Positions 1 through 64,000 of a stretch of 64,000 bases of DNA are shown here, piece after piece. Where the stretch lies: the NCBI GenBank assembly GCA_950097015.1, contig CATNEN010000011.1, positions 682,001 through 746,000 on the forward strand, given 5' to 3'. The stretch comes from Macrostomum hystrix. Taxonomy: Eukaryota > Animalia > Platyhelminthes. Under the pieces are notes generated by a model that was given only the letters and a program-made list of their open reading frames with translations, ran no database searches and had not been told where the DNA came from. How positions within the stretch are numbered: the stretch's first letter is position 1; every line of letters begins with the position of its first letter. The translations under genes were made by a program, and so were the position numbers.

Positions 1-90
1 TGTTCAGTTTCTGTTCAGTTTCCGTTCAGTTTCTGTTCTGCTCCCGATCAGTTTCTGTTCAGTTCCCGTTCAGTTTCTGTTCAGTTCAGT
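1..90. repeat. Short degenerate tandem repeat (ttctgttcagt-like, ~10-11 bp)
   Basis: Visible periodic ttctgttcagt units, truncated by the window edge. Confidence 0.8.
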
Positions 91-730
91 GGTTTGGAAG
101 GTGAGAAATTACAGGAAATATGTTTCACATTCTGTTGAGTAAGAACAAACGCATGAATATTTGAAGCAGGCAGCGAAGGACACCCAGTTTATTGACCATA
201 TTTGAATGCTGAGTTGCCCATTAGCAAGCAGAAGTTCTCTCTAGAAGCTGAGCCAAGAGCTCGATTGAGTCTGCCTTGTAATTCGCAGATAATCGGCATT
301 GATCCTTGCTGCCCAAATTGATTTTCTAGTCTTTTCGGAAACTGCTTCTCGCCAGGCCAGGGTGGTCTTTTGGAAAGAGAAGCAAACAAGCTAATAAGAA
401 TCTGGAACCGCAGACACTCACTGAATATGTTGCGCGCGATGCGAAAGTATGCTCAACTGATAATACCGGTCGTCTGCTTTCAGTTGCAGGAATTGCTGCT
501 CCGATCAACAAATCTTATGCAAGGGTCGCTTTGAGCAACCCGCCACAGTGCTTTATAGTCCATATCGACCTTGCTGTCCAGCCAATGAGGATTTGGGAGA
601 CCGTAACTGTTCGGCCTACCTGTTCTAGCAGATAACTAGAATTGAATTCGCTCAATTAAGAATATAATATTTCCACTTTAACAGTATTATTAAGACTTTT
701 AGTGTACACTGCCGAAAAATTTATTAATTA

Positions 731-1495
731 GACTAGAAATGTAATATTTTGACTAGAAATGTAATATTTCGACTGGAAATGTAATATTTTAACTAGAATT
801 GTAATACTTCGCAAAGAAATGTAATATTTCGACTATAAATATAATATTTCGACTAGAAATATAATATTTCGACTAGAAATGTAATATTTCGACTAGAAAT
901 GTAATATTTCGACTAGAAATGTAATATTTCGACTAGAAATGTAATATTTTAACTAGAATTGTAATACTTCGCAAAGAAATGTAATATTTCGACTACAAAT
1001 ATAATATTTCGACTAGAAATGTAATATTTCGACTAGAAATGTAATATTTTAACTAGAATTGTAATACTTCGCAAAGAAATGTAATATTTCGACTACAAAT
1101 ATAATATTTCGACTAGAAATGTAATATTTCGACTATAAATGTAATATTTTAACTAGAATTGTAATACTTCGCAAAGAAATGTAATATTTCGACTACAAAT
1201 ATAATATTTCGACTACAAATATAATATTTCGACTAGAAATGTAATATTTCGACTAGAAATGTAATATTTCGACTAGAAATGTAATATTTCGACTAGAAAT
1301 GTAATATTTCGACTAGAAATGTAATATTTCGACTAGAAATGTAATATTTCGACTAGAAATGTAATATTTCGACTAGAAATGTAATATTTCGACTAGAAAT
1401 GTAATATTTCGACTAGAAATGTAATATTTCGACTAGAAATGTAATATTTCGACTAGAAATGTAATATTTCGACTAGAAATGTAATATTTCGACTG
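731..1495. repeat. 20-bp minisatellite (gactagaaatgtaatatttc)n, ~38 units
   Basis: Direct inspection; few variant units. Confidence 0.95.
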
Positions 1496-2079
1496 TTTGA
1501 CGTCGTAAAATTTTTATTCGGCTAAGTCAGTTTTAAACAAGAAGTTTAAGTGCATCTTATGAGACTGTCAATTCAATTATTTGTTGAAATCAACTTTTTT
1601 TAATCCTTTTTATTCACAATTACGAGTACAGCATTTTGAAATTCTTGATAGTTGAGTCTACTCATCAGACGGTTTTGAGATCGCAGGTCTAATTAACCTG
1701 AAGTGAGCTTCCATTGTCAACAACGTCTCAGCAATATCCATTGGCACGCCGAGAACTTAATTCCCTTTTTAATTCCTGAATGCGATCCAAATCTGATTGA
1801 AGCTTATTGAACTGTCAAGATTCCACTAACATGGAAATAAAATCCCTGAACTGCCAAGACAGTGTTAAATCATGTATGCAGCTTGTCATACTCAATGAGG
1901 CTGGGGATTATTAATGGGATTTTCCAAAAACTGAGACTATTTCCCAATGAATTCCGAATCTTGTAAGACACAACAAAAAACCATTGCCATCTTGAAATCT
2001 CAAATTTAAGTATCCTTGTTGACAGAGTGCTGCATTCAACGCAATACTCAAAATACAAATACTCTACTTCAAAATATTT

Positions 2080-2600
2080 GTATCCCACTTCAAAATCTCA
2101 ACATCCTTTTTCAAAATCCATACAGTCTACTTCAAAATCTCAACATTTAATTTCAAAATCTCAAAATCCAGCTTCAAAATCTCAACATCCGACTTCAAAA
2201 TCTCAACATCCGACTTCAAAATCTCAACATCCTACTTCAAAATCTCAACATATAACTTCAAAATCTCAACATATAACTTCAAAATCTCAACATCTAACTC
2301 CAAAATCTCAACATCCACCTTCAAAATCTCAACATATAACTTCAAAATCTCAACATCTAACTCCAAAATCTCAACATCCACCTTCAAAATCTCAACATAT
2401 AACTTCAAAATCTCAACATAGAACTTCAAAATCTCAACATCAGACTTTAAAATCTCGGCATCCTACTTCAAAATCTCAACATCCTACTTCAAAATCTCAA
2501 CATCGGACTTCAAAATCTGAACATCTAACTCCAAAATCTCAACATCCGACTTCAAAATCTCAACATCTAACTTCAAAATATTAATATCCTACTTGAAAAT
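2080..2600. repeat. 21-bp minisatellite (acttcaaaatctcaacatcc-type)
   Basis: Periodic units; source of the SKSQHPT ORF artefact. Confidence 0.9.
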
Positions 2601-3269
2601 CTCCACTCAGCAGAGAGAAAACACTAATAAATAAAGCAGTTTTTCAGAGAATTTTCCAGCAAATCGCAGCAAAAAACAAGCCATTTAAGGCAAGCGACTT
2701 CAATTCTAGAAGACTTTTTTGTCTCCTGAAATTTGAATTTCGCATGAGCTAAGATAAACAAGTGTTTCGTAACCCCGAAGCAACTAAGACAAGAAGAGTC
2801 TGCAGCAGCGATGGCGACTCATAATTATCCACCCTTGGAAGATGAGGAATCTTCAAGCGCTTTCAAGCAATAACAGACTTTCTTCAACATCCTACCTTTC
2901 GCGCAAGAAAATGCAAGGTATTGCAGCAGAAAATTAGAAATAATAAGCACGGACAAAGGGAGAATTCGGCACTGTAATTTTCTACTTGCTTATTCGCTAC
3001 AGAATAAAGAAAGGATGGGAGATAGAATTGTCCAGTGAGTACAGACTCACCACCCTTACCTATGGCTTTTAAGCAATGCGGCCTCTCTGTCATTGATTTG
3101 GACCTATATTCACTGTAATTATCTGAGTTCGTCTGCCCTTGAGTCCTAGTCTCTTTGAGTGCAAGGGCTGGCTATTTGACTCGCCTTTTATTGCCATTTC
3201 TTCGTGCTCCTTCAATCTGACACTCCTTTTGTGTTTCAGGACCTGTTTTCACCTCTTGCAGCGCTTCAG

Positions 3270-4650
3270 GCTCCATCATCACTTTCTGAAAATTTCTGGG
3301 CTCAATCATTAACTGAAGTGTTTCAGGCTCCATCATCATCTCCTGAAGTGTTTCAGGCTTAATCATCTCCTGAAGTGTTTCAGGCTCCATCATCATCTCC
3401 TGAAGTGTTTCAGGCTCCATCATCATCTCCTGAAGTGTTTCAGGCTCCATCATCATCTCCTGAAGTGTTTAAGGCTCCATCATCATCTCCTGAAGTGTTT
3501 AAGGCTCCATCATCATCTCCTGAAGTGTTTCAGGCTCCATCATCATCTCCTGAAGTGTTTCAGGCTCCATCATCATCTCCTGAAGTGTTTCAGGCTCCAT
3601 CATCATCTCCTGAAGTGTTTAAGGCTCCATCATCTCGTGGAGTGTTTAAGGCTCCATCATCATCTCCTGAAGTGTTTCAGGCTCCATCATCATCTCCTGA
3701 AGTGTTTAAGGCTCCATCATCATCTCCTGAAGTGTTTAAGGCTCCATCATCATCTCGTGAAGTGTTTAAGGCTCCATCATCATCTCCTGAAGTGTTTCAG
3801 GCTCCATCATCATCTCCTGAAGTGTTTCAGGCTCCATCATCATCTCCTGATGTGTTTCAGGCTCCACCATCATCTCCTGAAGTATTTCAGGCTCCATCAT
3901 CATCTCCTGAAGTATTTCAGGCTCCATCATCATCTCCTGAAGTGTTTCAGGCTCCATCATTATTTGATTATTTGCTGAAGTGTTTCAGGCTCCATCATTA
4001 TTTGCTGAAGTGTTTCAGGCTCCATCATTATTTGCTGAAGTTTTTCAGGCTCCATCATCATTTGCTGAAGTGTTTCAGGCTCAATCATCATTTGCTGAAG
4101 TGTTTCAGGCTCCATCATTATTTTATTATTTGCTGAAGTGTTTCAGGCTCCATCATTATTTGCGGAAGTGTTTCAGGCTCCATCATTATTTGATTATTTG
4201 CTGAAGTGTTTCAGGCTCCATCATTATTTGCTGAAGTGTTTCAGGCTCCATCATTATTTGATTATTTGCTGAAGTGTTTCAGGCTCCATCATTATTTGCT
4301 GAAGTGTTTCAGGCTCCATCATTATTTGATTATTTGCGGAAGTGTTTCAGGCTCCATCATTATTTGATTATTTGCTGAAGTGTTTCAGGCTCCATCATTA
4401 TTTGCTGAAGTGTTTCAGGCTCCATCATTATTTGCTGAAGTGTTTCAGGCTCCATCATTATTTGATTATTTGCTGAAGTGTTTCAGGCTCCATCATTATT
4501 TGATTATTTGCTGAAGTGTTTCAGGCTCCATCATTATTTGCTGAAGTGTTTCAGGCTCCATCATTATTTGCTGAAGTGTTTCAGGCTCCATCATTATTTG
4601 ATTATTTGCTGAAGTGTTTCAGGCTCCATCATTATTTGCTGAAGTGTTTC
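3270..4650. repeat. 30-bp minisatellite (tcaggctccatcatcatctcctgaagtgtt)n with a polar change in unit type
   Basis: Left units carry catcatctcc; right units carry cattatttgc plus 8-nt attatttg insertions. Confidence 0.95.
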
Positions 4651-5204
4651 AGGCCTCTGTCATGACATTCTGAAGTAATTCCGTTTCTGATTTCCAATTA
4701 CTCTAGGCGTAAAGTAAAAATTACGGTCTGCAGGGCAGCCCTCACCCAGTCCATGGACTGAACTGAGCTATACGACAGCCTTCCTAAGCGCAGGGCTTCT
4801 GTCCTAGCTGTGTAAAAATTAAATCCAGACAGACAACAGTGGGCCATTGACTTTACCTGATTCAGAGTTCATGAGCACTTAAATGAAGATGAGAATAGAC
4901 TGAAGCCTACGTGAAATGTACGCTGTATCCTGATCAATGCACAGCCTCTACGAGCTCGTATCAAGACCATGCGCTATAACAAAGATAGATTAATTATTAA
5001 TGGCGCCCGCAAGTTTCAAGCCAACTTCTAAATTACATTTCCTCCAATTTCGTGATTTGCAGTCATAAAACACCAGGCGCAATGAAATCTGACTAATACT
5101 TACTGCCTCTGCTCTCAATGATTGTTAGTCTGTTCATACGGATACTGCTAGTGTGAGGCTCTAGTGAGTGCCTATGTATCTGTGTCATGCAGAAGGATCA
5201 GGGT

Positions 5205-5840
5205 AGTGGGACTGAAGGCTCTGAGCAGAGGGACTGAAGGCTCTGAGCAGAGGGACTGAAGGCTCTGAGCAGAGGGACTGAAGGATCAGGGCAGAGGGAC
5301 TGAAGGATCAAGGCAGACGGACAGAAGGATCAGGGCAGACGGACAGAAGGATCAAGGCAGACGGACAGAAGGATCAAGGCAGACGGACAGAAGGATCAAG
5401 GCAGACGGACAGAAGGATCAGGGCAGACGGACTGAAGGATCTGAGCAGAGGGACTGAAGGATCAGAGCAGAGGGACTGAAGGATCAAGGCAGAGGGACTG
5501 AAGGATCAAGGCAGACGGACGGAAGGATCAAGGCAGACGGACAGAAGGATCAGGGCAGACGGACAGAAGGATCAAGGCAGACGGACAGAAGGATCAGGGC
5601 AGACGGACTGAAGGATCTGAGCAGAGGGACTGAAGGATCAGGGCAGAAGGACTGAAGGATCTGAGCAGAGGGACTGAAGGATCAGGGCAGACGGACTGAA
5701 GGATCAGGGTAGAGGGACTGAAGGATCAGGGCAGAGGGACTGAAGGATCAAGGCAGACGGACGGAAGGATCAAGGCAGACGGACAGAAGGATCAGAGCAG
5801 AGGGACTGAAGGATCAGGGCAGAGGCACTGAAGGATCAGA
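5205..5840. repeat. 20-bp minisatellite (gactgaaggatcagggcaga)n
   Basis: Direct inspection. Confidence 0.9.
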
Positions 5841-6047
5841 GTAGAAATTTAAAGTGTTTTTCTCTCTAAAAAGTTCGTATTGTCAGCATGCTTCAATAGG
5901 GTTTTATTAAAGAACTATATTTTTTGAATAAACAATTTTTAGCTACAAACAAACGCCAGTGGATAGCACAACTTTTATACCCAAGAAATATTTTTCAAAT
6001 CGACAACTAATTGTTACAGTTATCTTCCGTCTTCTAAATTAATCTAG

Positions 6048-6395
6048 CCACTTCTAAAATGATCAACCCACTTCTAAAATGATCAACCCACTTCTAAAAT
6101 GATCAACCCACTTCTGAAATGATCAACCCACTTCTGAAATGATCAACCCACTTCTAAAATGATCAACCCACTTCTGAAAGGATCAACCCACTTCTAAAAT
6201 GATCAACCCACTTCTAAAATGATCAACCCACTTCTAAAATGATTAACCCACTTCTAAAATGATCAATCCACTTCTAAAATGATCACCCCACTTCTAAAAT
6301 GATCAACCCACTTCTAAAATGATCAACCCACTTCTAAAATGATCAACCCACTTCTAAAATGATCAACCCATTTCTAAAATGAGCAACCTACTTCT
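6048..6395. repeat. 20-bp minisatellite (cacttctaaaatgatcaacc)n
   Basis: Direct inspection. Confidence 0.95.
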
Positions 6396-6421
6396 ACAAT
6401 AGTCTAGCCAGGCTAGCAGCC

Positions 6422-6781
6422 TCAGTACTTTTCGTCAGTTTCTTTGGCTGAGATATTGGATGTTCTGTCCATAATGTCTTGCGGAACGCATCTTGACGCG
6501 AAGTGAAAAGTTGTCAATGCTTTGCTGAGCAGAGCTGCTACTAGGCAGACAATGGCCGCTACGCCAGTAAAGCACAGGGCTGTGGTGAGCCACGCCAGAT
6601 TTTTATAAACTTCAGCCACCTCTTGCCGATTTTTCTTATCCGAATCAGCCAGCGTCAAAACAGCCAAAAGTAAGATAAATGTCACACTGAGCATTAGCAA
6701 GCTCAGTGCTGTGCAGCAGCAGTAGGCCCTGTAGCTGCTCTGGTATGCGCCTGCGGGACCTGATGGTAATATTGAGTTCAT
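6422..6781 (-). CDS. Hypothetical small two-TM membrane protein (119 aa)
   Basis: Non-repetitive ORF with two hydrophobic stretches (TALSLLMLSVTFILLLAVLTLA; LAWLTTALCFTGVAAIVCLVAALL) around a short charged loop. An acceptor-like tctctaacttaag precedes the ATG. No family recognised. Confidence 0.45.
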   Translation of the reverse strand: MNSILPSGPAGAYQSSYRAYCCCTALSLLMLSVTFILLLAVLTLADSDKKNRQEVAEVYKNLAWLTTALCFTGVAAIVCLVAALLSKALTTFHFASRCVPQDIMDRTSNISAKETDEKY

Positions 6782-6807
6782 GCTTAAGTTAGAGACAAAC
6801 TCACAGT

Positions 6808-6945
6808 CCGTACTGACATTCCTACTGTCTGTACTGACATTATCCCAGTCTGTACTGACATTATCCCAGTCTGTACTGACATTATCCCAGTCTGTACTGA
6901 CATTGTCTCTATACTGAAATTTTCATTCTGTACTGAAATCCTTAA
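6808..6945. repeat. ~22-bp tandem repeat (ctgtactgacattatcccagt-type)
   Basis: About 6 degenerate units. Confidence 0.8.
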
Positions 6946-7142
6946 TGTTACTGCAAAAGTATGCTACTGACAGTAGTAAAACACATGCAAAGACTGAAAA
7001 TGCCAACGTTGGGTTCCGAGGCTGCTAATTTGTATTTAAGCGAGGCAGGTAAGAAAGCTGAAAGGTGTTTCATTTCTTAAATATGTATATTTTCAACGAC
7101 AATTTTCACAGCATGGTTCATCTTATCCGTTAGATGGTTGTA

Positions 7143-7458
7143 GGTTGTAGCCTAGTGGTTAGGGCGTCGGACTCACCACTTGAAGGTCGGGGGTTCGATT
7201 CCCGACTCCACTGGAAAAATTTGCGTCCTTTAGCAAGACACTTAACTCTGCATTGCTTCAGTTCACCCAGCTGTTAAATGGGTACCAGCATCAGCTGGGA
7301 TAATTGAAGGTGGGTGTGGCGTCCCCCCAGTCCGTGGACTGAACAGCTGTACGCAGCCTTCAGATGCGCCGCGCATTAGCTGCGGCTGTGCTGTCGGCTG
7401 CACATCTGACCCAATTGGGGCAGGTGCAATCAATTATTAATTATTATTATTATTATTA
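7143..7458 (+). mobile_element. tRNA-derived SINE family 1, full-length copy
   Basis: Pol III A box (tagcctagtggtt) and B box (ggttcgattccc); central gtcctttagcaagacacttaac...cagctgttaaatgggtacc resembles the CORE-SINE domain; (att)n tail. Candidate TSD ttatc[c/t]gttag at 7123-7133 and 7456-7466. Further copies occur elsewhere in the window. Confidence 0.85.
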
Positions 7459-7529
7459 TCTGTTAGGTTATGATTTGGCAACCTCTCTTACACATATTTT
7501 TAAACATCCCCACCATCTCTTAGTTATTC

Positions 7530-7830
7530 TCCTTCTTCTCTCTCCAACCCCATCTTCTTCATGTGTTTCCTACCCCATCTTCTCCCTGTGTTTCCTACCA
7601 CATCTTCTCCCTGTGTTTCCTACCACATCTTCTCCCTGTGTTTCCTACCACATCTTCTCCCTGTGTTTCCTACCACATCTTCTCCCTGTGTTTCCTACCC
7701 CATCTTCTCCCTCTCTCCTACCCCATCTTCTCCCTCTCTCATACCCCATCTTCTCCCTCTCTCCTACCCCATCTTCTCCCTCTCTCATACCCCATCTTCT
7801 CCCTCTCTCCTACCCCATCTTCTCCCTCTC
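7530..7830. repeat. ~26-bp pyrimidine-rich minisatellite (catcttctccctgtgtttcctaccac)n
   Basis: Direct inspection; source of several spurious ORFs. Confidence 0.9.
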
Positions 7831-7905
7831 CCAAGCCCTCACATTTCACGCGGTCAGTAGCCGCACGTGTTGCACAGCCGCAAACTCGGCTCACCTCGTA
7901 GGCAA

Positions 7906-8277
7906 TTAGCGGGCCATTGCTGAGCTCTTAATGTTTGCGTCTTTATATATAAATAGGCGCACACAATTTAGTGTGCTGAACTCACCGTTAATCAGAGCGG
8001 CAATAATATTCTTCGCAGATTTGCCGTGCATAGCGAATCGATTATCCAACCAGATGGGGTCATCGATCTGATAGGGATCCGGTTTTACCGAGTCTTTTAA
8101 TTGGTCGATCTTGTTGCTACTGCCAATTCGTGATCTCTCTAACCCGACATCCTGAATTAGAATAGAATTCGGCACCAACAGGTCCATGCGCGAACCTTCG
8201 ACGTTTGAGACCGGGTAGTCGGGCTCATTGAAACTGAGACGCTTTCGAAAATTAAACTTGCTTGGGTTGGGTTGCAT
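7906..8277 (-). CDS. Hypothetical protein, probable first coding exon(s) (MQPNPSKFNFRKRLSF...)
   Basis: Non-repetitive ORF preserved in both duplicate units. Acceptor cattcag lies just before ATG 8277; internal gtgagt donor after 7986; second donor GAG|gtgagc after 7895. No family recognised. Confidence 0.4.
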   Translation of the reverse strand: MQPNPSKFNFRKRLSFNEPDYPVSNVEGSRMDLLVPNSILIQDVGLERSRIGSSNKIDQLKDSVKPDPYQIDDPIWLDNRFAMHGKSAKNIIAALINGEFSTLNCVRLFIYKDANIKSSAMAR

Positions 8278-8506
8278 TGTCGAACTGAATGACCAAATCA
8301 AATTCTAATTGCCTTGTCAAAGATATAGCTGCCGTGATTTTAAGCTCTTGGGGTTTTCTTTATCTTTGTAAAAGTCTAGCGAACTGCCATAGACTAAACA
8401 ATAAGCTGGTGTAGGCCAGGACCACTACATGTAGAATAATCATATCATATCTTACGGTGGTCCTTGGCGTAAGCACGTAGAAAGAATAACAAGTTGTCAG
8501 AAATTA

Positions 8507-11245
8507 AAGCCATTATAGAACTGAAGCTAATTCAGAACTGAAGCAATTATAGAACTGAAGCTAATTCAGAACTGAAGCAATTATAGAACTGAAGCTAATT
8601 CAGAACTGAAGCTATTATAGAACTGAAGCTAATTCAGAACTGAAGCCATTATAGAACTGAAGCTAATTCAGAACTGAAGCCATTATAGAACTGAAGCCAT
8701 TATAGAACTGAAGCTAATTCAGAACTGAAGCCATTATAGAACTGAAGCTAATTCAGAACTGAAGCAATTATAGAACTGAAGTTATTATGTAACTGAAGCT
8801 ATTATAGAACTGAAGCTAATTCAGAACTGAAGCCATTATAGAACTGAAGCTAATTCAGAACTGAAGCCATTATAGAACTGAAGCTAATTCAGAACTGAAG
8901 CAATTATAGAACTGAAGTTATTATGTAACTGAAGCTATTATAGAACTGAAGCTATTATGTAACTGAAGCTATTATAGAACTGAAGCTAATTCAGAACTGA
9001 AGCAATTATAGAACTGAAGCTAATTCAGAACTGAAGCAATTATAGAACTGAAGTTATTATGTAACTGAAGCTATTATAGAACTGAAGCTAATTCAGAACT
9101 GAAGCTAATTCAGAACTGAAGCAATTATAGAACTGAAGCTAATTCAGAACTGAAGCAATTATAGAACTGAAGTTATTATGTAACTGAAGCTATTATAGAA
9201 CTGAAGCTAATTCAGAACTGAAGCCATTATAGAACTGAAGCTAATTCAGAACTGAAGCCATTATAGAACTGAAGCTAATTCAGAACTGAAGCAATTATAG
9301 AACTGAAGTTATTATGTAACTGAAGCTATTATAGAACTGAAGCTATTATGTAACTGAAGCTATTATAGAACTGAAGCTAATTCAGAACTGAAGCAATTAT
9401 AGAACTGAAGCTAATTCAGAACTGAAGCAATTATAGAACTGAAGCTAATTCAGAACTGAAGCAATTATAGAACTGAAGCTAATTCAGAACTGAAGCAATT
9501 ATAGAACTGAAGCTAATTCAGAACTGAAGCAATTATAGAACTGAAGCTAATTCAGAACTGAAGCAATTATAGAACTGAAGCTAATTCAGAACTGAAGCTA
9601 TTATAGAACTGAAGCTAATTCAGAACTGAAGCAATTATAGAACTGAAGCTAATTCAGAACTGAAGCAATTATAGAACTGAAGCTAATTCAGAACTGAAGC
9701 AATTATAGAACTGAAGTTATTATGTAACTGAAGCTATTATAGAACTGAAGCTAATTCAGAACTGAAGCCATTATAGAACTGAAGCTAATTCAGAACTGAA
9801 GCCATTATAGAACTGAAGCTAATTCAGAACTGAAGCAATTATAGAACTGAAGTTATTATGTAACTGAAGCTATTATAGAACTGAAGCTATTATGTAACTG
9901 AAGCTATTATAGAACTGAAGCTAATTCAGAACTGAAGCAATTATAGAACTGAAGCTAATTCAGAACTGAAGCAATTATAGAACTGAAGTTATTATGTAAC
10001 TGAAGCTATTATAGAACTGAAGCTAATTCAGAACTGAAGCAATTATAGAACTGAAGTTATTATGTAACTGAAGCTATTATAGAACTGAAGCTATTATGTA
10101 ACTGAAGCTATTATAGAACTGAAGCTAATTCAGAACTGAAGCAATTATAGAACTGAAGCTAATTCAGAACTGAAGCAATTATAGAACTGAAGTTATTATG
10201 TAACTGAAGCTATTATAGAACTGAAGCTAATTCAGAACTGAAGCCATTATAGAACTGAAGCTAATTCAGAACTGAAGCCATTATAGAACTGAAGCTAATT
10301 CAGAACTGAAGCAATTATAGAACTGAAGTTATTATGTAACTGAAGCTATTATAGAACTGAAGCTATTATGTAACTGAAGCTATTATAGAACTGAAGCTAA
10401 TTCAGAACTGAAGCAATTATAGAACTGAAGCTAATTCAGAACTGAAGCAATTATAGAACTGAAGCTAATTCAGAACTGAAGCAATTATAGAACTGAAGCT
10501 AATTCAGAACTGAAGCAATTATAGAACTGAAGCTAATTCAGAACTGAAGCAATTATAGAACTGAAGCTAATTCAGAACTGAAGCTATTATAGAACTGAAG
10601 CTAATTCAGAACTGAAGCTATTATAGAACTGAAGCTAATTCAGAACTGAAGCAATTATAGAACTGAAGCTAATTCAGAACTGAAGCAATTATAGAACTGA
10701 AGCTAATTCAGAACTGAAGCAATTATAGAACTGAAGTTATTATGTAACTGAAGCTATTATAGAACTGAAGCTAATTCAGAACTGAAGCCATTATAGAACT
10801 GAAGCTAATTCAGAACTGAAGCCATTATAGAACTGAAGCTAATTCAGAACTGAAGCAATTATAGAACTGAAGTTATTATGTAACTGAAGCTATTATAGAA
10901 CTGAAGCTATTATGTAACTGAAGCTATTATAGAACTGAAGCTAATTCAGAACTGAAGCAATTATAGAACTGAAGCTAATTCAGAACTGAAGCAATTATAG
11001 AACTGAAGTTATTATGTAACTGAAGCTATTATAGAACTGAAGCTAATTCAGAACTGAAGCAATTATAGAACTGAAGCTAATTCAGAACTGAAGCTATTAT
11101 AGAACTGAAGCTAATTCAGAACTGAAGCTATTATAGAACTGAAGCTATTATAGAACTGAAGCTATTATAGAACTGAAGCTATTATGTAACTGAAGCTATT
11201 ATAGAACTGAAGCTATTATAGAACTGAAGCTATTATAGAACTGAA
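8507..11245. repeat. 17-bp satellite (ctgaagctaattcagaa / ctgaagcaattatagaa variants) with a 1020-bp higher-order repeat
   Basis: 17-bp monomers; 9181-10040 recurs almost exactly at 10201-11060. Confidence 0.95.
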
Positions 11246-11986
11246 GTCTCGTTAGTTAAAACTCTAACTGTTGTATGGGACAATGCTTGGGGATAGAAGG
11301 GCCTCAAAACAGTGTATAAATTTCTGAGATGATTAGAGCAAGAGAAAGAAGATTACAGTTGCTGAGAGGATTAACTGACGACTTAAAGTTTGAACAAGGA
11401 GAGTTGGTGAGGCTGAGAGAATAGCTGACAGCCAATCACAGTGCAGCTAAGTAGACTCAAACTGGATCTACATTCAAAGGCTAAAATGCGATGTTAAAAG
11501 GTATCATTATTATTTTGCTGGCTAACACAGCTCGAGAACACTTTAAGCTCGATCGTGCTAAAAATCCGGTAGGTAAATATAAGAAATTTATAGATTTTTT
11601 AATGCAGTTTAATTAAATTTTGTTTCATTTTAACTCCAGACTCCTTGGAATGGAGAGACGGTATAAATTTGCACCCATAGTTGATGGATATTAAATTAGA
11701 TTATAAGTGTACTAATTAGCAATAATACTCTGTACGAGAGCCTGAGTCCATCCCACTTGGGAAATCCCAGCCAGTGCATGGGATTATGCTAATCCTAGCT
11801 AGTAATTCCTCCCATCCGAATCTGGGATTATCGAAATGTTGAGGCGAGGCGGAAAAAGCGCTTGACGAGGAATCGACAGCACAGGAAAAGTGGAAGTATT
11901 GAAGCCAGTATTGACACATTGTTTTAAGCTTCAGGCCCTCATTAATTATGCAATGCGCCTATAGCTGGTGCTAGCAAAATGGCAAG

Positions 11987-11992
11987 TATAAA
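11987..11992 (+). promoter_or_regulatory. Candidate TATA box of the propeptide gene
   Basis: TATAAA ~170 bp upstream of ATG 12161. A possible 5'-UTR intron (gtaaaa at ~12080 to ttacccacag at 12158) follows. The same arrangement is present in copy 2. Confidence 0.3.
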
Positions 11993-12160
11993 GCAGCCTT
12001 CGTATGCGGCAGCTGGTGTTGGCTCTTGTATCAGAAGCGTGTCGTGTCGCTATTTTGTATTTAACGACCAGAAAAAAACGTAAAATTGTTTTTTTAGACC
12101 TTAGGCAAGAGCGATTCCGAGCTTCCCAGTTTGCGATTTCGAAGAAAATTACCCACAGCA

Positions 12161-14107
12161 ATGAGCCGTCAGGTTGGTAAGTTTTACAGCTGGGCGATGG
12201 CAGCTTTCATCATCGCTTGCTGCCTCTCTGCCGTCCTGACAGCACCGAATCCTGCTGAAGACCAAGACTTTGACCCTAATGATTTTGATGATAAGCGAGG
12301 CTACGGCTACCTGAGGCAGGCCATGATGAAGAAGGGCTACGGCCACCTGAGGCAGGCCATGATGAAGAAGGGCTACGGCTACCTGAGGCAGGCCATGATG
12401 AAGAAGGGCTACGGCCACCTGAGGCAGGCCATGATGAAGAAGGGCTACGGCTACCTGAGGCAGGCCATGATGAAGAAGGGCTACGGCTACCTGAGGCAGG
12501 CCATGATGAAGAAGGGCTACGGCTACCTGAGGCAGGCCATGATGAAGAAGGGCTACGGCTACCTGAGGCAGGCCATGATGAAGAAGGGCTACGGCTACCT
12601 GAGGCAGGCCATGATTAAGAAGGGCTACGGCCACCTGAGGCAGGCCATGATGAAGAAGGGCTACGGCTACCTGAGGCAGGCCATGATGAAGAAGGGCTAC
12701 GGCTACCTGAGGCAGGCCATGATGAAGAAGGGCTACGGCCACCTGAGGCAGGCCATGATGAAGAAGGGCTACGGCTACCTGAGGCAGGCCATGATGAAGA
12801 AGGGCTACGGCTACCTGAGGCAGGCCATGATGAAGAAGGGCTACGGCTACCTGAGGCAGGCCATGATGAAGAAGGGCTACGGCTACCTGAGGCAGGCCAT
12901 GATGAAGAAGGGCTACGGCTACCTGAGGCAGGCCATGATAAAGAAGGGCTACGGCTACCTGAGGCAGGCCATGATGAAGAAGGGCTACGGCCACCTGAGG
13001 CAGGCCATGATGAAGAAGGGCTACGGCTACCTGAGGCAGGCCATGATGAAGAAGGGCTACGGCCACCTGAGGCAGGCCATGATAAAGAAGGGCTACGGCT
13101 ACCTGAGGCAGGCCATGATGAAGAAGGGCTACGGCCACCTGAGGCAGGCCATGATTAAGAAGGGCTACGGCTACCTGAGGCAGGCCATGATGAAGAAGGG
13201 CTACGGCTACCTGAGGCAGGCCATGATGAAGAAGGGCTACGGCTACCTGAGGCAGGCCATGATGAAGAAGGGCTACGGCCACCTGAGGCAGGCCATGATG
13301 AAGAAGGGCTACGGCCACCTGAGGCAGGCCATGATGAAGAAGGGCTACGGCTACCTGAGGCAGGCCATGATGAAGAAGGGCTACGGCTACCTGAGGCAGG
13401 CCATGATGAAGAAGGGCTACGGCTACCTGAGGCAGGCCATGATGAAGAAGGGCTACGGCTACCTGAGGCAGGCCATGATGAAGAAGGGCTACGGCCACCT
13501 GAGGCAGGCCATGATGAAGAAGGGCTACGGCTACCTGAGGCAGGCCATGATGAAGAAGGGCTACGGCCACCTGAGGCAGGCCATGATTAAGAAGGGCTAC
13601 GGCTACCTGAGGCAGGCCATGATGAAGAAGGGCTACGGCCACCTGAGGCAGGCCATGATGAAGAAGGGCTACGGCCACCTGAGGCAGGCCATGATGAAGA
13701 AGGGCTACGGCTACCTGAGGCAGGCCATGATGAAGAAGGGCTACGGCCACCTGAGGCAGGCCATGATGAAGAAGGGCTACGGCTACCTGAGGCAGGCCAT
13801 GATGAAGAAGGGCTACGGCTACCTGAGGCAGGCCATGATGAAGAAGGGCTACGGCCACCTGAGGCAGGCCATGATGAAGAAGGGCTACGGCTACCTGAGG
13901 CAGGCCATGATGAAGAAGGGCTACGGCCACCTGAGGCAGGCCATGATGAAGAAGGGCTACGGCTACCTGAGGCAGGCCATGATGAAGAAGGGCTACGGCC
14001 ACCTGAGGCAGGCCATGTTAGACAAACGCGGCTATGACTATCTGAAAGACGCCATGCTGCATAAAAGAGGCTACGGCTATCTTCACAAGGCCCTGAAGGA
14101 CATCTGA
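12161..14107 (+). CDS. Secreted multi-copy (neuro)peptide precursor, copy 1 (648 aa; 47 x GYG[Y/H]LRQAM[M/I]KK plus 3 divergent terminal peptides)
   Basis: Signal peptide MSRQVGKFYSWAMAAFIIACCLSAVLTA, acidic spacer ending DDKR, dibasic KK/KR after every peptide except the C-terminal one, stop TGA, downstream AATAAA at ~14238. This is classic prohormone architecture. The ORF track starts at an upstream TTG; the ATG is at 12161. Confidence 0.9.
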   Translation: MSRQVGKFYSWAMAAFIIACCLSAVLTAPNPAEDQDFDPNDFDDKRGYGYLRQAMMKKGYGHLRQAMMKKGYGYLRQAMMKKGYGHLRQAMMKKGYGYLRQAMMKKGYGYLRQAMMKKGYGYLRQAMMKKGYGYLRQAMMKKGYGYLRQAMIKKGYGHLRQAMMKKGYGYLRQAMMKKGYGYLRQAMMKKGYGHLRQAMMKKGYGYLRQAMMKKGYGYLRQAMMKKGYGYLRQAMMKKGYGYLRQAMMKKGYGYLRQAMIKKGYGYLRQAMMKKGYGHLRQAMMKKGYGYLRQAMMKKGYGHLRQAMIKKGYGYLRQAMMKKGYGHLRQAMIKKGYGYLRQAMMKKGYGYLRQAMMKKGYGYLRQAMMKKGYGHLRQAMMKKGYGHLRQAMMKKGYGYLRQAMMKKGYGYLRQAMMKKGYGYLRQAMMKKGYGYLRQAMMKKGYGHLRQAMMKKGYGYLRQAMMKKGYGHLRQAMIKKGYGYLRQAMMKKGYGHLRQAMMKKGYGHLRQAMMKKGYGYLRQAMMKKGYGHLRQAMMKKGYGYLRQAMMKKGYGYLRQAMMKKGYGHLRQAMMKKGYGYLRQAMMKKGYGHLRQAMMKKGYGYLRQAMMKKGYGHLRQAMLDKRGYDYLKDAMLHKRGYGYLHKALKDI

Positions 14108-14408
14108 CTGGTTAATTACGGCCAACAGCTGCGAAATGTTGTTTGAAATCTAACAAAACAGTTGTTCAAAACACTTTTTTATTTTATTAAAGGCGAATGA
14201 ATCTACATTCGTGAAGGCAAGAAGATTATGAAAGAATTAATAAATAAAATATACACCAAAATAACTACAATAGCAATTACTTTCACCCACTGCCTTTATC
14301 TTCTATACTAATTAATATTAGAAAGTTACACAGGTTAGAACTATGAAAAACGAGACAGTTTCTACACTGCATCTCCAAACTGATCAGAAAGTGAAGAGAC
14401 TACAGCAA

Positions 14409-14591
14409 TTAGATCAATTCTGGTTGCTCGTTGTGTTTCTTCGTCACATCGATCCGCACTTTTGATTGCTCTGAACTGCCCAGCTTAGCAAACTTAAAAT
14501 GCGTGGAAGAGATTCTTAAAACTGGCGGGAATTCAATTTGAATTGATTCTGGCATTTTTTCTGCAAAACATTTGTCGCTTACAGTCGACAA
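14409..14591 (-). CDS. Possible terminal exon of an unknown minus-strand gene (60 codons)
   Basis: Acceptor-like ttttgggttag lies directly before an open, non-repetitive frame; identical protein in copy 2 (26133-26315). No upstream exon identified. Confidence 0.25.
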   Translation of the reverse strand: MSTVSDKCFAEKMPESIQIEFPPVLRISSTHFKFAKLGSSEQSKVRIDVTKKHNEQPELI

Positions 14592-14639
14592 CTAACCCAA
14601 AATATAGTTTATTGACAGAAAACTTAAGCTGTTATGGAA

Positions 14640-17600
14640 TCGCATCAAGAATCGTAGCAAGAATCACATCTGGAATCGGGGAATCGTAGCTAGAAGAACA
14701 TCTGGAATCGTGGAATCGTAGCTAGAATCACATCTGGAATCGTAGCTAGAATCGCATTAGGAATCATAGCTAGAATCACATCTGGAATCGTAGCTAGAAT
14801 CGCATCAGGAATCGTAGCTAGAATCACATCTGCAATCGTAGCTAGAATCACATCTAGAATCGAAGCAAGAATTGCATCAGGAATCGTAGCTCGAATCAAA
14901 TCTGGAATCGTAGCAAGAATCGCATCTGGAATCGTAGCTAGAATCACATCTGGAATCGTAGCTAGAATCACATCTGGAATCGTAGCTAGAATCACATCTG
15001 GAATCGTAGCTAGAATCACATCTGGAATCGTAGCTAGAATCACATCTGAAGTCGTAGCTAGAATCACATCTGGAGTCGTAGCTAGAATCACATCTGGAAT
15101 CGTAGCAAGAATCGCATTAGGAATCATAGGTAGAATCACATCTGGAATCGTAGCTAGAATCACATCTGGAGTCGTAGCTAGAATCACATCTGGAATCGTA
15201 GCTAGAATCACATCTGGAATCGTAGCTAGAATCACATCTGGAATCGTAGCTAGAATCACATCTGGAATCGTAGCTAGAATCGCATCTGGAGTCGTAGCTA
15301 GAATCACATCTGGAATCGTAGCTAGAATCACATCTGGAATCGTAGCTAGAATCACATCTGGAGTCGTAGCTAGAATCACATCAGGAATCGTAGCTAGAAT
15401 CACATCTGGAATCGTAGCTAGAATCACATCTGGAGTCGTAGCTAGAATCACATCTGGAGTCGTAGCTAGAATCACATCAGGAATCGTAGCTAGAATCACA
15501 TCTGGAATCGCATCAGGAATCGTAGCAAGAATCACATCTGGAATCGTAGCTAGAATCACATCTGGAATCGTAGCTAGAATCACATCTGGAGTCGTAGCTA
15601 GAATCGCATCAGGAGTCGTAGCTAGAATCACATCTGGAGTCGTAGCTAGAATCACATCTGGAATCGTAGCTAGAATCACATCTGGAATCGTAGCTAGAAT
15701 CACATCTGGAGTCGTAGCTAGAATCACATCTGGAGTCGTAGCTAGAATCACATCAGGAATCGTAGCTAGAATCACATCTGGAATCGCATCAGGAATCGTA
15801 GCTAGAATCACATCTGGAGTCGTAGCTAGAATCACATCTGGAATCGTAGCTAGAATCACATCTGGAATCGTAGCTAGAATCACATCTGGAGTCGTAGCTA
15901 GAATCGCATCAGGAATCGTAGCTAGAATCACATCTGGAATCGTAGCTAGAATCACATCTGGAGTCGTAGCTAGAATCGCATCTGGAGTCGTAGCTAGAAT
16001 CACATCAGGAATCGTAGCTAGAATCACATCTGGAGTCGTAGCTAGAATCACATCAGGAATCGTAGCTAGAATCACATCTGGAATCGTAGCTAGAATCACA
16101 TCTGGAGTCGTAGCTAGAATCGCATCAGGAATCGTAGCTAGAATCACATCTGGAATCGCATCAGGAATCGTAGCTAGAATCACATCAGGAATCGTAGCTA
16201 GAATCACATCTGGAATCGCATCAGGAATCGTAGCTAGAATCACATCTGGAATCGTAGCTAGAATCACATCTGGAATCGTAGCTAGAATCACATCTGGAGT
16301 CGTAGCTAGAATCACATCTGGAGTCGTAGCTAGAATCACATCTGAAGTCGTAGCTAGAATCACATCTGGAATCGTAGCTAGAATCGCATCAGGAATCGTA
16401 GCTAGAATCACATCTGGAATCGCATCAGGAATCGTAGCTAGAATCACATCTGGAATCGTAGCTAGAATCACATCTGGAATCGTAGCTAGAATCACATCTG
16501 GAGTCGTAGCAAGAATCACATCTGGAGTCGTAGCTAGAATCACATCTGCAATCGTAGCTAGAATCACATCTAGAATCGAAGCAAGAATTGCATCAGGAAT
16601 CGTAGCTCAAATCAAATCTGGAATCGTAGCAAGAATCGCATCTGGAATCGTAGCTAGAATCACATCTGGAATCGTAGCTAGAATCACATCTGGAATCGTA
16701 GCTAGAATCACATCTGGAATCGTAGCTAGAATCACATCTGGAGTCGTAGCTAGAATCACATCTGGAGTCGTAGCTAGAATCACATCTGGAATCGTAGCAA
16801 GAATCGCATTAGGAATCATAGGTAGAATCACATCTGGAATCGTAGGTAGAATCACATCTGGAATCGTAGCTAGAATCACATCTGGAGTCGTAGCTAGAAT
16901 CACATCTGGAATCGTAGCTAGAATCACATCTGGAATCGTAGCTAGAATCACATCTGGAATCGTAGCTAGAATCACATCTGGAATCGTAGCTAGAATCACA
17001 TCTGGAGTCGTAGCTAGAATCACATCTGGAGTCGTAGCTAGAATCACATCTGGAGTCGTAGCTAGAATCACATCAGGAATCGTAGCTAGAATCACATCTG
17101 GAATCGTAGCTAGAATCACATCTGGAGTCGTAGCTAGAATCACATCTGGAGTCGTAGCTAGAATCACATCTGGAATCGTAGCAAGAATCGCATTAGGAAT
17201 CATAGGTAGAATCACATCTGGAATCGTAGGTAGAATCACATCTGGAATCGTAGCTAGAATCACATCTGGAGTCGTAGCTAGAATCACATCTAGAATCGTA
17301 GCTAGAATCACATCTGGAATCGTAGCTAGAATCACATCTGGAATCGTAGCTAGAATCACATCTGGAATCGTAGCTAGAATCACATCTGGAGTCGTAGCTA
17401 GAATCACATCTGGAGTCGTAGCTAGAATCACATCTGGAGTCGTAGCTAGAATCACATCAGGAATCGTAGCTAGAATCACATCTGGAATCGCATCAGGAAT
17501 CGTAGCTAGAATCACATCTGGAATCGTAGCTAGAATCACATCTGGAATCGTAGCTAGAATCACATCTGGAGTCGTAGCTAGAATCACATCTGGAATCGTA

Positions 17601-18602
17601 GCTAGAATCACATCAGGAATCGTAGCTAGAATCACATCTGGAATCGCATCAGGAATCGTAGCTAGAATCACATCTGGAATCGTAGCTAGAATCACATCTG
17701 GAATCGTAGCTAGAATCACATCTGGAATCGTAGCTAGAATCACATCTGGAGTCGTAGCTAGAATCACATCTGGAGTCGTAGCTAGAATCACATCTGGAGT
17801 CGTAGCTAGAATCGCATCAGGAATCGTAGCTAGAATCACATCTGGAATCGCATCAGGAATCGTAGCTAGAATCACATCTGGAATCGTAGCTAGAATCACA
17901 TCTGGAATCGTAGCTAGAATCACATCTGGAGTCGTAGCTAGAATCACATCTGCAATCGTAGCTAGAATCACATCTAGAATCGAAGCAAGAATTGCATCAG
18001 GAATCGTAGCTCGAATCAAATCTGGAATCGTAGCAAGAATCGCATCAGGAATCGTAGCTAGAATCACATCTGGAATCGTAGCTAGAATCACATCTGGAGT
18101 CGTAGCTAGAATCACATCTGGAATCGTAGCTAGAATCACATCTGGAGTCGTAGCTAGAATCACATCTGGAATCGTAGCTAGAATCACATCTGGAATCGTA
18201 GCTAGAATCACATCTGGAGTCGTAGCTAGAATCACATCTGGAATCGTAGCTAGAATCACATCTGGAATCGTAGCTAGAATCACATCTGGAATCGTAGCTA
18301 GAATCACATCTGGAATCGTAGCTAGAATCACATCTGGAATCGTAGCTAGAATCACATCAGGAATCGTAGCTAGAATCACATCTGGAATCGTAGCTAGAAT
18401 CACATCTGGAATCGTAGCTAGAATCACATCTGGAGTCGTAGCTAGAATCACATCTGGAATCGTAGCTAGAATCACATCTGGAATCGTAGCTAGAATCACA
18501 TCTGGAGTCGTAGCTAGAATCACATCTGGAGTCGTAGCTAGAATCGCATCAGGAATCGTAGCTAGAATCACATCTGGAATCGCATCAGGAATCGTAGCTA
18601 GA
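14640..18602. repeat. 24-bp minisatellite (gaatcgtagctagaatcacatctg)n, ~4 kb
   Basis: Two 12-bp half-units; source of the ILATIPDV ORFs. Confidence 0.95.
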
Positions 18603-19179
18603 TACGTTTTTGTTTATCAGGAAGCCATGCATTTGTTGTGCTTCTCTTAAACCTTAATTAGACAGTGCGCAAATCTGAGATAAATTTTGCACCGAGTTTG
18701 AGAACTGCTTGCTTGAGTCTGCTGCGCACATTTTCGAGCCAATGTTCCACCCCAGCTGTTCTCTGCTTGCCTTAACCATGCTAATTGGATGCACATCATT
18801 GTGCTTGCTGGTGGGGTGGCCGCCTCCGGCCCCCAGTTACAGGGTTTGCAAATTGCCTGCTATAGCAAAAAGTGAGAAGGAAGCAACGAGTAAGGACTTG
18901 GCACTATTTGGAGATTGAGTGCTTCTACAAGCAATTATTTTCTAAGAAATCAAGCTGCTTTGAATTTCAATCTAAAATAAATGGAATTCACGAAGGAGTA
19001 AGTCATTCAGATTTTAATTAACATTATTGCTTACTTTCTCATTTAAAATACCTTGTAATTATGGCCTACTAGTTATGTAATTAGAAAAATCGACTAGTCC
19101 TTGTTTTGCTTTCAAATAATAGAATATGGAGTTATTACAGTAAGCTTCAGTGCATAAGATAGGTTGAGCTACTAGAATA

Positions 19180-19425
19180 GGTTGCAGCCTAAGACTCATG
19201 TCTTAAAGGTCGGGGGTTCGATTCTGGACTCCACCTGATTCCAGCTGTTCAATGGGTACCAGCATCAGTTTGGGTAATTGAGGGTGGGCGTGGCGTCCCT
19301 CCAGTCCATGGACTGAACAGCTGTACGCAGCCTTCAGGTCCGCCGCACAATAGCTGCGGCTGTGCGGTCGGCTGCATATCTGGGCTAATTGGGGCAAATG
19401 TAACCAATTATAAGTAAAATAATAT
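19180..19425 (+). mobile_element. SINE family 1 copy (internally shortened)
   Basis: B box ggttcgattc; body matches 7143-7458. Confidence 0.8.
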
Positions 19426-19623
19426 TCATCTACAGAGTCATCTACCAGACAGCGAAAACATTAGCAAAGTCGCGAATCAGTCAATAGTCAACAAAGACTG
19501 TCACCAAGTCACAAATAAGAAAATAGTCAACAAAGACTACACAAAGTCACAGATCGGACAATAGTCAACAAAGACTGTTAGTTGCATGCTAGACTACAAG
19601 TTAAAAAACATTTCCCCAAAAGC

Positions 19624-20621
19624 TTCGATCCCTATCAGGTGTTCAAAGTTGAGCAGCAGCCATGCCAAGTTCTGCAAGTCACCGTTATCAAGGGTCGGAA
19701 AATCACCAAAGGTCGACTTTGGGATTTCAGTGAGTGATTTCTTCATCCAACAGAACCTTACGTAGATTGATTGACTGACATATGTCAACGCCTTTCGCTC
19801 ACCAGTTGACAAGCCGGATCCCTATGTACAGCTGAGAGTTTCGTCCAGTCCAACTGGAGTTAAACGGACCAGGTGCATCGAGAACAACTCGGAGCCAATG
19901 TGGAATGAATCTTTCACCTTCCTGCTCGATGGCGAGAAGGAAAATGTGTTGAGTGAGTGAAACGCAACTCATACTACTACAACAACTACTACTAATAATA
20001 CTACTACTATTTGTACTATCACTACTGCTACTATGTGTACTATTACTACTGCTACTATGTGTACTATTACTACTGCTACTATGTGTACTATTACTACTGC
20101 TACTATGTGTACTATTACTACTGCTACTATTTGTACTATTACTACTGCTACTATGTGTACTATTACTACTGCTACTATGTGTACTATTACTACTGCTACT
20201 ATGTGTACTATTACTACTGCTACTATGTGTACTATTACTACTGCTACTATGTGTACTATTACTACTGCTACTATGTGTACTATTACTACTGCTACTATGT
20301 GTACTATTACTACTGCTACTATGTGTACTATTACTACTGCTACTATGTGTACTATTACTACTGCTTCTGGTCCGCATTTCAGCTATCTCGCTAATGGAGG
20401 CGAACCATTTGGGTTTGGACACGCAGTACGGCGAGGTCTATTATCCGCTGGGCGATCTCAAACTCGACCGAATGATTTCGAAAACTTTTCACTTCGATCA
20501 GGTTGGAAATCGTTAACACTTTTTGCGTCTCAAAAATTAGTAGACATTTTTACTATGGACTTTTTTCGTACATATTCTTTCAGAAAGGCCAGATTGACAT
20601 CGAGTTTTATTTGAGCAATGA
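19624..20621 (+). pseudogene. Truncated cPLA2 duplicate: C2-domain exons only (~19624-19729, 19806-19952, 20383-20501, 20584-20621)
   Basis: Exons translate to FDPYQVFKVEQQPCQVLQVTVIKGRKITKG...DKPDPYVQL...PMWNESFTF...LMEANH...KGQIDIEFYLSN. Splice sites are intact and there are no stops, but the locus is cut at the duplication junction (21416) before any catalytic exon. Confidence 0.8.
19970..20365. repeat. Intronic 24-bp minisatellite (tactattactactgctactatgtg)n
   Basis: Fills the intron 19953-20382. Confidence 0.95.
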
Positions 20622-20789
20622 GTGAGTATACCGCAGTGTTCATATCTCTCTGTTGAGTGCAAAAGAGAGATTAGAAGATGAGAGATAGACTGAACTGGCG
20701 ACAGGTAACATAACTTCATGGTGAGAAATAGGACTGAGGCGAAAAAATAACAGGAGATTAGAAGTATAACTGCCAGATTGAGAAATGGA

Positions 20790-21415
20790 ACTATGAAATT
20801 GAGAACTAGAACTGTCAGATTGTGAAATAGAACTGTGAGATTGAGAAATAGAACTATGAAATTGAGAAATAGAACTATGAGATAGAGAAATAGAACTATG
20901 AGATAAAGAAATAGAACTATGAGATAGAGAAATAGAACTATGAGATTGAGAAATAGAACTATGAGATTGAGAAATAGAACTATGAGATGGAGAAATAGAA
21001 CTATCAGATTGAGAAATAGAACTATGAGATTGAGAAATAGAACTATGAGATTGAGAAATAGAACTATCATATTGAGAAATAGAACTATCATATTGAGAAC
21101 TAGAACTGTGAGATTTAGAACTAGAACTATGAGATTGAGAACTAGAACTGTGAGATTGAGAACTAGAACTGTGAGATTGAGAACTAGAACTATGAGATTG
21201 AGAACTAGAACTGTGAGATTGAGAACTAGAACTGTGAGATTGAGAAATAGAACTATGAGATTGAGAAATATAACTATGAGATTGAGAACTAAAACTGTGA
21301 GATTGAGAACTAGAACTATGAGATTGAGAACTAGAACTGTGAGATTGAGAACTAGAACTGTGAGATTGAGAAATAGAACTATGAGATTGAGAAATATAAC
21401 TATGAGATTGAGAAC
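20790..21415. repeat. Intronic 21-bp minisatellite (gagattgagaaatagaactat)n ending at the duplication junction
   Basis: Direct inspection. Confidence 0.95.
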
Positions 21416-21422
21416 TAGGCAA

Positions 21423-21794
21423 TTAGCGGGCCATTGCTGAGCTCTTAATGTTTGCGTCTTTGTATATAAATAGGCGCACACAATTTAGTGTGCTGAACTC
21501 ACCGTTAATCAGAGCGGCAATAATATTCTTCGCAGATTTGCCGTGCATAGCGAATCGATTATCCAACCAGATGGGGTCATCGATCTGATAGGGATCCGGT
21601 TTTACCGAGTCTTTTAATTGGTCGATCTTGTTGCTACTGCCAATTCGTGATCTCTCTAACCCGACATCCTGAATTAGAATAGAATTCGGCACCAACAGGT
21701 CCATGCGCGAACCTTCGACGTTTGAGACCGGGTAGTCGGGCTCATTGAAACTGAGACGCTTTCGAAAATTAAACTTGCTTGGGTTGGATTGCAT
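21423..21794 (-). CDS. Duplicate of the hypothetical ORF 7906-8277 (MQSNPSKF...)
   Basis: Near-identical; the downstream donor present in copy 1 is cut off by the junction. Confidence 0.3.
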   Translation of the reverse strand: MQSNPSKFNFRKRLSFNEPDYPVSNVEGSRMDLLVPNSILIQDVGLERSRIGSSNKIDQLKDSVKPDPYQIDDPIWLDNRFAMHGKSAKNIIAALINGEFSTLNCVRLFIYKDANIKSSAMAR

Positions 21795-21929
21795 TGTCGA
21801 AGTGAATGACCAAATCAAATTCTAATTGCCTTGTCAAAGATATAGCTGCCGTGATTTTAAGCTCTTGGGGTTTTCTTTATCTTTGTAAAAGTCTAGCGAA
21901 CTGCCATAGACTAAACAATAAGCTGGTGT

Positions 21930-22817
21930 AGCAATTATAGAACTGAAGCTAATTCAGAACTGAAGCAATTATAGAACTGAAGCTAATTCAGAACTGAAGC
22001 AATTATAGAACTGAAGCGAATTCAGAACTGAAGCAATTATAGAACTGAAGCTATTATAGAACTGAAGCAATTGTAGAACTGAAGCTAATTCAGAACTGAA
22101 GCAATTATAGAACTGAAGCTATTATAGAACTCAAGCAAATTCAGAACTGAAGCAATTATAAAACTGAAGCTATTATAGAACTGAAGCAATTATAGAACTG
22201 AAGCTAATTCAGAACTGAAGTAATTATAGAACTGAAGCTATTATAGAACTCAAGCAAATTCAGAACTGAAGCAATTATAGAACTGAAGCTATTATAGAAC
22301 TCAAGCAAATTCAGAACTGAAGCAATTATAAAACTGAAGCTATTATAGAACTGAAGCAATTATAGAACTGAAGCTAATTCAGAACTGAAGCTATTATAGA
22401 ACTGAAGCAATTATAGAACTGAAGCTAATTCAGAACTGAAGCAATTATAGAACTGAAGCTAATTCAGAACTGAAGCAATTATAGAACTGAAGCTATTATG
22501 TAACTGAAGCTATTATAGAACTGAAGCAATTATAGAACTGAAGCTATTATAGAACTGAAGCTATTATAGAACTGAAGCTATTATAGAACTGAAGCTATTA
22601 TAGAACTGAAGCTATTATAGAACTGAAGCTATTATAGAACTGAAGCTATTATAGAACTGAAGCAATTATAGAACTGAAGCTATTATAGAACTGAAGCTAT
22701 TATAGAACTGAAGCAATTATAGAACTGAAGCTATTATAGAACTGAAGCTATTATAGAACTGAAGCTATTATAGAACTGAAGCTATTATAGAACTGAAGCT
22801 ATTATAGAACTGAAGCT
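21930..22817. repeat. 17-bp satellite, copy 2 (~0.9 kb)
   Basis: Same monomer family as 8507-11245, shorter and differently ordered. Confidence 0.95.
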
Positions 22818-23596
22818 AGGTGACTTGGAGAGGCTGAGAGAATAGCTGACAGCCAATCACAGTGCAGCTAAGTAGACTCAAACTGGATCTACATTCAAAG
22901 GCTAGAATGCGATGTTAAAAGGTATCATTATTATTTTGCTGGCTAACGCAGCTCGAGAACACTTTAAGCTCGATCGTGCTAAAAATCCGGTAGGTAAATA
23001 TAAGAAATTTATAGATTTTTTAATGCAGTTTAATTAAATTTTGTTTCATTTTAACTCCAGACTCCTTGGAATGGAGAGACGGTATAAATTTGCACCCATG
23101 ATGGATATTATGGAGTTGATGGATATTAAATTAGATTATAAGTGTACTAATTAGCAATAATACTCTGTACGAGAGCCTGAGTCCATCCCACTTGGGAAAT
23201 CCCCAGCCAGTGCATGGGATTATGCTAATCCTAGCTAGTAATTCCTCCCATCCGAATCTGGGATTATCGAAATGTTGAGGCGAGGCGGAAAAAGCGCTTG
23301 ACGAGGAATCGACAGCACAGGAAAAGTGGAACTATTGAAGCCAGTATTGACACATTGTTTTAAGCTTCAGGCCCTCATTAATTATGCAATGCGCCTATAG
23401 CTGGTGCTAGCAAAATGGCAAGTATAAAGCAGCCTTCGTATGCGGCAGCTGGTGTTGGCTCTTGTATCAGAAGCGTGTCGTGTCGCTATTTTGTATTTAA
23501 CGACCAGAAAAAAACGTAAAATTGTTTTTTTAGACCTTAGGCAAGAGCGATTCCGAGCTTCCCAGTTTGCGATTTCGAAGAAAATTACCCACAGCA

Positions 23597-25831
23597 ATGA
23601 GCCGTCAGGTTGGTAAGTTTTACAGCTGGGCGATGGCAGCTTTCATCATCGCTTGCTGCCTCTCTGCCGTCCTGACAGCACCGAATCCTGCTGAAGACCA
23701 AGACTTTGACCCTAATGATTTTGATGATAAGCGAGGCTACGGCTACCTGAGGCAGGCCATGATGAAGAAGGGCTACGGCTACCTGAGGCAGGCCATGATG
23801 AAGAAGGGCTACGGCTACCTGAGGCAGGCCATGATGAAGAAGGGCTACGGCTACCTGAGGCAGGCCATGATGAAGAAGGGCTACGGCTACCTGAGGCAGG
23901 CCATGATGAAGAAGGGCTACGGCTACCTGAGGCAGGCCATGATGAAGAAGGGCTACGGCTACCTGAGGCAGGCCATGATGAAGAAGGGCTACGGCCACCT
24001 GAGGCAGGCCATGATGAAGAAGGGCTACGGCTACCTGAGGCAGGCCATGATGAAGAAGGGCTACGGCTACCTGAGGCAGGCCATGATGAAGAAGGGCTAC
24101 GGCTACCTGAGGCAGGCCATGATGAAGAAGGGCTACGGCTACCTGAGGCAGGCCATGATGAAGAAGGGCTACGGCTACCTGAGGCAGGCCATGATGAAGA
24201 AGGGCTACGGCTACCTGAGGCAGGCCATGATGAAGAAGGGCTACGGCTACCTGAGGCAGGCCATGATGAAGAAGGGCTACGGCTACCTGAGGCAGGCCAT
24301 GATGAAGAAGGGCTACGGCCACCTGAGGCAGGCCATGATGAAGAAGGGCTACGGCTACCTGAGGCAGGCCATGATGAAGAAGGGCTACGGCTACCTGAGG
24401 CAGGCCATGATGAAGAAGGGCTACGGCTACCTGAGGCAGGCCATGATGAAGAAGGGCTACGGCCACCTGAGGCAGGCCATGATGAAGAAGGGCTACGGCC
24501 ACCTGAGGCAGGCCATGATGAAGAAGGGCTACGGCCACCTGAGGCAGGCCATGATGAAGAAGGGCTACGGCTACCTGAGGCAGGCCATGATGAAGAAGGG
24601 CTACGGCCACCTGAGGCAGGCCATGATGAAGAAGGGCTACGGCTACCTGAGGCAGGCCATGATGAAGAAGGGCTACGGCTACCTGAGGCAGGCCATGATG
24701 AAGAAGGGCTACGGCTACCTGAGGCAGGCCATGATGAAGAAGGGCTACGGCCACCTGAGGCAGGCCATGATGAAGAAGGGCTACGGCCACCTGAGGCAGG
24801 CCATGATGAAGAAGGGCTACGGCCACCTGAGGCAGGCCATGATGAAGAAGGGCTACGGCTACCTGAGGCAGGCCATGATTAAGAAGGGCTACGGCTACCT
24901 GAGGCAGGCCATGATGAAGAAGGGCTACGGCTACCTGAGGCAGGCCATGATGAAGAAGGGCTACGGCTACCTGAGGCAGGCCATGATGAAGAAGGGCTAC
25001 GGCCACCTGAGGCAGGCCATGATGAAGAAGGGCTACGGCTACCTGAGGCAGGCCATGATGAAGAAGGGCTACGGCTACCTGAGGCAGGCCATGATGAAGA
25101 AGGGCTACGGCTACCTGAGGCAGGCCATGATGAAGAAGGGCTACGGCTACCTGAGGCAGGCCATGATGAAGAAGGGCTACGGCCACCTGAGGCAGGCCAT
25201 GATGAAGAAGGGCTACGGCTACCTGAGGCAGGCCATGATGAAGAAGGGCTACGGCTACCTGAGGCAGGCCATGATGAAGAAGGGCTACGGCTACCTGAGG
25301 CAGGCCATGATGAAGAAGGGCTACGGCCACCTGAGGCAGGCCATGATGAAGAAGGGCTACGGCTACCTGAGGCAGGCCATGATGAAGAAGGGCTACGGCC
25401 ACCTGAGGCAGGCCATGATGAAGAAGGGCTACGGCCACCTGAGGCAGGCCATGATGAAGAAGGGCTACGGCCACCTGAGGCAGGCCATGATGAAGAAGGG
25501 CTACGGCCACCTGAGGCAGGCCATGATTAAGAAGGGCTACGGCTACCTGAGGCAGGCCATGATGAAGAAGGGCTACGGCCACCTGAGGCAGGCCATGATG
25601 AAGAAGGGCTACGGCTACCTGAGGCAGGCCATGATGAAGAAGGGCTACGGCCACCTGAGGCAGGCCATGATGAAGAAGGGCTACGGCTACCTGAGGCAGG
25701 CCATGATGAAGAAGGGCTACGGCCACCTGAGGCAGGCCATGCTAGACAAACGCGGCTATGACTATCTGAAAGACGCCATGCTGCATAAAAGAGGCTACGG
25801 CTATCTTCACAAGGCCCTGAAGGACATCTGA
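23597..25831 (+). CDS. Secreted multi-copy (neuro)peptide precursor, copy 2 (744 aa; 55 repeats plus 3 terminal peptides)
   Basis: Identical prepro region and C-terminus to copy 1; 288 bp (8 units) longer. Confidence 0.9.
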   Translation: MSRQVGKFYSWAMAAFIIACCLSAVLTAPNPAEDQDFDPNDFDDKRGYGYLRQAMMKKGYGYLRQAMMKKGYGYLRQAMMKKGYGYLRQAMMKKGYGYLRQAMMKKGYGYLRQAMMKKGYGYLRQAMMKKGYGHLRQAMMKKGYGYLRQAMMKKGYGYLRQAMMKKGYGYLRQAMMKKGYGYLRQAMMKKGYGYLRQAMMKKGYGYLRQAMMKKGYGYLRQAMMKKGYGYLRQAMMKKGYGHLRQAMMKKGYGYLRQAMMKKGYGYLRQAMMKKGYGYLRQAMMKKGYGHLRQAMMKKGYGHLRQAMMKKGYGHLRQAMMKKGYGYLRQAMMKKGYGHLRQAMMKKGYGYLRQAMMKKGYGYLRQAMMKKGYGYLRQAMMKKGYGHLRQAMMKKGYGHLRQAMMKKGYGHLRQAMMKKGYGYLRQAMIKKGYGYLRQAMMKKGYGYLRQAMMKKGYGYLRQAMMKKGYGHLRQAMMKKGYGYLRQAMMKKGYGYLRQAMMKKGYGYLRQAMMKKGYGYLRQAMMKKGYGHLRQAMMKKGYGYLRQAMMKKGYGYLRQAMMKKGYGYLRQAMMKKGYGHLRQAMMKKGYGYLRQAMMKKGYGHLRQAMMKKGYGHLRQAMMKKGYGHLRQAMMKKGYGHLRQAMIKKGYGYLRQAMMKKGYGHLRQAMMKKGYGYLRQAMMKKGYGHLRQAMMKKGYGYLRQAMMKKGYGHLRQAMLDKRGYDYLKDAMLHKRGYGYLHKALKDI

Positions 25832-26359
25832 CTGGTTAATTACGGCCAACAGCTGCGAAATGTTGTTTGAAATCTAACAAAACAGTTGTTCAAAACACTT
25901 TTTTATTTTATTAAAGGCGAATGAATCTACATTCGTGAAGGCAAGAAGATTATGAAAGAATTAATAAATAAAATATACACCAAAATAACTACAATAGCAA
26001 TTACTTTCACCCACTGCCTTTATCTTCTATACTAATTAATATTAGAAAGTTACACAGGTTAGAACTATGAAAAACGAGACAGTTTCTACACTGCATCTCC
26101 AAACTGATCAGAAAGTGAAGAGACTACAGCAATTAGATCAATTCTGGTTGCTCGTTGTGTTTCTTCGTCACATCGATCCGCACTTTTGATTGCTCTGAAC
26201 TGCCCAGCTTAGCAAACTTAAAATGCGTGGAAGAGATTCTTAAAACTGGCGGGAATTCAATTTGAATTGATTCTGGCATTTTTTCTGCAAAACATTTGTC
26301 GCTTACAGTCGACAACTAACCCAAAATATAGTTTATTGACAGAAAACTTAAGCTGTTAT

Positions 26360-29113
26360 GGAATCGCATCAAGAATCGTAGCAAGAATCACATCTCGAAT
26401 CGGGGAATCGTAGCTAGAAGAACATCTGGAATCGTGGAATCGTAGCTAGAATCACATCTGGAATCGTAGCTAGAATCGCATCAGGAATCGTAGCTAGAAT
26501 CACATCTGCAATCGTAGCTAGAATCACATCTGGAATCGTAGCTAGAATCACATCTGGAGTCGTAGCTAGAATCACATCTGGAATCGTAGCTCGAGTCAAA
26601 TCTGGAATCGTAGCAAGAATCGCATTAGGAATCATAGCTAGAATCACATCTGCAATCGTAGCTAGAATCACATCTGCAATCGTAGCTAGAATCACATCTG
26701 GAATCGTAGCTAGAATCACATCTGGAGTCGTAGCTAGAATCACATCTGGAATCGTAGCTCGAGTCAAATCTGGAATCGTAGCAAGAATCGCATTAGGAAT
26801 CATAGCTAGAATCTCATCTGGAATCGTAGCTAGAATCACATCTGGAGTCGTAGCTAGAATCACATCTGGAATCGTAGCTCGAATCAAATCTGGAATCGTA
26901 GCTCGAGTCAAATCTGGAATCGTAGCAAGAATCGCATTAGGAATCATAGCTAGAATCACATCTGGAATCATAGCCAGAATCACATCTGGAATCGTAGCTA
27001 GAATCACATCTGGAATCGTAGCTAGAATCACATCTGCAGGAGTCGTAGCTAGAATCACATCTGGAGTCGTAGCTAGAATCACATCTGGAATAGTAGCAAG
27101 AATCGCATTAGGAATCATAGCTAGAATCACATCTGGAATCGTAGCTAGAATCGCATCAGGAATCGTAGCATGAATCGCATCAGGAATCGTAGCTCGAGTC
27201 AAATCTGGAATCGTAGCAAGAATCGCATTAGGAATCATAGCTAGAATCACATCTGGAATCGTAGCTAGAATCACATCTGGAATCGTAGCTCGAATCAAAT
27301 CTGGAATCGTAGCTCGAGTCAAATCTGGAATCGTAGCAAGAATCGCATTAGGAATCATAGCTAGAATCACATCTGGAATCATAGCTAGAATCACATCTGG
27401 AATCGTAGCTAGAATCACATCTGGAATCGTAGCTAGAATCACATCTGCAGGAGTCGTAGCTAGAATCACATCTGGAGTCGTAGCTAGAATCACATCTGGA
27501 ATAGTAGCAAGAATCGCATTAGGAATCATAGCTAGAATCACATCTGGAATCGTAGCTAGAATCGCATCAGGAATCGTAGCTAGAATCACATCTGCAATCG
27601 TAGCTAGAATCACATCTGGAATCGAAGCAAGAATTGCATCAGGAATCGTAGCTCGAATCAAATCTGGAATCGTAGCAAGAATCGCATCTGGAATCGTAGC
27701 TAGAATCACATCTGGAATCGTAGCTAGAATCACATCTGGAATCGTAGCTAGAATCACATCTGGAATCGTAGCTAGAATCACATCTGGAATCGTAGCTAGA
27801 ATCACATCTGGAATCGTAGCTAGAATCACATCTGGAATCGTAGCAAGAATCACATCTGGAATCGTAGCTAGAATCACATCTGCAATCGTAGCTAGAATCA
27901 CATCTGGAATCGTAGCAAGAATTGCATCAGGAATCGTAGCTAGAATCACATCTGCAATCGTAGCTCGAATCAAATCTGGAATCGTAGCAAGAATCGCATC
28001 TGGAATCGTAGCAAAAATCACATCTGGAATCGTAGCTAGAATCACATCTGCAATCGTAGCTCGAATCAAATCTGGAATCGTAGCAAGAATCGCATCTGGA
28101 ATCGTAGCTAGAATCACATCTGGAATCGTAGCTAGAATCACATCTGGAATCGTAGCTAGAATCACATCTGGAATCGTAGCTAGAATCACATCTGGAATCG
28201 TAGCTAGAATCACATCTGGAGTCGTAGCTACAATCACATCTGGAATCGTAGCTAGAATCACATCTGGAATCGTAGCTAGAATCACATCTGCAGGAGTCGT
28301 AGCTAGAATCACATCTGGAGTCGTAGCTAGAATCACATCTGGAATAGTAGCAAGAATCGCATTAGGAATCATAGCTAGAATCACATCTGGAATCGTAGCT
28401 AGAATCACATCTGGAGTCATAGCTAGAATCACATCTGGAATCGTAGCTAGAATCACATCTGGAATCGTAGCTAGAATCACATCTGGAATCGTAGCAAGAA
28501 TCACATCTGGAATCATAGCCAGAATCACATCTGGAGTCGTAGCTAGAATCACATCTGGAATCGTAGCAAGAATTGCATCAGGAATCGTAGCTCGAATCAA
28601 ATCTGGAATCGTAGCAAGAATCGCATCAGGAATCGTAGCTAGAATCACATCTGGAATCGTAGCTAGAATCAAATCTGGAATCGTAGCTAGAATCACATCT
28701 GCAATCGTAGCTAGAATCACATCTGGAATCGTAGCAAGAATTGCATCAGGAATCGTAGCTCGAATCAAATCTGGAATCGTAGCAAGAATCGCATCAGGAA
28801 TCGTAGCTAGAATCACATCTGGAATCGTAGCTAGAATCAAATCTGGAATCGTAGCTAGAATCACATCTGGAATCGTAGCTAGAATCACATCTGGAATCGT
28901 AGCTAGAATCACATCTGGAGTCGTAGCTACAATCACATCTGGAATCGTAGCTAGAATCACATCTGGAATCGTAGCTAGAATCACATCTGCAGGAGTCGTA
29001 GCTAGAATCACATCTGGAATCGTAGCTAGAATCACATCTGGAGTCGTAGCTAGAATCGCATCAGGAATCGTAGCTAGAATCACATCTGGAATCGCATCAG
29101 GAATCGTAGCTAG
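26360..29113. repeat. 24-bp minisatellite, copy 2 (~2.75 kb)
   Basis: Same unit as 14640-18602 with a different variant spectrum. Confidence 0.95.
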
Positions 29114-29691
29114 ATACGTTTTTGTTTATCAGGAAGCCATGCATTTGTTGTGCTTCTCTTAAACCTTAATTAGACAGTGCGCAAATCTGAGATAAATTTT
29201 GCACCGAGTTTGAGAACTGCTTGCTTGAGTCTGCTGCGCACATTTTCGAGCCAATGTTCCACCCCAGCTGTTCTCTGCTTGCCTTAACCATGCTAATTTG
29301 ATGCACATCATTGTGCTTGCTGGTGGGGTGGCCGCCTCCGGCCCCCAGTTACAGGGTTTGCAAATTGCCTGCTATAGCAAAAAGTGAGAAGGAAGCAACG
29401 AGTAAGGACTTGGCATTATTTGGAGATTGAGTGCTTCTACAAGCAATTATTTTCTAAGAAATCAAGCTGCTTTGAATTTCAATCTAAAATAAATGGAATT
29501 CACGAAGGAGTAAGTCATTCAGATTTTAATTAACATTATTGCTTACTTTCTCATTTAAAATACCTTGTAATTATGGCCTACTAGTTATGTAATTAGAAAA
29601 ATCGACTAGTCCTTGTTTTGCTTTCAAATAATAGAATATGGAGTTATTACAGTAAGCTTCAGTGCATAAGATAGGTTGAGCTACTAGAATA

Positions 29692-29937
29692 GGTTGCAGC
29701 CTAAGACTCATGTCTTAAAGGTCGGGGGTTCGATTCTGGACTCCACCTGATTCCAGCTGTTCAATGGGTACCAGCATCAGTTTGGGTAATTGAGGGTGGG
29801 CGTGGCGTCCCTCCAGTCCATGGACTGAACAGCTGTACGCAGCCTTCAGGTCCGCCGCACAATAGCTGCGGCTGTGCGGTCGGCTGCATATCTGGGCTAA
29901 TTGGGGCAAATGTAACCAATTATTAGTAAAATAATAT
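29692..29937 (+). mobile_element. SINE family 1 copy (duplicate of 19180-19425)
   Basis: Near-identical to the copy in unit 1. Confidence 0.8.
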
Positions 29938-30135
29938 TCATCTACAGAGTCATCTACCAGACAGCGAAAACATTAGCAAAGTCGCGAATCAGTCAATAGT
30001 CAACAAAGACTGTCACCAAGTCACAAATAAGAAAATAGTCAACAAAGACTACACAAAGTCACAGATCGGACAATAGTCAACAAAGACTGTTAGTTGCATG
30101 CTAGACTACAAGTTAAAAAACATTTCCCCAAAAGC

Positions 30136-33100
30136 TTCGATCCCTATCAGGTGTTCAAAGTTGAGCAGCAACCATGCCAAGTTCTGCAAGTCACCGTTAT
30201 CAAGGGTCGGAAAATCACCAAAGGTCGACTTTGGGATTTCAGTGAGTGATTTCTTCATCCAACAGAACCTTACGTAGATTGATTGACTGACATATGTCAA
30301 CGCCTTTCGCTCACCAGTTGACAAGCCGGATCCCTATGTACAGCTGAGAGTTTCGTCCAGTCCAACTGGAGTTAAACGGACCAGGTTCATCGAGAACAAC
30401 TCGGAGCCAATGTGGAATGAATCTTTCACCTTCCTGCTCGATGGCGAGAAGGAAAATGTGTTGAGTGAGTGAAACGCAACTCATACTACTACAACAACTA
30501 CTACTAATAATACTACTACTTTTTGTACTATTACTACTGCTACTATGTGTACTATTACTACTGCTACTATGTGTACTATTACTACTGCTACTATGTGTAC
30601 TATTACTACTGCTACTGTGTGTACTATTACTACTGCTACTATGTCTACTATTACTACTGCTACTATGTCTACTATTACTACTGCTACTATGTCTACTATT
30701 ACTACTGCTACTATGTGTACTATTACTACTGCTACTATGTGTACTATTACTACTGCTACTATGTGTACTATTACTACTGCTACTATGTGTACTATTACTA
30801 CTGCTTCTGGTCCGCATTTCAGCTATCTCGCTAATGGAGGCGAACCATTTGGGGTTGGACACGCAGTACGGCGAGGTCTATTATCCGCTGGGCGATCTCA
30901 AACTCGACCGAATGATCTCGAAAACTTTTCACTTCGATCAGGTTGGAAATCGTTAACACTTTTTGCGTCTCAAAAATTAGTAGACATTTTTACTATGGAC
31001 TTTTTTCGTACATATTCTTTCAGAAAGGCCAGATTGACATCGAGTTTTATTTGAGCAATGAGTGAGTATACCGCAGTGTTCATATCTCTCTGTTGAGTGC
31101 AAAAGAGAGATTAGAAGATGAGAGATAGACTGAACTGGCGACAGGTAACATAACTTCATGGTGAGAAATAGGACTGAGGCGAAAAAATAACAGGAGATTA
31201 GAAGTATAACTGCCAGATTGAGAAATGGAACTATGAAATTGAGAACTAGAACTGTGAGATTGTGAAATAGAACTGTGAGATTGAGAAATAGAACTATGAA
31301 ATTGAGAAATAGAACTATGAGATAGAGAAATAGAACTTTGAGATTGAGAAATAGAACTATGAGATAGAGAAATAGAACTTTGAGATTGAGAAATAGAACT
31401 ATGAGATAGAGAAATAGAACTATGAGATTGAGAAATATAACTATGAGATTGTGAAATAGAACTATGAGATTGTGAAATAGAACTATCAGATTGAGAACTA
31501 GAGCTATGAGATTTTGAAATAGAACTGTGAGATTGAGAACTAGAACTGTGAGATTGAGAAATAGAACTATGAGATTGAGAACTAGAACTGTGAGATTGTG
31601 AAATATAAACGCCATCTCACCGCCACCCGAAGCTGCAAGCCGGACCTGCGCTTCAGTCTTTGCCTCTGCAACGAAGAGAAAAATTACCGCGAGAGGCGCC
31701 GCAAAGTTGTGTTCGAGGCTCTACACGGCCTCCTGCCGAGGGATGCCGCGCCGAAGAATCTGGACGAGGTACCCGTCATCGCCGTGATGGGCTCCGGTGG
31801 CGGCTTCAGAGCCATGGCTGCGCTGAGCGGCGTGTTCAACGCCTTGGAGTCCAGCGGCGTTCTTGACTGCGCAACCTACACTGCAGCTCTTTCTGGTCAG
31901 GCCTTGGGTCATTGCGGGTGATTCTGGTCAGGCCTTGGGTCATTGCGGGTGATTCTGGTCAGGCCTTGGGTCATTGCGGGTGATTCTGGTCAGGCCTTGG
32001 GTCATTGCGGGTGATGTGTTCAAAATTATGTTACGAGTTCGTCATTGGTCATGAATTGATAAATTGTTCGTGAATAGATTATTACGTCAAATATGCCGAA
32101 TTGTGTCATGAGTTTATAATTAGGTCATGAATAATTAATTGGGTCACGGGTCTGTAATTGTGTCATGAGTCTTAGATTGGGTCATAATTTCATAATTTGG
32201 GTCATAATTTCATAATTGGGTGAGTTCATGATTGGGTTATGCGTTCATAATTTGGTCATGAGCTCGTAATTTGGTCATGAGTTCATAATTTGGTCATGAG
32301 TTCATAATTTGGTCATGAGTTCATAATTCGGTCATGAGTTCATAATTCGGTCATCAGTTAATAATTTGGTCATGAGTTCATAATTCGGTCATCAGTTCAG
32401 AATTTGGTCATGAGTTCATAATTTGGTCATCAGTTCAGAATTTGGTCATGAGTTCATAATTCGGTCATCAGTTCAGAATTTGGTCATGAGCTCGTAATTT
32501 GGTCATCAGTTCATAACTTGGTCATAAGTTCATAATTGGGTCATTATTCTATAATTGGGTCATAGGAAAGTAAATTTCGTGATCCAAAATGTTTGGGATA
32601 ATTATGCTTTCAGGCTCTGCCTGGTACCTGGCGACCTTGTATTCCCACCCGGAGTATCCACGAAAGTCGTGCAGACTAGTTCAGCAGGAGATTCGATCCC
32701 GGGTCCAACAGGGAATGCTGAGACTGGTGTCGCCAAGCTACCTGTACAACTATGTGTGCCTGCTGGCGGAGAAGAAGCGACTGGGCATTCCGCTGTCATT
32801 CACTGACTTCTTCGGCCTGATGATTGGGCAGACTCTCATTCCAGATGTGAGATGGGTTGCTATGGGGATTTAGTCACCAAGGCACCTGTTAATCGAGTAT
32901 AGGAACTCCTATACTCTATTATAGACAGTAGTGCGAAAACTATATCAAACTGTTAGGTACCAATGTCTAACAGTTAGACGCCATATCTAACAGTTAGACG
33001 CCATATCTAACAGTTAGACACCATATCTAACAGTTAGACGCCATATCTAACAGTTAGACACCATATCTAACAGTTAGACGCCATATCTAACAGTTAGACG

Positions 33101-36100
33101 CCATATCTAACAGTTAGACACCATATCTAACAGTTAGACGCCATATCTAACAGTTAGACGCCATATCTAACAGTTAGACGCCATATCTAACAGTTAGACA
33201 CCATATCTAACAGTTAGACGCCATATCTAACAGTTAGACACCATATCTAACAGTTAGACGCCATATCAATTCACAGCAATTCATTATTCTTGTTTGTTCG
33301 CACAGCGAATGTCCTGCAAACTGAGTGACCAGTGCCAGAAGGTGAAGTACGCCAACTTGCCGCTGCCGCTGTACTGCTGCCTGAATGTCAAGAAGGATGT
33401 GTCGGCCAGGATCTTTCAGGAGTGGCTGGAGTTTACACCGTTCGAAATCGGCCTGCCAAAGTACGGCTGTTTCCAGAGGACCAGCCATTTTGGCTGCAAA
33501 TTCTTCATTGGCCGACTCTGTAGAGAATACGAGGAACCGCCGTTGCACTTTCTCATGGGTGAGATGAGACGGGTTAGAACACTAATCCTCTGATAATCCT
33601 CCGATCCTCCACCATATGTTTGCCATTAATCCTCTGTGTTGGTTGTTAATCCTCTGATCCTCCACTGTGTTTGTTGGCCACTAATCCACTGATCCACTAC
33701 TGTGTTTGTTGGCCATTAATCCCTAATCCACTACTGTGTTTGTTGGTTGTTAATCCACTGATCCACTACTGTGTTTGTTGATTGTTAATCCCTGATCCAC
33801 TACTGTGTATTGGCCGTTAATCCTCGGTCGTTTATTAGCCGTGCAAAGCTTGTTTCTAAAATTCCTCTGAGTAGAAAAGAAATCCAAAGTAAGACGAGAA
33901 ATTTATTCTTCACAACTTTTCTAGGCATCTGGGGTAGCGCCTTCACCATACTGGTCAAGGACCTGCTGCGTCGCGAGATCGACTTGGAAAAACTTTCTAA
34001 CGGCAACTACGAAGTTGACCGCTTTCGCGGCGAAGGGCAGCCAGCCCAGGATGAGGCTGCTAGCCGCCGGGGTAGCGGTGAGGAGGGAAGAATGACTGCG
34101 GATGAAGAGAGCGGATGAAGAGGGCGGATGAAGAGGGTGGATCAAGAGGCTGGACCAAAAGAGCGGATAAAAAGGGCGAATGAAGAGGGCGGATGAAGAG
34201 GGCGGATGAAGAGGGCGGATGAAGAGGGCGGATGAAGAGGGCGGATAAGAAGGGCGGGTAGTTAAGGGTATCTGAAGGTACAAATTACGAGTGCCTGCAT
34301 TGAAGGCAAATACAACCGCTGCAGACATCTCCGTGTCATCGCACAACTCGGAGACGACCCACGCCCGACGCCGGCCGGGAGTGTCTGGCGCGGGTGGACC
34401 GACGGCGGATTCGCTGCACCCTCGGCCGGCCAGCAAGATCGACAAGCTGCTGCTGAATCTGGACGCCGAGTGTCGCAATCTGAGAAGCTCTTACAACTTC
34501 GGTGCCAGCGGCGTCGGCTCGCTCAGCGCCCCGGTTAAGCTGCCTTCGAATGGCGAGAACATCTTCCAGTTCGTGAAGGGCGACCCGCCCTCAGAGGAAT
34601 ACGGAACCATCGGTGAGGAAGCCGGTCATGTGGACGTTCCTTATTGTCGAGATTCATTACATTTTGCCGCGGGTTCTTTATTCAAATCTCGGATCTGACC
34701 AAGAAAATCAACTTAGACTGCGATCTGATCTCTTCCTGTCAGTTTAGGTCGGATCCTCTTATCTTCCTGCCAGTTTAGGTCGGATCCTCTTATCTTCCTG
34801 TCAGTTTAGGTCAGATCCTCTTATCTTCCTGTCAGTTTAGGTCAGATCCTCTTATCTTCCTGTCAGTTTAGGTCAGATCCTCTTATCTTCCTGTCAGTTT
34901 AGGTCAGATCCTCTTATCTTCCTGTCAGTTTAGGTCAGATCCTTCTATCTTCGTGTCAGTTTAGGTCAGATCCTCTTATCATCCTGTCAGTTTAGGTCAG
35001 GTCCTCTTATCATCCTGTCAGTTTAGGTCAGATCCTCTTATCTTCCTGTCAGTTTAGGTCAGATCCTGTTATCTTCCTGTCAGTTTAGATCAGATCTTGT
35101 TATCTTCCTGTCAGTTTAGGTCAGATCTTGTTATCTTCCTGTCAGTTTAGATCAGATCTTGTTATCTTCCTGTCAGTTTAGATCAGATCCTGTTATCTTC
35201 CTGTCAGTTTAGGTCAGATCTTGTTATCTTCCTGTCAGTTTAGGTCAGATCCTGTTATCTTCCTGTCAGTTTAGATCAGATCTTGTTATCTTCCTGTCAG
35301 TTTAGGTCAGATCTTGTTATCTTCCTGTCAGTTTAGATCAGATCCTGTTATCTTCCTGTCAGTTTAGATCAGATCTTGTTATCTTCCTGTCAGTTTAGGT
35401 TAGATCCTCTTATCATCCTGTCACTTTAGGTCGAATCCTTTTATCTTCCTGTCTGTTTATGTCAGATCCTCTTATCATCCTGTCAGTTTAGGTCAGATCC
35501 TCTTATCATCCTGTCAGTTTAGGTCAGGTCATTCTAACTTTCTGTCAGTTCAGCTTAGACCCCCCTCTTTTCCTGTCAATATAGGTCAGTTTAATATTCT
35601 CATCCCATAGAACACGTTTAGATCCTGTTCAGTAGTTTTAGCTTCACTATTTCCTCAAACTCAAATGACGCAGCGGACGATGACGCGTCCTCGATTGTGT
35701 CACGCGACTCCGACTCGGACGAAAGCGACATCTGGGAGAAGCTGCACCAGCTCACGGGAGAGGACACCACCCCGCTAGGCTGGTGGGAGCGATGGAGGAA
35801 TCACATATTCTCAGAGTGAGCAGAATTGCAGAATCTCTTTATGCTTATATAGATGGTTTTGGTCAGAAGACTTATGGAAGTTGTTTAATGGAAGTTGTTT
35901 AATCGCATAACTACATGTTCTACAAGTAGCTCGTAATTCTTCTGTTAATTGTCATTTGTCATAAACAAAAATTGACATTTTGTTTATCTATAAAGTTAGC
36001 TGATAGTTAAATAAATATAGCTAATAACAAACTAACTATCAATACGCTTCTGCAGATTGCGCCTGCTGAACACAATGTCAGGCAGGGCAGCCATGGTGCA

Positions 36101-38552
36101 CAATTTCATGCGCAGTCTAACAGTAACCAAAGCCTATCCAATCGCGCCATTCACGCCAACGAGGCCTCGAGAGGCTGGCTTTCGGTTTGAGGAGACACCG
36201 ATTTCTGGTGAGAACGGGTGGTGAATCGATCGGACAAGTTTTTGTTTATCGATCGACTCTAGGAAGTTCATTAAGTGGTTAGAGATAGAAAATTTACTAA
36301 AATAAGGAAATTATTTATTAGATTTTTATCTTCAATTAGACTCTACATAAGTGAAGATTGGGTGGGCAGTTCAGAGATGTGATAGAAATGTCGGGAACTT
36401 TTGGGACACCCCTCGTAGTTAATTAACAAGAAACGATTAGCTCGTAGCAACACAGAAGTGGCAGTAAAGAGTAACTTATTAACTCCAAATTTCAGTGACT
36501 GGCAATGGAGATTTCCTGGAAATGTTTGAAACGGACCAGAACTCATTCTCCAAGTACATGCATGTGGTGGACGCAGGTTTAGCCTTCAACTCGCCCTATC
36601 CGCTGGTGCTACGGCAACAGCGCGGCGTCGATTTGATTTTGTCGTTCGACTTCAGCGGACGAAAGCACGACAATTATCCGCCGTTTAAGGTGAAAAGCTT
36701 TAAGATGGGATTATAACTAGATGGAAAAATTATGGCATTTTATTTAACGCATTTGATTAAGGTCTACAGAAGTATAGATTTCGTGTTTCAAGTCTAGAAG
36801 AGGTAGGTAGATATCTACACCATACGACTCAGGTCGAGAAGATTCGGGTAGATATCTACGACTCACATCTAGAAGAGACGGGTAGATTTCTAAGACTAGA
36901 TATCAGTCCTAGAAGAGACTGGGAGGTATTCACGACTCAGGTCTAGAAGAGGTAGGTAGATATTCACGACTCAGGTCTAGAAGAGGTAGGTAGATATTCA
37001 CGACTCAGGTCTAGAAGAGGTAGGTAGATATTCACGACTCAGGTCTGGAAGAGACAGGTAGATATCTAAGACTCAGGTCTAGAAGGTTTGGGAGTTATCT
37101 GTAGTTCTTGAATCAAGAGGAATCATGTAGACATTCACCACTCGACTCTGACCTGTCCCTGCATTAAAGTTGTTTTCCGAACTCCAGGAGCTCCTACTGG
37201 CGTACAAATGGGCCCTGATCAGGAATGTGCCCTTCCCACACATCACGCTGGACAAATACGAGAAGAAGAACATGCAGGAGGTGTACATTTTCAGGGACAA
37301 GGAGAACCCTAGAGTGCCTATCATTATGCACTTTGTACTTGTCAATCTGACATTTCGAGAGTTCAAGAAGCCAAGTAAGAATTTATGCTCACGACTGTGT
37401 AAAGCAATCATTCGTTCATCCCGCTCAGCATTGTCCGTACAAAACATTTTTTTCACAGACGTTCGACGAACACTCAAAGACGAGTTAGACTTTGCCAACT
37501 TCAACATCTTCGGCGGTGAAAAAAGCCCCTACACAACGTTTAACTTTGTCTATTCTCCGCTGGACTTTGATCGCATAGCCAGCCTCATGGAGTACAACAC
37601 GCTGTTTTGCTTGCCGCGCATCAAAAAGTGCATCGCCGAGTGCATCGAGCGCAGACGGAGCCACGACCTGGGCGTACCTATCGATCACGCGCAAATGAAC
37701 GATTTTCTAAACATGTCGGCTAACCTGGGCGTCAATCGACGCGACGCGAAAGTTCTGGGCAAATACATCAGCCAAAGAGAAACCGAATTCTCATTAAACA
37801 GCTCCGGTGGTGGTGGCGGCGGCGGCGGAGGTCGGGGTGGCCGCTGGGGAGCAGACTACGACTCGGACGAAGACTCCGAAGAAGACTCTGACGACTGCTA
37901 CGACGCAGAGCTTTTCGAGGAGAGCAATCCGTGCGACAATGACAGGCGGAAGAGTGGAAACAATGCCTGCGGCGATTGTAAAGATAATGACAAGGCCGTC
38001 AAAGAAAAGATCAAGATGGTTGCCTTCGACGAGCCAGACGGACACTTGCCGCCGCCCGAACCGCTGCCGCTGCCACCGCCAGCATCGACGCGACCAGCTG
38101 GAGTGATGCACGTCAAACCTCACCCTGTAGCAGCTGTGCCGGTGGCTGCTTCCAGTGCATCATCAACCGCTACAGACGAACATACTCAAAGCCTGCGTCA
38201 GCGCCGTCGTAATCAACGCGGTGGAGGGCGCAATCTAAGAGTGGTCATACCGCAGCGGCCTTTCCTGGCTCCGATAAGACGCGACTGTCCTCGTTGCTCT
38301 GTGGCCTCTTCTTCTTCCTCGTCGCCTTCCTCGACAGCTGATCCGCCAGCCAACGCACCTGTATCGCCGAGTGTAAAATCTCTGAAGCCGGCACTAAAAA
38401 AGTCGATTGTGCCATCATCATCCTCTTCGTCGCTGTCAGAGTTTGACACGGCCGATGAAGGCGACGGCGGACAAGGCAGGGACGAAGTCGATGCTGACAT
38501 TCTGAGGCGCCTGAACGAGGAGCTGCTGCAGGAGCTGCGCAGCTGTGTTTAG
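30136..38552 (+). CDS. PLA2G4: Cytosolic phospholipase A2 (group IV, C2 plus catalytic domain), ~1120 aa. Exons ~30136-30241, 30318-30464, 30823-30941, 31024-31061, 31633-31895, 32614-32846, 33306-33558, 33925-34077, 34325-34612, 35674-35815, 36056-36207, 36496-36689, 37188-37374, 37459-38552
   Basis: All exon phases join in frame across GT-AG introns. Motifs match cPLA2-alpha: DPYQ, PDPYV, PDLRFSL, VPVIAVMGSGGGFRAM (Arg), ALSGSAWY (catalytic Ser), FTDFFG, EWLEFTPFEIG, GIWGSAF, GRAAMVHNFM, HVVDAGLAFN (catalytic Asp), RGVDLILSFDFS. The start codon was not located; it must be in an upstream exon. Confidence 0.92.
30482..30805. repeat. Intronic 24-bp minisatellite, copy 2
   Basis: Intron is 72 bp (3 units) shorter than in unit 1. 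Confidence 0.95.
31215..31605. repeat. Intronic 21-bp minisatellite, copy 2
   Basis: Same family as 20790-21415. Confidence 0.9.
31892..32015. repeat. 31-bp tandem repeat x4 (tctggtcaggccttgggtcattgcgggtgat) spanning a cPLA2 exon/intron donor
   Basis: The first unit includes the last 4 exonic nt and the GT donor. Confidence 0.9.
32100..32550. repeat. Intronic ~20-bp minisatellite (ttggtcatgagttcataat-type)
   Basis: Direct inspection. Confidence 0.85.
32966..33267. repeat. Intronic 20-bp minisatellite (ccatatctaacagttagac[g/a])n
   Basis: Direct inspection. Confidence 0.95.
33590..33820. repeat. Intronic degenerate ~33-35-bp repeat (tgatccactactgtgtttgttgg...taatcc)
   Basis: About 6 degenerate units. 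Confidence 0.75.
34095..34260. repeat. Intronic 13-bp repeat (gaagagggcggat)n
   Basis: Direct inspection. Confidence 0.85.
34725..35560. repeat. Intronic 31-bp minisatellite (tcagtttaggtcagatcctcttatcttcctg)n
   Basis: Direct inspection. Confidence 0.95.
36790..37085. repeat. Intronic ~34-bp minisatellite (acgactcaggtctagaagaggtaggtagatattc)n
   Basis: Direct inspection. Confidence 0.85.
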
Positions 38553-38800
38553 AAGCATTTTTTCGCTCATTTCGATTTGGTTGACGCATGGACGGATTCA
38601 GAATCACGTGTTTAAAACCTTGTGAATTGCGGAAGGAAAGTTTAAAACAGATTCGCCATACAATTCCGTCAAAGCTCATAGAAATTGAGCAGAAATAATG
38701 AACAGGATATTTAAGCTACTCTATGTGGGCGTGTGTTTAGAACAGACAGCAAGACTTTTGTTCTTATGATAGCGTTATGCAAAACTATGTCCTATGGTGG

Positions 38801-39060
38801 AAGGTGAGTGGCAAACGCTTTAACGCATTCGCTCTAACGCTTTTGCCTCTCGCATCAAGGTCCCTGAGCTCGACTCCGCGGCCTGCCTGTGTGTGAGTGT
38901 GTGCCTGTGTACTGTATCTGCCTGCGTGTGTGCTCAGGAGTCAGTGGAACGGGCAGAAATGCTTCCTCGCGGGCAGTGTGTCCACTGTCACAAATGATGT
39001 GCAGGTGCTCTCAGACTTCCTGCAATTATTATTACTATTGTTATTACTATTATTACTATA
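38801..39060 (+). mobile_element. tRNA-derived SINE family 2 copy (internally deleted)
   Basis: Shares caaggtccctgagctcga head and cctgcaattattatt tail with 51328-51693. Confidence 0.75.
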
Positions 39061-39873
39061 TCTTTTGTCTTTTCGTCCAAGCTCATCTTGCTAGAAACTT
39101 TGCAAATTTATAATGTTCCGAAAACTACGATTATCCAATTTAAATTTACTCGAGTTGCTTAAATTTACCGCATAATTAGCAATCAGAATCTGACATGAAA
39201 ATTTTTTCACGATAATAAAAAATACGAGTAGGAACTAAAATAAATATAGCTGTTGCATTCTTATTCATTTCTCATGTTAAACTATTTCATTTTTCTCTTA
39301 AAGGTAAAAAAAATACAAGCAAAATTTCTTCGAAAGCTTCACAACGAAACGTAGTTTTGTTAAAACGAACCGTACAGGACTTAATACGCTTTTCTGTAGG
39401 CATAAATCTGAAGATTTGTAACAAAAAAATTTTTTTTTCTGTTTGAATCTAATAAAAAAAAATTATTTTATCTGCAGTCCCAGCTCCTAGTGATAATAGG
39501 TTCTGTTATTCTAGCTTTTTTAGTTCTTATGATTTTTTTGGAGAAATTATGACTACAGAAAATCATAAATGAGTCAGCAAGTTATGCTCGTGCCTAGCCT
39601 AACTGTGCCATTGTGTGTGTGGCAACACGGGTCCCAGCCTGTGAAGGTTAGAAAGTAGGGCAGCTACAATCTTGTGAGAAATGTACACTGGTTTCGAAGT
39701 CTCGAGTACTGTCTGCGAGCCAAGCACAATGGACCCAGGGGTTCTCACATCTAAGCAACTGGACAGGACTGGACAGTTCACAGCGCTTAAGAGAGGCTAG
39801 GAAATAAAGTTATATAAATGAACCTAAAGCGTGCACAGAGAATGTAGTAGAGTTTCACGCATGTAACTCGAGC

Positions 39874-42800
39874 ATGCCTGAGGACCACACAGCAAATCAG
39901 AGTGAGGAATGCTGCTTTGACTGCTTGCAACAGACTATAGTTCAAGCCAGCGCAGACAATCGATGGGAACTTGTCAGCCATCTGCTAGCTGAAAATGATT
40001 CGACAGAACAATCTGCTATCGATTGCACCTATGTTGCCCTATCAACTGCAGCCAGTCTCGAGCGCTGGGCCCTGGCAGCTAAAGTGCTCAGTTCCAACCC
40101 AAATTTGACTGGCAATCCTGCCCTGCGGGAAGAATGCTGCATTGCGGCAGCAAAGCTGGCGGCCAGCAGTTTCAGTTCGGGCTCGAATGCCAAGTCTGTG
40201 AGCTATCTGGTGAAGCTTATCGATGATCCGTCCGCTCGGGATCAGTGCTGGAGGATGGCAGCCGAGGGCGCTGCCGCAGTCGGATGTTGGCAGCACGCGA
40301 AGAGTTTCATCGCTGCCGTTGAGGACCCCGGAGTTAGGGATTTATGTCGAATTCAGGTGAGTGCCAAGGTGAGGAACGGGATAAAGGGACAATAACTAGA
40401 CATGAGTCAGACATTGTAGAATTCCGACAAGGATCGCAGTTTTCCCTCTTCGTAGGTTCCTACTTTCCAAGCCTACATGTATTGCTGTCGTTTACCATAG
40501 GGGATCGATGGCAGAGTTGCATCTCAAAACAAGGTCCCTGAGCTCGATTCCGCGGCGACGCCCCATTAATTTGGGGTGCAGCCGCGGAGAGAACGCTGGG
40601 GGGCTTGTCGTGCAATTTACTACCTTCAAGGCCAACCTCCAAGGCACGGTAGATGCATACACTGCCTGACGAGGAGAAAGTCAGGGCAGACGTACACAAT
40701 TGTGTGAGCGTGTTCTTGCGAATAGTATCAGTCTGCGTGTGTCAGCGGAATGGGCAGAATTGCCTCCTCGCTGGCTGCGGGTCTAGTGCCACCAAATAAT
40801 GTGCCATTGCCCGCAGCCGTCCTGCAAATATTATTTTTTTCATTATTGCTCTTTTGCATTTTTCCTTTTTGTATCATTGCGCCTTGCTGTCATAAATATT
40901 TTAGGTTGCCATAGCTTCGGGCGGCAGAGTTCCTTTAGTAACTGAGCTCTGCGCCGGCCTATCGGATGCCAGCCTTGCCGATGTCTGTCGAGCACAAGCA
41001 GCTGAGGCTGCGGCCAAACTAAACGACAGCAGCAGCGTCTACAACGTCGTACAACTTCTGCGCAATGTTGCCGACATTAGCCTTAGGCAGCAGAGCGCCA
41101 CGAAAGCTGCAGAAATTCTAGCTTCGAGAGGACAGCCAAAGCCTTTCCATCGCCTGCTACGTGAGATCATTGATTCAGACGAGCGGGAGCGATGCCTTCG
41201 GCTTGCTGCGACTTCCGCAGCAACTAGAGGCTATTGGGAACTTTCATTGGCCACTGTGCAGGCCATTAAACACCAGACGGTCAGGTATGGGGCCTGTCTG
41301 AAGACCGCTGTCGCTGGTGCACACCAAGGTCGGCTGGAACCAACCATACAACTAATCGACATCCTGCATGATGAGCAGATGCGCAACAAATGCCGCGGTG
41401 CAGCGGTGAAGTCAGCCTCTGCCAAAGGTCACTTGGATGTTGTGAGTTATATGGCAGCTGGCATCACCGATATCGAGTACAAGGGCAAGTGCGTGGCCAA
41501 ATCTATGTGCGTTGCTGCGAAGGGTGGCCATCAAAACATAGTGACTCACCTACTGACACTGATATCACCAACAGGTAATAAAACACAGTGGCGAGAAGGC
41601 CTCATCAAGTCGCTTGAAGCCGCTGCAGACTCCGGCCAATATGACGTAGCAATCCGCATCTTGGAAGCTTTTGACGACGACGATGTGAAGAGCCTCGATG
41701 AAAACTGCGCCAGAGCTGCAACAGCTGCAGCTTTAGCTGGTCATTGGCAAGTAGCAGCCGAACTGGGGCGTCGAATAATTGATCAAGCCTGCAGAGACCG
41801 CATCTATGGGACTGCGGCAGAGTCAGCTGCTGCCGCTGGAAGTTCCGCTTCTGTTGCAGATATTTTATCTAGAGTTGCTCAGCTAGACGCCAAGAATAAT
41901 GCTTGCGTTAGATCAATGCTAGCAGCTGCATCGAAAGAACATTGGCAACTTGCTGAAGATCTGCTCGAAAAGTTGACTGAAGACTACACGATTAGTCTCG
42001 ATTGTGCGAAGCAAATGGCCTCCCTAACCATTTCAAGTCCTGGCCATCTAAATCTTCTCCAGGCTTTGTTATGGATATTGCCAGACCCAGAGCACAGACA
42101 CGCTTGCTGCATTGAAGCTGCCGCAGTCATCGGTGCTATCGGAGACTCGAAGGCACTGCCGAATCTCATACAGATCTCGCAACGATTTGCGGATCAACTT
42201 GAGGACTCTGAGAACAGAAAAAATATTCTTTACACTGCCGCGGTGGAGTCTGCCGCCAGAAGCAACCAAGGCCAGTTTGCCGCTCGTACCGCACACCTGA
42301 TCTGGGATCAGTTCAAAATAACACAGTGCTGCATCGGTGCTGCACAGCTGGCTGCGCAGTTTAATCATCAGGAGGCTGTGCTCTGCTTGATTGCTTGTGT
42401 TGCTGATCAGACCGGAAAGGACGAGTGCTACAGGAAGGCAGCTGTGGCAGCAGTGACAAAGGCGAACCGGCAGGATGATGACATGGCCGATCGTCTGGGC
42501 TTTGCTGTCCGTCTGTTGAGCAGGATATGCGACCAGAAGCAGAGAAACGAATGCTGCCTGGCCATAAGTGAATCAGCCGGAAAGGTCGCTTCGCAGGAAA
42601 TTCTTACCCGGCTAGTTAAAATGATCACAGAGACAAACATCAGGGACAAATTTCGAGTTCGTGCGATTGAGTCTGCCACAGCAGCCAGTCGTCATGAATT
42701 GGCGACTAGGCTGCTGCAGACAATTGTGGATAAGCGCACGAGAGCGAAATGCCACGAATGGCTGATCAGACAAGCCATTGATGGCAAGCGATTGCAGCAC

Positions 42801-45800
42801 GTAGTTCCATTATTAGTTACAATGCCGGACAACTCAAAAAGCAAAGAGCAGTATTGTCTTGAGGCTGGCTCTTTGGCAGGTCTCTTAAATCAACAGCAGC
42901 TAGCAACCAGCATCTTATCTTTGATCTCCAGCCAGCGTTGCCAGGTCGAGTACTGCATTCGAGTGGCCGAAGCAGCGGCTAGCTGCGGTCTAGTGACAAT
43001 CGTGAACTACTTCCTTTCACGACGAACCACCGAACTTCTGGAAGCTGCTGGAAAACTACGAATCGATCAGTGCTGCTGTGTCGCACTGAAAAACATAGAC
43101 TTTAGCCAGAATCCAGGCGGCGATGATCTAGAGGCGGTAATCGACTGTCTCTGTTGTCGGGTGATCTCCGAGCAACAATTCAGAGCGCAGTGGCAAGCCG
43201 GAGCAGCGGTAGCTGCAGCTAGCCGAGGCAGCCCAAAGGAGGCTGTTTTAGCGAGGCTGGCGCTACTGACAGACGAAGTCGAACGACAACAGTGGCACAG
43301 AAAAGCGATTGAATGTGCCGCAAAAAACGGCCATCTCGAGTTAGTGGCACAACTAGCGCACACCTCTCTGGAAGCGGAGTTTAGACGGAAGTGTTGCGAA
43401 GGCTTAGAAGAGGCAGCTGGAAGAGCTGGCAGTCCGAGCGTGTTAACTCAACTGCTAGAGGCCTTTGACGCCGACTTGTCAGCAAGGGACCAATTTTGCA
43501 GTGGGACCGTGAGGTCAGCCATCAATCACAGTCGACTTGACATTGTAATTCACCTGTTGCCAAGTATTTCTGACCCAGGTGTGAGAGACCAATCCTGTAT
43601 TCAGGCTGCAAGTCTAGTTGGCAGCCAAGCCGATAATATTGAGTCCGTTGAAGCCCTTTTAATGCAAATTTCCGACACTAAGCTAAAGAACACATTCTGT
43701 GCAAAAGTTGCTGAGCTGCTGGTAGTGAAAGGTGATGAAAAATTAGTCATTCACGTGGTGAATTCCGTGGCGCATGAAACCGAGCGAGACAAATGCCGCC
43801 AGACCATTGCCAATTGTGCACTTTTTCATGGCCACATGGAGCTTGCATGTCTCCTAATTGTCTCCATTGCAGATAAAGCGCTGAGAGAAGAATGCTGCCT
43901 AGAAGCCGCTGATCATTTAGGAAGCAGGGGTCAAATGGAAGCGCTCAGAAAGCTTGCAGCCGAAGTTTCTCTGCCCAACTTGAGAAACAAATATTTCGAC
44001 AAGGCCATAAGATCGGCCGCTTGCAACGGACAACTGGAAGCCCTCGTTCAGCTTGAATCGGCAATTGATGATGAAGCAATCAAAACAAGAGCCCTACATA
44101 AAGCTGCAAGACTTGCAGCAAATAACGGGCACACTGAGATAGTCTTGCAGTTAGAGAAGCATATTAAACAGGATAACCGACTTCATGTTGAGTGCTGTCA
44201 AGAGCTCTGTAAGTTGGCCACAGAGAGCGGAGAATGGAGCAAGGTTGTCCGTTTAGCTGCAGCTATTGCGAACCAGACTCAAAGAGAACAGTGTCTCAAG
44301 GACATTGTCAGAATGACTGCTTCGAAGAACAGTCTAATAAACTTCGCGTCCGACGTACTACCTGAAATAGGGGAGGGCTCATTGAAGCAGCTATGCTGCA
44401 CAGAAGTGGCACTTGCAGCTGTGGCAAATCAACAGCTTTCTATTTTCGAAACAATCGACGCGAGCATTAGCCTTTTACTAAAGGACAATGGAACACTAGC
44501 CTATTTAGCCGATTATGCAATCAAGGGAGAGCAAAGTACCATTGATTCAATGTTGAGCAGATCAAAAGAGACACATTTAGCAGGTCAGCTATTGAGCCGC
44601 AGCATATTGGCTGGCTTCCCAGCTCTAGCCGAGGCCTTGCTGCCAGCTGTAGCCGACATCGACAGAGCCGATGAGGATGGGACCACCGCTGTCATGTTGG
44701 CTGCTGACGAAGGATATCGTAGGCTGATCATTAAACTTCTGGGTAGAGGCGCTTCGAAGATCCTGCGAGATCGCCAGGGTCGAACGGCTCTGACCAGAGC
44801 TTGTCAGGCACGTCAGATGGGAGCCGTCAAAGCGCTGATAGCCGGAAGCGATTGTTCACTAGTCGAAGAAGTCAAGCAAATGGTCGGCCAGCAGAGGAAC
44901 CAAAGTAACGGGTAAGCCCGTTTTGGGAAAGGAATAGAAAAACAGTTCCTTATATTTTTGGTACTCTGGTCCAACCTCTAATGCTTTGCAGGCACCCTGG
45001 CTCCACAATTTCGTTGGATGCTGTAAAGATTGTCGGACTAAGCAGGCAAGTTCACTAACTCCTCATATACTTGTAATAAGAAACCCTACCTAGCTCGCAA
45101 CTGGTGTTCCAATCAAGCCTATTTCCGAACTCTTATCTACAGCGCAGCTTATCGCAAACAGCAGAGTATCAGACTGCACAACAAAATGGTGCAAAGCGGC
45201 TGCACGAGGAGCAGGGCTCTAACTCAGCAGGCAGCGGCTGATCTACTTCAACGTCTGGCAACACGGCTGCTGCAGGTAACCTTCAAGGACGGCCGACGCT
45301 GTGTTATAACTGGCGACTTTGCTGACGGCTGGTGCGCCGGTTACGAAGCGGCAGACATCCACTGGACGGTGATTTCTGATGGTCGAGAATATCATCTGCA
45401 GGACAACTGCAGGTGCAATGGCACTGATGGCTACCTGCCAGTCGTTCATGGCAGTGTTCACGTCGGCCCATTGCTGGGTACGTAAACGACGCATTTTAGG
45501 TTCAAATTTCTGTAGTTTGTAAACTGCTAGCTGTCAGTCTAAAGCACAAGTTGAAATTTATAAAGAAGGCCTCATATTCCCTCATAGGAATTTTAATTAC
45601 CCAATGATCATTTACTCGGAATAAAACGAATTTTAAGTTGACCACACCAGCTCCAATTTGACCAGAAGTGCAGCCGAAAGCACAGCCGTAGTATCTATTG
45701 ACGGCGCATCTGAAGGCTGCGTACAGCCGCTGGGGGACGCAACACCCACCCTCGATTACCCCGGCTAATGCTGGTACCCATTTAAAAGCTGGGTGAACTG

Positions 45801-47388
45801 ATACAGTTCGGAGTAAGGCTTCTTGTTGAAGGACACAAATTTCTTCCGGTGGAGTCGAGAATCGAACACCTGACCTTCAAGTCGTGAGTCCGATGCTCTA
45901 ACCACTAAGCTACAACCCCTTTATAGATAAGAGCTATAAGTTACAGATTATTGTGTGGCAACGCCAAAATGAAAACCTGTTACTGAACTTACAGGCACTC
46001 AGGCACCCGTGACCGCACCAGCCAGCGGAGTGCGACCACGCCAAACCACCCGGTACGCTGCTCGTTGCTGCAGCAGAATTTGCGAAGGCCGAAATAAAAC
46101 CTGGCAGGATTTCTCTGGCGAGACTGTTCATCTACTACAGACCAACAGAACTGATGGGATGGAGGTCAGCTTCAGTTTGCAGGAGAAGCAGCTGCTGCGA
46201 GGTCTCAGCACAGTGCAGGGCCAGCTGTTGACCTTGCTAAGGCTTATCTTCAAGCGGAACATGACAGAAATAGGCGGTGTTCATGGACTAACGATTGACC
46301 ATGCTAATACTTTGCTGCTCTTTGTGCTAGCCTCACATGGACAAAAGAATGACAAGATTTGGCAGCCGAGCAACCTGACTCAACTGCTAGAAGAATCCTT
46401 GGACAGAATGCTAGCCTTCCTTGACCTCAAGAACTCGAGTGATGTTTGCATGCCCCATTTCTTCATTCCGGATGCTCTATTGTACATCGAAGATGCCAGC
46501 ATTTGCACCGATTCGCCTGACACCAAGGAGGCCATTCGAACTCTGCTCAGAACTTTGAGAAGCGATGTTGAGAAACTGGCTGATGATTTCGAAGAAAACT
46601 TGCGCGTAATCGAGTCTGAAAAGCTCATCTTTCACCCCTTCACCTTGCTGCCACTCATACCGCTGCCTTTGGTCCCTCTATCACTGCCGCATGGCTCTAA
46701 TGCCGAGACGGCTATGCTGAGCATCTACATTCTAGTGCACCAATGTCTCGAGTATCTGATGCAGCCATCAGAAGCTACAATGTCACTGCCATACGAATCT
46801 AATTGGTGTCAATCAGCAGTTTTATGCCTCAAGGCGATGCAACATCTGAAGCTTGACAGGAAGGATGATGCGGTGAGGGTACTGCAGCAACTGACAAGTC
46901 ACCGAGTACAGAGGGCCTGGAAGGAAGCGGACTTACGACCGTTTATTAAGCGATACGCTAACTACACGGACTTCGTCTGGGAGTGGCCACTGAGCAACAG
47001 TTTCGACTGGGCCTGGCGATTCTGCTTCCCCTGCCAAGGGCGGCCTTCGCTTCCATTTCTGCCCGGCTTCACGCAATCGCTTTTCACCGCCAGACTATCA
47101 CAGCTCAGGAGCTCGCACTTCTACGTGAACTTTCGCTGTCTCACCTGGAGCCTACAAGCCGAGCTGCTGGGTTACCGACCAACTGGCGCCTGGCTTGACG
47201 AGCTGCGATCAGAGGATCCCGACTTTGAGGAGCTGCTCACCCTGGCTCATTACAGCGATAGGCGCGAGGAACTGGAGTTCTGTGTGGAACGAATGCAGGA
47301 AATCAGAGATAAAGGACGATTCGCTATGGAGACCGTCGATAAGGAGAGGCTGGATTGGGTGAAGGAAAAACTAAGCAAACTCGCTTGA
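39874..47388 (+). CDS. Ankyrin-repeat / Mab-21 (cGAS-like receptor, cGLR) protein, ~2090 aa. Exons 39874-40356, 40905-44911, 44992-45045, 45143-45477, 45995-47388
   Basis: Exons join in frame (6273 nt); the third intron is GC-AG. About 1400 aa of ~39-aa AAxxGH-type helical repeats end in canonical ANK repeats (DEDGTTAVMLAADEGY, DRQGRTALTRAC). These are followed by a Mab-21-like region: VITGDFADG...ADIH, HLL...VSFSLQEKQLL, LLTLLRLIFK, HANTLLLF, W...L..LL..L..FL...MPHFFIP. The start codon is uncertain. Confidence 0.8.
40498..40845 (+). mobile_element. SINE family 2 copy in intron 1 of the ANK-cGLR gene
   Basis: Colinear with 51328-51693. Confidence 0.8.
45645..45919 (-). mobile_element. SINE family 1 copy (antisense) in the last intron of the ANK-cGLR gene
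   Basis: Reverse complement begins ggggttgtagcttagtggttagagcatcggactc and contains the same core as 7143. Confidence 0.8.
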
Positions 47389-47534
47389 CAGTCACTGAGC
47401 TCGCTGTCTGCGATAAATGATTTTGTTGTTTATGGAATCACTAAATTCAGTAATAATTGCAGTAGTTTTTAGTTATATGTTTTGTTTGCTTTGTTGCACA
47501 AATAATTGCTTTGATTTACGATACATCAAAACCC

Positions 47535-47660
47535 ACCCACCCGGATTTCTACCCCAGCTAGCACTCATTTTCCAGCTGGGTGAGCGAAGCAATTGGGAAT
47601 TAAGAGTACTGCTCAGAGATAGATTTGACCTGTGGTCCCTAACCTCTGAGCTGCAAGATC
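47535..47660 (-). mobile_element. Degenerate SINE family 1-like fragment
   Basis: cagctgggtga / taccccagct core motifs on the minus strand. Confidence 0.45.
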
Positions 47661-48742
47661 CATATATAAAAGCAACACGCATCGCTCAACAAGCATAAAC
47701 TAATAAGTACACAAAGCCAAGTGCTTTTTGTTTTGTTTTGTTAGTCTTTTGTTAGTTGTGTTTTGTTAGTAGTTTTTTACAAGGCAAATATTTGTTGTTC
47801 TTCTGCCCTGATACAAGTGCCACACTTGACCTTGGGAATCCTGTTTCTTGCATCAAATTTTACCGTACACTATTTGTGATCTCTATGAATACTGATTGAA
47901 CCCCTAAGTACAATCACAAATATAGAAGAACTCTGCATTGACTTTTTGTTCGAGCACATTATACTCGTTTTCAGCGTGCTAAAAATATTCCAATTAGAAG
48001 TTCCTAAGAAATGACACCCAGCTTCGTTTCGCTGAATGAACAGCCAGCTGCAGCTATGGCGCGGTGCTTCTGTGTGTGTGTGTGTGTGTGTGTACACCAG
48101 TTCAGTCCATGGACTGGGAAGCTGCCTCACCCACTCCAACATTTTAACATTCCAACATTACAGCTAGGTGAACAGAAGCACTATTGATCAAGGACACATT
48201 GACGATTGCCCTGTTATTCCCCTTCGCTCCAGAGGTTGAACTCTCGAGGGATTGTTACACGGAGATCCTACTGTTAAAATCAGCAAGGAGGTGGACTTCT
48301 TGCTCCGATAAAGTTTATCAGCACAACCCTTCCTCTTTTATCGAATTGTCATTCTGACCTTAATCCACATAATCTAACATAAATCTAAACGAAATAATTT
48401 AGCGATTTTATACACAGAACTGTTAAGAAAACTCAATTACCAACCACATAATCGAAGCGATTGACAACAGAAAATTAGAAAAAACGTAATTACAGTTTTA
48501 TGTATCCTGGAATGATTGAATTGACTTGCACCAATATGTGAGCTACTTGTAGTTCCGATCAGATCTCGATGGAGCCACTACCATAATTTATCGTCCTACC
48601 ATCGTAACCGCGAATGCAAATGTGTGGCTGGACAAGGAATTTTATGGGTGTGTCAGCATTAGCATAAATTCAGTGAGATTGTTTGTCATTAACGCGCTGC
48701 GTAACTCATATCGTTTGAAATCTAATTACACAGAGCAAGGAA

Positions 48743-51700
48743 ATGAGCATACAGCAGATATATAAAAATGACGATCGTGTTGAGCAAAATCAAATTATTC
48801 ACCAGAGCCAGCTAAAAGCGTTGGCTGTTCGTGAAATTTTCCATCTAAAACACAGCAGTGCTGATCCAAAAGCGAAATTTAAGCGATTCAACTGGTCTGA
48901 AATCGTGTCATCGACGCGACCTGCGCTTCCTTCAGCTGATTTAAATCATCACCCAGCTTCTGGCATGAACTCGCAGCCCAGCACACTGGCAGCCGCGATT
49001 AAAAGCAGCGGACTGAGATTCTGTCAGTCCAGTTCATTGCGTGGCGTTGGCCGGCTAACAAAGACTGATCGGCCAGTGCTAACCGGAGTTTGGCTAGTCT
49101 TTGTTCTGACCATGCTGGCATTCATGGTGGCTGCGGTCACCAGCCTGGTGCAGCGGTGAGGTTTTTCGGCACTTAATTCTGCTTCGGTCGAGCCAATCTG
49201 CTATCTCTACTGGAAATAAAAAACTCTAACCTACAGGTACCTGCGCTACGAGACAACGATCATGTCAACGGTTCATGCGAATTCGCCGACTGAATTTCCC
49301 AGCACAACACTGTGCCTGCTGCATCCGTTTCCGGAACGAGTCAGGCGACTCTGGGAGAGCAACATGTCCGAGTGGTCACCGAAGCAGATGAATGAGTAAG
49401 GCTTCCTTTTGATCTAGTCAACATGATCTATCGTGTCGGCTTGACTTGTGGCCCTTTTCTGAAATCATTTTAAGTCATCAGCTAAAAGTCATCGCCAAAT
49501 TAGCCGCGGAAACAAACTCAAGGACTTAGGTGTCAGAGCCGGAAGCGTTAACGCTCTGCCACTCACCTAACGAATCATTCTTTTAATTAAGTCGACTGAA
49601 CTCTTGTCCTTCAAATATATTTTTGTCATTGGCCCCACTAAATTATGTAAGACACAAGCCATAAACTCGCGTTCCAGTCGCCTTAGACAGCAAGTTCACA
49701 ATCTAATGAAATCTTCGGATTTGAGCAAGGCGAGTGTTTTGAGTCACTACGACAAGCGCAGCATGTACTACCAGAGCCTGGATCCGGACGTGGCGCTGCA
49801 ATTCGGATACCAGGTTGACGAGGCTCTGATGGCGGTGATGACTGTGCAGGGAAACTTCGCCTGTATTGGGGTGAGCCTATACTATATTTTTATTATTTGC
49901 AGGAGGGCTGGGGCAGACACGCACACTGATACCGTACACAGGCACACTGCACACACTCACAGGTGCGTACATCTGCCCTTACTTTCTTATCGTCCCCGTT
50001 CCTTGGCCCTCGAGGGCGTACATTAGACGACAAGCCCCGAAGCCTTCTCTCCGCGGCTGCGCCCCAAATTAATGTGGCCTCGCCGCGGAATCGAGCTCAG
50101 GGACCTTGGTGCAAGAGGCACAGGCGTTAACCGCTTTGCCACTCACCCTCTGCCTATACGAGGCTTAGCATAAGTTAATCAAAATGATGTTTTCTACTCG
50201 TAGATCTCTCATGTGAGTACAATAATTTTAAACAAGAACTTTTCCTAGACTTGCCCGCAGTGGGCTTCTCGGCGGGAAAAGGTACTGCGGTAAAGTCTCC
50301 AGTGTAATCCAGTTTTTTTCCTAGTCGCATTCGAATTTTTAAGACAACCCATGGATTTTGTCTTTCCTTGGCCAACAGCCAAGGAGGGGGTTGTAGCCTA
50401 GTGGTTTGATTGGTATCAGCATGAGCTGGGTTAATTGCGAGTGTGGCGTTTCTTCAGTCCATGGACTGAACAGCCGGTATGCAGCCATCAGAATCAGATG
50501 CGCCGCGCAATAGCCGCGGCTGTGTATCTGGCCCAATCGGGGCAGGTGTAATAAAAAGTATAATTATTATATAATATGGACATTGTAGATTGTACTTGTT
50601 CTTACGAAGTTTATACATACAGGAGTTTGATTCTAATCATGCAGCAATATGACTGCACCTTCGACTCCGGCACAAAACTGACAACAAGCACCTGGAGCCA
50701 TCCGGACTACTTCAACTGCTTCACATTGAACATCGAGGGCGACTCAACCGGAGTGGATTCATTGACCGTGGTGATCAGCATCGGCAGGCAGCCGAAGCAC
50801 ACCGGCCCGCAAACCGCGTTTGTGCAGGACGTCTTTGAACAAGCCTGGGGCATCATGGCTGCTGTACACGAGGCTGGACAGTATCCTGGAATTAAGAGAC
50901 ACTCTGTCTACCTGCAGAACGGAAAGCTGAATGAGGTAAAAATGTGATAAAAATATGACTTCCAATATTCTGAATCCTTGCAGTCTAGAACTCAATTACA
51001 CCTAAAATATGCAGCTAAAGTTCGAAGCTGTCAGGCATGAGCTGACAGCCACCCCGACGCGCCCGTGCATCAGTACAATTGAAAAGTCCACACGCGGTCG
51101 TCTGCGTGACCTAGACCTCCTAGTTGACTACAGCCACGAGAAGTGCACCGAAGCTGCCGCCGCAAAGGTTATTGTGAAGCACTGCCGCTGCCTGCCCGCC
51201 TGGCTCATGCGGCAAGTGCGCCCAGGGCAGGTGCCCTACTGCGGCGACCTCAGACAAGGCGTGGCCAGCCTGTTCGAGCGGCTCTCTTGCCTGGGTGAGG
51301 ATCGACAGATGAGAAACTGCCTAACTTGGAGGGTCGCTGGCGGAGCGGTTAACGTGTTTGCCTCTCGCACCAAGGTCCCTAAGTTCGATTCCACGGCGAG
51401 GCCACATTTATTTGGGGCGCAGCCGTAGAGAGAAGGCTTTGGGGGCTTGTGGTGCAATTTACGCCTTTGAGGGCCAACCTCCAATGCACAGTGAGAGAGC
51501 ACACTGCATGGTGATAAGAAAGTCAGGGCAGATGTACACACCTGTGTAATCGTGTGCCTGCGTACAGTATCTGTGTGCGTGCGGGCTCAGGAGTCAGCGG
51601 AATAGGCAGAATTGGCTTCTCGCTGGCTGCGGGTCTAGTGTCACCAAATGATGTGCAGTTACCCGCAGCACTCCTGCAATTATTATTATTATTAACTGCC

Positions 51701-53320
51701 TAGCCTTAAATTGAAATGAATTATTTTTTTGCGAAGGCGAATCACGAATTTTTTAACCTTAGAAACTCTTTAAATTTCAGAAATTATTGGAGCTCGTTCC
51801 TCGGTGGTTAAAGCATCAAACTTCGACTGAGACTCTGAGAGGTCGGGAGTTCGAATCTGAGCCCAGGCAGAACGATTTCCAGTATCAGCTGGGGTAGAAA
51901 CTTAGATGTGGCGTCCATTCCAGTCCACACACAGAAGAGCTGTACACAGACGTTGTGTTTTAGCTGCGGCTGTTTCACTGCCTGTACACCTATCCTAAAG
52001 GGGCCATGTAATGTCTTCTTTATCTATCATTAGCTAAAACTCTAGGCTCTTGTCATAGTATTCGTTTTTTGTGTATTTTATATAAGAATCCGCAAATTCA
52101 TTGGCCAAAAATGTTTTAATAAGTTTAAACACTTTGTCTGCTTTAATCTTTAGATTTCTTTGTTTTAACTTATTATTTAACTCACCAAATGTGCACAAAA
52201 ATATAATAATTGCAGGACATCGATTGGTGACACGAGGAGACAATTCTGCCCATTCCGCTGACTCCTGAGCACACGCCAAACACGCATAGATACCGTATGC
52301 AGGCATATGCTCACACAGTTGTGCACATCTGCCCTGAATTTTAATCGTCAGGCAGTGTACACTTTTAATTTGCCCTTAAGGGCGTAAATTGCACGACAAG
52401 CTCCCAAGCCTTCTCTCCGCGGCTGCGTCTCAAATGAATGTGCCTCGCCGCGGAATCGAGCTCAGGTACCTTGGTGCGAGAAGCAAACGTGTTAGACTGC
52501 TCTACCACTCACCCCTTCCTAATTGTGCAATAAAATTTTATTAATTGATCAGTAGCGGTGCCAAAGTGTGCACCGATAATGTTAAACTAATCACATCAAC
52601 GTGCTAAAACGGCCTTAAATCATCGGGTAGAGCCCACACTAAACCATCTCATTCCCAGAGCGCATCACCCCGATGCTGGCTTCGGATGCATCGTCGGCAA
52701 GCAGCCGCTGTCCCGAGCGTTGCAGTCGAATTGAATATCGAGCTGCCGTGTCGCAAACCGACTGGCTGGTCAGCCGTTGGCAGATGCTGCGCATGGTGCA
52801 ACAGCACGCCCTGTGGAGTCGACTCTATCAGAGCCTAGGCCCAGAACTGGACGCCAACAAGGAGGGCGCGAATGCCAGCGCCACTCTAAGTCGACTGAGA
52901 AGCTACTTCAGCAGGCGCGACATCGACAATCTAACAGACCTGTCAGCTGACGATGACACGCTTGGCAGGTGGGCACAGCTAGCCAGCGAGCTGCAAGGCC
53001 ACGGTGGAGGAGGCGACAGTGGCGATCATCAGTTCGTCTTCTTGCGCGTTCGACGCGCTACAGGAGACGCCACGGAGACGCGCAGGGAGACTCTAACACT
53101 AAATTTCTACAGCTTAGTCTGTCAGATTGGCGGTGTGTGCAGTCTAACCCTTGGCCTCAGCTGTGCATTCATTGTAGAGCTGTTTGAATGGGTCTACATC
53201 AGCCTAACTGGCACAAGGCGCGAACTAACAGCGCAAGAGGCACCACAGGCAGTGGCTAATGAAGTGGCCATCACAGCGGCTAAACTTGATTCAACGACTG
53301 ACGCACCGGCAGCTGTGTGA
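48743..53320 (+). CDS. DEG/ENaC (amiloride-sensitive sodium channel family) subunit, ~660 aa. Exons 48743-49155, 49237-49395, 49687-49870, 50645-50935, 51015-51294, 52659-53320
   Basis: In-frame exon chain (1989 nt). TM1 VWLVFVLTMLAFMVAAVTSL, post-M1 YLRYET...FPSTTLC, HPDYFNCFTLN, VHEAGQYP, Cys-rich thumb (CI...YSHEKC...C.CLP, C..RC..IEY), TM2 LVCQIGGVCSLTLGLSCAFIVE. Boundaries of exons 3 and 4 are less certain. Confidence 0.88.
49885..50150 (-). mobile_element. SINE family 2 copy (antisense), DEG/ENaC intron 3
   Basis: Reverse complement of the family 2 head and tail. Confidence 0.75.
50386..50572 (+). mobile_element. SINE family 1 copy with internal deletion, DEG/ENaC intron 3
   Basis: Head ggggttgtagcctagtgg joined directly to the 3' half of the element. 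Confidence 0.75.
51328..51693 (+). mobile_element. tRNA-derived SINE family 2, full-length copy
   Basis: A box tggcggagcggtt, B box agttcgattcc, (att)n tail. 9-bp direct repeat aactgccta at 51315-51323 and 51694-51702 (candidate TSD). Confidence 0.85.
51789..52010 (+). mobile_element. Diverged SINE family 1-related copy
   Basis: A/B boxes (ctcggtggttaa, gggagttcgaatct) and cagctgggg...gtggcgtcc...cagtcc body. Confidence 0.6.
52198..52515 (-). mobile_element. SINE family 2 copy (antisense), DEG/ENaC intron 5
   Basis: aataataattgcagga tail and ccgcggaatcgagctcagg head in reverse orientation. Confidence 0.75.
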
Positions 53321-54674
53321 CTGGAGCACTTGGCATGAGAACCGTACTTTAAGCAACTATGTAGGCATCTGCGAGCGTGTTTATTAAAAAGTTAACAAAA
53401 GTTAACAGAGTACAATTCTCGTTTCTACACTTGCTTCCGATGCATATTCAACAGAAGCGTATGAAATGCCAGTAAATCATGGTTAATTGTATTTTTGGGA
53501 GCTTTTGTATAGTTTTGGTTTAACCCTATCAAGATATATCTATTACGCATATTTATGTAACCCCACTAATTAGCGGTTTGTAGAGCGTATACACAACTAG
53601 TTATAACCAGAGAATTTATAAAAATGTTTTTTGCATAGCAGCACTTAATGTACTACGCAACACACATTTATACTAGCTACGTGATTAAAAAAGGCAGTAT
53701 TAACGCCGCTAGCTGTTTCGAAAAAAACAAAGAAATATAAAATTAACTGAACAATTTAACGAAAGTTTTATTGATTTGAAGATTAATTTACATTTTGCTT
53801 GGACCGTGTTTGTTAAGATGATAAATTTAAATACAAACAATCAAGTAAATAGAACGACCCAATTATTATACACATTACATCATCAATGGTCGCAAAATTA
53901 CAATGAAGAACGATTACAGATGGCAGAATCGCAATACAGTGTACTAATTTACACACGCTATATCAAGTTTCATTATCATTAATTTTAAATGATGAAACGA
54001 CATGCGCAACAGAAACTGTGCACTGTAAACAGGTAAAAATGTCACGTAAGAAGGCCTAAAACAGCTATAACGATACTAATTTGTCAACTATAACAGCTAC
54101 AATTGAAATTATTTTATGCAGCGAGAAAATTATTTCTTAATGTGCTCACGACGATTAAGTGTATTATGGTTAATAAACATTTGGCGGCACCTGGTAAGCA
54201 GCCTGTTCTCAGGTGCTAGAACATCTTTGATTATTAGAATTATCAGAAGTTATAGGGCTGGGTTGAACTGAGTTGAATTAAAAGCGTTAATAGTGGCATT
54301 AGAATGAGTATATCAGATTATCCCTGCCGTTGAATAATGATTATTAATTCTAGCACAACATAATTATTTAAGCAATTAGATGTTAGTAACCTTTATATTG
54401 TTGACAAAGACAAACAAATACAACAGTTGGGAATAAAAAGCCTAAAATTAGAAAGCCTTAAAATAATTTTTAAGTACAAAATGTATAGCAAGACAGTGTA
54501 TTGCTGATTGTCTAAAGACAGGTAACAAGCAGGTCTAGCTTAATAAGAATTTAAATTTTATGTACAGTTCACTCATATTTGAAAATCAGTTAACTCACAA
54601 ATTGAATCGCAACTCATTGTTGTAGGCAATACTGTAAATTGTTGCAGCCAAGTAGCTTATAGACTACTGACAGA

Positions 54675-54780
54675 GACGTCGGGAGTTCGAAGGGAAAAAT
54701 TGTGTCCTTGAGCAAGACACTTGCTGCTTGTACCAGCATTAGCTGCTATTGAAACATGGGTTAGTTGGCTGCATGCAGTG
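54675..54780 (+). mobile_element. SINE family 1 fragment
   Basis: gtcgggagttcga...gtgtccttgagcaagacactt core. Confidence 0.5.
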
Positions 54781-55172
54781 TTTGGATGGGTTCTACCACA
54801 TTCTATGCAAGTGGGTTAGGCGTAATTCCTTTGATCTATTTTCTTTTTGGTCGTCATAAGTTCAACCCAGAAAAAAGGCAATAGCGATTAGATTGTAATC
54901 TTTGCCATCTCTGCCAGTTCCTAGGAACAGTGGCGACATAATACTATCTGATAGTATTCAGATATCAAGCCTTCCAGATTTTAAGTTTGTACAAAACTCG
55001 TTGTTTAAACTCATGAAAAGTTTCAACACTAAGACAACAGTTATAAGAGTATGTATGATGGACTGTGCGGATATTCGTGTGCTATTTCTGTTGAACCGCA
55101 CATCTCTATCTCATCACCAAATTAATCTGGCAGGTCAAAGTTAGGCGAATAATAATAACTTCTTTCTCGGCG

Positions 55173-58100
55173 TCAATACGGCGGCTTTCCAAACGATGGC
55201 CAACTACTGGCGTATTGGCCAAAGCTTTGACTAAATTGAGGGAGCTGCTGACTTTGCTGCTGTTGCTGTTGTCTCTGAAGCAGAAGCTGCTGCTGCTGCT
55301 GCTGATGCTGCTGCACCTGATTAAAGTTCAACTGCGGCTGACTTTGGTAGGCATAAGATGGATAGCTGGGCGCTGACTGCTGCTGCTGGCTGGACTGAGG
55401 ATAGACAGTGACGGAGGCGGCTGCCGCAGCGGCCAAAGCGGCCGAGGCAGACATCTGAATGCCTAAACTGGCAGCCGCTGAGTAATGCTGATTTCTATCC
55501 GCCTTATGCTGCTTCTGCAACTGTTGATGCTGAGGCTGCGGCGGCGGTGATGGAATCAGTGGCTGAAGCTTCTGCTGCTGCTGAGGAATAGACAACCTGA
55601 GTGACTGTTGAGAAGTCGATAAAGAAGACTGAGAAGATTGGTATTGGGTTCTATTAGTTGACGTCTGATTAGACAACTGCTGCTGATGATCTGCGCTAGT
55701 CAATGAGAATGGTGATAATTGCTGCGGATTAACTGCAAAAGCTGCTTTCTGCTGCTGCTGCTGCTGCTGCAAAGACAAGGACGATTGCGGCGACTGTTGT
55801 TGAGATGCAAAGGCTTGCGGTAGCAGTTGCTGAGACCGGGGAGACTGATGCTGAGATGAAGGCTGATAATAAGGCTTCGAGACTTGTTGAGTAGACAGCT
55901 TCGGTGGTGAAGATGTCTGTTGCGCTGATTGCTGAGGCCTGGAAGCTTGCTGAGGTGGCAGTTGCTGAGGCTTATTAGCTTGTTGTTGTGGTGGCAGTTG
56001 CTGAGGCTTATTAGCTTGTTGCTGAGGTGGCAATTGCTGGGGCTTATTAGCTTGTTGCTGAGGTGGCAGATGCTGAGGCCTATTAGCTTGTTGCTGAGGT
56101 GGCAGTTGCTGAGGCTTATTAGCTTGCTGGGGTGGCAGTTGTTGTGGTGACAGATGCCGAGGCGGCAGTTGCTGAGGCTTATTAGCTTGCTGCTGAGGTG
56201 GCAGATGCTGAGGCTTATTAGCTTGCTGAGGTGGCAGTTGCTGAGGCTTATTAGCTTGCTGCTGAGGTGGCAGATGCTGAGGCTTATTAGCTTGTTGCTG
56301 AGGTGGCAGATGCTGAGGCCTATTAGCTTGTTGCTGAGGTGGCAGTTGCTGAGGCTTATTAGCTTGCTGGGGTGGCAGTTGTTGTGGTGACAGATGCCGA
56401 GGCGGCAGTTGCTGAGGCTTATTAGCTTGCTGCTGAGGTGGCAGATGCTGAGGCTTATTAGCTTGCTGAGGTGGCAGTTGCTGAGGCTTATTAGCTTGCT
56501 GCTGAGGTGGCAGTTGCTGAGGCTTATTAGCTTGCTGCTGAGGTGGCAGATGCTGAGGCTTATTAGCTTGCTGAGGTGGCAGATGCTGAGGCTTATTAGC
56601 TTGCTGAGGTGGCAGTTGCTGAGGCTTATTAGCTTGCTGCTGAGGTGGCAGCTGCTGAGGCTTATTAGCTTGCTGCTGAGGTGGCAGCTGCTGAGGCTTA
56701 TTAGCTTGTTGCTGAGGTGGCAGTTGCTGAGGCCTATTAGCTTGCTGCTGAGGTGGCAGTTGCTGAGGCCTATTAGCTTGTTGCTGAGGTGGCAGTTGCT
56801 GAGGCCTATTAGCTTGCTGCTGAGGTGGCAGTTGCTGAGGCCTATTAGCTTGTTGCTGAGGTGGCAGTTGCTGAGGCTTATTAGCTTGCTGCTGAGGTGG
56901 CAGCTGCTGAGGCTTATTAGCTTGCTGCTGAGGTGGCAGCTGCTGAGGCTTATTAGCTTGTTGCTGAGGTGGCAGTTGCTGAGGCCTATTAGCTTGCTGC
57001 TGAGGTGGCAGCTGCTGAGGCTTATTAGCTTGCTGCTGAGGTGGCAGCTGCTGAGGCTTATTAGCTTGCTGCTGAGGTGGCAGCTGCTGAGGCTTATTAG
57101 CTTGCTGAGGTGGCATCTGCTGAGGCTTATTAGCTTGCTGCTGAGGTGGCAGTTGCTGAGGCTTATTAGCTTGCTGCTGAGGTGGCAGTTGCTGAGGCCT
57201 ATTAGCTTGCTGAGGTGGCAGCTGCTGAGGCTTATTTGCTTGTTGCTGAGGTGGCAATTGCTGCATTTTCGAGACTTGTGACAGCTGATGCGGAGACATT
57301 GTAGTTGGTGATGTTTGATGTAAATCTGGGTGAGCATTAGTACTAGCCTGCTGCTGCTGCTGCTGCTGTGGCTGCTGAGAGCTGAAAATCCCGCAATAGC
57401 GCGTGTGTCATAGTGTCATGATAAATAAATTGAGAAAAAAGCAATTCTTATTGTCTTGTAAATATTTGTTATTAGTATTAGTAATATGTCGAGTGTATTA
57501 TGTGCAATGCCCTACTAGGGTCAACATTGTTCCCATCTAATAAACTAAACTGTTACAAATGCGCCAGGTGCTAAGTAATTAGCTCGGCTAGGATTAAAAA
57601 CAGAGCAAAATAAACTAGCTGTTTATTTGTTGTCACCGGTTCACAGCACGCTTTGAAATAAAAACAACTGATCAAACTGATTTTCCTGCGGCACCTACAG
57701 GAACAATAACAGGGCACTAAAACTGCAGTTCTGGTCTATTCTCTCTCACTTGAAGTTGGACTTGTCCCGTGGCTCCGCCTTGCAGGCACCCTGCTGCTGA
57801 GTGGACCCCTGCTGCTGAGTGGACCCCTGCTGCTGCTGCTGCTGATGGAGGAGTCTCGGTTTCGGATTGATGATGCACATCAGCTTCCTAAATAGAAATG
57901 ATTCGAGTATTTGAAGTCATGGAAGGAACAAGAACAATCTCTGGATTACTGTGGCGAATCCCAATTACAATTCAGGGATATTGAGATTCCGAAAGAGAAC
58001 AAGAGGATACCGAAATAAGACAATGGGATTCCGAAATGGACAAATGGGATTCCGAAATTGGATAAGGGATTCCGAAAGAGGACAAGGGGATTCGGAAAGA

Positions 58101-61100
58101 AGACATTCGGATTCCGAAAGAGGACAAGGGGATTCGGAAAGAAGACATTCGGATTCCGAAAGAGGACAAGGGGATACCAAAAGAGGACAATGGGATTCCG
58201 AAATGGACAAATGGGATTCCGAAATTGGACAAGGGATTCCGAAAGAGGACAAGGGGATACCGAAAGAGGACAAGGAGATTCTAAAAGAGGATAAGGGGAT
58301 TCCGAAAGAGGACAAGGTGATTCTAAAAGAGGATAAGGAGATTCCAAAAGAGAACAAGGAGATTCCAAAAGTGGACAAGGTGATTCTAAAAGAGGATAAG
58401 GGGATTCCGAAAGAGGACAAGGGGATTTTGAAAGAGGAAAAGCGGATTTTAAAAGAAAACAAGAGGATTCCGAAAAGCACATGTAATACAGGATATTCCA
58501 AGAGAAATATGAAAAAACGGATGAATACACCCACGTGCAACTCATCCAATCTGCAGGCCAAAGCGGTAGCAGTTGTTTCTCGGCGAACTCTCTCAGAGCC
58601 TCCTCCCGATCCGAGTCCTTCGATCGATGATTGGCCAATACGCCGAGCTTAGCCTCTACAATGGATTTTAGCAGTCGCTTGGACTCCGAGCACCACACAA
58701 AATTGCGTCGCGGCTGCGGTCCGGGCGGCCTCGCCGAAGGCGCGGGTTTGCCTTCAGCCGACGCGGCGGCTGCCGCGGCGATATCAGCTCGACGGGCAGC
58801 TTCTAGACGCTCGCGATGCAATCGGACATCGTCGGCGTGCTTGACCATCTGCTGCGGCATGGACAATTCAACAGCCCGACGCAGCTGGTTGAGCAAAGGC
58901 GGCAGCTCGGTCTCAAATCGTTTTTCTCGCAGTGCCATCACTTTGCGGCGAAGGCAAACTTTTGAGGCCAGGCCGAAATGGCTGGTCAGGTGGTTGTAGA
59001 CTGCGTTGCCGCGATGCGCCGGCAGAGACGAGCTGCGAATGTCGGGAGAAAATAACTAGCTGCTTTAATTAGTAAAAAACATGGAGACGTCTGTGATTGG
59101 TTGAGCTAAATTTTAGTCCACTACCATGGCTTCATATCACTGTCGTCGGTGATTGGCCTGGCTAAGCCTCAATCCGATACCAATGGCTTCTAATCTGTCG
59201 TCGGTGATTGGCTGGGCTAAGCCTCAGTCCGATACCAACGGCTTCTAATCTGTCGTCGGTAATTGGCTGGGCTAAGCTTCAGTCCACTATTATAAATGCT
59301 TATCACTTTCGTCGGTGAAGGTGATTGGCTGGACTCAGTCTCAGTCTCAGTCTATTACCATGGTTTTGTATTCCTGTCGTCAGTGATTGGCTGGGCTAAA
59401 ACTCAGTGGAATACAAGGGCTAGGCAAACTTGCCGACTCACCGAACATAATCGTCCAACTCCAGCCAATCCGCGGCGAGCTCTTTGCTAGCAAACAGCTG
59501 CGATGGTTTCAGTCCACCAGGACCGGAGCTTTCTATGCAACGAGCTCCGGCTAGTTTTAATCGGTCAACAATTTCCACTATTCGCTGGGGCAGACTGACT
59601 GGCAGGCAGGCTGCCTCGCCAACAGCGGCAGGTTTTGCTACTGCCAGATTCTGTTGCTGCTGCTTAGGCGGCGTGGGCGGCTGCTGTTTTTTCGACTCTT
59701 CTTCTAGAAGCACGGATTTAAAAACGGAATCAAGCGACGGCTTGGGCGGTGGGCCATTTTTAATTGGAGTTTCAGCGGCCAGTACAGAATCAATAATTGA
59801 ATCAATCGATCGAACTGTGGGCTGCTGCTGCTGGCCGGTTGGATTTTGCGAAGCTACTGAAAGAGCCGGCTTCCCAGACGGCGCCACGGAGCTGACTAGA
59901 GCCGCGAACGACGGAGCAGCCGCAGCGGAAGCGGCTGAGCTAGTTTTCTGCCGTTGCTGAGCCTTGGCCAGAGTCTTAACCGCCTTTGACACTAAATCTC
60001 TGCGCCCAGACGATAACTTGGATTTGGATTTTTTACCGCTATTAAATAGAGAGGGCCGGTCGGGCAGCAGTTCCTGCTTCCGACGCTTCTTGGGCACTTC
60101 CGACGAGCCATTGTCATCGCCGGACTCGTCCGAGGTGTTCTCCGAAGCCGACGAAGAGCCGGACGATCCTGACGCAGCCGTCGAAGAATTCTCCTCATTA
60201 GAGCCGGAAGAAGTTGAGGACTCAACTCGATGTCGCTTTTTAGTTGCGGCGGCGGCAGCAGAAAGGGTACCGGGCGCAGATTCAGAACTTGGTCCTTCGA
60301 TCACAATGTCCGAAGCGTTATCCGTGGTCACCTGCCAGATAGAATAGGGGGTCAAATTTATGACCTTCAGTTATAACTTGATGGAAAACACGAAAGAATG
60401 AGTCTTAAAATTTCGAATTTTGGATCTAAAACCTTAGAATTAAGACATCAAAGGGAAGGGAGGCGGTAAGGGGAAAGGGAGCAAAACCTAGACATTTGAG
60501 GAAAAAACATATAAGCGTAGTATAGCGAACTCTAATAATGAGAAATTTTAAACAAAAAACTATTGGATGGCCTACCTCCAAGTCGCCTTGATTGATGTAG
60601 AATCCGCCTAATTTAGGCTTCTGATTCGGCAGGACCATCAGCTCTTTGGCGTCGCCATCGTCAATGAAAGAATCTTCGGAGTCGTAGCCTTCGCCTGGAT
60701 CCATGTAGTCCTGTACGCAGATTCTACGCTGGCGACAACCGCCTTTACTAACGTAAACCTGAGGACCGTATCTGTGGTGATAGCAATGGGAACGAGTGAT
60801 TTAACTAAGCTGAACATAATTTATAATGCATTATCTGGCTAGCTTTTCTCACCTAGCTTCCAGACTCTGAGCAATGGAGCGCAGTCGTTCATTTTCGGCG
60901 CCATCAATAGCAGCGAATGGATCTGCACTATTCTTTGCAGTGCCGGCATCACCATTGCTGCCGGGTGCTTTTGCGGAGATTGCACCAGCTTCACCAATTA
61001 GATCTAAGAAGGAGTACTCATAGCGCCTATGCTCATCGTCACTATGAGCAGCATCATCTGGCCATAGATTAATCTCTACCCTGTAGGCATAATTAGACTT

Positions 61101-61271
61101 TGTACTATTTTCTACTGATTTGCTCTTGCCAATGGCACCATTCTGGCCGAGCTGTCGACTAGATGGCAAAGCGGCACCAGATGTGACACTGCCTGACTGA
61201 GAAGTCAGCGACGATCCACTGGGCAGGGGACCCAGGGTTTCAAAATCAATATGCCTAGGTCTAGCTGTCAT
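55173..61271 (-). CDS. UBN: Ubinuclein / yemanuclein (HIRA complex H3.3 chaperone subunit), ~1450 aa. Exons 61271-60853, 60771-60576, 60331-59442, 59032-58535, 57887-57750, 57381-55173
   Basis: In-frame chain (4350 nt). Hpc2-related domain GYDSEDSFIDD...GGFYINQGDL, N-terminal DPF...IAQSLEARYG, middle domain VYNHL...PRRNFVW...LWPADWM. Paralogue assignment (UBN1 vs UBN2) is not possible here. Confidence 0.88.
55960..57255 (-). repeat. Coding 30/33-bp repeat (QQLPPQQ[Q]AN[K/R]P, ~40 units) in the last ubinuclein exon
   Basis: All length variants are triplets and the frame stays open into unique Q-rich sequence on both sides. Confidence 0.9.
57990..58480. repeat. Intronic 21-bp minisatellite (ggattccgaaagaggacaagg)n
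   Basis: Within ubinuclein intron 58534-57888. Confidence 0.9.
59085..59405. repeat. Intronic ~55-bp repeat (tgtcgtcggtgattggctgggctaagcctcagtcc...), ~5-6 units
   Basis: Units start at 59141, 59196 and 59251, with degenerate flanking units. Confidence 0.8.
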
Positions 61272-64000
61272 TTACAATTGGCGTATAATATTTGCTTTAG
61301 ATGTTAATGACTGATGAAGTCCTGGTGATGATGAGCTCAGATTCAATGGGGAAGCTGAATTCTGGAATATTTTAAAGTTATGTTGACTTCATCCTGTAAA
61401 AAATTCGGCTGCTTCTTCGGCGGGTTTTTTGAGCAAAATAGGAGTGGAATCTACCAAAATCCCCCCTATCTCGCAAGAGTTAAAGAAACCACCCAGGAAG
61501 CAGCCGATGTAACCATAAATTGTGCGGAAACCGCCGAAGAATCACCCGAACCAGTGGCCCATGGGACAACCAGAGAATTATTTACGGGCGATTCCTCGGC
61601 AGTTTCTGAGCATGGAATCTTCCGAACTGGAGGATTCTTTGGGTGATTCCATTTCGCCACCAAGAAGCACCAAGAAAACAACGCCCATTTGGGTAGATTC
61701 TAAGCATGGAATCATCCGATTGGTATGTTTCCAGCGTTCAGCTGTTTCTTTTTCTGGAAACACCGCAGATTCCAACTGGAATCACCCAAAGAAACATCCC
61801 TATTTTTTATTGGGCACTATCAATGGAATCCATAAACTGTACTAAAATATACTTAGATAGTATGCTATGACACTGCAGTTTGGTAGCTTACTATGTCATT
61901 AAACCAATCAAGTTACTTTAATCTAAAAAATTATAAAGACAACATTTTAAAACCACTAAAAAGCTTATAATGTTTTATCAACATAATATTCTGTGCTTTA
62001 GACTAGATGAATAAAGGTTATTTATTTTTAATGTTCATTTTTTCATCACAAAATTCTTGATACAAAAAATAATATTATTTTAGTAAATAAAGAAATAAAC
62101 AAGAGTGATTTGGTAGAATTAGCAATGTCTTTATAGATAAGACAAATTAAAATATTTAACAGAAAGGGTCTCTGACAAAACAAATAGCTTGTTGTTTTTT
62201 AGGCTTAAACTTAAGATAAAAGCTAAAGAAATATGTTTAATTCTTTATCTGTTTAACTTCTAAAATATGGATTTCTTATATCCTACCAATTAAAAGTTAC
62301 ATTTCAAAGCATAGTAATACAACTTTATCATTAGCTAGCTAGATTGAAGTAATGGTCCTAGAATATAAAATTAATTTTTATTAAACTATAACAACAATTA
62401 TAATGGTACATTAAACTTTACATTTCTAGTATATGTATTTAAAAGTGTTATATAATGGGCCTAGATATAATTATGATGTAGATTTAAATGTACTATATCC
62501 ATTTTTAATTAGCCAACTACATTTTAAATGTAGTTGGCTAAATATGTTCATTTGCATTCTTAGTGGGAAGCATCAAGTAAAGTTAACAGCCTACTTCAGT
62601 AATAGCCACTTTAGTAACAACCAGTTTAGTTTAAGTAACAAATGATCTGATAGGCCTAAGACCTGATCCTGTGATATTAGGCCTATCATATCAAAGTCAA
62701 AAAGCAAAGGTGTCAAAAGTGGCTCAGCCCCATTCATGGGAGACCAAACACATTGGTGCAGTCTAGTTTAGACCCTAGATAGGCCTTACTCAGACCACCA
62801 GACCAGACCCTTGGGTTGCAAATAAAATCAGAGCTTATAGACACTAAGAATTTTATACTCAGATGCTATATATAAAATACTAATACTGTCATAGATCAGA
62901 ATCTAGACAATTTCTTGGAGAGTCTACTAGTGACATAATCAGACAAAAGGGAACAAAGGCTTAGTCCCCCCAGGATCAACAGGCTACTCACCCCAAACCA
63001 CCAGAAGTGGCAGCCAAGTGGCCCCAAACTCAACCACCAGTGGCAGCAAAGCAGATATATTTAAAATGTAAAATGTACACACACATACACATACAGGTAA
63101 ACAAAGACACAAAGACAGGATAATTGAAAGGAATAGATTGAAATCTAAGAAAACCCTACAACAACTTTGGTGGCATAATATTGAAATTAGGCCCCTACTT
63201 AGACATTATATTAAAATTACCCTAGTAAAAACTTTGGTGTCAAAAGTAGGATACTAAACATTAGCACTAGAATAAGTATTTAGGCCTAGGCCTATTACAT
63301 TGTAACTGTGGGTCATTATCCATATGGCCATAGCCATTTTACTATCACAAAAGTAAGAAATTCGGTAGTGCTGTTACTGAAGTGCCTTTTATTCGCGAGT
63401 TACAAGGCCCATTATATGCCAGGTGGTAGGCAGGTTAGTCCTATATTAAATTTATGTGCTAAAACATTAACACAACAGTTGACATAGCGACTACATTTTA
63501 ATAATTAGTTACAAAAATGACAAAGTGAGTAAGTAGGCCTACAAGTTGTGTAAATCAAGTCTGTTAGTTATGATTCAGAGTTAAAACTAAGTGGAGCAAC
63601 CTAACTACGTAACGACTAATGCGGTCCGCCAGCTAAGAAGATCAGATCAAGCCAAGTTTGATGCGTCGAGGCATGTCTATATAATCTTTTTTATGAAATA
63701 CCGATACTACATGAAAGGAACTTTTAGAGATAACACTGCAAAGCATATTCAGAAGTGCTCTGTAAATATTAGAGCACAACCTTTAAATCTGTTAACAGTC
63801 CATATAATTAACTATTTTGTAAGAAACGGAACAACCTAATTACTCGGATTTGAATAACATCGTGCATATACTATAGCAAATTTATTGTTATAGTTTAAGT
63901 ATTCGGCAGAGCTAAAGTTTTTTAACTTCAAAATATAACTCAAGCACTTATTTACACAATTGAGTAGCTCTATAGTACTATTTCTAGAATTTACTATTTG

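Follow-up and report, generated by a model that had tools for sequence, protein, structure and literature searches.

In the 64,000-nucleotide stretch of Macrostomum hystrix DNA analysed here (the window), the open reading frame at 12161-14107 probably belongs to a lineage-specific, intronless gene, present in two tandem copies, whose secreted precursor is cut at dibasic sites into non-amidated signalling peptides. We assign this reading a probability of roughly 0.55. The anatomy of the sequence, the duplication of the gene, its apparent transcription and the lack of relatives in the searches described below are shown directly.

Organization of the gene and its predicted precursor

The features of the first gene copy are the following.

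11987..11992, + strand: TATAAA box 5' of copy 1, from motif position; the longest matching contig begins at 11992
11992..12160, + strand: 5' UTR of copy 1, from contigs collinear with the genome; neither an intron nor a spliced leader is seen
12161-14107, + strand: open reading frame of gene copy 1, from translation
12161..12241, + strand: signal-peptide-like N-terminus MSRQVGKFYSWAMAAFIIACCLSAVLTA of ~27 residues, from hydropathy and a predicted helix at residues 4-27
12242..12298, + strand: acidic spacer PNPAEDQDFDPNDFDD closing with a dibasic KR (12293-12298), from translation
12299..13990, + strand: 47-unit array with 36 nt per unit, every unit encoding GYG[Y/H]LRQAM[M/I] plus KK, from translation and unit alignment
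13991..14107, + strand: three divergent end units, GYGHLRQAMLD-KR, GYDYLKDAMLH-KR and GYGYLHKALKDI, then the stop codon, from translation
14239..14248, + strand: two overlapping AATAAA motifs, putative poly(A) signals ~135 nt past the stop

Translation of 12161-14107 on the forward strand reproduces exactly the layout of the original prediction, with a signal-like head, an acidic spacer, KR, 47 KK-delimited 12-residue units and three divergent ends. The start codon is the first ATG downstream of an in-frame stop, and the 5' UTR contains a single upstream ATG at 12004, which lies out of frame and opens a uORF ending at 12180. The N-terminus is signal-like by rule: it has a basic n-region (R3 and K7), a hydrophobic core at residues ~10-26 (Kyte-Doolittle nine-residue mean of up to 2.9) and small residues preceding Pro28. 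In the array, 29 units read GYGYLRQAMM, 13 read GYGHLRQAMM and 5 end in I. TRF reports a period of 36 with 47.8 copies, 97% matches and 0% indels; the variation is confined to two nucleotide positions, and the GC3 value is 0.99. A dibasic pair is present at all of the unit boundaries (49/49 in copy 1 and 57/57 in copy 2). Since no unit of either copy ends in Gly, there is no amidation donor, in agreement with the earlier description of the units as non-amidated. AlphaFold2, run with no alignment on the first 226 residues, returns one long low-confidence helix (pLDDT 62.7, pTM 0.19).

Apparent transcription and coding status of the array

Three public runs from two studies, only guessed to be RNA, contain contigs that match the copy 1 locus with 100% identity. 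These contigs start at 11992, 12073 and 12123 and reach 12328 inside the array without a single difference, joint or loose end, and the 490 nt upstream (11500-11991) are not covered in any of the three runs. The defined 5' boundary and the unbroken run into the array apparently fit an intronless mRNA, the runs being presumed RNA. In the same presumed RNA, the depth of the repeat units is ~41 times that of unique sequence, which suggests that each 5' end is followed by tens of transcribed units. The gene thus appears to be real and transcribed, as originally supposed.

An open frame alone is uninformative at this locus, because the 36-nt unit is open in four of the six frames and open-frame satellites occur throughout the genome; ~20 minisatellite arrays lie within the first 36 kb of the window. 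These same facts would suit a non-coding satellite that is open by accident and transcribed as noise. However, 26 open frames span arrays in the 21 minisatellites of the window, and only in those of copies 1 and 2 does an ATG upstream occur together with a hydrophobic core of the signal type and a dibasic pair every 12 residues; the acidic spacer is likewise unique to them. A TATA box, a putative poly(A) signal and a defined contig 5' boundary are further features of the locus, and its end units have diverged yet are still in frame. The open frame of the array is more than chance, and transcriptional noise from a satellite is very improbable. Real coding arrays in the M. hystrix genome sit concealed among hundreds of open-frame satellites.

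Tandem duplication and evolution of the repeat unit

A second copy of the gene, absent from the original description, lies in the same window.

23597..25831, + strand: gene copy 2, with the 46-residue head and the three end units as in copy 1, from translation and alignment
8507..31605, no strand assigned: two tandem segmental blocks, each with a 34-nt satellite, the gene, a 24-nt satellite, a 24-nt TACTATTAC satellite and a 21-nt satellite, from self-comparison

Copy 2 comprises 55 canonical units (23735-25714) and the end units (25715-25828), followed by a stop; TATAAA is found at 23423 and AATAAA at 25963. The promoter, 5' UTR and head of the two copies are 100% identical across 400 nt, and the head and tail of both are intact, with one synonymous difference and zero replacements. 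The block size is ~11 kb, and the identity of the unique flanks is 97.7% (upstream), 99.9% (downstream) and 99.3%. The tandem duplication of this block is recent. Despite flanks of 98-99.9% identity, the copies differ in unit number (47 versus 55) and in Y/H order; therefore, the turnover of the array is very recent. If the peptides are real, their dose would be tied to satellite-type turnover, the two copies being already eight units apart.

The amplified unit is a single homogenised DNA sequence with KK, while the end units and the site before the first unit have KR. Unit variants are non-synonymous only (Y/H and M/I), with zero synonymous variants; thus, the array itself gives no indication that the peptide is under purifying selection. 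The end units keep the core G-Y-x-[YH]-L-x-x-A-[ML] despite synonymous changes (TAT for TAC, CTT for CTG). KR is found at all three non-homogenised boundaries, where it is encoded with three different Arg codons (CGA, CGC and AGA) and the neighbouring residues have diverged, and its retention amid this divergence suggests that the dibasic site itself is constrained. That the divergent ends are the older units, as originally proposed, is supported by the core kept through synonymous changes, by the KR shared with the pre-array site and by the homogenised state of the array. Recent unequal crossing-over of a single unit, in a genome with an exceptional tendency to minisatellite expansion, is the most likely origin of the high copy number.

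With regard to selection, the ancestral gene may have been a small precursor of three or four units overrun by neutral minisatellite expansion, which would leave the amplified part with no function under selection, or the gene in decay. Mutation pressure rather than any need for dose would then account for the copy number. This would suit the ~20 arrays in the first 36 kb, the near identity of the units in DNA with zero synonymous variation, and the differences in unit number and Y/H order between copies with almost identical flanks; a bias in gene conversion during recombination of the array could also account for the GC3 value of 0.99. However, 102 units remain in frame without an indel or a stop, the head and tail are intact and the same in both copies apart from the one synonymous difference, and the contig depth indicates that tens of units per 5' end are apparently transcribed. 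We consider neutral overrun to be improbable.

Searches for relatives

In a word-index search, none of 5.8 billion proteins matched either the whole protein or its 82-residue head. A HMMER search of 1.84 billion representatives gave 139 matches, of which the top-scoring ones and every GYG-rich or dibasic-G-rich one were inspected. These are periodic low-complexity look-alikes, save two or three multi-copy peptide precursors that have the layout in common, with ancestry not proven. The Pfam assignments Rho_RNA_bind, DUF6157 and DUF268 are spurious and repeat-driven. In the worm's own genome, all of the examined matches beyond the two copies are unrelated minisatellites; a 36-nt array on contig C1, 42% identical, carries TGA stops and is likewise unrelated. 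A crude scan of the 6 kb preceding the window gave no ORF with at least two G-dibasic motifs. The repeat region alone had no usable match in the ESM Atlas; when language-model features are compared, the closest Atlas clusters, at 0.77-0.82, are three precursors of multi-copy neuropeptides from arthropods, which is a lead only.

A full-text search of the literature found neither the peptide strings nor the sandcastle-worm Pc-1/Pc-2 repeat strings. The M. lignano shell/cement-gland transcript RNA815_13 was considered as a counterpart and is vWA/collagen-like and unrelated. The likenesses of GYGYLRQ to opioid YGGFLRR and of GYL...M to the molluscan SCPs are superficial and were dropped. Flatworm GYIRFamide has the string G-Y-[I/L]-R in common with the unit; membership of the FMRFamide-like peptides is rejected, since RF and a Gly donor are lacking in all of the units, which are also of another length and copy number. 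As far as testable, the gene is lineage-specific and outside the named families, as first proposed, with no detectable relatives among the 1.84 billion representatives, in its own genome or in the literature.

Proposed processing of the precursor and the structural alternative

We infer the cleavage, the identity of the peptides and their signalling role as follows. The signal peptide would be removed, subtilisin-like proprotein convertases would cut after the dibasic pairs (the KR after the spacer, the KK of each unit and the KR in the tail), and a carboxypeptidase would trim off the basic residues. Each molecule would yield ~50-58 non-amidated peptides, mainly GYGYLRQAMM (average mass 1189.4) and, about half as often, GYGHLRQAMM (average mass 1163.4), together with some ...AMI variants and three distinct tail peptides as minor products. 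The released peptides would act as extracellular signals; they may come from neurons or, almost as probably, from an exocrine or reproductive gland, each of these sources by itself having well below even odds. As judged from the translation, the layout is that of a textbook prohormone, with the signal-like head, the acidic spacer with KR and a dibasic pair at every boundary. At least six loci of the genome pass the cut-off for the P domain of proprotein convertases (PF01483). In Macrostomum lignano, pc2 is a neural gene and is essential (PMC4490696). Against cleavage, all of the amplified units use KK, whereas the head, the tail and the FDPLIM precursor of the same genome (see below) use KR, and the composition also suits a polycationic Tyr/Lys material. 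KK is generally the least efficiently cut of the dibasic sites.

As the main alternative, the protein may stay uncleaved, or be trimmed only at its ends, as a polycationic Tyr/Lys/Gly/His-rich polymer, which could serve as an eggshell precursor, an egg cement or another tanned or coacervating secretion with Tyr converted to DOPA-quinone and crosslinked to Lys or His. The original prediction mentioned an uncleaved structural polymer as its counter-case; this deserves more weight than it was given, since the composition resembles those of DOPA glues and trematode eggshell precursors (PMC9999432, PMC2758302). The mature protein has a pI of 10.5 (K 16%, G 16%, M 15%, Y 13%, H 3%) and repeats one short unit ~50 times, which agrees with the description of DOPA proteins as secreted, basic and built of short Tyr/Lys/Gly(/His)-rich tandem units (PMC9999432, PMC2758302). 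A Gly follows the first Tyr of each unit, as Tyr is often Gly-flanked in trematode eggshell proteins, whose DOPA-quinones bind Lys (PMC2758302), and the Y to H change swaps one cross-linkable residue for another. Macrostomum also has shell and cement glands, with eggshell granules in the oocytes (PMC4490696). The poor quality of KK as a convertase site favours the polymer as well.

Mussel mfp-1 (AKPSYPPTYK repeats), Pc-1/Pc-2 and the trematode eggshell proteins p14/p48 are likewise secreted and highly basic, with a short tandem Tyr/Lys/Gly(/His) unit and a Tyr-Gly context; the Pc-1 repeat of the sandcastle worm, VGGYGYGGKK, resembles GYGY...KK. However, these proteins lack dibasic-delimited units behind a pro-region, whereas the flatworm protein has an acidic KR propeptide and a half-unit rich in Met, Leu, Arg and Gln, and there is no homology. 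The acidic pro-region with KR and the KR at the divergent boundaries have no role in a polymer, and the half-unit LRQAMM, with Met at 15% of the protein, contrasts with known DOPA proteins, in which Met and bulky hydrophobic residues are scarce. None of the 139 HMMER matches was recognised as a glue or eggshell protein, and the Atlas features point to neuropeptide precursors rather than materials. On this evidence an intact polymer is rather unlikely. An intact protein would represent a Tyr/Lys material of the glue or eggshell type on a prohormone-like scaffold, with a bearing on bioadhesion and on the egg biology of free-living flatworms.

Comparison with known peptide precursors

For the preferred reading, a cleaved peptide precursor, the closest layout is that of the pedal-peptide/orcokinin-type (PP/OK) precursors, but at the level of sequence their C-terminal motif fails. 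Both are secreted precursors of many tandem non-amidated peptides of ~10-16 residues with dibasic flanks; the starfish SMP precursor (FGKGGAYDPLSAGFTD), for example, has 12+7 copies (PMC5656890). The PP/OK N-terminal motif [F/L/Y]-D-x-[I/L/V] is found in one divergent unit (GYDYL), whereas the 102 amplified units read GYGYL or GYGHL, with G in place of D. The C-terminal G-F (SGF/AGF) is absent, the units ending in AMM, AMI, AMLD, AMLH or ALKDI, and the copy number of the flatworm precursor is several times higher.

Among the HMMER matches, the clam cluster P0062 (XP_060589703.1) has the unit GLDRLSSGFV-KK, with a 12-residue period and a Gly-initial decapeptide, and is probably pedal-peptide-like, by this motif only. 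It shares with the array unit the pattern G-aromatic/hydrophobic-[D/G]-x-[L/I]-x-x-[A/G]-hydrophobic-hydrophobic-K-K, with the alignments in register. The E values are 5.3e-6 in the library search, where it stands among many unrelated periodic proteins, and 5e-5 in the pairwise comparison, and the sequences appear to share nothing significant past the periodic KKG...L pattern. When the clam precursor served as the query for a canonical PP/OK gene in the worm's genome, satellite matches dominated and nothing usable emerged. The sea-snail protein P0080, tachykinin-like by motif only, also uses KK.

The cnidarian Antho-RFamide-type preprohormones are similar in being secreted and extremely amplified in tandem, with a comparable number of copies, up to 38-50 (PMC7523074). 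In contrast, their peptides are amidated from a Gly donor and often processed at non-dibasic N-terminal sites, and the sequence and the phylum are unrelated. The original wording "extremely amplified" is fair, although it has a precedent in the coral preprohormones with ~50 peptide copies (PMC7523074); the copy number equals this value, the highest known among such precursors. Should the peptides be real, it is on a par with the animal record, and an undescribed non-amidated peptide joins the flatworm signalling repertoire in a model genus tractable by RNAi and in situ hybridisation.

A bolder reading, which we put forward tentatively and at less than even odds, is that GYG[Y/H]LRQAMM represents a new macrostomid family of bioactive peptides delivered at a very high dose, the 102 core copies of the two tandem genes equalling the highest number known for any precursor. 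The peptide might be a very derived PP/OK-type ligand or an exocrine reproductive peptide, with its copy number driven, and still being shifted, by minisatellite instability. If so, satellite dynamics could be seen at this locus in the act of tuning the dose of a peptide.

Lastly, the M. hystrix genome encodes the FDPLIM precursor (G000:C26:1323497-1324114) with 26 copies. It resembles the present gene in its minisatellite-like array and in a short non-amidated peptide that ends in a hydrophobic residue and Met, and its [F/Y]-D-x-L start is similar to GYDYL. However, it differs in its KR flanks, its eight-residue units and its synonymous variation (TTC/TTT and CCG/CCT).

Structure of the predicted precursor and its tandem duplicate

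The original description of a secreted multi-copy propeptide is matched residue for residue by translation of the open reading frame. The elements of this gene, and of a second copy that the original prediction overlooked, are as follows.

Features of the two gene copies
11987: TATAAA, upstream of copy 1
12161-14107 (+): gene copy 1, open reading frame
N-terminus, copy 1: basic start, then a hydrophobic core
3' of the N-terminus, copy 1: acidic spacer PNPAEDQDFDPNDFDD, then KR
Array, copy 1: 47 contiguous 12-residue units GYG[Y/H]LRQAM[M/I]KK
Tail, copy 1: GYGHLRQAMLD-KR-GYDYLKDAMLH-KR-GYGYLHKALKDI-stop
About 135 nt 3' of the copy 1 stop: AATAAA signals
23597-25831 (+): gene copy 2, with the head (46 N-terminal residues) and tail as in copy 1 and 55 canonical units

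The array of copy 1 has a period of 36 nt, 47.8 copies, 97% matches and no indels by TRF. At the DNA level, a single 36-nt sequence predominates among the amplified units, and only two positions vary: T/C, giving Tyr or His, and G/T/A, giving Met or Ile. Unit-by-unit DNA comparison found no synonymous variation among them.

Both genes sit in two tandem block copies, in each of which a 34-nt satellite is followed by the gene, then by a 24-nt satellite and two more satellites. Between the blocks, the identity of the unique flanks is 97.7% (upstream), 99.9% (downstream) and 99.3%, and it reaches 100% across 400 nt that comprise the promoter-proximal region, 5' UTR and head. The arrays, however, are unlike in unit count and in how their Tyr and His units are ordered; thus, array turnover is faster than the build-up of point mutations. 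A whole-genome search found no additional gene copy elsewhere. One match on another contig (G000:C1:6729018-6732598), which mimics the array in protein searches with 42% identity, was rejected as a third copy: it is a satellite without relation to the gene, with a 36-nt unit in at least 84 copies, and its translation contains EGYGRLSQLRIC with periodic TGA stops.

Distinction from neighbouring satellites

The first 36 kb of the window contain about 20 distinct minisatellite arrays with periods of 19-36 nt. The GYG repeat unit is open in four of six frames, and open satellite frames are frequent genome-wide; therefore, we ran a local control on 26 array-spanning open frames from 21 arrays of the window. 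In the two GYG arrays alone, an upstream ATG and a signal-like hydrophobic core come together with a dibasic pair every 12 residues. Further features speak for a gene: the reading frame of copy 1 opens at 12161 with the first ATG to follow an in-frame stop, and the TATAAA and AATAAA signals listed above flank it. The coding array has a G+C content of 57% against a background of 34-44%, and its GC3 is 0.99; the head has 0.50 and a long exon nearby 0.49. We consider it very improbable that the array is non-coding.

Many minisatellites of this region have two to four open frames, which show up as ORFs of 100-890 residues (e.g. 26414-29083 and 16607-18571). The 24-nt satellite TGGAATCGTAGCTAGAATCACATC lies about 600 nt 3' of each gene copy, at 14711-18582 (161 copies) and 26435-29094 (110 copies), and its open minus strand reads DVILATIP. 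Since a closely similar array (DAILSTIP) occurs on a different contig (G000:C39:13398305-13402153), this satellite is a dispersed family yielding long false ORFs.

Transcription

The sequence is present in three public runs from two studies, which we presume, by guess, to be RNA. Run contigs were placed on 11500-12440 only, the part beside the repeat. They match at 100% and start at 11992, 12073 and 12123, with deeper runs starting further upstream, and they enter the array without joints or loose ends; none of the three runs covers 11500-11991. In one run (X3), the repeat-unit contig is about 41 times as deep as the unique 5' contig. With the runs presumed to be RNA, such coverage is what an intronless mRNA from near 11992 with tens of units would give, unlike genomic DNA; the contigs may stem from either gene copy and carry no expression level. 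In the putative 5' UTR, an out-of-frame ATG at 12004 opens a 58-codon uORF (12004-12180) overlapping the main start codon. This ATG is 12 nt inside the longest contig, yet upstream of the start site predicted from the TATAAA. The mRNA would contain the uORF only if transcription truly starts 5' of this ATG.

Search for relatives and comparison with known families

A word-index protein search with the whole protein and the head gave no match, Pfam matches to the protein were repeat artefacts, and the peptide strings are absent from the searchable literature. Exhaustive HMMER searching of 1.84 billion representatives gave 139 matches, and those inspected were unrelated periodic proteins. The earlier failure to recognize a named family is borne out as far as these searches reach. 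The peptide is not FMRFamide-like. The top three in an ESM Atlas feature search were arthropod multi-copy neuropeptide precursors (0.77-0.82), a lead only by the tool's own standard, and this link was lost once the head was removed from the query.

Three HMMER matches are useful as analogues. P0062, which clusters with a protein of the clam Ruditapes philippinarum, has the units GLDRLSSGFV-KK and GFDRISSGFV-KK; it shares the 12-residue period and KK sites with the GYG array, and its layout may be read as pedal-peptide-like. P0080, from the sea snail Gigantopelta, has GYGFMGSRG-KK units that appear tachykinin-like by motif, and P0044 has GFSFSLP-type units with KR flanks. KK is thus an ordinary boundary in multi-copy precursors of lophotrochozoans, as the units of P0062 and P0080 indicate, and its weakness as a convertase site counts for less as an objection.

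The nearest layout is that of pedal peptide/orcokinin (PP/OK)-type precursors, which are likewise non-amidated, with many copies and KK/KR sites. The older unit GYDYL has the PP/OK start [F/Y/L]-D-x-[I/L], comparable to YDPL in the starfish PP/OK-type peptide SMP (PMC5656890). The GYG units lack the C-terminal G-F hallmark, though, and significant similarity does not extend beyond periodicity; thus, we do not file the gene as a PP/OK member. The precursors hold 50 (copy 1) and 58 (copy 2) peptides, equalling the maximum of about 50 copies per precursor reported for corals (PMC7523074); the copy number is extreme, yet no new category.

Processing model and alternatives

The best-supported reading is a secreted polyprotein cleaved into peptides. 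By analogy, the gene would work like a multi-copy prohormone: the precursor would be secreted and cut after every dibasic pair, a carboxypeptidase would trim the cut ends, and about 50-58 non-amidated peptides would be freed per molecule. Within the sequence itself, the best argument lies in the regions that escaped homogenization. The boundaries there (one before the first unit, two in the tail) are all KR, with three different Arg codons and diverged surrounding residues, and the tail units retain G-Y-x-[YH]-L-x-x-A-[ML] via synonymous changes, which points to constraint on the cleavage site and peptide core. The same features fit the earlier suggestion that the end units are older. That a small precursor was expanded neutrally seems improbable. 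Proprotein convertases are encoded in the genome; in M. lignano, pc2 is both essential and neural (PMC4490696). In planarians, prohormone genes are active in reproductive glands as well as neurons (PMC2953531), so sequence gives no guide to the tissue of expression.

The main rival, an uncleaved structural polymer, is unlikely but has to be taken seriously. With a pI of 10.5, the mature protein is polycationic; it contains K 16%, G 16%, M 15%, Y 13% and H 3%. This composition resembles that of DOPA glue proteins (PMC9999432) and recalls trematode eggshell precursors, in which Tyr is Gly-flanked and Lys is bound by quinones (PMC2758302); shell glands, cement glands and eggshell granules exist in Macrostomum (PMC4490696). 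The amplified units also carry KK and no synonymous variation, whereas another precursor of the same genome has KR throughout and synonymous codons varying between units (TTC/TTT, CCG/CCT):

G000:C26:1323497-1324114: FDPLIM precursor, 26 KR-flanked units, ends FDSSKDD

Against a polymer stand the acidic pro-region ending in KR, the conserved KR boundaries, the half of the unit rich in Met/Leu/Arg/Gln and the lack of any material-type protein among the matches. The original interpretation holds in part: the gene is a new orphan within the known class of dibasic-delimited multi-copy secreted precursors, with a structural polymer as the less likely alternative.

Other ORFs in the window

Three further ORFs were observed.

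52673-53320 (+): fragment resembling the C-terminal part of the amiloride-sensitive sodium channel family (PF00858, E 4.6e-6)
55173-57299 (-): 708-residue ORF with an MgtE_N match (E 8e-15), overlapping a 36-nt tandem repeat at 55948-57263 (37.6 copies)
57946-58941 (-): ORF matching the ubinuclein conserved middle domain (PF14075, E 3e-18)

The first, which lies some 27 kb 3' of gene copy 2, is a probable exon of a DEG/ENaC channel gene; in other invertebrates, peptides gate some channels of this family. Either the MgtE_N match is an artefact of the repeat, or the ORF is a genuine exon with a repeat inside it. The third is probably an exon of a ubinuclein/HIRA-complex gene.
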